Under the pieces are notes generated by a model. It did no database searches. It was given only the letters and a program-made list of their open reading frames with translations, and was not told where the DNA came from. A DNA stretch of 29,519 nt from an uncultured Candidatus Saccharibacteria bacterium (GTDB lineage Bacteria; Patescibacteriota; Minisyncoccia; Phycocordibacterales; Phycocordibacteraceae). Positions 1-29,519 of this stretch are shown here, piece after piece; position 1 is the first letter of the stretch; the number at the start of each line of letters is the position of its first letter. A program made the position numbers and the translations under genes. The DNA is taken from assembly GCA_964356775.1 (NCBI GenBank), contig CAYHIQ010000002.1, forward strand, positions 1-29,519, written 5' to 3'.

Positions 1-2
1 CT

Positions 3-92
3 GCCCAAGCAGATGCAATCATCGCGCTTATACAATCCTTCGGAGCAGATGCTGCGGTGATTGCGAGAGTGAGGGTGGTGTTGGGGAGGTGA
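3..92 (+). CDS. 3' end of an upstream gene (partial), hypothetical protein ending ...AQADAIIALIQSFGADAAVIARVRVVLGR*
   Basis: Frame 3 is open from the window edge to TGA at 90-92 and reads as an amphipathic helical segment. Not in the ORF track because it has no start in the window. The other two + frames also stop near here, so the frame choice is a judgement. Confidence 0.5.
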   Translation, partial: AQADAIIALIQSFGADAAVIARVRVVLGR

Positions 93-104
93 GGGGGGTA
101 CAGG

Positions 105-118
105 ATAGAAAATAGAAA
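105..118. repeat. Short tandem repeat (ATAGAAA)x2 in the only sizeable intergenic region
   Basis: atagaaa at 105-111 and 112-118, read directly. Confidence 0.5.
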
Positions 119-155
119 CAAGAGCAACTCAGGGCAATAAATTGGTCCGAGATTT

Positions 156-164
156 TGTTATACT
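156..164 (+). promoter_or_regulatory. Extended -10 element TGtTATACT, 8 nt upstream of ATG 173 (probable leaderless transcript)
   Basis: TG 156-157 and TATACT 159-164; no SD-like motif between it and the ATG. Confidence 0.55.
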
Positions 165-172
165 TCACAGTG

Positions 173-2077
173 ATGGAAAATCCTGAGCGCGTTACCTACT
201 TCGCTGCGACCGATTCGCGGGGGAAAAATATTCCTTTCGGCATCAAGTCGAAGGATCGTGATCGCCATATGTATATCATCGGCAAGACCGGTATGGGCAA
301 GTCGACCTTGCTCGAGAATATGGCGATTCAGGATATCCGAAACGGCGAAGGACTTGCGTTTATCGACCCTCACGGTGGAACGGTCGAGCGACTACTCGAC
401 TATATTCCTGAAGACCGCATAAAGGACGTCGTCTATTTCGCCCCGTTTGATATGGAACATCCTATCGCGTTTAATGTGATGGAGGATGTCGGCTACGATA
501 AGCGCCATCTCGTGGTCTCCGGTCTCATGGCGACATTTAAAAAAATCTGGCAGGACGCGTGGAGCGCGCGTATGGAATACATTCTTACGAATACACTTCT
601 TGCGCTCCTTGAGTATCCTGATGCGACGCTACTCAGCGTTAATCGCATGTATACCGACAAGGCGTTTCGTCAAAAAGTTGTTGATAATGTGAAAGATCCG
701 GTCGTGAAGGATTTATGGACGAAAGAGTTCGCAAATTACGGTGATCGGTACACTCAGGAAGCGACACCTGCCATTCAGAACAAGGTCGGTCAATTTACCG
801 GCAATCCGCTCATTAGGAATATCATCGGCCAGTCAAAATCTTCTTTCGATATCCGTACGATGATGGATGAGAAGAAGATACTCATCATCAATCTCTCCAA
901 AGGACTTGTGGGAGAGACCAATATGCGCCTTCTCGGCTCAATGCTCACGACGCGCATCTTTCTTGCTGCGATGAGTCGTGCCGACCTTCCTGCGGCAAAA
1001 CTTGCGAAACTCCCACACTTTTATTTCTATGTGGACGAGTTTCAGAACTTCGCAAACGAGACTTTCGCAGAGATCCTCTCCGAGGCGCGCAAATATAAAT
1101 TGAATCTGGTCATCGCGCATCAGTATATCGAGCAGATGGAAGAGGAAGTGCGTGACGCTGTTTTCGGCAACGTCGGTACGACGGTCGTCTTCCGTGTTGG
1201 GCCTTTTGACGCCGAGGTGTTGGAGACAATCTTTATGCCGAAATTCACAAAAGAAGATATTGTCGCGCTTGATCGGCGACAAGTATATCTTACGCTCATG
1301 ATAGACGGTGTCGGATCGTCGCCGTTCTCTGCTGTGACTATTCCGCCCATAGAGGCGCCAGCGGTGTCCTATCGAGAACAGGTCCTTGCTTCCTCGCATG
1401 CACAATTCACAGTCTCTCGCGCCGGCGTCGAGAGCTCCATCATAGAAGAGCTTGCGGCGAGTGCAGCATCTGAAGCGCCCGCCGATGCGCGAATGCGAAA
1501 AAAGCCAGTATCGCGCCCGATTGTACAGAAAGAAGTCGTGTCGTCTCTACCACCTAAACCTTTTGTTCCTCGTGAAGAGATTTCATCACCTATCATCTCA
1601 AGTAGTGGAGTAGTTCAACCGGCTGTTGCTCCACAAAACCTTTCCGTTCCTCAGCAACCCGTGCCTTCTTCCGCCCAAACTCCCGCTGTCCAGATGCAGC
1701 GTCCTATCGTTCGCGAAACTACGCTATCAGTTCGCCAGAGCACGAATCCTGGTAAGTCATTCGTGCCGCGTCCGAATACTTCGACTAAAAGCGCCGACGA
1801 TCTCAAGTCAATTTTGCGCACTATGACGGTCAAGACCGGCACCGAGCGAGAACAGAAGAAAACAGAGCATCAACAATCTCTCAAGGGAGCTCTTGCCGAT
1901 GTGTTGACCCGAAGCGAACTACCGATGGTAGCGGGCACTCAACCAAAGCAGAGCGACCCGTCGGGAATCCTGAAGCAGGAGATACGTGGCACCCCACCGG
2001 GTGTTCCGGTGCAGGAAAATAAACCTTTTGAAGTTTCCGAAGATGTTCTGCGGAAAGTGTTTAAGGGCGATACCTAG
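173..2077 (+). CDS. VirD4/TraD/TrwB-like (type IV coupling protein family) P-loop ATPase without N-terminal TM segment, with a long Pro/Ser/Gln-rich C-terminal tail
   Basis: Walker A HMYIIGKTGMGKST, FIDPHG, Walker B YVDEFQNF, LSEARKY..LVIAHQY, DAVFGNVGT. Start moved from TTG 155 to ATG 173 (MENPERV). Confidence 0.85.
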   Translation: MENPERVTYFAATDSRGKNIPFGIKSKDRDRHMYIIGKTGMGKSTLLENMAIQDIRNGEGLAFIDPHGGTVERLLDYIPEDRIKDVVYFAPFDMEHPIAFNVMEDVGYDKRHLVVSGLMATFKKIWQDAWSARMEYILTNTLLALLEYPDATLLSVNRMYTDKAFRQKVVDNVKDPVVKDLWTKEFANYGDRYTQEATPAIQNKVGQFTGNPLIRNIIGQSKSSFDIRTMMDEKKILIINLSKGLVGETNMRLLGSMLTTRIFLAAMSRADLPAAKLAKLPHFYFYVDEFQNFANETFAEILSEARKYKLNLVIAHQYIEQMEEEVRDAVFGNVGTTVVFRVGPFDAEVLETIFMPKFTKEDIVALDRRQVYLTLMIDGVGSSPFSAVTIPPIEAPAVSYREQVLASSHAQFTVSRAGVESSIIEELAASAASEAPADARMRKKPVSRPIVQKEVVSSLPPKPFVPREEISSPIISSSGVVQPAVAPQNLSVPQQPVPSSAQTPAVQMQRPIVRETTLSVRQSTNPGKSFVPRPNTSTKSADDLKSILRTMTVKTGTEREQKKTEHQQSLKGALADVLTRSELPMVAGTQPKQSDPSGILKQEIRGTPPGVPVQENKPFEVSEDVLRKVFKGDT

Positions 2078-2080
2078 AAC

Positions 2081-2626
2081 ATGCGTACCGCCAGTTTAGT
2101 AGCGCTGGCCATGTTCTTCCCTGTATTCGTATGGGCGGCCGGATTGGTAAATATAAACACGGCATCTGTGACACTCCTCGATACTCTTCCCGGCATCGGA
2201 CCATTGAAGGCTGCGGCTATCATTGACTATCGAACCAAGAATGGCTACTTCGCCACCACTTCTGATATTCAGAAAGTAAGCGGCATTGGCCCTGCGACGT
2301 TTGCAAAGCTTGAAAAGCTCATCACGATTGTATTGCCCGAATCGCAACTTTCTGAGTCTCCAGTACGTTATAAGAAAGCACAGGAGGTCGAGTCGATTAT
2401 CAACACAAAGACAAACATTCAAAGACATGAGGAAGCAGTACTAGCCCCCACAGCGGTGACTGAAGTCGCCGCTGTGGGGGCGGCATTAATTCCCGTACCT
2501 CCAGCATCCGAGCAAAAGACTGCTCCAGAAACGAATAATCGCGCCTCCGGTATCTTCCGCTCCTCATGGACTCTCGGTTTTCTCGGTGTTGTGATGCTTG
2601 CTGGGGCGGCATTTATATTCTTTTAG
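2081..2626 (+). CDS. comEA: ComEA-like helix-hairpin-helix DNA-binding protein with N-terminal signal peptide and C-terminal TM anchor
   Basis: VNINTASVTLLDTLPGIGPLKAAAIIDYR...F...DIQKVSGIGPATF (tandem HhH); hydrophobic N-terminus ending VWA; C-terminal WTLGFLGVVMLAGAAFIFF. Confidence 0.8.
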   Translation: MRTASLVALAMFFPVFVWAAGLVNINTASVTLLDTLPGIGPLKAAAIIDYRTKNGYFATTSDIQKVSGIGPATFAKLEKLITIVLPESQLSESPVRYKKAQEVESIINTKTNIQRHEEAVLAPTAVTEVAAVGAALIPVPPASEQKTAPETNNRASGIFRSSWTLGFLGVVMLAGAAFIFF

Positions 2627-2632
2627 TTATCC

Positions 2633-3775
2633 ATGAAGCATCGCATCCTTATTTTTTCACTCGCATATCTGCCTCACGTCGGCGGAGCGGAAGTGGCGCT
2701 CAAAGAAATTACTGATCGAATCTCTGATATCGAATTTCATATACTGACGCTTAATTTCGGCGGGGAAGCGAGAGAAGAAAAGATCGGAAATATCTTCGTG
2801 CATCGGATAGGGAACAACTCCTCATATATTTCGAAAATATTGTTTGCACCACGTGCTGCTTTTGCGGCGCGTAGGTTGCACATCGCCACCCCTTTTGATG
2901 CTTGTTGGGCGATGATGAGCTATATGCTGTTTCCAATCGTGTTGATGCGCCTCCTAAATATACGCATCCCCTATCTCTTGACCCTTCAAGAAGGAGATCC
3001 GTGGCAAAGAATGTTCTCGCGCTGGTTCATTCTCCCATTTCGCCCACTGCTTTCTATTGGTTTTAAGAATGCATCAGCAGTGCAATCGATCTCAACCTAT
3101 CTCGCGCGTTGGGCGCGTCGCATGGGTTACCAAAGCGATGTGCAAGTAATTCCGAATGGCGTCGATGTTGTGCGTTTCGCACGTGTCCCACATTCGGTGC
3201 GTGATACGTCAAAGCACGCAACCCTGGTAACGACGTCTCGGCTGGTGCATAAAAATGCGATTGATGATGTAATTCGCGCACTTGCGCTCCTTCCCGATAC
3301 CGTGCATTTCTCGATATATGGTATCGGGCCGGACGAAGGTGCGTTGCAGGCATTGGTTAAAAAGCTTAGTATCGGACATCGCGTAGCATTCAAGGGTCAT
3401 ATTGATCATTCGGAATTGCCGCGAGTGCTTGGCGAGTGCGACATTTTCATCCGCCCCTCGCGTTCCGAGGGTATGGGGAATTCGTTCATCGAGGCGATGG
3501 CCGCTGAACTTCCGGTTATTGCGACGCAGGTTGGTGGCATCGCAGACTTTCTTTTCGATGCGAAACGAAATCCTGATACAGAAACTACCGGTTGGGCAGT
3601 CGATGTCGACTCGCCGGAGCAGATTGCGGAAGCAGTGAAAGATATCCTCGCGCACCCTGAACAGGTTGCACAGGTGAAAGCGAGAGCAAAAAAACTTGTT
3701 GCTCTGAACTATGATTGGAATCATGTCGCCCAAAAGATGAAAACACTCTTCGACCGCCTGCTCGAAAACAAGTAG
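2633..3775 (+). CDS. Glycosyltransferase family 4 (GT-B, retaining)
   Basis: YLPHVGGAE, VIPNGVD, SRLVHKNAID, FIRPSRSEGMGNSFIEAMAAELPVIAT (EX7E motif). Confidence 0.92.
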   Translation: MKHRILIFSLAYLPHVGGAEVALKEITDRISDIEFHILTLNFGGEAREEKIGNIFVHRIGNNSSYISKILFAPRAAFAARRLHIATPFDACWAMMSYMLFPIVLMRLLNIRIPYLLTLQEGDPWQRMFSRWFILPFRPLLSIGFKNASAVQSISTYLARWARRMGYQSDVQVIPNGVDVVRFARVPHSVRDTSKHATLVTTSRLVHKNAIDDVIRALALLPDTVHFSIYGIGPDEGALQALVKKLSIGHRVAFKGHIDHSELPRVLGECDIFIRPSRSEGMGNSFIEAMAAELPVIATQVGGIADFLFDAKRNPDTETTGWAVDVDSPEQIAEAVKDILAHPEQVAQVKARAKKLVALNYDWNHVAQKMKTLFDRLLENK

Positions 3776-3778
3776 AAT
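3773..3778 (+). promoter_or_regulatory. Putative -10 element TAGAAT overlapping the upstream stop codon, 7 nt before ATG 3786
   Basis: Read directly; spacing matches other genes in the window. Confidence 0.4.
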
Positions 3779-3785
3779 ACGGCCT

Positions 3786-4802
3786 ATGAAACTTGCCATA
3801 GCGACTCCTCTGTACCCGCCCGAGATAGGCGGCCCGGCGACGTATGCAAAGCTCCTCTTCGAGGGGTTGCCAGCAAAGGGGATTGAAGTTGAACTCGTGA
3901 AGTTCAGCGAGGTTCGACACCTGCCGAAAATCGTACGTCATTACACCTACTACCGTCGCGTGCTCAAGGCTGCGCGCAATGCGGATATGGTGCTTGCGCT
4001 CGATCCGACCTCGGTCGGATTGCCGGCGATGTATGCAGCGAAGAAAGTCGGGAAACCTTTTGTCGTGAAGATTGTCGGCGACTATGCATGGGAGCAGGGA
4101 GTACAGCGGTTTGGTATTACACAGAACCTCGACGAGTTCGTAAAAACGAAGCAAAAAAACTTTTTCGTTCGTGCCTTGCAGAAGATACAGACATTCGTAG
4201 CGAGCGCGGCAACGTACAGTATTGTACCCAGCCCCTATCTGAAAGACATTATTTTGGAGTGGGGAATTCCAGAAGAGAAGATACGAATGATTTATAATGG
4301 CATTGGACTCCCTTCAAATATACCAATTTGTCAGAAGAAGGAAGGAGAATTTCTCGTTGTTTCGGCAGGCAGGAGAGTCCCTTGGAAGGGTTTTGAAGCA
4401 ATAGAGCGCGTTGTGGAGAAACATAAAAACGAGAATTGGCGTTCATTCATCGCTTCTGGACTTTCGCGTGCTGAGACACTCGGATGGATGAAAATTGCCG
4501 ATGTGTTCGTGCTTAATTCTAGTTACGAAGGATTCCCGCACGCTCTTATTGAGGCGATGACTCTCGGTACGCCTGTCGTCGCGACCGATGCAAGATTCCA
4601 TAGAACGTTACTTGAGCATGGGAAGACGGGTATTCTTATACCAATCGGAGATGACAATGCTCTCGAACGAGTTCTGCTCGAAATACGAAGCAATCCCGAC
4701 AGCGCAAGCGAACGGGCGCGTGCTGCGCAAAAACGCATGGAAGATTTTTCGCTTCCGCATATGCTCGAGTCCACTGCATATTTCCTCAAACAAGTCGTAT
4801 GA
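3786..4802 (+). CDS. Glycosyltransferase family 4
   Basis: YPPEIGGPATY, IYNGI, AGRRVPWKG, FVLNSSYEGFPHALIEAMTLGTPVVAT. Confidence 0.92.
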   Translation: MKLAIATPLYPPEIGGPATYAKLLFEGLPAKGIEVELVKFSEVRHLPKIVRHYTYYRRVLKAARNADMVLALDPTSVGLPAMYAAKKVGKPFVVKIVGDYAWEQGVQRFGITQNLDEFVKTKQKNFFVRALQKIQTFVASAATYSIVPSPYLKDIILEWGIPEEKIRMIYNGIGLPSNIPICQKKEGEFLVVSAGRRVPWKGFEAIERVVEKHKNENWRSFIASGLSRAETLGWMKIADVFVLNSSYEGFPHALIEAMTLGTPVVATDARFHRTLLEHGKTGILIPIGDDNALERVLLEIRSNPDSASERARAAQKRMEDFSLPHMLESTAYFLKQVV

Positions 4803-5992
4803 AAATCCTTTTCATCTCAAATGATCCATCGTTATTCGTCGCTGAAAGCGTGTCGCGCGCGCGCATGCGCGCTTATGCGGCAGTGATAGGGGAGCTACAC
4901 ATACTCTCTTCTGCGGGCAAGGATGCGAAAGAAGAACAAGACGGGAATCTCTTTTTGTATCCGATGCGTGTGTGGAAGATTTTTCGCGTACACGCGTTCA
5001 CTAAACGCGCGCGCGTGCTTATCCTTAGATATGGCATCGAAGTGGTTTCAGCACAGGATCCTTTTGAGCACGGACTTGTGGCGCTTCGCGCTACACGAGG
5101 AACAAATGCGAAACTACACATTCAAGTGCATACCGATTTCCTCTCGCCATGGTTCACTAGAGGCGGCAATTTGCGCAGTCCGCGAGTGCGGATGCCGCTC
5201 CTCAATCGGTATCGCCGCTCTGTTGCTGATCGCGTACTGCCCGCAGCTAGCGGCATCCGCACGGTCTCCGAGCGGGTAAAGGCATCGCTCGTTGAACGTT
5301 ATGGAAACCGAATTCCCGAACCGACGGTCATTCCAATTACGGTCTCGGCCGAGGTACCGGAGCGCGTACCATTGCCCGCACATCGTTTTACGTTCGCACT
5401 CATCACGGTCGGTCGCCTTGAGCCGGAGAAACGTATCGAAGATATCCTTATGGCGCTCTCACTCGTCGTGAAGCAGTATCCGATGGTCGGACTCTTCATT
5501 GTAGGCGAGGGTCGCGAGCGCAAGTGGCTTGAACGGATGACACATTCGTTTGATCTCGAAAAACACGTCATATTCCTCGGAGAACGTCCGGATGCATGGG
5601 CGCTTATGGGGAGCGCGCAAGCATTCATCCAAGCGAGCGCGTATGAAGGTTACGGCCGCACGCTTATCGAAGCGGCGCTCGTCAGGGTCCCCATCATCAC
5701 GACCAATGTCGGCATCGTGGGCGAAGTGTTCAAAGGCCATGAAGATGTCCTCGCCGTGCCGGTAGCCGATCCGATGGCGCTTTCTCGCAATATCGTCCGG
5801 ATCATCGAAGATACTTCAGTGCGGCTTGAGCTCCCGATGCACGCCGAGGCTGCGGCACGCGCACATCTCCTGCAGCAGGACTCCCGAAGGGGAGTAGGTG
5901 CGGTCGCCGATCTGCCGACGCGCATCGGAGACGACTTAGCGCGGGTATGTGCAGAAAATAATCGCTCCTATGAGGAGTCTACAAAACCATGA
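4799..5992 (+). CDS. Glycosyltransferase family 4
   Basis: VGRLEPEKRIED, VGEGRER, FIQASAYEGYGRTLIEAALVRVPIITT; ATGA overlap with the previous gene. Confidence 0.9.
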   Translation: MKILFISNDPSLFVAESVSRARMRAYAAVIGELHILSSAGKDAKEEQDGNLFLYPMRVWKIFRVHAFTKRARVLILRYGIEVVSAQDPFEHGLVALRATRGTNAKLHIQVHTDFLSPWFTRGGNLRSPRVRMPLLNRYRRSVADRVLPAASGIRTVSERVKASLVERYGNRIPEPTVIPITVSAEVPERVPLPAHRFTFALITVGRLEPEKRIEDILMALSLVVKQYPMVGLFIVGEGRERKWLERMTHSFDLEKHVIFLGERPDAWALMGSAQAFIQASAYEGYGRTLIEAALVRVPIITTNVGIVGEVFKGHEDVLAVPVADPMALSRNIVRIIEDTSVRLELPMHAEAAARAHLLQQDSRRGVGAVADLPTRIGDDLARVCAENNRSYEESTKP

Positions 5993-6678
5993 GTTATTTT
6001 AGCGGTACGAGGAAGCCTGATTTTCGAAATATTTCCAGTCTCGATTACGATGCTTATTGGCGCTCACGGGGATTTCACCTCAATGAGACACTGAAAGAAC
6101 GAGAAACTATCATCGCCACCCTCATTCCCGCCGGGGCATCGGTCCTCGACGTTGGCTGTGGAAATTCTCTCCTGCCCGTTGTTCTTCGAGACAAAGGATG
6201 TTCGGTTACGGTGGGAGACATATCGACGATCGTTCTTGCAGGATATAAGCAAAAAGGGATCAAAACGCTCGAGGTAGATCTTGAAAACATACGCGAAGAT
6301 TTTTTGTTCGCAACGTATGACTACATTATTTTGAGCGAGGTTCTCGAACATACGAGGAATCCGGAAGAGATTATTCAGAAGCTAAAAAAACACACGAAGC
6401 ATTTCGTCCTTACGATTCCCAACAGTGCGTTTTATCGTTATCGGCTCCACCTAGTATTCCAAGGGAGATTTTTTACACAGTGGGTATCGCACCCTTCTGA
6501 ACACCTTCGCTTTTGGTCCCACATAGATTTCATGGACTGGATTCGCGATATGGGGCTTGTGGTAGACAGGGCGGAGTCTTCAAACGGTTTCTCTTTTTTC
6601 GGGCTGTTTCCTGGGCTCAAGAATATATGGAAGAACCTTTTCGGGCATCAGATCGTTTATAGTGTTACATGCCCCTAA
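5989..6678 (+). CDS. Class I SAM-dependent methyltransferase (MetW-like)
   Basis: VLDVGCG motif I, YDYIILSEVLEH, LTIPN; ATGA overlap. Confidence 0.85.
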   Translation: MSYFSGTRKPDFRNISSLDYDAYWRSRGFHLNETLKERETIIATLIPAGASVLDVGCGNSLLPVVLRDKGCSVTVGDISTIVLAGYKQKGIKTLEVDLENIREDFLFATYDYIILSEVLEHTRNPEEIIQKLKKHTKHFVLTIPNSAFYRYRLHLVFQGRFFTQWVSHPSEHLRFWSHIDFMDWIRDMGLVVDRAESSNGFSFFGLFPGLKNIWKNLFGHQIVYSVTCP

Positions 6679-6680
6679 CC

Positions 6681-7772
6681 ATGTTCTCACGCTCAGCATC
6701 AACTATCTGCGTTTTCGGGTTTGACGAGTTCAACGAGGGCGGGCGTACGTGGGCGATACGGACCGGTCTCGCTGAAAGCGGTACAACCGTGAAGTCATGC
6801 CGGACTGACGTCAAAGGATTTTTCGCGAAATGGCGCGATTTGTACCAGAAATGGAGGGGCATTGAAGGCGATATCCATGCAGTCTACGTAGTGTTCATGG
6901 GCTCCTATCTCATGCCACTTGCGTGGTATCTTGCACGTCGTCGTGGGAGCCTGATCATTCTCGACATGCTCATATCGCAGTACGACACTGAAGTCGGCGA
7001 CCGCAAACGACTGTCGCACTTTTCTCCACGAGCATGGTTTCTTTGGTTCGTGGATTTTTTTTCCTGCCTTCTTGCCGACGCGATTGTTGTTGATACGGCT
7101 GCGCACAAGATTTTTTTCGCCACGCATTTTTTCGTTGCTCCAGAGAAAATTATTGTGGCGCCCATCGGATGCCGATCCGACCTTTTCACATCCGCATCAG
7201 TCGAGAAGGAAATTGGAGACGAGTTAATTGTGGAATTTCACGGAACTTTCATTCCTTTGCAGGGTATCGAATACATCGTGGAGGCGGCGAAAATTCTCCA
7301 GGACAGGGACGAGAAGGTACGCTTCATGCTCGTCGGTACCGGGCAAACATTTGCCGAAACGGAGCGGCGGGTAAAAGAGCTCCATCTCACGAACGTTAAT
7401 CTAGTGGGTAGAAAATCGCCGAAGGATATTCCTCGCTATGTTGCGGAGGGCGACATTTGTCTCGGCATCTTCGGTGCGACGGATAAGGCACTGCGCGTCA
7501 TTCCAAATAAGGTGTATGAATGTCTTAGTGCCGGGAGGCCGACCATCACCGAACGGTCGCCAGCCGCGCTTGAAGTCCTGCATGATCGCGAGGAAGTTTG
7601 TATGGTTGAGCCTGCCGACCCCCGCGATATCGCGGAGAAAATACTGGAACTCAAGAATGACCCGGTGCTGCGCGCTCATCTCGGGAAGCGTGCTCGAGCA
7701 GTATCACTCGAACGCTTCTCTCCGCGCGCGATTGCGCGACCCCTCATAGACTGGCTCGTTTCGCGTATATGA
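6681..7772 (+). CDS. Glycosyltransferase family 4 (alternative start 6669)
   Basis: FHGTFIPLQGIEYI, DICLGIFG, VIPNKVYECLSAGRPTIT. Confidence 0.88.
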   Translation: MFSRSASTICVFGFDEFNEGGRTWAIRTGLAESGTTVKSCRTDVKGFFAKWRDLYQKWRGIEGDIHAVYVVFMGSYLMPLAWYLARRRGSLIILDMLISQYDTEVGDRKRLSHFSPRAWFLWFVDFFSCLLADAIVVDTAAHKIFFATHFFVAPEKIIVAPIGCRSDLFTSASVEKEIGDELIVEFHGTFIPLQGIEYIVEAAKILQDRDEKVRFMLVGTGQTFAETERRVKELHLTNVNLVGRKSPKDIPRYVAEGDICLGIFGATDKALRVIPNKVYECLSAGRPTITERSPAALEVLHDREEVCMVEPADPRDIAEKILELKNDPVLRAHLGKRARAVSLERFSPRAIARPLIDWLVSRI

Positions 7773-9793
7773 AGCTGCTTATTATCACGCAAGCAGTCGA
7801 TGCTGAAGATTCAGTTCTCGGGTTTTTCGTACGCTGGATAGAAGAGTTTGCGAAACACGTTGAGCATATCGAGATTATCTGTCTCAAAGAAGGAAAGCAT
7901 AATTTGCCGGCAAATGTACGCGTGCATTCGCTCGGCAAAGAGCATTCGCCTGCGGCGCGGACGTTTTTTAGCCGCGTTACCTACATTTATCGTTTCCTCT
8001 CATTTGCAAGGAAACTTCGTGGCAGTTACGACACGGTTTTCGTGCATATGAATCCCGAGTATGTCGTTCTCGGTGGACTTTTCTGGCGAATATGGCACAA
8101 GCGCATTGCACTCTGGTACACGCACAAGAGTGTCGACACGAAACTTCGTCTCGCAGTGTTTTTAGCGGATAGCATTTTTACCGCTTCCAAAGAAAGCTTT
8201 CGACTGTATACGGGCGCATTACAGGTAATGGGACACGGTATTGATACAGAATTTTTCTCCCCCGATCCACGAATAAAGCGCGAGGATTGGATACTTTCCG
8301 TTGGACGGCTTACGCGCAGTAAGCGACATGATCTCGTGATTCGTGCTGCCGCGCAGGCAGGTCGGGAGCTTCGGATAGCGGGCGAAGGGCCGGAACGGGG
8401 GAATCTCGAGGCGCTCGCCAATACGCTCGGCGCTCGCGTCCATTTTTTGGGCGGCCTTTCCCAGATGCAGTTGCGGGATGAATACTTGAGAGCAGCCGTC
8501 TTTGTACACACCAGTGAGACGGGTAGTTTGGATAAAACAGTCCTCGAGGCGCTCGCGACGGACACACCTGTTATTACGACAAGCAGTGTTTATAAAGAAC
8601 TTCCGGTCGTTATCTCACAAGCAACGCCGGAAACTATTGTAGAAGCTCTGCAGCGCCCGCAAAAGGACGATAATCGGTCGGAAATTATTCGAGAAAAACA
8701 TTCGCTCCAGCATCTCATTCCTATGCTTGTTGAGGCGTTGCAGACGCCCCGCATCCTTTTTCTCTTTCCAACCTCGCGGGAAAATATCATGTCGAAGGTG
8801 CAAAAAGGGGAAGATGCGGATACTGCTCTGCGCGGACTCAATCACATACGAGGCGCTCGGTACGCCACCGTTGGAGACTATCCAGGGAATACGATTGTCT
8901 CTCGGCTGCCGAAAGTGTTGCAGGCATTTCTACTCCTGCCGCATCTTTTTACTTATGATTTCATCGTTGCTCAGGACAATCTGATGCTTGGGTATGTTGT
9001 TTCTATATGCGCACGTACATTTCGGCTGCGAACTCGCTGGATGTATCTGGCGATGAATTCATCCGTAGTAATGCGGCGCCACGCCACGCATCCAATTCGT
9101 CGGATTTTCTTGACATTGTTCTGGAAGAGCTACTTCCGGACTATCTGCCTCTCCTTCGAACAGATCGATGATTTCGTGCGGTTGGGAATCTCACGGGAAC
9201 GTCTTGCATTCGTTCCTCTCGGCGTGGATGTGCCATTTTTTGCTCATTCCGGTTCCGAGAATGAGGGGGCATATGTCGCAAGTGTCGGTCGCGACGCCGG
9301 TCGCGATTATGAGACGCTCTTCCGCGCGGCGGAGCGTGTTTCGCATCCGTTTTCCGTAATAGCGGGCCGCTCAAACATCCCGTCCGATATGTTCATTCCA
9401 GCGAACGTGTCGGTGTGTTATGACCGCAATTATCTCGAGGTTCGCGATCTATATGCGCACGCACGATTCGTCGTCGTCGCTTCAAAGGATGTGCGTGCGC
9501 GGGACGGTTCGGACTGCTCGGGACAGACGGTCGTTCTTGATGCGCTTGCGGCTGGTAAGACTGTCATCGCGACGCGCCTCCCGTGGATTACCGATTACTT
9601 AGTTCCCGACGAGGATCTCGTCGTCGTGGAGCCCAATGATCCAATGGCTCTCGCGCAGGCGATAGAAATACTCTGGCAAGATGATGAAAGAAGGATGCGT
9701 CTCGCCGCGTCGGGCCATGCGAAAGTGATCAAGCACTACGCGACGGATCGATTCGCTGCTTCTTTATTGAGACTCATGGAAACCATGATATGA
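7769..9793 (+). CDS. Two-domain glycosyltransferase: GT4-GT4 fusion (674 aa)
   Basis: Domain 1 MKLLIITQAVD...GHGIDT...VGRLTRSKRHD...SETGSLDKTVLEALA; domain 2 starts ~aa 326 (PRILFLFP)...PLGVD...VGRDAGRDY...SGQTVVLDALAAGKTVIAT. Confidence 0.85.
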   Translation: MKLLIITQAVDAEDSVLGFFVRWIEEFAKHVEHIEIICLKEGKHNLPANVRVHSLGKEHSPAARTFFSRVTYIYRFLSFARKLRGSYDTVFVHMNPEYVVLGGLFWRIWHKRIALWYTHKSVDTKLRLAVFLADSIFTASKESFRLYTGALQVMGHGIDTEFFSPDPRIKREDWILSVGRLTRSKRHDLVIRAAAQAGRELRIAGEGPERGNLEALANTLGARVHFLGGLSQMQLRDEYLRAAVFVHTSETGSLDKTVLEALATDTPVITTSSVYKELPVVISQATPETIVEALQRPQKDDNRSEIIREKHSLQHLIPMLVEALQTPRILFLFPTSRENIMSKVQKGEDADTALRGLNHIRGARYATVGDYPGNTIVSRLPKVLQAFLLLPHLFTYDFIVAQDNLMLGYVVSICARTFRLRTRWMYLAMNSSVVMRRHATHPIRRIFLTLFWKSYFRTICLSFEQIDDFVRLGISRERLAFVPLGVDVPFFAHSGSENEGAYVASVGRDAGRDYETLFRAAERVSHPFSVIAGRSNIPSDMFIPANVSVCYDRNYLEVRDLYAHARFVVVASKDVRARDGSDCSGQTVVLDALAAGKTVIATRLPWITDYLVPDEDLVVVEPNDPMALAQAIEILWQDDERRMRLAASGHAKVIKHYATDRFAASLLRLMETMI

Positions 9794-10890
9794 CCAGCAA
9801 AACACCTCTTTCATTTTATGTGAATCCTGCGTGGCGTCGAGCCGGGGCGCACCACACACCGCTTCTGAATCCGTGGTGGGGCAATCCTTATGGCGAAGAA
9901 TCGCTTTTCTCGAAACAGATGTTTGACGCGTATGCATGCGATACCGATTACTACACCATTACCGATGATATAAAGAATGCAGATCTGGTGCTCGCGCCGT
10001 ATCGGCATAACTGGCTTTTGCCGTTCGATAACGATCTACTCGCAGAGTGCATCGGCTTCGCGCGCGCCAAAAATCTCCCACTTCTCATCGACGGCACGGG
10101 GGATATAGAGAAGAGTATCGATGCGGAAGATATCTATGTTTTGCGTTACGGCGGGTATCGATTTTTATCCGAACCGGGACGGATCCAGATACCACTCTAT
10201 GTGGACGATCTTTTGGAGCGATGTAGAGACGGCAAGCTTGAATTGCGCAAGAAACATGAAGGGAAGCCAGTGGTCGGCTTCGCCGGCTGGGCGAAGCTTT
10301 CTCCAATGCAACACCTGCGGACAATCATAAAGGAATTGCCGGTGCGTTTGCGGGGCATTTTCGACTCGCGTTTCCGCGCGTGCACCAAGGGAGTGTTGTG
10401 GCGCGAGAAGGTCATTGGCCTTCTCAGGCGATCATCGCAAGTCGTGCTGAACGTGCGCGAACGCGGATCCTTCTCCGCGAATCGGAGAACTGCGGAGAAG
10501 GACCCGCGGGAACTCCGGGAAGAGATGGTTGAAACTATCCTAGAGAGTGACTATGCTCTCGATGTGCGCGGAGATGCAAACAATTCAGCCAGGCTTTTTG
10601 AGATACTGTCCCTCGGACGCATTCCCGTCATCGTAGACACAGAACGGAATTTCCCCTTTACGGACAGAGTCGATTATTCGTCGTTCGCACTTGTCGTCGA
10701 TTTCCGCGACATCAATCATCTGCCCGAGCTGGTCGCCGAATTTCATAAGCGCATTTCACCGGAATCTTTTGAAGAAATGCAAAGAAATGCACGCGATATC
10801 TACGTTCGTTATTTCCGTATCGATGCGGTCATGCGTACTGTCGTTCCTGAGCTTCGCGTGCGGCTCGCAGTGCGCGCGGCGGGGCGCTAG
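9790..10890 (+). CDS. Exostosin-like (GT47) glycosyltransferase
   Basis: C-terminal LESDYALDVRGDANNSARLFEILSLGRIPVIV...FPFTDRVDYSSFALVV matches the exostosin signature S.F.L.P.G....S.R..E.L..G.IPV.....LPF...IDW as I recall it. Confidence 0.75.
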   Translation: MTSKTPLSFYVNPAWRRAGAHHTPLLNPWWGNPYGEESLFSKQMFDAYACDTDYYTITDDIKNADLVLAPYRHNWLLPFDNDLLAECIGFARAKNLPLLIDGTGDIEKSIDAEDIYVLRYGGYRFLSEPGRIQIPLYVDDLLERCRDGKLELRKKHEGKPVVGFAGWAKLSPMQHLRTIIKELPVRLRGIFDSRFRACTKGVLWREKVIGLLRRSSQVVLNVRERGSFSANRRTAEKDPRELREEMVETILESDYALDVRGDANNSARLFEILSLGRIPVIVDTERNFPFTDRVDYSSFALVVDFRDINHLPELVAEFHKRISPESFEEMQRNARDIYVRYFRIDAVMRTVVPELRVRLAVRAAGR

Positions 10891-10899
10891 TGCTACCAT
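10891..10899 (+). promoter_or_regulatory. Extended -10 TGcTACCAT, 7 nt before ATG 10907
   Basis: Read directly, immediately after the stop at 10890. Confidence 0.45.
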
Positions 10900-10906
10900 G
10901 AGCGTC

Positions 10907-11305
10907 ATGCGCATACTGAAGTTCCTCACGACCGGAATCATCGGCGTTAGCATGAATCTCGGGCTCTTTTATACGTTATATGTGGTCGGTGTGCCGTATC
11001 TTGCGGGGTCCGCTACAGCATTTCTCTGCGCACTTCTCGCGGGTTTCGTTCTCCAGAAGTACTGGACGTTTGAAGACCGTGCGCCGGAGCGCTTACGCTC
11101 GCAATTTGCGCAGTATGCGGCACTCGCACTCGCGAATCTCGTGCTCAATACGGGAGTCGTGTACGTCCTTGTCGGGAGATTCGGCGTGTACTATCTGTTC
11201 GCGCAGGCGGTCGGAGCCGCGCTCGTCGCGGTCGACAGCTTCATCGCTTATCATCTGTTCATTTTCAGGCGACAGCAGGACAGTGGCGGAGCAGCCGGAG
11301 TATGA
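10907..11305 (+). CDS. GtrA-family small membrane protein (lipid-linked sugar translocase)
   Basis: 132 aa with four hydrophobic segments: KFLTTGIIGVSMNLGLF...QKYWTF...QFAQY..L...NLVLN...AQAVG...FIAYHLFIF. Start moved from 10691 to 10907 (alternative 10898). Confidence 0.82.
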   Translation: MRILKFLTTGIIGVSMNLGLFYTLYVVGVPYLAGSATAFLCALLAGFVLQKYWTFEDRAPERLRSQFAQYAALALANLVLNTGVVYVLVGRFGVYYLFAQAVGAALVAVDSFIAYHLFIFRRQQDSGGAAGV

Positions 11306-11324
11306 GTATACTGAACGTCATATT

Positions 11325-12341
11325 GTGAAAAATAAACGCACTTATTTTATTACCGGCGTGGCGGGCTTCCTTGGGAGTCATCTCGCAGAAGATCTTCTTA
11401 AAGAGGGGCATCGCGTGATTGGCTGTGACAATCTCGCCGGCGGGTACCTTGATAATATTCCGACCGGAGTTGAATTTCACCGAGCTGATTGTCTCGATCG
11501 TGCCAAGATGGCTGATCTCATGCGCGGTGTGGATGTGGTGTACCACACGGCAGCACATGCTCATGAAGGGCTCTCTGTCTTCTCTCCACATCTGATTACA
11601 CAAAGCATCTACGGCGCAACGGTGTCGGTCGTGTCGGCTGCGATCGCGAATAAAGTAAAACGATTCATACAATGCTCCTCGATGGCGCGCTACGGGACGC
11701 AGCCAACCGTACCTTTTACTGAAGATATGACGCCTCTTCCGCAGGATCCCTATGGCATTGCGAAATACGCCGCTGAGCTTACCGTGCGCAATCTCTGCGA
11801 AGTCCACGGCATGGAATATGTCATTGCTGTGCCGCATAACATCATCGGTCCTCGACAACGATATGAGGATCCGTTCCGCAACGTCGCGTCTATCATGATC
11901 AATCTAATGCTCCAGGGTCGCCAACCGATTATTTATGGCGACGGAGAGCAGATGCGCAGTTTTTCATTTGTGGACGATGTGGTTGCACCACTGAAGCGTA
12001 TGGCCACTGACGCAGCACCCGTTGGAGAGGTTATTAATATCGGTCCCGATGATCAGTTCATTACTATAAATGAACTCGCCACAATTCTTGCCAAGCTGAT
12101 TGCTTTCAAGCTTGCTCCGATCTATATGCCCGGCCGGCCGCAAGAAGTGAGGTATGCAACCTGTAGTGCGGACAAGGCGCGGAAACTTCTTGATTACAAA
12201 ACCACCGTGCCGCTCGAGGAAGGGCTCAAGAGCATGATCGAGTACATCCGCACGCGAGGTCCGAAGCCATTCCTCTACCATCTCGACCTCGAGATCGTGA
12301 GCGACAAGACGCCGCGAACATGGAAGGATCGACTGTTCTGA
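11325..12341 (+). CDS. NAD-dependent nucleotide-sugar epimerase/dehydratase (extended SDR, GalE-like)
   Basis: ITGVAGFLGS, CDNL, SSMARYG, PYGIAK (YxxxK), IYGDGEQMRSFSFVDDVV. Probable start GTG 11325; the 10980 extension overlaps gtrA and is low-complexity. Confidence 0.88.
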   Translation: MKNKRTYFITGVAGFLGSHLAEDLLKEGHRVIGCDNLAGGYLDNIPTGVEFHRADCLDRAKMADLMRGVDVVYHTAAHAHEGLSVFSPHLITQSIYGATVSVVSAAIANKVKRFIQCSSMARYGTQPTVPFTEDMTPLPQDPYGIAKYAAELTVRNLCEVHGMEYVIAVPHNIIGPRQRYEDPFRNVASIMINLMLQGRQPIIYGDGEQMRSFSFVDDVVAPLKRMATDAAPVGEVINIGPDDQFITINELATILAKLIAFKLAPIYMPGRPQEVRYATCSADKARKLLDYKTTVPLEEGLKSMIEYIRTRGPKPFLYHLDLEIVSDKTPRTWKDRLF

Positions 12342-12351
12342 ATACCGCATC

Positions 12352-13089
12352 ATGTATCTCGGCAAAAAAGTAAGCATCGTCCTTCCGATCTACGACGAAT
12401 GTCAGAGTGTGCGCGCGGCTATTGAGGAATTCCTCCGCCATCCGGCCGTGGATGAGATCATCGCCGTTGATAACAACTCGAAAGATGGCAGCGATGCCGA
12501 GATCAAGCTCACCTCGGCGAAGTATGTGAAGGAAATGAAGCAAGGATACGGAGCGGCGCTTCGGCGCGGTATGCGCGAGGCGACGGGCGACCTTATTGTC
12601 ACGTGCGAGCCGGACGGTACATTCCGCGCGAGCGATCTTGACCGGCTTCTCGTCTACAGTCAGGAATACGATGTCGTACTCGGTACACGCACCTCAAGGA
12701 GTCCGGTCTGGTCCGGCGGCGATCCGGGAGTAAACATGGACTTCGCGCTTCGCATGGGCAATTGGGCGGTCGCAAAGCTTCTCGAGTATCTGTTTGGCGG
12801 CCCCTCCCTCACGGACGTTGGTTGCAGTTACAAACTCATTCATCGCTTAGCGTACGAACAAGTAAAAGATTCGTTCACGGTCGACGGCAACTGGTTCTCT
12901 CCGGAATACATTATTCGCGTGCTCGAGCGCCGGCTTTCTGTCGTGGAAGTTCCGGTGCGTTACGGTGCGCGCATCGGAACTTCGAAAATTACTGGGAAAC
13001 GATCGAAAGCTATTGCGCTCGGGTTCCGTATGATAGGGTTCATCCTCTTCGAACGAATAACATCATGGATTCCTCATGCATCCGCATAA
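12352..13089 (+). CDS. Glycosyltransferase family 2, polyprenol-phosphate glycosyltransferase (DPM1/GtrB-like)
   Basis: SIVLPIYDE, VDNNSKDGS, QGYGAAL..G, DVVLGTR, LTDVGCSYKL, VEVPVRY..RIGTSK. Confidence 0.85.
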   Translation: MYLGKKVSIVLPIYDECQSVRAAIEEFLRHPAVDEIIAVDNNSKDGSDAEIKLTSAKYVKEMKQGYGAALRRGMREATGDLIVTCEPDGTFRASDLDRLLVYSQEYDVVLGTRTSRSPVWSGGDPGVNMDFALRMGNWAVAKLLEYLFGGPSLTDVGCSYKLIHRLAYEQVKDSFTVDGNWFSPEYIIRVLERRLSVVEVPVRYGARIGTSKITGKRSKAIALGFRMIGFILFERITSWIPHASA

Positions 13090-13102
13090 TGCCATACAGA
13101 GC

Positions 13103-14869
13103 ATGACCGAGTTCTTGGGACGACACCGCCCTCTCGTGGTGCTCCTTGCTCTGATACTCACACTGTCTCTCATCCCTGCTCTCGAAATATTCTTTTTCCT
13201 CGGAAACTCGTGGCAGGGTATTCCACCAGTGTTCGGCGATGAGACGCTCTATCATGCTCGCGTGCAGACCATAGTTCAGGGTCACACAGGAGGCAATCCC
13301 TATTTTATGGAGCACAGCGACGGACCTCCACTCGTTGTCTTCGGTGGCGCGTGGCTCAATGCGATTCCAGGTTTACTTGGCGTTTCATTCAATACAACGC
13401 TACTGCTCAATTTCATGTTGTGGAGTTTATTGTTTGCTTTGTCGGCGTTCTATCTGTTTCGTGAATTACGGGTACCGCCTTGGGTGGCTGTAGGCAGTAC
13501 TGTTTTTGTATACCTACAGTCGTATGCACATGTGTGGCGGCCCGCCAACCTTCAGCCAGTGTACCCATTCATTTTCCTATTTTATCTTGTCCTCGCACGT
13601 TTTATGCGTGAGCAGAGCCGGAGAAATAGCATACTGCTAGCTCTTGCAACGGGTGCAACATTTTACCTATATGCTTTTTTGTGGCAAATCGCTGTTGTCA
13701 CGCTCGGTCTTCTTGCTCTCTACGCGTTTGCGCAGAAGAATTGGCCGCTTTTGAGAGCAACAATTTTCTCGTCCTGTATCGGCGGCGCCATCGGACTTCC
13801 AGTGCCGCTCTATGTAGTATGGCTTTCGCATACGTCACCCTATTTCTGGGAGAGTCTTGGTCGTCTTGGGCTCGTGAACACGCATCTGCCGATGGCCGAG
13901 GTCATGTATTCGGGCGGATGGATCGGCATTGTGCTTGTATTGCTTCTCGTGCTCTCTAGGAAGGTGCAGATGTTGCGAGAAGACGTGGCTTTTGTGTCGC
14001 TCGGACTTTTTCTCACTATAAGCGGGTTTGGACTCTGGGGTATGCAGGGGAGTAATCTCATTACCGGCAAATTATTTGAAACGGCTGAGCACGTACGCAT
14101 ATTGATTCTCCCGTGGCTCGTATTCGCTACTGTTAGTTTGGGTGTATTTCTTTGGGAGCGGCGTGTACTCATGTCGAAATCAGTCCGGGTATTTTCGATC
14201 GCGGTAATCATTCTATTATCTGGAGCGCATGGATATTTCTTGAGGGAGTACATAGCTCCATTTTTACCGGCAAGCATCAGTCGCGAATCGTGGCAGACGC
14301 AGCAGCTCTATGCAAAACCTTTTGCGTGGTTGCAACAGCAGGAGAAAGATCCAATTGTCGTATGGAGCGACCCACATGATTTTCTCGCTACAGATCTTCC
14401 GGTCTTTACTCGACACTTCGCCTTGTATGCCTATTGGGGAATGCTTGAGTTGGTGCCTGAAGGTGAGATTCGTGAACGGTATCTCATCTCACAGTATTTT
14501 AATAATCCGACACTTTCTGATCTCAAATCAGAAAGTGAAATGTCGCTCTATCTTGGTCGTCACGATTTTCCTCATGAAGCGAAGACTGTTGAGCGGGGAA
14601 TTAAGCTCTGTCGAATACTGTTCTTTTGGGATACGCATAAAGAGTGTGGAACGCCCCCGACGCCGCAAAGCCTCTTGGGGGAAAAATTCTTCACCGATCT
14701 CGAGAGTAAGTTTCAGACCGACATAAAGCCGAACATCAAAACGTACCTGAAGAAGTATCATGTTGCGTACATACTGAAGGACAAGGTGCTCAATCCTACG
14801 TATCATCCCGAAACCCTTGGGGCGAAGCTGGTGTACGCTGATGACAGGTTCGAAATTTATCACCTTTAG
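13103..14869 (+). CDS. Polytopic membrane protein, probable GT-C-fold glycosyltransferase (alternative start 13076)
   Basis: About 11-13 hydrophobic segments, an acidic first-loop motif GDETLYHARV, and a ~190 aa soluble C-terminal domain; lies directly after GtrA and GT2 genes. Confidence 0.55.
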   Translation: MTEFLGRHRPLVVLLALILTLSLIPALEIFFFLGNSWQGIPPVFGDETLYHARVQTIVQGHTGGNPYFMEHSDGPPLVVFGGAWLNAIPGLLGVSFNTTLLLNFMLWSLLFALSAFYLFRELRVPPWVAVGSTVFVYLQSYAHVWRPANLQPVYPFIFLFYLVLARFMREQSRRNSILLALATGATFYLYAFLWQIAVVTLGLLALYAFAQKNWPLLRATIFSSCIGGAIGLPVPLYVVWLSHTSPYFWESLGRLGLVNTHLPMAEVMYSGGWIGIVLVLLLVLSRKVQMLREDVAFVSLGLFLTISGFGLWGMQGSNLITGKLFETAEHVRILILPWLVFATVSLGVFLWERRVLMSKSVRVFSIAVIILLSGAHGYFLREYIAPFLPASISRESWQTQQLYAKPFAWLQQQEKDPIVVWSDPHDFLATDLPVFTRHFALYAYWGMLELVPEGEIRERYLISQYFNNPTLSDLKSESEMSLYLGRHDFPHEAKTVERGIKLCRILFFWDTHKECGTPPTPQSLLGEKFFTDLESKFQTDIKPNIKTYLKKYHVAYILKDKVLNPTYHPETLGAKLVYADDRFEIYHL

Positions 14870-14878
14870 TCACGCTCT

Positions 14879-15580
14879 ATGCAAATGCTTCACAACACTC
14901 CCCGTAACGAGCCGTTTGGTGCAGATGGTTTGCGGCGCATGTACCGTGCTCGTTTCGCGGGAAGACAGATGTATAGGGACAGCGTGTGGGGCGTCTTGAT
15001 TCGAGATTATTTCCAGCGATTGGTTCGCCCAGAGGATGTGGTGCTCGACATGGGCGCGGGATATGGGGAATTCATAAACCATATTCGATGCGGCAAGAAA
15101 TACGCGCTCGATTTGAACCCCGATACTGCCGATCGAGTGAGTGGTGATGTCGAAGTGATTGCGCAGGAATGTTCTGCGTCGTGGCCGTTTCCAGACAATC
15201 ATCTCGACGTCGTATTTACGAGCAATTTTTTAGAGCATCTTCCGGACAAGCGGGCGCTCTCGCGGACGCTTGGCGAGGCAAACCGCTGTCTCAAGCCTGA
15301 CGGACGCCTTATCGCGATGGGGCCGAACATAAGATATCTTCCCGGGGCGTACTGGGACTTTATCGACCACCATATCCCGCTTACCGAACAATCGCTTTCC
15401 GAGGCGCTCGGGCAGCAAGGGTTCCGCATAGAGAAATGCATCGATAGATTCCTGCCGTTCACGATGGTAAACGGACCGCAGTACCCCGTCTTCTTTCTTG
15501 CAGTCTATCTGCGGATTCCGTTTATCTGGCGCATCTTCGGGAAGCAATTCCTCGTTCTGGCAAAGAAGGAAAGCCTATGA
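14879..15580 (+). CDS. Class I SAM-dependent methyltransferase
   Basis: VLDMGAGYG, ALDLNP, DVVFTSNFLEHL, CLKPDGRLI. Confidence 0.88.
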   Translation: MQMLHNTPRNEPFGADGLRRMYRARFAGRQMYRDSVWGVLIRDYFQRLVRPEDVVLDMGAGYGEFINHIRCGKKYALDLNPDTADRVSGDVEVIAQECSASWPFPDNHLDVVFTSNFLEHLPDKRALSRTLGEANRCLKPDGRLIAMGPNIRYLPGAYWDFIDHHIPLTEQSLSEALGQQGFRIEKCIDRFLPFTMVNGPQYPVFFLAVYLRIPFIWRIFGKQFLVLAKKESL

Positions 15581-16701
15581 AGATGTATTACGTCGCGAAC
15601 GCCCGCATGCCGAACGAAAAGGCGCACGGCATCCAGATAGCCAAGATGTGCGAGGCTTTTATAGAGGCCGGCGTCGACCTGACGCTCGTCGTGCCGAAAC
15701 GATGGTCGCCGCCATCGGATATGCAGACATTTTATGCGCTCCGCACTCCAGTGCCGCTCGTGCAGCTCTGGATCCCGAGACTCTACCAGTTCGGGAAATT
15801 CGGTTTTTTCTTCAGCTCGCTGTACTTCATGGTGCGGTACTCTTTCTTCCTGGTCGGAAGGCGCGTTCGAGGAGAGAGGTTCCTGATATATACGGTAGAC
15901 ATGGATTCTTTTTCAAGTACTCTCCTTCCGCTCTTCGGTCCGTGTGTGATTGAAATGCACTCGCCTAAAAACACTACTATCGCGTCGCGATTTTTCTTTC
16001 GCAATGCTATTGGTGTAATCGCCACCAACCCGCTCATCCAGGAAGCACTGATACAGACGTTTGCACTTCTTCCGAAACGCGTTGTTGCTGAACCCAATGG
16101 CGTCGACGGTGCATTTTCCGAGCAGAAGCTCTCCAAAGAGGAGGCGCGCCATACTCTTTCGCTTCCTGCCGGCTTAAAGTTGGCACTCTATGTCGGCCGC
16201 ATGTACGAGTGGAAAGGTCTGGAAGTAGTATCTGCCACCGCTGAGCGGCTCGCAGAAAAGAATATTACTCTCGGCATCGTCGGCGCGACGCGTGAGGAGT
16301 TCGAGCGAGTGACAAAACGATCAGGAGAGCGGATTGTTTTTTATGGCGGCCATCCAAGTGCGGAGATACCTACATGGCTCGCGGCAGCGGACGCCCTCTT
16401 CGTTGTCGGTACGAAGCGCGACGAAGCATCGTATCGTTACACCGCGCCGATGAAGATATTTGAATACCTGGCGGCGCGGCGTCCGGTGGTCGCGACAAGG
16501 ACTCCTGCGCTTGAGAGTTTAATTGCTGACGAGGTTGTATGGTGTGATCCGGATGATGCGGAAGATCTCGCGCGAGCGCTCGCACAGGCGATAGAACGTC
16601 CCGATTTCGCTCGCCTCACGCGTGCGTCTTCGCTCGCGCAGAACCACGCGTGGGGCGCTCGCGCGCAGCGCATTATGCATTTTATCGAACACCATGACTG
16701 A
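15577..16701 (+). CDS. Glycosyltransferase family 4
   Basis: ARMPNEKAHGIQIAKMCEAF, PNGVD, YVGRMYEWKGLE, YTAPMKIFEYLAARRPVVAT. Confidence 0.9.
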   Translation: MKMYYVANARMPNEKAHGIQIAKMCEAFIEAGVDLTLVVPKRWSPPSDMQTFYALRTPVPLVQLWIPRLYQFGKFGFFFSSLYFMVRYSFFLVGRRVRGERFLIYTVDMDSFSSTLLPLFGPCVIEMHSPKNTTIASRFFFRNAIGVIATNPLIQEALIQTFALLPKRVVAEPNGVDGAFSEQKLSKEEARHTLSLPAGLKLALYVGRMYEWKGLEVVSATAERLAEKNITLGIVGATREEFERVTKRSGERIVFYGGHPSAEIPTWLAAADALFVVGTKRDEASYRYTAPMKIFEYLAARRPVVATRTPALESLIADEVVWCDPDDAEDLARALAQAIERPDFARLTRASSLAQNHAWGARAQRIMHFIEHHD

Positions 16702-17302
16702 ACTCTGGACCGGAAAAATATATGCCCGAGATGGATTTACGCGTACGAACGTACTCGGCGCCACTGTGGCGCTCGACATAGGATGCGGAAATCGCAGACT
16801 TCCCGGCGCGCGCGGTGTCGACATTCTTTCGCTTCCAGCCGTTGATGTCGTACACGATCTAGCGCGATTTCCGTGGCCGTTTGCCGACTCAAGCATCGAT
16901 CTTGTCCTTGCCAATCATTTTTTGGAACATTCGGAGGACGTCGTGCGTACCATGGAGGAAGTGTATCGGATACTCTCGCCAGGCGGCCGTTTCGTCATCC
17001 AGGTTCCATATTTTCGCAGCGTAGATGCGATTAATGATCCTACGCATCGCCGATTTTTCTCTTCGCAGTCGCTCGATTATTTCATCGAAGGTTCGAAATT
17101 GTTCGATTATCATTATGCTAAGGCGTGTTTTGCAAGGCGTGGATTCTGCTACGGATGGCCGCATCCTTCCAAGAATCCGCTCAAGCGGTTTGGCAAGGCT
17201 CTCATCACGAGGCATCCTCATTTCTATGACCAATACCTCTCGTTACTTTTTCCGATGAAGTGCCTTACCTGGGAGCTCGAGGCAGTCAAAACGGAGATCT
17301 AG
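16694..17302 (+). CDS. Class I SAM-dependent methyltransferase (type 11-like)
   Basis: LDIGCG, VVHDLARFPWPFADSSID..LANHFLEH, EVYRILSPGG, VPY...DPTH. Start moved to ATG 16694. Confidence 0.85.
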   Translation: MTELWTGKIYARDGFTRTNVLGATVALDIGCGNRRLPGARGVDILSLPAVDVVHDLARFPWPFADSSIDLVLANHFLEHSEDVVRTMEEVYRILSPGGRFVIQVPYFRSVDAINDPTHRRFFSSQSLDYFIEGSKLFDYHYAKACFARRGFCYGWPHPSKNPLKRFGKALITRHPHFYDQYLSLLFPMKCLTWELEAVKTEI

Positions 17303-18459
17303 TTATTTGGTATCCCAAAAACATAATAGGAACTTGTGGCACTCATGAGCTTCTCTTTAAGGAAGGGAAGGTCTACGAGAGGGCTGAGGGAGGCACTACC
17401 ATCCGCCATTTTTATGAACAGGCGTAGATACATTTTCTCTCCACCATGCTTCGCTTCAACCATTTCGGCATCTGAACTCCCAAAAGAAGAGATATCGGTA
17501 AAGTCGTAGAAGTCGAATCCGTATGTTCGGTACACCGCCGCAAGTGTCGGGGCTAGGATTTTGAACGAAGAAGCATACGTCGAGTGCGGGTGTTCTTTGA
17601 GCGCGCGGTACTCCTTGTAGGCAAGAGGCGGGAGGAAGCCGATAACGGTTATTCCGCGTGTTTTGCACAGCTCAAGAAATGTCCGAAGTTCTGCAAGAGA
17701 ATCGTTTGAGATCGCATCTCCGTATACATCGCCGTTTGTGTCGGTAATGCTTGCTGCAAGGGCGTCAATGTCTGAGAGTGTTTTTTTCTGGACGAGAGGA
17801 GAACGGATGGCGTTTCCCCAGTAGCTGCTCCCGTCGTTCGTGAACCCATCCCCCGTAGTGCGGGCGCGCAGGCCGATAATGACAGTAGGGCTTTGTCGCG
17901 GGGTAAAGACATCGGTAAGCGTAAACTTTCCTGAGAAATAATCCGTATACACTTTCCACCACCCACCGTTGCGGAAAAAACTTTCGAAGAAAGGGTCGTA
18001 CGGTTGATCTCGAGTGGTAAACGGATTCGGTCTCGACATGACGTGATTCTTGGCGTTTTCGGGAGTAAACAGAGCCTGCTCCATATTCGCAATGACAATC
18101 TTCGGCGGGGTAGCGAGCTGATTTATAAAATAGACGTAATCACTGAGCGGGCCGACTGCGCCAGTTGTATTGTAAAAAACAGTTGGTTCTTTGAAGAATG
18201 CCGATCGGAACTCACCGACATGCGAGTTCCCCAGAGTGATGACTTGCGGCGCGCGCGCGCTTACTTCATCGATCTGTAGTGCCGGTCCGAAATTACTATA
18301 GGCCTGTCCGACGAGTATCGGTTGAGGCTGGTTCATCAGGTGTGCGACCATACTCAACGGATAAAATTCTCCGGACCATAGAAGCAGGACGAATGCTGGC
18401 GCGAAGAGTGCCGCAAGCGGCAGTAGAAAGAATACAAGTTTTTTTATGAATGCGCGCAT
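17299..18459 (-). CDS. Membrane-anchored SGNH-like protein, DltD/AlgJ-type partner of the MBOAT
   Basis: N-terminal TM (MRAFIKKLVFFLLPLAALFAPAFVLLLW), ITLGNSH (GxS block I), GFLPP, C-terminal EAKH (DxxH-like). True start ATG 18459 lies 1 nt after the MBOAT stop; the ORF-track start 18606 overlaps the MBOAT. Confidence 0.6.
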   Translation of the reverse strand: MRAFIKKLVFFLLPLAALFAPAFVLLLWSGEFYPLSMVAHLMNQPQPILVGQAYSNFGPALQIDEVSARAPQVITLGNSHVGEFRSAFFKEPTVFYNTTGAVGPLSDYVYFINQLATPPKIVIANMEQALFTPENAKNHVMSRPNPFTTRDQPYDPFFESFFRNGGWWKVYTDYFSGKFTLTDVFTPRQSPTVIIGLRARTTGDGFTNDGSSYWGNAIRSPLVQKKTLSDIDALAASITDTNGDVYGDAISNDSLAELRTFLELCKTRGITVIGFLPPLAYKEYRALKEHPHSTYASSFKILAPTLAAVYRTYGFDFYDFTDISSFGSSDAEMVEAKHGGEKMYLRLFIKMADGSASLSPLVDLPFLKEKLMSATSSYYVFGIPNN

Positions 18460-18460
18460 A

Positions 18461-19936
18461 TCAGAATTGGAAATAAATGAAGGTCTTTGGTACGAAGTTT
18501 CCCGCAAAGAGTATCCAGATGATGAATGCGTAATAGAGGGACCATCGTAGCGTGCGGCGGTACCACCATGCCGGAAGAGCAAGGCGGAGTTCTGTAAAAA
18601 GTTCATACGCGAACAAAATTGTTACGGAAACGCCAATCATAGCTAAGGTGGTCTTGCCGATACCTATTTCATAAAATGCGCAATAGTTCGTGCAAGTAAG
18701 ATATGAGAAAGCCCCCGGCCCCCAATCAAGGAAGACCTTTTTAATGATGGTGATGGCTTGGGTAAGATCATTGGCCCGGAAGAATACCCATGAAAAAGAT
18801 GCGAGAACAAACGTGATTACTATGTTTATACTGCGGGTATAAAAGGCATCCAGTTTAATAGGAAAGAAGCCAAGTATTTTTTCGCGAAGACTTCTCGTCC
18901 ATACTTCTAGACAAATAAGCAGACCGAATATGAGCCCCATAATGATAAAGTTCAACCCGGCTCCGTGCCACACTCCGGTAAGCAGGAAAGTGGTGATGAT
19001 TGAAAGGTACACCCAGGCAGCGCCACGCCCTTTTCCGCTCCAGACGAGTGGGTAGTAGACATAGTCTCGAAACCACAAGGAAAGCGATATATGCCATCGT
19101 CGCCACAATTCCGCAATAGACTCCGCGAAATACGGCTGTCTAAAATTCTGCGCAAGTTCTATGCCAAGCATACGCGCAGACCCGACAGCAATGTCGGAGT
19201 AGCCGGAGAAATCCGCATACAGCACGATCGCGAAAGAGAATACAGCGAGCAATACCATCGATCCGTTTGCGGTATCCAAGTGGCCATATACGAAATCAAC
19301 AAGAATCGCCAGATTGTTTGCTATGACTATTTTCTTAAAAAATCCCCAGAGCAGTAACTGTAGTCCCGAGACGGCACTATCATAGTTGAATGTGTGAGTG
19401 TTTCTTAGTTGCGGCAATAGGTGCTCCGGTCTCTCGATGGGACCAGCAACGAGCTGTGGGAAGAACATGACATAGAGGGCGTACGTAACATAGTTTCGTT
19501 CGGCGGCAAAACGTCCTTTATACACTTCGAAAATGTACGCGAGACTTTGAAATGTATGGAAAGATAATCCGATCGGCAAGATAATCGCTAACGACTCCAA
19601 CGAGTAATTCCAATGAAGAAAGTCTGCGAGAGTAGCGACATTTTGATTGAAAAAATTGAAGTATTTAAAAAAGAACAGAGTTCCGATGTTCGTAGCAATA
19701 CCGAACACAAGGTAAAGCATTCTGGTTTTTCCGACTGATCTCTCGATTCGCAAACCGAGGATATAGTCGATGGTAATGAGAAAAAAGAGTACAAGAATGT
19801 ACTGCGGGATGAACGCCATATAAAAGTAACAGCTTGCTAGAAGCAAGAGCCATTTTTGCCATGCTGCCGGAAGAGTAAAATATAAAATAAAGACGGAAAC
19901 GAAAAAGATAACGAAGGGGATGGAATCGAAAAGCAT
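18461..19936 (-). CDS. MBOAT-family membrane-bound O-acyltransferase (AlgI/DltB/PatA-like)
   Basis: MLFDS..F, LPIGLSFHTFQ, FFPQLVAGPIER, GFFKK..IAN, YADFSGYSDIA, NFRQPY.A.SI.E.WRRWHISLS.WFRDYVY, G.WHGA (catalytic His), C-terminal FIYFQF. Confidence 0.95.
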   Translation of the reverse strand: MLFDSIPFVIFFVSVFILYFTLPAAWQKWLLLLASCYFYMAFIPQYILVLFFLITIDYILGLRIERSVGKTRMLYLVFGIATNIGTLFFFKYFNFFNQNVATLADFLHWNYSLESLAIILPIGLSFHTFQSLAYIFEVYKGRFAAERNYVTYALYVMFFPQLVAGPIERPEHLLPQLRNTHTFNYDSAVSGLQLLLWGFFKKIVIANNLAILVDFVYGHLDTANGSMVLLAVFSFAIVLYADFSGYSDIAVGSARMLGIELAQNFRQPYFAESIAELWRRWHISLSLWFRDYVYYPLVWSGKGRGAAWVYLSIITTFLLTGVWHGAGLNFIIMGLIFGLLICLEVWTRSLREKILGFFPIKLDAFYTRSINIVITFVLASFSWVFFRANDLTQAITIIKKVFLDWGPGAFSYLTCTNYCAFYEIGIGKTTLAMIGVSVTILFAYELFTELRLALPAWWYRRTLRWSLYYAFIIWILFAGNFVPKTFIYFQF

Positions 19937-19948
19937 GTAATTGCGGGC

Positions 19949-19958
19949 AGTGTATCAT
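19949..19958. promoter_or_regulatory. Overlapping divergent -10 elements: TATCAT (+, 19953-19958) and extended TGaTACACT (-, 19957-19949)
   Basis: Both read directly inside the 30 bp gap between the MBOAT start (19936) and the acpS ATG (19967). Confidence 0.45.
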
Positions 19959-19966
19959 AGAGTGTG

Positions 19967-20311
19967 ATGGCTCCGATGCTAAAAAAAGCAGGTATTGATT
20001 TGGTGGAAGTCGCGCGTTTTCATCCATTCATACACAACAAAAAACATTCTTTTTTACGGAAAGCTTTTTCCGAGAAGGAAATAGCATATTGTTTCGCGTA
20101 TAAGGATCCCTCGGTACACTTGGCGGGTATATTTGCGGCAAAGGAGGCGGTTGCGAAGGCTCTCGGCGCTGCCGAGACTGCTTTCATCGAATTCGAAATC
20201 CGACATGCGAAAGGCGGGGCCCCGGAAGTATGGAGGAAGGATCGCAGGTTATCTATTGCTGTGTCTATAACTCATACGGATGCGATGGCGGCGGCCATTG
20301 CCGTGGGGTAA
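19967..20311 (+). CDS. acpS: Holo-[acyl-carrier-protein] synthase (AcpS-type 4'-phosphopantetheinyl transferase)
   Basis: GIDLVEVARF, FSEKEIAY, AGIFAAKEAVAKALG, GAP, VSITH; ~114 aa. Confidence 0.9.
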   Translation: MAPMLKKAGIDLVEVARFHPFIHNKKHSFLRKAFSEKEIAYCFAYKDPSVHLAGIFAAKEAVAKALGAAETAFIEFEIRHAKGGAPEVWRKDRRLSIAVSITHTDAMAAAIAVG

Positions 20312-20314
20312 CAT
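20309..20314 (+). promoter_or_regulatory. Putative -10 TAACAT overlapping the acpS stop, 8 nt before ATG 20323
   Basis: Read directly. Confidence 0.35.
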
Positions 20315-20322
20315 GTGCCGAT

Positions 20323-21372
20323 ATGCGGGAAAATAAAAAGTGCCTCGTTCTCGACCTCGATAATACGCTCTGGGGAGGCGTGGTGGGCGAGGACGGGCTC
20401 GAGAACCTCCACCTCTCTCTTACTCCTCCGGGGAGCGGGTACCTCGCTTTTCAGCAAGCAATCCTCGACCATTTTCATCGCGGCGTCATGCTTGCGATCA
20501 ATAGTCGGAACAATCCGGAAGATGCGCTTCTCGTGCTGCGCACGCACCCCAATATGCTCTTGAAGGAGCATCATTTTGCCGCCATGCGCCTTAATTGGAA
20601 CGATAAGGCACAGAATTTACGCGAAATCTCTGAAGAACTCAATATTGGCCTTGATGCGATGGTATTCCTCGACGATGATGCAGCGAATCGTTCGCTCGTG
20701 CGCGCACTTCTTCCGGAAGTAGAGACGCCAGATTTGCCAGTGGATCCTTCCGACTATGCGCGATTCTTAAATGCACAACAGTATTTCCCTTCAGAGGCAA
20801 TTACTGACGAAGATAAGATGCGAGGGAATCTGTATGTGACCGAACGCCTGCGAAGAGAGCAGGAAAAGCGTTATGCGAATAAAGAGGAATTTCTCGCGAG
20901 CTTGAAGCTCGAGCTCATTTGTAGCGAAGATGATAGCTCTTCTCTCGCGCGGCTGGCGCAACTTACTGAGAAGACAAATCAGTTCAATACGAACAAACGC
21001 CCACTTTCTGAAGGCGAGATACGCGCTTACCTCAAGAGTCCGGTACATCACGTATACCAGGCGCAGCTGCTCGATATATTTGGTGACTCTGGCATTGTCG
21101 CCTTCGCTCTTGTTGAAGAGCAAGGCAAGGAGTGGCATATCGATCAGCTCCTGATGAGCTGTCGTGTGTTCGGGCGTGCTGTCGAAAAAGCGTTTCTTGC
21201 TTTTATCGCGGACCGAGCTCATTCCGCAGGCGCGGAGCGTCTCTCTATCTCTTTTATCGAAACACCGAAGAATATGCCGGCAAAGGCGTTTCTCGATACT
21301 CATTTCAAGATGCGCACGCTCGCGCTCCACAAGATTCCTGCTGTGCCGACATGGATAACGATGCACGTATGA
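20323..21372 (+). CDS. FkbH-like HAD-IIIC glyceryl transferase/phosphatase
   Basis: KCLVLDLDNTLWGGVVGEDG (HAD motif I), LAINSRN, NWNDKAQN...ELNIG.D..VFLDD, KTNQFN, D.FGDSGIV, LMSCRV.GR.VE. Start moved to ATG 20323 (349 aa). Confidence 0.92.
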   Translation: MRENKKCLVLDLDNTLWGGVVGEDGLENLHLSLTPPGSGYLAFQQAILDHFHRGVMLAINSRNNPEDALLVLRTHPNMLLKEHHFAAMRLNWNDKAQNLREISEELNIGLDAMVFLDDDAANRSLVRALLPEVETPDLPVDPSDYARFLNAQQYFPSEAITDEDKMRGNLYVTERLRREQEKRYANKEEFLASLKLELICSEDDSSSLARLAQLTEKTNQFNTNKRPLSEGEIRAYLKSPVHHVYQAQLLDIFGDSGIVAFALVEEQGKEWHIDQLLMSCRVFGRAVEKAFLAFIADRAHSAGAERLSISFIETPKNMPAKAFLDTHFKMRTLALHKIPAVPTWITMHV

Positions 21373-21596
21373 AAACCTTTAACGCCATTGCGAGCCAGAT
21401 GTTCACTCTTCCAGAAGAGGGTATACATGACGCTCTCACGAGTCACGATATTCCAGCATGGGATTCTATGAATTATGTTTTTTTCATAGCAGAATTGGAA
21501 AAAGAATTCGGCATTTCATTCAGTATGGATGAAGTGATGAACGTCTCCTGTCTCGGAGACTTGCGCGCTATCGTCGAGAAGCGCGCGAAGAAATAG
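21369..21596 (+). CDS. Acyl carrier protein (75 aa)
   Basis: MKTFNAIASQMF...IPAWDSMNYVFFIAELEKEFGISFSMDEV; WDS phosphopantetheine serine. ATGA overlap with fkbH; it is the last 75 aa of ORF 21132..21596. Confidence 0.9.
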   Translation: MKTFNAIASQMFTLPEEGIHDALTSHDIPAWDSMNYVFFIAELEKEFGISFSMDEVMNVSCLGDLRAIVEKRAKK

Positions 21597-21597
21597 T

Positions 21598-22017
21598 ATG
21601 GAACCGGTCGAGCTCGCATTCGAAGATATCAGTGTGGGGGACAGTGCATCATTCGAGAGGGTCTTTACCACAGAAGATGTGCAGGCATTCGCGGCGTTGA
21701 GCGGCGATACAAACCCACTTCACACAAGCGAGTCGTACGCTGCCGGAACGCGTTTTAAAAAACCGCTCGTGCACGGGATGTTGGCGGGCGCACTCTGCTC
21801 TACTCTTGTGGGCATGCATTTGCCAGGCAAGCAGTGCCTGTACTTGCGCCAGACGCTCTCGTTCAAAAAACCTATTTTTATCGGCGACTCGCTCCGTATC
21901 ACGGGAGTTGTCACTGAAAAAGTTGCGGCGACCCGTATGCTCACGCTTGCGATTTCGATAACCTGTGAGGGCGTCCACGCGATAGAAGGGATGGCGACGG
22001 TACAGGTACTTGTATGA
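21598..22017 (+). CDS. MaoC/PhaJ-like hotdog-fold dehydratase
   Basis: FAALSGDTNPLH (catalytic D-x4-H), LVHGML, F.KPIFIGD. Confidence 0.9.
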   Translation: MEPVELAFEDISVGDSASFERVFTTEDVQAFAALSGDTNPLHTSESYAAGTRFKKPLVHGMLAGALCSTLVGMHLPGKQCLYLRQTLSFKKPIFIGDSLRITGVVTEKVAATRMLTLAISITCEGVHAIEGMATVQVLV

Positions 22018-22038
22018 TAGTAGGGATGCAATAATTTT

Positions 22039-22803
22039 ATGCAGGCACTCAAAAAAAACAGGAAAATAGCTCTCGTATCCGGAGGTATGGGGTATGTAGG
22101 GAAGGCTGTCACGCAAAGATTCGCCCAAGACGGTATCTCTGTTGTCGTCATGTACCATACGTCCTCGCAAGAATCGGTAGATGAATTTCTGATGTTGTTA
22201 GGGGAAGGGCACGCCGCCTATCAGTGCGATTTGGGAAATGAGGCGCAGATGCAAGAAACGATAGCGACGATAGAGCGCGAACAGGGACCGGTTTCGATAT
22301 ATGTGCATGCGGCGGGAGCATCGCCATCGCGTAAGCCGCTCCACCTTACTTCGACCGAAGAGGTGCTCGAAGCATTTAAGAAAAATGCGCTCAGCGGGTT
22401 TAATTTCTTTACCGCCGGTGCGACGTATCTGAAGGAGCGGAAAGAGGGCGTAATGATCGGTATCACTACGGCTGCGGTTGTTTTTCCTCAGAGCGTCGGT
22501 TCACTTGGTCCTTATGTAGCAGCAAAGTATGCGCTTCAGGGCATGCTTGCATCGTTTCGGGCTGAGCTTTTACCCTTTGGGATCCGCGTTTATTCAGTCG
22601 CGCCCGGTTTTATGGAAGGGGGAATGAATAGTGTGTTTCCGAAAGCATTTGTTGAGATGGTAAAAGCGAAAAGTCCTACAAAAATGCTCGCGACCGCTGA
22701 AAATATTGCTGAGCACATTTCATTTCTTGTCTCTGATGCGGGGAAAGATTTCACTGACCTTACGATTGTCGTTGCTCCTGAATTGGAGGTTCATGCTCTA
22801 TGA
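22039..22803 (+). CDS. Classical SDR oxidoreductase (FabG/ketoreductase-like)
   Basis: ALVSGGMGYVGKA, YQCDL, VHAAG, PYVAAKYAL (YxxxK), IRVYSVAPGF. Confidence 0.88.
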   Translation: MQALKKNRKIALVSGGMGYVGKAVTQRFAQDGISVVVMYHTSSQESVDEFLMLLGEGHAAYQCDLGNEAQMQETIATIEREQGPVSIYVHAAGASPSRKPLHLTSTEEVLEAFKKNALSGFNFFTAGATYLKERKEGVMIGITTAAVVFPQSVGSLGPYVAAKYALQGMLASFRAELLPFGIRVYSVAPGFMEGGMNSVFPKAFVEMVKAKSPTKMLATAENIAEHISFLVSDAGKDFTDLTIVVAPELEVHAL

Positions 22804-23861
22804 ATATTCGCAAAGCACTGACCTTTCGCGCGTCGTCTATCGGCGATTGTTTGATGGGGAAGTATCTTTTGGAGAATATTCACGCAGAGTATCCAGAGAC
22901 TCGTCTCGGCATCGTGGTAGCGGGCCGTGCAGCGATGATTCGCGATTTGTTCGCGGCCTATCCCTGGCTGGAGGTCATCGAAGCGAATCGTCGCAATCCG
23001 AGAACGCTCTTCGCGCTACTCCGTGATTTCCATGGAAGTGATTTGGTCGTAACGCAATATGCGGGCAAGAAGGGAGGAAGGTTCGGTTTTGGAAGCAAAC
23101 TTTTCGCGCGCCTGTTGGCACGAAGAGGAGGACTTGTTGGATTCACGGATGCGTTCCGATGGAATAGTGTCCTCTATGACCAGCTCGTACCAATAAAGGC
23201 CGGAGAGTCGATCGCTGAACATGAACGCGAAGTACTCGCGACTGTCGAGGTAACAGTCTCTTTACCGTTCCCCAAGCTCATTTGTTTGCCGGATGGCGCT
23301 ATTGTAGAAAAATTCGGCGTCGACGCGGAGAAGTTCATCATCGTGCACTTTTTTGCTGGAGGGAAGGGTCGGAGCATGAGTCCCGAAAAGAGTAGGGAAC
23401 TTCTCACGGCACTGCGTCGTGTTCTCTCTGATGACATTTCCATACTTGTAAGCGGGTCATCGGCGGACCGCTCATCTGCGCGCGCAATCGCGGAAGGCAT
23501 AGATGCGAAAGTCATCGCCGGAGAAACGACTTTGCAAGAAATGATGTGTCTTATCAAAGAGAGTCGGTGTGTGATCAGTGTTGACACCGGCATGGCTCAC
23601 ATCGCTGCGCATCTCGGGACGCCGCTCGTCGTCATGCGTACCTGCGTCGGCCGCAATTGGTGGCTCGCCGGGCAATATGGCGAGAACGCGCCCATCACGG
23701 TATGTGCTCACGATGTGTCGTGTAGAGATGGACATGTGAATAAGGAATATCCAGAGTGTCTGAACGAGATTTCCGTTGAAGAGATTGCCAACGCCGCAAG
23801 ACAATGTGTGTTACGTGACGACTCGCAGACGAGTTATAGAGAGGAAGCATCCCTTTCATGA
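22800..23861 (+). CDS. Glycosyltransferase family 9 (ADP-heptose transferase-like)
   Basis: TFRASSIGDCLM, YP, AGETTLQEMMCLI, ISVDTGMAHIAAHLGTPLVV. Confidence 0.85.
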   Translation: MNIRKALTFRASSIGDCLMGKYLLENIHAEYPETRLGIVVAGRAAMIRDLFAAYPWLEVIEANRRNPRTLFALLRDFHGSDLVVTQYAGKKGGRFGFGSKLFARLLARRGGLVGFTDAFRWNSVLYDQLVPIKAGESIAEHEREVLATVEVTVSLPFPKLICLPDGAIVEKFGVDAEKFIIVHFFAGGKGRSMSPEKSRELLTALRRVLSDDISILVSGSSADRSSARAIAEGIDAKVIAGETTLQEMMCLIKESRCVISVDTGMAHIAAHLGTPLVVMRTCVGRNWWLAGQYGENAPITVCAHDVSCRDGHVNKEYPECLNEISVEEIANAARQCVLRDDSQTSYREEASLS

Positions 23862-25780
23862 AAACCAAACTGAAACGACCGCAGGGCAATCGTTCGCGCA
23901 CCCTCTTCCTGCTCTATGAGTTGGGGCATATTGACGGGCTCGAGCGTCTCTTCCGCAATCAGCCGCATGAGCGCGCGGGCTCGCTCACGGTAGCATTGTC
24001 GCTCGATATAGAGGAGGAATTGAGAAAAAGGAATATCCCTTTTTTTTCAGGATGCGACTATAAAAAGATCGCACCTGATTTGCTGACGGCGCAGGATGCA
24101 ATGATGGACGCGTTTTTTGCTGATCCGCGATGGAAGCTCTTTACCTATCGCGGCATCGAACTCCGGACAACATTTCTCTTCATGTTTCGCGCGTACTTTC
24201 AGAGGGTGTGGTATTACGGCAATCTGCTCATTTCTATCCTCGAGGCTCATCCAGAGGCGGAGCGTCTCGCCGTATTTGCTCCGAGTGGCATGCTGTCGAG
24301 TGTCGCGGGCGGCCTTTCGCATCGCGAGCGGGAAGTGGTTATTGATTGTGCAAAAATAGTTGCGGCAAGGTCTGGTATGCCGGTCACGGTCGTGCCGTCC
24401 GATCGCGTCAGCGAGGCGCTCCACGACCGTTTTAGACTTTTCTTTTTTACGGTGCAACGAATGCTGTTCGGTTTTTCGCTTGCGGTATGGAATGCGTCTA
24501 TTGCGTTTCTATGTCGCCCCCGTCGCCCTCGCCTACTTATAAGCGATCATTGGAGGAATGTCGGCTCGACCATCGAGCTTCTTAAGGAAGGGGAGTGCAT
24601 TTTCCTCGATCGTCAGGAGATACGCCATATTCCCTGGCGCATGCTTTTGCGTTATCGGATGCATTTCGTGCACAGCGAGGATTTCGTATCGCGAAGTATG
24701 CGAAAACGTGCTCAGAAATCCGCGCAGGAATTTGCACGGGAGTGGGATACTCTGCGTTCCGATATCGACCCCGTCTTCATGTTCCGAGGATACTCATTCG
24801 ATGCTCTTTTGGTGCAGGCGGTTGACGATATTGTTCGCGGATTCGGAAAGTTGTTGCGTGAGATCGAGGGTACGTATGCGCTCTATGAACATTTCAAGCC
24901 CGATGTCGTCCTGCTGCGCGCGAGCGTGAGCGGACAAACGCATTTTTCCATTCTGCCGCTCGTCGCAAGAGAAAAACACATACTCTCCTTGGAGCTGCAG
25001 CACGGACTTGAATATCTCGGACCCGGTTCCTGGTCGCGCGAGCATGCGGCCGAACATATCGCCTCGTATGGGCCGCTCGTGAAGGAAGAACTTGTTTCGG
25101 CAGGGCACGCTCCGGAGCGCGTGCATGAGATTGGCTCGCCGCGTTTTGACGATCTGTCACGGATACCGGCTGTCGAGGGAAGTGGCGGACGCTCGCTTAC
25201 GGTACTGTGCATTTCTCCCGATATCCGTGTCTTCGAAATATATGATTCCTACAGCGCTGAGGATTATTTCACCACCGTAGCAGCGGCGATTGAGGCGCTC
25301 GGGGATGTGCGAACGATTATCAAATTCAGGCCGGGATCTCCTGACGAAGATCCGCTCCGCCTGATCGCCGCGAAGGCCTTTTCGAGGGTGCCGTACGTAG
25401 CGGCATCTTCCGAACCGCTTTCAGGTCTGTTCGATCAGGCGGATATTGTCGTCTCGTGCTATTCGACCGTGGCCCTAGAAGCCCTTCAGCGCGGTATGCC
25501 GGTCATCGTCCCTTCTCTGAATTCCGTCGATGCAGCGGTGGTACGCTTCCATTTCTCTCGTTATGTTGACGCGGGAGCGCTTCGCATCGCTTCGACTCAA
25601 GAGGAACTCGCCGCTTCGCTTGCGGAACTCGAAGCGAATCCTGCGCTGCGGAGCGACATGGGGGAGCGAGCTCGAGCATTCATTGACCGAAATTTCAGCT
25701 TTGACGGGCACTCGTCATCCCGATGTGCCGCTCTTATAATGGAGCTCGCTGATCGCTCGATGTCTTCCGTGCCGGAATAA
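23858..25780 (+). CDS. Hypothetical protein with C-terminal GT-B-like domain (CDP-glycerol transferase / nonulosonate or Kdo transferase-like); paralog 1
   Basis: LELQHGL, IGSPRFD, IIKFRP, ADIVVSCYSTVALEALQRGMPVI, FSFDGHSS. Confidence 0.55.
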   Translation: MKTKLKRPQGNRSRTLFLLYELGHIDGLERLFRNQPHERAGSLTVALSLDIEEELRKRNIPFFSGCDYKKIAPDLLTAQDAMMDAFFADPRWKLFTYRGIELRTTFLFMFRAYFQRVWYYGNLLISILEAHPEAERLAVFAPSGMLSSVAGGLSHREREVVIDCAKIVAARSGMPVTVVPSDRVSEALHDRFRLFFFTVQRMLFGFSLAVWNASIAFLCRPRRPRLLISDHWRNVGSTIELLKEGECIFLDRQEIRHIPWRMLLRYRMHFVHSEDFVSRSMRKRAQKSAQEFAREWDTLRSDIDPVFMFRGYSFDALLVQAVDDIVRGFGKLLREIEGTYALYEHFKPDVVLLRASVSGQTHFSILPLVAREKHILSLELQHGLEYLGPGSWSREHAAEHIASYGPLVKEELVSAGHAPERVHEIGSPRFDDLSRIPAVEGSGGRSLTVLCISPDIRVFEIYDSYSAEDYFTTVAAAIEALGDVRTIIKFRPGSPDEDPLRLIAAKAFSRVPYVAASSEPLSGLFDQADIVVSCYSTVALEALQRGMPVIVPSLNSVDAAVVRFHFSRYVDAGALRIASTQEELAASLAELEANPALRSDMGERARAFIDRNFSFDGHSSSRCAALIMELADRSMSSVPE

Positions 25781-25788
25781 TTTTCCTT

Positions 25789-27648
25789 ATGGTATCCCTT
25801 TTACGCGAGATATTCATTGCCTACGAGTCCGAGCATATTAATGAAGCGCACTCCCGCGCTGAAGCGGGCGCGACCATCATCGTCTTCAATTTCTTAGTCG
25901 AGTGCGAACTTAAGGAAAGAGGCGTTCCCTACATCTCGCTGCGCGACATCATCGATATGAAAGCGGAGGAAGGGTATTGGTCGATACTCTCCCATGAAGT
26001 GGCTCGAGAATGGTACCGAATTCCCGTCATGATGTTTTTTACCTACGAGGGTATCCGGATTGCTGAGGCTCCGGAGCCGGTCATGCAAGCGTACTTAGCA
26101 CGACTTTTTTATTACGTGCTGGTATACGCCGCCATAAAAAAAGCGTATCCGAACGCACAGGTTTTCATTCCAGAGCCTTCCGTTCTCGGCGATTCTGCAG
26201 CCGCTGTCTGTCTCGCTCCGTTTGTGCAGTGGGCGGTCATCGACGCGGCGCGCATGGTCGGCCTTCGTTATTCTGCCCAAGGCTTCCGCACGGTGCCGGT
26301 ATATGTGCCGCCCAAGCTTTCGTGGAAGTGGCTCATCTTGCGTGCCTACAATCTGCTCGTCGGCTTTATCCCGCGCCGTGGTTTCAAAATATACGCGAGT
26401 GAATACTGGACGCACCTTGCACCCATCGTTCCTTACCTGCAAGATTCGGAGCTCATGCTTCTGGAGAGTAGCAGATTCACAAACATACCCTGGCGACAGA
26501 CTCTTACTCATCGCATCCGCATCTTTCATTCGCACGACGTATCGAGCAGGATAGAGGAGCGAGATACTATGCGGATTTCAGCGGAATTCGCGAACCAATG
26601 GAAAAACGCGAAGCAAGAGGTTGCGGAGTATCTCGCTTCCGTACGGGACGATCTCGATTGGAGTCCTGTGCTTGAAGCGTGCGAGTATCTCATCGCGTAT
26701 GCGCCGCGCGTCATTGCCGATATAAAAACGCTGCGCCGCATCATGCAAAAAGAAAAACCGGATCTTGTACTTCAGATGGCGTCCGTCGGCGGCCCAGAAC
26801 ACTACTTTTTCCTCATGGCGCAGGTCGCAAGGCAACTCCATATTCCTTCGCTTGAGCTCGAGCACGCCACTGCGACCATCGATCCCCGCTCGGTGTTTTG
26901 CCGGATCGAGACAGACTATCTTGCGACCTACGGCGAGGACGTGAATAGGTGGCATGAACGCATAGGGCACGCACCAGAGCGGCTTATTGCGGTCGGTTCG
27001 CCGCGCTTCGACCGTTACGTGAATGAGCGCACGCAAGGAGTCGAAAGAGGTAAGCGGATGCTTGCAGAGCTCGGGCTCGACACTGCGCGGCCGGTCCTTT
27101 TCGCGTCCATCCCGTTTTCCGATATGTATGTCGGTACACCCGATTCCTATCAGCTTGCGGAATTCTTCGAGACGATCCGCGAGGTTCAAGAAAAAGTGCC
27201 CGGTCTCCAAATTCTCTTTAAGTTCCGCAGTCGTTCCCATGTCGGCGCGATGCAGAAATATCTTCAGGAGTTGTTTCCTGTGGACGTGGCGATGGCCGCG
27301 GATGAGGATATCTTCGCGCTTCTGTGCGCGAGCGATGTCGCCGTATGTAATAATTCGACCGTAATTTATCAGGCGATTCTCTCAGGGAAGCCACTGGTCC
27401 TTTATCCATGGAAAGCGTTCGACTCATATCACGCGAAGGTGTATGCGCAGGAGATACCGCTCTTTTACAACGCTCGGGAAGTCATTGACAGTCTCGTTCG
27501 CATTTTTGGGGAAGTGTCTTATCAAGAAGAACTTCTAGTGCAACAGAGACAGTTTCTCCAGAGATATTCTTTTGATGGGAAGTCGTCCGAGCGTTTGGCG
27601 GCACTTCTACGGAAGCTGTCGAAGCGAGGTCGGGATGAAACTTTATAA
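25789..27648 (+). CDS. Hypothetical protein with C-terminal GT-B-like domain; paralog 2
   Basis: LELEHA, VGSPRFD, LFKFRS, SDVAVCNNSTVIYQAILSGKPLV, YSFDGKSS. Confidence 0.55.
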   Translation: MVSLLREIFIAYESEHINEAHSRAEAGATIIVFNFLVECELKERGVPYISLRDIIDMKAEEGYWSILSHEVAREWYRIPVMMFFTYEGIRIAEAPEPVMQAYLARLFYYVLVYAAIKKAYPNAQVFIPEPSVLGDSAAAVCLAPFVQWAVIDAARMVGLRYSAQGFRTVPVYVPPKLSWKWLILRAYNLLVGFIPRRGFKIYASEYWTHLAPIVPYLQDSELMLLESSRFTNIPWRQTLTHRIRIFHSHDVSSRIEERDTMRISAEFANQWKNAKQEVAEYLASVRDDLDWSPVLEACEYLIAYAPRVIADIKTLRRIMQKEKPDLVLQMASVGGPEHYFFLMAQVARQLHIPSLELEHATATIDPRSVFCRIETDYLATYGEDVNRWHERIGHAPERLIAVGSPRFDRYVNERTQGVERGKRMLAELGLDTARPVLFASIPFSDMYVGTPDSYQLAEFFETIREVQEKVPGLQILFKFRSRSHVGAMQKYLQELFPVDVAMAADEDIFALLCASDVAVCNNSTVIYQAILSGKPLVLYPWKAFDSYHAKVYAQEIPLFYNAREVIDSLVRIFGEVSYQEELLVQQRQFLQRYSFDGKSSERLAALLRKLSKRGRDETL

Positions 27649-27694
27649 CGGACTTTTGAGTTCAAGTGTGGTACAGTGTTGCACGATACAGGAT

Positions 27695-28705
27695 ATGCAA
27701 GAATTGCAAGGTAAAACAGTACTTATAACCGGCGGCACCGGGTCTTTCGGCAAGAATTTTGCCAAGCATATTCTCGCCAATTCGAAGCTGAAAAAGCTCA
27801 TTATCTTTTCCCGCGATGAGTTGAAGCAGTCGCAGATGCAGATGGAAATGACTGATGCTCGTCTCCGGTTTTTTATTGGCGACGTGCGCGATCTCCCTCG
27901 ACTTCAGCGCGCTTTTAATGGCGTTGATGTCGTCGTCCATGCCGCGGCGCTCAAGCAGGTACCGGCCCTTGAGTACAATCCGTTCGAAGCGGTCAAGACG
28001 AACATTCTCGGCAGTCAGAATGTTATTGAGGCAGCAATCGATCAGCAGGTAAAGAAGGTCGTGCTGGTATCGACCGATAAAGCGGCGATGCCAGCTAATC
28101 TCTATGGATCCACTAAATTATGCGCGGAGAAACTTTTTATCGCCGGTAATGCGTACAGCGATGACGGAAAGACGCGTTTCAGCGTCGTTCGTTACGGGAA
28201 CGTCGTTGGCAGTCGCGGAAGCATCGTCGAGAAGTTGCTGCTGAATAAGGGCGCACACACCGTGCACATTACTGATGAGCATATGACGCGCTTCTGGATA
28301 GATCTCGAGCAGGCGTTCAGTATAGTTCTTTTCGCTCTAGGACATATGGAGGGAGGCGAAATATTCATACCCAAGGCGCTTTCAATGAAATTGACGGATC
28401 TCTTCGACATTCTCGCGCCCATGGCAAAGCGCAACATCATCGGCATCCGTCCGGGAGAAAAGGTGCACGAAGTGTTGCTGACGAAGGAGGAGGCGCGCCA
28501 TGCGGTGGACTTTAAAGACTACTTTGTCATTTTGCCTGAGAATGTCAGTCAGATGAAACAAAAGAAAGGGCTGCAGAAATATCTCAAACAGAGCAAGCCG
28601 CTAAAGCCTGATTTCCAGTTTACGAGTGATACGACCGCCGGGCACATGTCGCAAAAGATGCTTCTTCAGATAGTCTCTCGTACGGAAGAGATCTTAAGAA
28701 CCTGA
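27695..28705 (+). CDS. pseB: UDP-N-acetylglucosamine 4,6-dehydratase (inverting), PseB/FlaA1
   Basis: ITGGTGSFG, IFSRDELKQ, FIGDVRD, VHAAALKQVP..EYNPFEAVKTN, STDKA..P.NLYG.TKL, VRYGNV.GSRGS, MTRFWI. Start moved to ATG 27695. Confidence 0.88.
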   Translation: MQELQGKTVLITGGTGSFGKNFAKHILANSKLKKLIIFSRDELKQSQMQMEMTDARLRFFIGDVRDLPRLQRAFNGVDVVVHAAALKQVPALEYNPFEAVKTNILGSQNVIEAAIDQQVKKVVLVSTDKAAMPANLYGSTKLCAEKLFIAGNAYSDDGKTRFSVVRYGNVVGSRGSIVEKLLLNKGAHTVHITDEHMTRFWIDLEQAFSIVLFALGHMEGGEIFIPKALSMKLTDLFDILAPMAKRNIIGIRPGEKVHEVLLTKEEARHAVDFKDYFVILPENVSQMKQKKGLQKYLKQSKPLKPDFQFTSDTTAGHMSQKMLLQIVSRTEEILRT

Positions 28706-29519
28706 TGATTCCTTACTCTACGCAAGACATCAACGAGGCGGATATTACGGCGGTCACGAAGGTGTTGCGCTCGGGATGGCTGACTCAGGGGCCAGCGATC
28801 GAAGGGTTCGAGAAAGCTATTGCGAAAAAAGTTGGTACGGGATTTGCGGTTGCTTTTAATTCTGGCACTGCTGCGCTCCACGCGGCGTATTTTGCCGCGG
28901 GTGTGGGGAAAGGGGATGAAGTTTTGGTACCTGCCATCACCTTTGCCGCAACTGGGAACGCCGCGCTCTATCTCGGCGCCACGCCCGTATTCGTGGATGT
29001 CGATCCTCTTACGGGAAATATGGATGTGAAGGACGCTGTGCGCAAGATAACCAAAAAGACGAAGGTCCTCGTGCCAGTTGATTATGCCGGTCGACCGACC
29101 GACCTCGCGGCATTCCGTGTACTCGCAAAGAAGCATAAACTGGTGCTGATAGAAGACGGCGCACAGAGTCTTGGCGCCTCCTATTGTGGCAAGTCGGTGG
29201 GTTCACAGGCCGACATGACCATGTTCAGCTTCCATCCGGTAAAGTCCATTACTACGGGAGAAGGTGGCGTTATCGTGACGAGCGATGAAGCGTATGCACG
29301 AGCACTACGACTATTTCGCAGTCACGGTATCACGCGTGATCCGCATTTCGTGAAAGAGAGTGAGGGTCCGTGGCACCAAGAGATGCACGCGCTCGGGGAA
29401 AATTATCGTATTACCGATATGCAAGCGGCACTCGGAGAAAGTCAGCTCAAGCGCCTCGGCTCGTTCATCAAGAAGCGTTCCGCTGCGGCACGCCGATATC
29501 CGAAACTGCTTAAAAATCT
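28705..29519 (+). CDS. pseC: PLP-dependent sugar aminotransferase (DegT/DnrJ family), PseC-like; partial, runs off the window
   Basis: Translated by hand from ATG 28705 (TGATG overlap with pseB): MIPYSTQDI...WLTQGP...NSGTAALH...VDYAGRP...IEDGAQSLGA...FSFHPVKSITTGEGG...NYRITD. Absent from the ORF track because there is no stop in the window. Confidence 0.88.
   Translation, partial: MIPYSTQDINEADITAVTKVLRSGWLTQGPAIEGFEKAIAKKVGTGFAVAFNSGTAALHAAYFAAGVGKGDEVLVPAITFAATGNAALYLGATPVFVDVDPLTGNMDVKDAVRKITKKTKVLVPVDYAGRPTDLAAFRVLAKKHKLVLIEDGAQSLGASYCGKSVGSQADMTMFSFHPVKSITTGEGGVIVTSDEAYARALRLFRSHGITRDPHFVKESEGPWHQEMHALGENYRITDMQAALGESQLKRLGSFIKKRSAAARRYPKLLKN

What the first reader, a model, noticed from the sequence alone, without database searches (positions are those of the whole stretch)
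17299..22803. Candidate undescribed Dlt/Alg-like system: FkbH-charged ACP feeding an MBOAT-SGNH relay to acylate the cell surface
Seen: MBOAT and a membrane-anchored SGNH-like gene are divergently joined by 30 bp to acpS-fkbH-ACP-maoC-SDR, all inside a glycan locus. No ketosynthase, adenylation enzyme or thioesterase is present. Established: DltA/C/B/D activate D-Ala on a carrier, pass it through an MBOAT and deliver it via DltD; AlgI/J do the same with acetyl. FkbH-type enzymes load glyceryl from 1,3-bisphosphoglycerate onto ACPs. Inference: a one-to-one analogue in which FkbH replaces DltA, giving O-glyceroylation or O-lactylation of an extracellular glycan or glycoprotein directly from a glycolytic intermediate. 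I know of no biochemical description of this combination.
Basis: partly seen in the sequence, partly recalled or inferred. Interest (0 to 1): 0.85.

Follow-up and report, generated by a model that had tools for sequence, protein, structure and literature searches.

The report
Carrier-protein-fed MBOAT-SGNH glycan acylation cassette
A tiny groundwater bacterium carries a seven-gene set that probably builds a three-carbon hydroxy-acid from a glycolysis intermediate on its own carrier protein and passes it through a membrane enzyme pair onto a surface sugar polymer, a route I found described nowhere in the searchable literature.

Summary
They lie in a glycan locus of a 626-kb groundwater Patescibacteria (CPR) genome.

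The two halves belong together. The MBOAT-SGNH pair sits next to FkbH and ACP in at least nine CPR loci with four gene orders, and in Omnitrophota, Treponema and Chitinophagaceae; an Oscillospiraceae locus has FkbH-ACP-MBOAT. Three Geomonas species have ACP-MBOAT-SGNH but no FkbH in the one genome searched.

The MBOAT folds like DltB. Unlike DltB, it ends in FIYFQF, the fused acyl-shuttle tyrosine motif of PatA/AlgI. The SGNH partner folds most like DltD.

The genome (85% complete) shows no ketosynthase, adenylating enzyme, PFOR, PTA or PDH-E2, and only one carrier protein and one MBOAT.

Best reading (about 0.6): FkbH makes glyceryl-ACP, MaoC and the SDR convert it to lactyl-ACP, and the acyl group passes from MBOAT tyrosine to SGNH serine to a surface glycan.

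Main rival: the ACP arm feeds a cytoplasmic N-acylation, for example of the neighbouring nonulosonic acid. In two CPR genomes it pairs with a GNAT-like enzyme instead of an MBOAT.

No publication was found. This scan has noted the same design on other DNA many times.

The parts
17299..18459 (-). Membrane-anchored SGNH-fold acyltransferase partner. 386 aa, N-terminal TM helix, DUF1574-related, DltD-like fold. Candidate triad Ser79 / Asp330 (or Asp319) / His338, numbered from Met50 of the long ORF.
   Evidence: The model has pLDDT 93. Best PDB matches are DltD 7dxm (Z 11.5) and 6pfx (Z 11.4), then generic SGNH esterases and PatB. G77, S79, D319, D330 and H338 are invariant in 35 homologs. 15 of 35 members give weak DUF1574 hits.
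18461..19936 (-). MBOAT acyltransferase, 491 aa. DltB-like core plus about 100 extra C-terminal residues that end in FIYFQF, the FXYXXF acyl-shuttle tyrosine motif.
   Evidence: PF03062 1e-20. The DltB model TIGR04091 scores 150 bits, below its cut-off of 375. By sequence, the PDB matches are DltB 8jem and 6bug over residues 120-388 only. By fold, 6bug_C is best at E 1.6e-13, TM 0.71. H282, H324, F486, Y488, F489 and F491 are invariant in 22 homologs. The tail 485-491 has low pLDDT, so it is flexible. The motif's meaning comes from PMC12148441.
19937..19963 (.). 27-nt divergent intergenic spacer between the MBOAT start and the AcpS start.
   Evidence: Read directly from the sequence. The junction is bridged by zero-mismatch contigs in two runs and by a related strain's 49.8-kb contig.
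19964..20311 (+). AcpS-type 4'-phosphopantetheinyl transferase, which makes holo-ACP.
   Evidence: PF01648 5.6e-14; TIGR00516 63.9 bits, above its cut-off of 59.8. It is conserved at the head of the module in related loci.
20323..21372 (+). FkbH-type glyceryl-ACP synthase. Short form of 349 aa, lacking the FkbH_N domain that most relatives carry.
   Evidence: TIGR01686 287 bits (cut-off 146.65) and HAD-IIIC 61.8 bits. The invariant residues are D11-x-D13-x-T15, D117-D118 and S279-C280-R281. The relative in the same order, L047, is also short at 346 aa.
21369..21596 (+). Dedicated 75-aa acyl carrier protein. Invariant W31-D32-S33, the phosphopantetheine serine.
   Evidence: PP-binding hit above cut-off. 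Alignment of 13 module ACPs. It is the only PP-binding hit in the genome.
21598..22017 (+). MaoC / hydratase-2 hotdog dehydratase. Proposed to convert glyceryl-ACP to the enol of pyruvoyl-ACP.
   Evidence: PF01575 3.3e-19. The hydratase-2 motif S-G-D-x-N-P-L-H is intact. It is conserved next to the ACP in most related cassettes.
22039..22803 (+). FabG-like SDR ketoreductase. Proposed to reduce pyruvoyl-ACP to lactyl-ACP.
   Evidence: adh_short_C2 4.7e-34; best NCBIfam hits are 3-oxoacyl-ACP reductases, all below their cut-offs. The glycine-rich loop and YxxxK are present. It is absent from cassettes L001/L005 and replaced by an aldo-keto reductase in L028.
22800..23861 (+). GT9-family glycosyltransferase, overlapping the SDR stop by 4 nt. 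It recurs beside the cassette and may install the acceptor sugar (speculative).
   Evidence: PF01075 1.7e-12. Homologs lie near the cassette in L001, L005, L006, L011, L012, L013 and L047, and a GT9 lies about 200 nt upstream of the ACP in Geomonas.

Best explanation
The seven genes form one carrier-protein-fed pathway that puts an acyl ester on a polymer outside the cell membrane.

Proposed steps:
1. AcpS converts the dedicated 75-aa ACP to its holo form.
2. FkbH takes 1,3-bisphosphoglycerate from glycolysis, removes the 3-phosphate and loads glyceryl onto the ACP thiol.
3. The MaoC dehydratase removes the 3-OH, giving enol-pyruvoyl, which tautomerises to pyruvoyl-ACP.
4. The SDR reduces the 2-oxo group, giving lactyl-ACP.
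5. The MBOAT takes the acyl group from the ACP thioester at the cytoplasmic face. Using His324, it moves the group to Tyr488 of its own flexible C-terminal FIYFQF tail on the outer face.
6. The membrane-anchored SGNH protein takes the group onto Ser79 and transfers it to a hydroxyl of a surface glycan or glycoconjugate made by the surrounding locus.

Shown here: gene content, intact catalytic motifs, the folds, and conserved linkage across phyla.

Inferred: every chemical step, ACP docking on the MBOAT, the identity of the acyl group (lactyl more likely than glyceroyl or pyruvoyl), and the acceptor.
For: Linkage
- The MBOAT-SGNH pair lies beside AcpS-FkbH-ACP-MaoC(+/-SDR) in CPR loci L001, L002, L005, L006, L009, L011, L013 and L047 and in the window. 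These show four gene orders.
- The same linkage appears in Omnitrophota L017, Treponema L028 and Chitinophagaceae L024. Oscillospiraceae L052 has FkbH-ACP-Glyoxalase_4-MBOAT with an uncharacterised 687-aa protein in the partner position.
- Three Geomonas species have the ACP directly upstream of MBOAT-SGNH, and no FkbH was found in the one genome searched. This ties the ACP to the MBOAT rather than only to FkbH.

The components
- The MBOAT has a DltB-like fold, an invariant catalytic His and the terminal FXYXXF motif. This motif forms an acyl-Tyr intermediate in PatA and DltX (PMC12148441).
- The SGNH model's best matches are DltD.
- FkbH, ACP, MaoC, SDR and AcpS keep their catalytic motifs.
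- FkbH-like enzymes make glyceryl-ACP from 1,3-BPG (PMC7489565). FkbH loading modules giving lactyl-ACP are listed in PMC7901079.

Genome context
- The recovered genome has GAPDH.
- It shows no ketosynthase, AMP-binding enzyme, PFOR, PTA or PDH-E2.
- It has only one PP-binding protein and one MBOAT.
- The only carrier system therefore sits beside the only MBOAT, and no acetyl-CoA source is visible.
Against: - No experiment or docking model shows that the ACP binds this MBOAT.
- The MBOAT is the fused-motif PatA/AlgI type. The one biochemically tested member of that type uses acetyl-CoA (PMC12148441).
- ACP-linked and unlinked MBOATs do not separate on the tree (at least four changes). No convincing discriminating residues were found.
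- A close CPR relative, L012, has the pair with no donor genes nearby. Another, L004, has an ATP-citrate-lyase-like trio instead.
- In two of the four other FkbH-positive Patescibacteria genomes, the AcpS-FkbH-ACP-MaoC-SDR arm pairs with a GNAT-like protein and no MBOAT.
- Some cassettes lack the SDR (L001, L005), so the final acyl group is not uniform.
- The genome is only 85% complete, and pyruvate formate-lyase was not checked.
- CoaE was not found, although AcpS needs CoA.
Confidence: 0.62

Rival explanations
1. There are two independent systems that happen to be neighbours. The AcpS-FkbH-ACP-MaoC-SDR arm makes a C3 acyl-ACP for a cytoplasmic N-acylation, for example of the 4-amino sugar made by the pseB/pseC-like genes, giving a glyceroyl- or lactyl-substituted nonulosonic acid. 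The MBOAT-SGNH pair O-acetylates a polymer from an acyl-CoA.
For: - In CPR genomes G388 and G165 the same arm is followed by a GNAT-like protein of 337-341 aa and no MBOAT. One of these loci also has a polysaccharide deacetylase.
- pseB/pseC start about 5 kb downstream. The pathway continues on contig C6 with a CMP-transferase and NeuB but no recognisable N-acetyltransferase.
- N-glyceroyl pseudaminic acids exist, and their genes are unknown (PMC5378307).
- PatA-type MBOATs use acetyl-CoA.
Against: - No GNAT, LbH or other soluble acyltransferase was found in the window. The GNAT-like partner of L046 gives no hit in this genome.
- No acetyl-CoA-forming enzyme was detected.
- Adjacency of the two halves survives four gene orders and spans at least four phyla. 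Many of those loci have no nonulosonic acid genes nearby.
Confidence: 0.17
2. The relay is as proposed, but the target is not a glycan. The acyl group goes onto a membrane lipid, a lipid-linked intermediate or a surface protein. Alternatively, the acyl group is something other than lactyl or glyceroyl.
For: - MBOAT-family enzymes acylate lipids and proteins in other systems; HHAT, PORCN and LPCAT3 appear among the fold matches.
- The tailoring genes vary between cassettes: no SDR, an aldo-keto reductase plus split transketolase, or a methyltransferase plus a glyoxalase-like gene.
- The acceptor was not determined here.
Against: - Every bacterial MBOAT-SGNH pair characterised so far acylates a cell-envelope glycopolymer (PMC12148441).
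- All the loci examined are glycosyltransferase-rich.
Confidence: 0.13
3. The cassette is a decaying or silent accessory island with no current function in this organism.
For: - It is sporadic: absent from 40 relatives searched.
- A related locus, L004, has a split MBOAT.
- No RNA data were found.
Against: - All seven reading frames are intact and keep their catalytic residues.
- Start and stop codons overlap or nearly touch within each arm.
- A strain of about 94% identity from another study keeps the whole arrangement without indels.
Confidence: 0.05

Closest known systems
Dlt pathway (DltA, DltC, DltB, DltX, DltD): D-alanylation of teichoic acids in Firmicutes
   Same: - The acyl group is carried as a thioester on a small phosphopantetheinylated carrier protein.
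- An MBOAT with a DltB-like fold and a catalytic His.
- An acyl-Tyr shuttle motif, FXYXXF.
- A membrane-anchored SGNH protein whose fold is closest to DltD.
- The target is presumably a surface polymer.
   Different: - The loader is FkbH (a HAD-type enzyme using 1,3-BPG), not the adenylating enzyme DltA. No AMP-binding enzyme was found in the genome.
- The acyl group is a C3 hydroxy-acid tailored on the carrier by MaoC and the SDR, not D-alanine.
- The shuttle motif is fused to the MBOAT on extra C-terminal helices, rather than sitting on a DltX microprotein.
- The MBOAT scores 150 bits against the DltB equivalog cut-off of 375.
- The SGNH partner belongs to a DUF1574-related sequence family, not to Pfam DltD.
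PatA/PatB, AlgI/AlgJ/AlgX and WssH-type MBOAT-SGNH O-acetylation systems
   Same: - An MBOAT of about 480-490 aa with the C-terminal FXYXXF motif fused on.
- A separate SGNH partner with an N-terminal anchor.
- Extracytoplasmic O-acylation of envelope glycans.
   Different: - Those systems have no carrier protein and use acetyl-CoA. PMC12148441 states that they 'lack a similar carrier protein'.
- Here a dedicated AcpS, ACP, FkbH and tailoring set is genetically welded to the pair, and no acetyl-CoA source was detected in the genome.
FkbH-type glyceryl-ACP formation in polyketide pathways. This covers tetronates and methoxymalonyl-ACP, and the FkbH-DH-KR lactyl-ACP loading modules of bryostatin and FR901464 (the last two from memory).
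   Same: - FkbH with intact DxDxT and SCR-cysteine motifs, next to a stand-alone ACP.
- A dehydratase plus a ketoreductase could give lactyl-ACP by the same chemistry.
   Different: - No ketosynthase, acyltransferase or thioesterase is present anywhere in the recovered genome.
- The dehydratase is a free-standing MaoC hotdog protein and the reductase a free-standing SDR.
- The presumed consumer is a membrane acyltransferase in a glycan locus, not a PKS.
Carrier-protein-dependent acyl decoration of surface glycans. Examples are Vibrio cholerae AlmEFG glycine addition to lipid A and the V. cholerae O1 tetronate module (from memory, not checked here).
   Same: A dedicated small carrier protein encoded in a glycan locus supplies an unusual acyl group.
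   Different: Those systems use adenylating loaders and cytoplasmic-face acyltransferases of other families. They have no MBOAT-SGNH relay and no FkbH.

Membership tests
Dlt pathway | DltA-type adenylating enzyme that loads the carrier with D-alanine | tested here: not met
   No AMP-binding (PF00501) hit in the whole recovered genome. The loader next to the ACP is FkbH.
Dlt pathway | Small phosphopantetheinylated carrier protein encoded with the MBOAT | tested here: met
   A 75-aa PP-binding protein with an invariant WDS serine. AcpS is in the same operon. It is not shown to be a DltC ortholog; the best PDB hit is a generic putative ACP, 2lml.
Dlt pathway | DltB-type MBOAT (equivalog level) | tested here: not met
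   TIGR04091 scores 150 bits against a cut-off of 375. The fold is DltB-like, but the protein has about 100 extra C-terminal residues.
Dlt pathway | Separate DltX microprotein carrying the FXYXXF tyrosine | tested here: not met
   The motif FIYFQF is the last six residues of the MBOAT itself. No microprotein is needed.
Dlt pathway | DltD: membrane-anchored SGNH-like transferase | tested here: inconclusive
   By fold, DltD is the best match (Z 11.5, 225-238 residues aligned), but generic SGNH esterases score Z of about 11 too. By sequence, the family is DUF1574-related, and only 1 of 35 members gives a faint DltD hit.
PatA/AlgI-type MBOAT-SGNH acetylation systems | MBOAT with extra C-terminal helices ending in a fused FXYXXF motif and a conserved catalytic His | tested here: met
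   F486, Y488, F489, F491 and H324 are invariant in 22 homologs. DltB aligns only up to residue 388. The definition comes from PMC12148441.
PatA/AlgI-type MBOAT-SGNH acetylation systems | SGNH-fold partner encoded next to the MBOAT | tested here: met
   The gene starts 1 nt after the MBOAT stop. SGNH fold, with PatB 7tjb at Z 10.9.
PatA/AlgI-type MBOAT-SGNH acetylation systems | Acetyl-CoA as donor, with no carrier protein | tested here: inconclusive
   Donor use cannot be computed. The context argues against it: an ACP module is welded to the pair across phyla, and no PFOR, PTA, PDH-E2 or acetyl-CoA synthetase-type enzyme was found. No residues distinguish ACP-linked from unlinked MBOATs.
FkbH-type glyceryl-ACP synthase | FkbH domain above the curated cut-off, with HAD DxDxT and the conserved SCR cysteine | tested here: met
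   TIGR01686 287 bits against a cut-off of 146.65. D11, D13, T15, D117, D118, S279, C280 and R281 are invariant in 11 homologs.
FkbH-type glyceryl-ACP synthase | Uses 1,3-bisphosphoglycerate to load glyceryl onto a dedicated ACP | not testable with these tools
   A dedicated ACP overlaps the FkbH stop codon, and GAPDH is present in the genome. The chemistry is known from polyketide systems (PMC7489565).
FkbH-DH-KR lactyl-ACP loading module of polyketide synthases | Dehydratase and ketoreductase acting on glyceryl-ACP, feeding a ketosynthase | tested here: not met
   The MaoC dehydratase and SDR are present with intact motifs, but there is no ketosynthase anywhere in the genome. The chemistry may be shared; the pathway is not a PKS.

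The most novel reading that the evidence does not exclude
Bacterial MBOAT-SGNH relays of the PatA/AlgI type are not restricted to acetyl-CoA. A widespread subset is fed by a dedicated carrier protein loaded by FkbH directly from glycolysis. In acetyl-CoA-poor CPR bacteria this is the way to esterify surface glycans with lactate or glycerate. More generally, the acyl-building arm (AcpS-FkbH-ACP-MaoC-SDR) is a portable donor module that plugs into either an outside-acting MBOAT-SGNH pair or a cytoplasmic GNAT-like transferase.
Probability: 0.5. Interest if true: 0.8.

Novelty: new variant of a known kind. Interest (0 to 1): 0.72.

Why it matters
Current mechanistic work divides bacterial MBOAT-SGNH pathways in two. 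Dlt has a carrier-protein donor and a separate DltX shuttle. All the others use an acyl-CoA donor, have the shuttle fused to the MBOAT and have no carrier protein (PMC12148441).

This cassette would be a hybrid: a carrier-protein donor with a fused shuttle. It would also add a new class of surface ester, lactyl or glyceroyl, made directly from 1,3-bisphosphoglycerate.

It offers a genetic basis to look for unexplained glycerate and lactate substituents on bacterial glycans. It suggests how ultra-small CPR bacteria, with no visible acetyl-CoA or fatty-acid metabolism, can still decorate their surface. Every step can be tested with simple mass shifts on a 75-residue protein.

The Geomonas ACP-MBOAT-SGNH loci are in cultured strains, which gives an experimental entry point.

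Tried and rejected
- **Sequence searches on the SGNH partner.** Pfam, NCBIfam and a PDB sequence search all found nothing at threshold. Only the predicted structure and weak DUF1574 hits placed it.
- **An ACP-specific MBOAT clade.** I looked for one on a tree and did not find it. The linkage label needs at least four changes and is no more clustered than in shuffles.
- **Residues separating ACP-linked from unlinked MBOATs.** Only three weak hydrophobic positions came up, so donor type cannot be read from the sequence.
- **The GNAT-like partner of the FkbH arm in this genome.** No hit.
- **An N-acetyltransferase in the continuation of the nonulosonic acid locus on contig C6.** None was recognised in the ORFs scanned over the first 15 kb. 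The N-acylation rival therefore cannot be dismissed.
- **RNA runs.** None was found. The holders listed are DNA runs, those with an organism label being groundwater metagenomes.
- **ACP-MBOAT docking.** It could not be modelled, because the structure tool folds single chains only.
- **Literature searches.** Combining FkbH with MBOAT, polysaccharide, glycosyltransferase or glyceroyl, and MBOAT, SGNH and carrier protein with glycerate, found no description of this system. One search was badly designed and uninformative.
- **Chance adjacency and assembly chimera.** Both were considered and rejected.

Full report
**1. What is in the sequence**

The stretch 17299-22803 holds seven genes in two divergent arms.

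Minus strand:
- An MBOAT at 18461-19936, 491 aa (PF03062, 1e-20).
- One nucleotide downstream of its stop, a 386-aa protein at 17299-18459. The longest ORF runs to 18606 and overlaps the MBOAT. Met50, which is followed by a hydrophobic helix, is the likely start.

Plus strand:
- AcpS at 19964-20311.
- FkbH at 20323-21372. TIGR01686 scores 287 bits against a cut-off of 146.65.
- A 75-aa ACP at 21369-21596, whose ATG overlaps the FkbH stop.
- A MaoC dehydratase at 21598-22017.
- A FabG-like SDR at 22039-22803.
- A GT9 glycosyltransferase overlaps the SDR stop.

The gap between the two arms is 27 nt to the GTG, or 30 nt to the next ATG.

The surroundings are a glycan locus. It has six GT4 genes, GT2, a GT47-like gene, methyltransferases, an epimerase, two large paralogs with weak glycosyl- or glycerophosphotransferase hits, and pseB/pseC-like genes at the window's end.

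The junction is not an assembly artefact. Zero-mismatch contigs bridge it in two groundwater runs. A 49.8-kb contig from another study, at about 94% identity, keeps the whole arrangement without indels.

**2. The organism**

The window is contig 2 of a 626-kb genome in 68 contigs, 85% complete. Its relatives are 0.4-1.0 Mb genomes. Homologs of the cassette proteins come from Kaiserbacteria, Saccharibacteria, Paceibacteria and Nomurabacteria MAGs. It is a groundwater Patescibacteria (CPR) bacterium.

The cassette is accessory. The SGNH protein was found in none of 40 relatives. True FkbH was found in 5 of 401 sampled Patescibacteria genomes.

**3. The individual parts**

*The 386-aa protein.* It has no Pfam or NCBIfam hit. 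Its AlphaFold model, built from 35 homologs, has pLDDT 93. It shows an N-terminal helix followed by an SGNH fold. In an exhaustive structural comparison the two best chains are DltD (7dxm, Z 11.5; 6pfx, Z 11.4). These also have the longest alignments, at 225-238 residues. Many SGNH esterases and PatB follow at Z of about 11. Foldseek also ranks DltD first, though weakly. G77, S79, D319, D330 and H338 are invariant. By sequence the family is a distant relative of DUF1574: 15 of 35 members give weak hits.

*The MBOAT.* Its model (pLDDT 87) matches DltB best (6bug_C, E 1.6e-13, TM 0.71). DltB aligns only to residues 120-388. The remaining 100 or so residues form extra helices and end in FIYFQF. 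Across 22 homologs, H282, H324, F486, Y488, F489 and F491 are invariant. The last seven residues are modelled with low confidence, as expected of a mobile tail.

According to PMC12148441, FXYXXF is the acyl-shuttle motif. In Dlt it sits on the microprotein DltX. In PatA, AlgI and similar enzymes it is fused to the MBOAT on two additional helices. Its tyrosine carries the acyl group from the MBOAT histidine to the SGNH serine.

*The plus-strand enzymes.*
- FkbH keeps D-x-D-x-T, the DD motif and the S-C-R cysteine. It is a short form without the FkbH_N domain, like its relative L047 in the same order.
- The ACP has the invariant WDS serine.
- MaoC has the hydratase-2 motif.
- The SDR has its glycine loop and YxxxK.
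- AcpS has its acidic residues.

**4. Do the two arms belong together?**

*Starting from the SGNH protein.* I collected loci from assemblies and from one genome per species, then annotated them with iterated profile searches.

| Gene order | Loci |
|---|---|
| AcpS-FkbH-ACP-MaoC-MBOAT-SGNH | L001, L005 |
| AcpS-FkbH-ACP-MaoC-SDR-MBOAT-SGNH | L006, L009, L011, L013, L047 |
| MBOAT-SGNH-AcpS-FkbH-ACP-MaoC-SDR | L002 |
| Divergent form | the window |

A truncated contig (L019) shows a MaoC fragment and an SDR just upstream of the pair.

Outside the CPR:
- Omnitrophota L017: MaoC-SDR-FkbH-ACP-MBOAT-SGNH.
- Treponema L028: FkbH-ACP-MaoC-aldo/keto reductase-split transketolase-MBOAT-SGNH.
- Chitinophagaceae L024: FkbH-methyltransferase-ACP-glyoxalase-like-MBOAT-SGNH.
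- Oscillospiraceae L052: FkbH-ACP-glyoxalase-like-MBOAT-687-aa protein.

Three cultured Geomonas species have GT9-ACP-MBOAT-SGNH followed by pseB, C, F, H and I. The one Geomonas genome searched has no FkbH. There the ACP goes with the MBOAT even when the loader differs.

*Starting from FkbH.* Four other Patescibacteria genomes have a true FkbH.
- One has the full cassette (L047).
- One has a short 395-aa MBOAT without the tail motif, plus two GDSL/AlgX-like proteins (L048).
- Two (L046, L049) have AcpS-FkbH-ACP-MaoC-SDR followed by a GNAT-like protein of 337-341 aa and no MBOAT. One of these also has a polysaccharide deacetylase.

The acyl-building arm is therefore a portable module. It is always followed by some acyltransferase. 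In this window the only acyltransferase candidate is the MBOAT.

**5. Evidence that cuts the other way**

- Several MBOAT-SGNH pairs of this family have no ACP or FkbH nearby: L007, L012, L018, L023, L026 and L029.
- A close CPR relative (L004) instead carries an ATP-citrate-lyase-like trio upstream, and its MBOAT is split.
- On an MBOAT tree the CPR sequences form one clade, but ACP linkage needs at least four changes and is not significantly clustered.
- No residues separate linked from unlinked MBOATs.

The donor therefore cannot be read from the MBOAT sequence. Either donor switching is easy, or some 'unlinked' pairs use carriers encoded elsewhere.

**6. Genome context specific to this window**

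| Feature searched in the recovered genome | Result |
|---|---|
| GAPDH (source of 1,3-BPG) | present |
| Ketosynthase | none |
| AMP-binding enzyme | none |
| PFOR | none |
| PTA | none |
| PDH-E2 | none |
| CoaE | none |
| PP-binding proteins | one, the cassette ACP |
| MBOATs | one |

With the caveat of 85% completeness, the organism's only carrier system sits beside its only MBOAT, and no route to acetyl-CoA is visible. This favours the ACP as donor. It also gives a rationale for drawing the acyl group straight from glycolysis.

The ATP-citrate-lyase-like genes in L004 fit the same logic: each cassette brings its own donor supply.

**7. Mechanism proposed**

1. AcpS makes holo-ACP.
2. FkbH loads glyceryl from 1,3-BPG. 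This is established chemistry for FkbH-like enzymes in polyketide pathways (PMC7489565).
3. MaoC dehydrates the 3-hydroxyl. The product tautomerises to pyruvoyl-ACP.
4. The SDR reduces it to lactyl-ACP. This follows the FkbH-DH-KR loading modules said to give lactyl-ACP (PMC7901079). The bryostatin and FR901464 examples are from my memory.
5. The MBOAT moves the acyl group to Tyr488.
6. The SGNH protein takes it on Ser79 and esterifies a surface glycan.

Cassettes without the SDR, or with other tailoring genes, probably deliver other C3-derived groups. The acceptor is unknown. The recurrent GT9 neighbour and the nonulosonic acid genes are leads only.

**8. Rival**

The arm could instead supply an N-acyl group for the neighbouring nonulosonic acid. 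N-glyceroyl pseudaminic acids are known, and their genes are not (PMC5378307). The continuation of the pathway on contig C6 shows a CMP-transferase, NeuB, an ATP-grasp enzyme and methyltransferases, but no recognisable N-acetyltransferase.

Against this:
- No soluble acyltransferase was found.
- The arm stays next to the MBOAT-SGNH pair in many loci that lack nonulosonic acid genes.

**9. Novelty**

Searches of the held literature found no description of FkbH in a glycan locus or of a carrier-fed, non-Dlt MBOAT-SGNH system. PMC12148441 explicitly says the non-Dlt pathways lack a carrier protein.

This scan's own notes report the same design on other DNA many times: 163 notes in at least 146 genomes. 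Those are unchecked AI notes. I list them as leads, not as evidence. My conclusions rest on the calls cited above.

I class the system as a new variant of a known kind, the MBOAT-SGNH envelope acylation pathways. It is a hybrid between the Dlt logic and the PatA/AlgI logic.

Noticed in passing
L004 (= L014), genes at 2601-7919: A close CPR homolog of the MBOAT-SGNH pair (60% and 44% identity) is preceded by an ATP-citrate-lyase-like or citryl-CoA synthetase/lyase-like trio instead of FkbH and ACP: ATP-grasp_2 with Citrate_bind, CoA_binding with Ligase_CoA, and Citrate_synt. This looks like a cassette that makes its own acetyl-CoA. The MBOAT there is split into 382-aa and 115-aa ORFs.
   Followed up: partly
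L046 8584-12928 and L049 7141-12422: In two other Patescibacteria genomes the same AcpS-FkbH-ACP-MaoC-SDR arm is followed by a GNAT-like protein of 337-341 aa and no MBOAT. In L049 it is also preceded by a polysaccharide deacetylase. This is a candidate cytoplasmic lactyl or glyceroyl N-acylation route.
   Followed up: partly
L020, L021, L022 (Geomonas anaerohicana, G. paludis, G. propionica), about 6900-16000: GT9-ACP-MBOAT-SGNH lies between lipid A/core genes (lpxB, msbA, lpxL, kdtA, lpxK) and a complete pseB-C-F-H-I set. The one genome searched has no FkbH, so the ACP loader is unknown. These are cultured strains and therefore an experimental entry point.
   Followed up: partly
L024 5154-11125 and L052 7683-13837: Bacteroidota and Oscillospiraceae variants place a Glyoxalase_4-family protein between the ACP and the MBOAT. 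L024 also has a SAM methyltransferase. This suggests a different tailoring of the glyceryl unit, possibly O-methylation.
   Followed up: no
L028 3288-11077 (Treponema MAG): This variant has FkbH with an FkbH_N domain, ACP, MaoC, an aldo/keto reductase and a split transketolase before MBOAT-SGNH. The transketolase implies extra carbon-carbon chemistry on the carrier-bound unit.
   Followed up: no
L048 7855-14990: A CPR variant has a short 395-aa MBOAT that lacks the FXYXXF tail (DltB-sized) plus two GDSL/AlgX-like proteins. A separate DltX-like microprotein may exist there but was not searched for.
   Followed up: no
window 27572-29519 and G000 contig C6 (L050) 1-9286: The pseB/pseC-like genes at the window's end continue on contig C6. 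That contig has the C-terminal part of the aminotransferase, a class-III aminotransferase, a CMP-transferase, a GFO/IDH oxidoreductase, DUF218, NeuB, two methyltransferases and an ATP-grasp enzyme. No recognisable N-acetyltransferase is present. This is an unusual nonulosonic acid pathway in a CPR bacterium.
   Followed up: partly
window 22800-23861 and related loci: A GT9 (heptosyltransferase-family) gene recurs next to or near the cassette in CPR loci (up to 70% identity over an N-terminal fragment in L013; 43-48% full-length elsewhere) and lies about 200 nt upstream of the ACP in Geomonas. It may install the acceptor sugar.
   Followed up: partly
window 23858-27648: Two tandem paralogs of 640 and 619 aa give only weak hits to BFO_1060-family, surface-carbohydrate and glycerophosphotransferase models. 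They lie between the cassette and pseB/pseC and are candidate nonulosonic acid or polymer transferases.
   Followed up: no
window 155-2626: A VirD4/TraG-like coupling ATPase and a ComEA-like helix-hairpin-helix protein sit directly upstream of the first glycosyltransferase.
   Followed up: no
G000, whole genome: No hits for ketosynthase, AMP-binding, PFOR, PTA, PDH-E2 or CoaE in the 85%-complete genome. AcpS nevertheless needs CoA as its phosphopantetheine donor, so CoA or a precursor may be scavenged.
   Followed up: partly

Follow-up and report, generated by a model that had tools for sequence, protein, structure and literature searches.

Tandem TagF-like GT-B paralogs at the head of a pse operon in a Saccharibacteria genome: candidate nonulosonic acid transferases

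The genome of an uncultured Candidatus Saccharibacteria bacterium (GCA_964356775.1) encodes, immediately upstream of pseB and pseC, two tandem full-length paralogs, P0001 and P0002, which combine a GT-B fold and homology to TagF-like enzymes with an arginine at the place of an otherwise essential histidine, and which recur beside nonulosonate genes; no CDP-alditol supply is detectable in this genome. Judging from sequence and gene context, we consider it moderately probable that the two proteins are CMP-nonulosonate transferases, possibly an initiator and extender pair.

Results

The window analysed here is the whole 29,519-nucleotide stretch of contig CAYHIQ010000002.1. Paralog A, P0001 (640 aa; 23858-25780, + strand), consists of an extra N-terminal domain followed by a TagF-like GT-B region, and paralog B, P0002 (619 aa; 25789-27648, + strand), is adjacent to it; both open reading frames lie where the earlier note had placed them. 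BLASTP aligns them from end to end (residues 14-633 with 6-613, 27% identity, E 2e-52), a similarity well above chance that identifies them as full-length paralogs. The shared blocks reported previously, namely EEELRKRNIPF/ECELKERGVPY, FTYRGI/FTYEGI, LELQHG/LELEHA, GSPRFD, IKFRP/FKFRS, ST..AL..G.P and FSFDGHSSSRCAALI/YSFDGKSSERLAALL, are all found in both translations. Homologs fall into approximately 445 clusters at 50% identity and, in the tree, into two orthologous clades, A and B, separated by a branch with 100% support, P0001 belonging to the A clade of 72 members. The duplication is an old one, as had been proposed on the basis of the shared blocks. Conservation was counted over 130 sequences (72 of the A clade and 58 of the B clade, the latter comprising 54 with Arg and four with His at the site discussed below), and best NCBIfam models over 127 homologs (55 B-clade and 72 A-clade members). 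P0001 keeps all of the residues that are invariant in both clades, and the conserved residues are retained in the A and B clades alike; because every conserved residue is kept in each, both paralogs are probably active.

The pair is embedded in a tightly packed, single-strand operon with the gene order GT9, paralog A, paralog B, pseB, pseC. The first gene (22800-23861, + strand) encodes a heptosyltransferase-like GT-B protein of family GT9 (PF01075, 47.7 bits; NCBIfam heptosyltransferase models, E 2e-14), and the last 4 nt of this gene are shared with the start of P0001. The pseB gene (27695-28705, + strand), coding for the inverting UDP-GlcNAc 4,6-dehydratase (TIGR03589, 436 bits against a cut-off of 407.75), begins 46 nt past the P0002 stop, with an ATG at 27695 preceded by AGGA. 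It is followed by pseC (28705-29519, + strand; TIGR03588, 367 bits over 271 aa), which is cut by the contig end and continues on contig C6: the two contigs share a 55-nt exact overlap, and the start of C6 matches positions 262-380 of the PseC profile. The single CTP_transf_3 gene of this genome resides in the same cluster as P0001 and P0002, and the downstream succession of pseB, pseC, cytidylyltransferase and pseI, with other genes in between, would make a CMP-activated nonulosonic acid. These Pse clusters also include a DUF218 protein, either as a separate gene or as a fusion. Many glycosyltransferase genes are located upstream of P0001 and P0002.

Related loci, found with the B-clade alignment, display a similar organization. 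Of 17 genome loci, 11 have a GT9 homolog upstream of the family gene and 11 have PseB downstream of it, and 14 of the 15 loci having downstream DNA contain at least one nonulosonate pathway homolog within 10 kb downstream. This strong tie is in line with the co-occurrence on which the earlier note had made its idea depend, and even very divergent genomes keep this location in front of the pse genes. A gene for CTP_transf_3, the CMP-ulosonate synthetase, is present in all 18 family-bearing genomes, against a base rate of 133 in a sample of 401 genomes of the class, where PseB was found in 22 and the full-length family in this genome and one truncated contig only. As for a CDP-alditol supply, the present genome contains no homolog of TagD (TIGR01518), PF01467 or IspD/TarI (PF01128), an absence that is no proof because the genome is only 85% complete; in the 17 other family-bearing genomes, no TagD scored over the cut-off, with weak TagD-like hits in some. 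Profile searches likewise detected no PseG, PseH or NeuC in this genome (PseG, TIGR03590, and NeuC, TIGR03568, had no match at E<=0.01) and neither PseG nor NeuC in the 17 others. In fact, none of the 39 tested genomes with PseB or the family yielded a detectable PseG, and 21 further PseB-positive members of the class lack PseG, the P0001/P0002 family and the GT9-like gene alike. The GT9-like protein can accordingly be dismissed as a general PseG analogue, not having been found in these 21 genomes.

At the sequence level, significant similarity is limited to the CDP/CMP-using TagF-like group. P0002 matches Pfam family PF04464 (Glyphos_transf) with 28.0 bits, above the threshold of 22.1, over the C-lobe only (residues 388-606; profile positions 149-364 of 367); P0001 scores 15.2 bits (E 0.011), below the threshold, and many of its orthologs have precomputed PF04464 hits. 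The solved relative that scores best with the family profile is TarL (E 3.4e-12), followed by TagF with an E of 0.002, and the corresponding values are 0.12 for UDP-GlcNAc 2-epimerase chains and 0.64-0.88 for KpsC chains. These matches bear out the CMP/CDP-type, TagF-like C-lobe suggested earlier. Among the families that the earlier note had proposed for comparison, TagF is matched, but not Maf or KpsS/KpsC: neither protein hits Maf (PF01973) at E<=1, and with PF05159 (KpsS/KpsC, Capsule_synth, GT107) P0001 stays at 11.7 bits, under the threshold of 20 (E 0.18), and P0002 gives no hit. Two A-clade members match WaaA (E 4e-5), with otherwise no significant sequence similarity. P0001 has sub-threshold GT1/GT4 hits, and some homologs have weak precomputed PF02350 hits; the EX7E signature of GT4 is absent from the family, whereas TagF-like C-lobe motifs are kept.

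Among the NCBIfam models, NF046086 is the top scorer for 53 of the 55 homologs in the B clade and 38 of the 72 in the A clade (best match among the 127 homologs, E 1.4e-13), and ten members of each clade also match TarF or TarL models. NF046086 nevertheless discriminates weakly, because it also cross-hits TagF-type genes in the Bacillus subtilis and Lactococcus controls. Weak hits to TIGR04396 were obtained for 39 of 55 B-clade and 14 of 72 A-clade members, and weak ones to TIGR04326 as well; TIGR04331 (LIC12162) has no match in this genome at E<=1. PF27859 is carried by four distant A-clade homologs and by 38% of the members of the nearest structural Atlas clusters, whose look-alikes are full-length matches (TM 0.77 across 576 residues). 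Such full-length look-alikes occur in other phyla and in archaea and are partly covered by the LIC12162 family. The earlier note had envisaged a candidate new family; given the PF04464 match of P0002, the NCBI name of the homologs ('CDP-glycerol glycerophosphotransferase family protein') and the LIC12162-type look-alikes, P0001 and P0002 are an uncharacterised clade within a known superfamily rather than a wholly new family.

The AlphaFold (AF2) model of P0002 (pLDDT 93.9) displays a complete GT-B fold over residues ~196-617, as the earlier note had anticipated. The GT-B region (residues 196-619; 26374-27648, + strand), delineated by the model, structural matches and PF04464, comprises in the model an N-lobe (~196-400) with a helical insert at 254-322 and a C-lobe (~400-619), and is preceded by an extra Rossmann-like alpha/beta domain (residues 1-195; 25789-26373, + strand). 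The unrecognised N-terminus of about 300 aa described before thus resolves instead into an extra domain of ~195 aa and the GT-B N-lobe, which starts at ~196. Modelled separately, the extra domain gave generic Rossmann-like matches only (Z <=7.2, Foldseek E >=1e-3). The best fold matches of the P0002 model are UDP-GlcNAc 2-epimerases, including the hydrolysing NeuC; for 7vz6, positions 196-617 yield a VIA Z of 18.7 (rmsd 3.8, 332 residues aligned). The UDP-dependent GT-B enzymes BshA, MGD1 and TreT match equally strongly (Z about 17), the C-lobe resembles the CMP-Kdo-binding domain of WaaA (4bfc, Z 16.4), and TagF (3l7m) is retrieved by Foldseek with an E of 4e-9. Hydropathy (Kyte-Doolittle) reveals no transmembrane segment in either protein, which rules out a transmembrane anchor; the highest 19-residue mean is 1.44, at P0001 residue 202, with no peak there in P0002. 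The central hydrophobic stretch attributed to both proteins is hence a weak peak in P0001 alone and, in the model, a linker helix rather than a membrane span, and the two proteins are best explained as soluble or peripheral-membrane enzymes.

Several motifs point to candidate catalytic residues. An N-lobe histidine in the context E-L-(Q/E)-H-(G/A), following a strand, is invariant in all 130 sequences and is the presumed catalytic base: His382 of P0001 (ELQHG; codon 25001-25003, + strand) and His359 of P0002 (ELEHA; codon 26863-26865, + strand), which is accompanied by an equally invariant Glu356 and lies, in the model, in the loop directly after strand 354-357. These residues may be equivalent to the first catalytic histidine of TagF-like enzymes in the WHG motif (TagF H444, TarL H300), the TagF and TarL alignments covering the C-lobe side. 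The C-lobe starts with GSPRFD (P0002 residues 403-408; 26995-27012, + strand), a G-x-P-R-x-D motif of the TagF family that aligns with GVPRTD of TarL and GYPRND of TagF and has G403 and R406 as invariant positions. TagF, TagB and TarL cannot do without a second catalytic histidine (PMC10901376), and in the present family this residue is replaced: of 130 sequences, 126 have Arg at the site and four have His. In P0001 this is Arg491 (KFRP; codon 25328-25330, + strand; Arg in 72 of 72 A-clade members) and in P0002 Arg480 (KFRS; codon 27226-27228, + strand; Arg in 54 and His in four B-clade members), both of which fall on TarL H433 and TagF H584 in profile alignments, so that the replacement of K-H-P by K-F-R(P/S) noticed earlier is real. 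The family also matches, with 99.5% in hhalign, a set of ~450-aa TagF-like proteins of other Patescibacteria that is without clear WHG or HP motifs.

Discussion

The closest characterised systems are TagF, TarL and TagB (PF04464; PDB 3l7i-m, 8va1), which share with P0001 and P0002 the GT-B fold, the C-lobe motifs G-x-P-R-x-D, S-(S/T)...E and DG-x-SS-x-R, presumably the invariant histidine following an N-lobe strand, the extra N-terminal domain of the TagF-like polymerases and, in the tag/tar systems, the presence of a paralog pair (primase and polymerase) in one operon. By contrast, the Saccharibacteria pair carries Arg for the second essential histidine, its family reads QHG, QHA or EHA where TagF has WHG, it shows no evident amphipathic membrane helices, searches of this genome turned up no source of CDP-glycerol or CDP-ribitol, and the neighbours are nonulosonate rather than tag/tar genes. 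The genetically proven Tannerella forsythia transferases for Pse/Leg derivatives, Tanf_01245 and TFUB4_00887 (NF046086, BFO_1060 family; PMC5420450), are likewise TagB-like GT-B enzymes encoded beside a CMP-nonulosonate pathway, but are ~445 aa long, lack the extra N-terminal domain and have the HP motif (K-x-H-P), which is also kept in GT-B sialyltransferases (PMC5420450), instead of KFRS/KFRP. With 39.1 bits for P0002 and 26.2 bits for P0001 against a cut-off of 200, our two proteins are, by this score, not members of the NF046086 family. The uncharacterised families TIGR04331, TIGR04326, TIGR04396 and PF27859 are of similar length (~600 aa), and LIC12162-type or 'surface carbohydrate biosynthesis' families have been seen in Herbaspirillum as neighbours of neuABC and pse genes (PMC6679464). 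WaaA (GT30) offers a precedent for a GT-B enzyme acting on a CMP-ulosonic acid, in which an arginine, R212, holds the CMP phosphate (PMC6286764) and a glutamate contacts the ribose, its N-lobe and its acceptor, lipid IVA, being different. KpsS1 (GT118), Maf (PF01973) and FlmG use a CMP-Pse donor and are found near pse genes, and belong to other families than P0001 and P0002. Flagellin is an unlikely acceptor here, because the lineage is not known to possess flagella.

Bringing these elements together, we infer a donor, an acceptor and a division of labour for the pair, as GT-B enzymes of the TagF-like superfamily. The donor would be the CMP-activated, Pse-type nonulosonic acid produced by the downstream pse genes, and the acceptor a surface glycan built by the upstream glycosyltransferases. 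In this scheme, the S-T...E and FDG-x-SS-x-R motifs of the C-lobe may serve to bind CMP, with the near-invariant Arg (R480/R491) taking over from the usual histidine in holding the phosphate of CMP, and the Glu-x-x-His that is invariant in the N-lobe (E356/H359 of P0002) might activate the acceptor hydroxyl. Initiation and extension are split between TagB and TagF, and between KpsS and KpsC; by analogy, the paralogs could perform two different transfers, for example one attaching the initial Pse to the glycan and the other then making one more addition or several. The adjacent GT9-like GT-B protein could itself be the actual nonulosonate transferase.

The prevailing annotation would make P0001 and P0002 genuine TagF-type phosphotransferases that transfer an alditol- or sugar-phosphate from a CDP or NDP donor to give a teichoic-acid-like phosphodiester polymer, with the Pse genes as mere neighbours. 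Such a role would agree with the PF04464 membership of P0002, TarL as the best solved relative, the TarF and TarL matches, the NCBI name, the extra N-terminal domain, which fits the description of TagF-like polymerases (PMC10901376), and the QHG motif, a variant of the TagF WHG motif found in GT-B hexose-phosphate transferases (PMC11666461). We nonetheless consider it unlikely in view of the arginine at the essential second histidine, the failure to find TagD, PF01467 or IspD/TarI genes in this genome, or TagD over the cut-off in the 17 others, and a constant partner, in 14 of the 15 informative loci, that is the nonulosonate pathway. Alternatively, the two could be ordinary glycosyltransferases of the same glycan with another donor, such as a UDP-sugar, adding a Pse-receiving or capping residue while the GT9-like or an unlinked protein moves the nonulosonate. 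The equally strong fold matches to BshA, MGD1 and TreT, the sub-threshold GT1/GT4 hits of P0001 and the GT9-like gene travelling with the family speak for this possibility, to which we give little credence given the exclusive sequence similarity to the CDP/CMP-using group, the TagF-like C-lobe motifs without EX7E and the position conserved at the head of divergent pse operons.

The failure to detect PseG and NeuC in this and the 17 other family-bearing genomes, and PseH in this one, raises yet another prospect, namely that P0001, P0002 or both are GT-B-fold nucleotide-sugar hydrolases that replace PseG/NeuC and free the 6-deoxy-hexosamine for the PseI-type synthase, as the epimerases (including NeuC) at the top of the fold matches and the weak PF02350 hits might suggest. 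However, there is no complementary distribution, as evidenced by the 21 PseB-positive genomes devoid of PseG, the family and the GT9-like gene alike; the missing step could instead be carried out by the DUF218 protein of the Pse clusters; by sequence, TarL (3e-12) is matched far better than the epimerases; and two copies of a 620-aa protein with an extra domain are more than a hydrolase needs. We therefore regard this role as very improbable.

Returning to CMP-nonulosonate transfer, a bolder and in our estimation rather improbable version is that the pair constitutes the initiator and polymerase of a nonulosonic acid homopolymer or repeat, having descended from TagF by a switch from phosphotransfer with CDP-alditols to glycosyl transfer with CMP-ulosonates, the leaving-group His becoming Arg. 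Patescibacteria would then have an anionic wall polymer that resembles teichoic acid but is based on carboxylates.

Few transferases for Pse or legionaminic acid are known, and none from the candidate phyla radiation, the cell surfaces of which are essentially uncharted. The approximately 445 clusters, with their fixed position before the pse genes, provide a well-defined and expressible set of candidates. If the use of CMP-nonulosonates holds true, the widespread label 'CDP-glycerol glycerophosphotransferase' would be corrected, a second branch of nonulosonate-transferring TagF-like enzymes would be added, and it would become apparent whether arginine can stand in for the second histidine that is essential elsewhere.

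An old pair of paralogues at the head of a nonulosonate operon

The tandem arrangement of diverged paralogues ahead of pseBC, reported in the earlier note, is confirmed. P0001 (paralogue A; 23858–25780, + strand, 640 aa) starts with a 4-nt overlap inside a GT9-like (heptosyltransferase-like) gene (22800–23861, +), P0002 (paralogue B; 25789–27648, +, 619 aa) begins 8 nt past the P0001 stop, and the pseB ATG, preceded by AGGA, lies 46 nt past P0002 at position 27695 (+). The source genome comprises 626 kb in 68 contigs and is 85% complete; the window spans contig C2 from end to end, and pseC, directly after pseB (+), runs off its end. The last 55 bases (29465–29519) recur without a mismatch as the first bases of contig C6, and the frame of PseC stays open over the join; therefore, the operon extends onto contig C6. 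There, positions 1–9286 hold the remainder of pseC, a class-III aminotransferase, a CTP_transf_3 cytidylyltransferase, a Gfo/Idh/MocA oxidoreductase, a DUF218 protein (4426–5055, +), a PseI/NeuB-type synthase (312 bits, slightly below the PseI cut-off of 340) and, last, two methyltransferases and an ATP-grasp enzyme. Judging by this gene set, the pathway probably yields not plain Pse5Ac7Ac but a modified Pse-type sugar.

P0001 and P0002 align end to end (27% identity, E = 2e-52), and every shared sequence block quoted previously is present in both. Each protein has its own orthologues (90 and 132 database clusters), and a branch with 100% support separates the two sets in a tree of 130 sequences, so the duplication is indeed old, as had been proposed. 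Numerous orthologue pairs sit on one contig; the tandem pair occurs in 7 of 17 loci from other genomes, the remaining loci carrying a lone B-type gene. Homologues occur in Kaiserbacteria, Paceibacteria and further genomes of the Parcubacteria group, which makes the source organism a member of the Patescibacteria (CPR). Among 1.84 billion representative proteins, a profile search recovered 445 clusters at E ≤ 1e-30, all of family length (~620 aa), and 14,928 at E ≤ 1e-3, which represent the wider TagF-like superfamily.

Fold, relatives and catalytic residues

The AlphaFold model of P0002, built from 130 aligned sequences (pLDDT 93.9, pTM 0.93), contains a complete GT-B fold at residues ~196–617, in agreement with the fold suggested earlier. 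This part matches UDP-GlcNAc 2-epimerase (Z 18.7, rmsd 3.8 Å, 332 residues aligned) and BshA, MGD1 and TreT (Z about 17), the C-lobe taken by itself resembles the CMP-Kdo-binding domain of WaaA (Z 16.4, rmsd 3.3 Å), and TagF is among the Foldseek matches (E = 4e-9); structure by itself cannot tell GT-B families apart. Residues 1–195 form an additional predicted alpha/beta domain which, modelled separately (pLDDT 85.6), finds only generic Rossmann-like folds (Z ≤ 7.2). The central hydrophobic stretch noted previously corresponds to a linker helix joining this domain to the GT-B part; its hydropathy, at most 1.44 in P0001 and without a peak in P0002, gives no support to a transmembrane segment.

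Among solved structures, the family profile matches TarL best (E = 3.4e-12), followed by TagF (E = 0.002) and, more weakly, epimerases (E = 0.12) and KpsC (E = 0.64); P0002 exceeds the Pfam threshold for PF04464, the TagF-like family, and P0001 does not reach it. The top NCBIfam model, ahead of TIGR04396, TarF and TarL, is NF046086 (best E = 1.4e-13), which matches 53 of 55 B-clade and 38 of 72 A-clade members. It describes the family of BFO_1060, one Tannerella forsythia orthologue of Tanf_01245/TFUB4_00887; knock-out of the latter genes yields an O-glycan without the terminal Pse or Leg derivative (PMC5420450). At the sequence level, these scores indicate proximity to the BFO_1060 family, not membership, because those of P0001 and P0002 lie far below the cut-off and the model also matches TagF-type genes in control genomes. 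Full-length look-alikes in the ESM Atlas (TM 0.77 over 576 residues) come from phyla that include Chloroflexota and Omnitrophota, and from Archaea; PF27859, the uncharacterised LIC12162 family, partly covers them, and the NCBIfam LIC12162 model has no match in the source genome.

Residues invariant in both clades (P0002 numbering) are W207, E356, H359, G382, G403, R406, D596 and G597. In TagF-like enzymes, the WHG-motif histidine (TagF H444, TarL H300) is the base, a second histidine (TagF H584, TarL H433) touches the phosphate of the donor and presumably protonates CMP as it leaves, and mutation of either abolishes activity (PMC10901376, PMC11666461). H359 lies right behind an N-lobe strand in an E-L-(Q/E)-H-(G/A) motif resembling the QHG variant of WHG (PMC11666461), and would be equivalent to the TagF base. 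The second histidine, by contrast, is replaced: as the earlier note had read it, K-H-P has become K-F-R, with R480 of P0002 and R491 of P0001 aligned exactly to TarL H433 and TagF H584 in profile alignments. Arginine occupies this column in 126 of 130 sequences and histidine in the other four, which supports the positional equivalence. All four variants belong to the B clade and bear the usual TagF-like residue. By analogy, an arginine here would be compatible with a CMP-ulosonate donor, because WaaA, a GT-B enzyme using CMP-Kdo, holds the CMP phosphate with R212 (PMC6286764).

Other genes in the window and in related genomes

A module at 17299–22803 comprises FkbH (20230–21372), a small ACP-like ORF with a WDS motif (about 21369–21596), a MaoC dehydratase and a FabG-type reductase, together with a DltB-like MBOAT and a 435-aa protein without a family match on the other strand; missing from all 17 related loci, it is a lineage-specific add-on. 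The glycosyltransferase run includes a 366-aa Exostosin/GT47-domain protein (9790–10890; 47 bits, over threshold) with no NCBIfam match, and a VirD4/TraD-like ATPase and a ComEA-like protein (155–2626) head the same strand immediately ahead of the first GT4 gene. The 597-aa ORF at 13076–14869, where AT skew is strongly negative (−0.25), matches neither Pfam nor NCBIfam and probably encodes a polytopic membrane protein.

In other Patescibacteria, as many as nine TagF-like/BFO_1060-like genes occur per genome, about 450–500 aa in length and without obvious WHG or HP motifs (loci L033–L042; G104:C37, G123:C25, G178:C1, G073:C1 and G130:C23). They repeatedly adjoin CTP_transf_3 genes or PseB (G104, G123, G178, G073) and may constitute a second and larger group of CMP-sugar transferases.

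Genomic context and the role of the family

Fifteen of the 17 loci compared have downstream DNA, the other two ending <1 kb from the family gene. In 14 of these 15, the 10 kb downstream contain at least one nonulosonate pathway homologue (PseB, PseC-type aminotransferase, cytidylyltransferase or PseI/NeuB-type synthase), and PseB (56–82% identity) follows in 11 of the 17, bearing out the predicted association; in the single exception, L030, a CTP_transf_3 gene lies ~15 kb downstream, and contig numbers and coordinates suggest that the contig is the same. CTP_transf_3 is above the Pfam threshold in all 18 genomes, source included; for comparison, 401 genomes sampled evenly across the class include 133 with CTP_transf_3 and 22 with PseB over cut-off. 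The GT9-like gene accompanies the family in 11 of 17 loci and is found in none of 21 other PseB-positive genomes; its product may supply the acceptor sugar or be the nonulosonate transferase itself.

These partner genes bear on whether P0001 and P0002 are true CDP-alditol or sugar-phosphate polymerases, a reading that their TagF-like membership and extra N-terminal domain support. It is weakened by the conserved partners, by the loss of the second histidine and by the donor supply: searches of the source genome, 85% complete, found no TagD, PF01467 or IspD/TarI homologue, its sole CTP_transf_3 gene is the cluster's own, and TagD over cut-off is found in none of the 17 other family genomes. A fair idea is that the pair stands in for the absent PseG or NeuC step. 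PseG, PseH and NeuC are undetectable in the source genome, PseG in 38 other Patescibacteria genomes that carry PseB or the family, and NeuC in the 17 of these searched; neither PseG nor NeuC is therefore found in any of the 18 genomes with the family. Yet there is no complementary pattern, because the 21 other PseB-positive genomes lack PseG, the family and the GT9-like gene together, and the DUF218 protein is an alternative candidate for a putative nucleotide-sugar hydrolase filling this step. DUF218 is present in 11 of the 21 PseB-positive genomes without the family, mostly adjoining CTP_transf_3 or PseB (homologues in G244, G146, G119, G027, G289, G031, G180 and G187), and is sometimes apparently fused to the cytidylyltransferase, both sharing one 470-aa open frame in G027. 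In the source cluster, it is placed between cytidylyltransferase and synthase.

A glycosyltransferase using another donor is possible. The earlier reading survives both of its own checks, on the GT-B fold and on the company of nonulosonate genes, although what it says of donor and acceptor is inferred; transfer of a CMP-nonulosonate is the most probable role. The family is best regarded as a clade of the TagF-like GT-B superfamily that is uncharacterised and distinct in architecture, its hallmarks being the extra N-terminal domain and the arginine replacing the second catalytic histidine.
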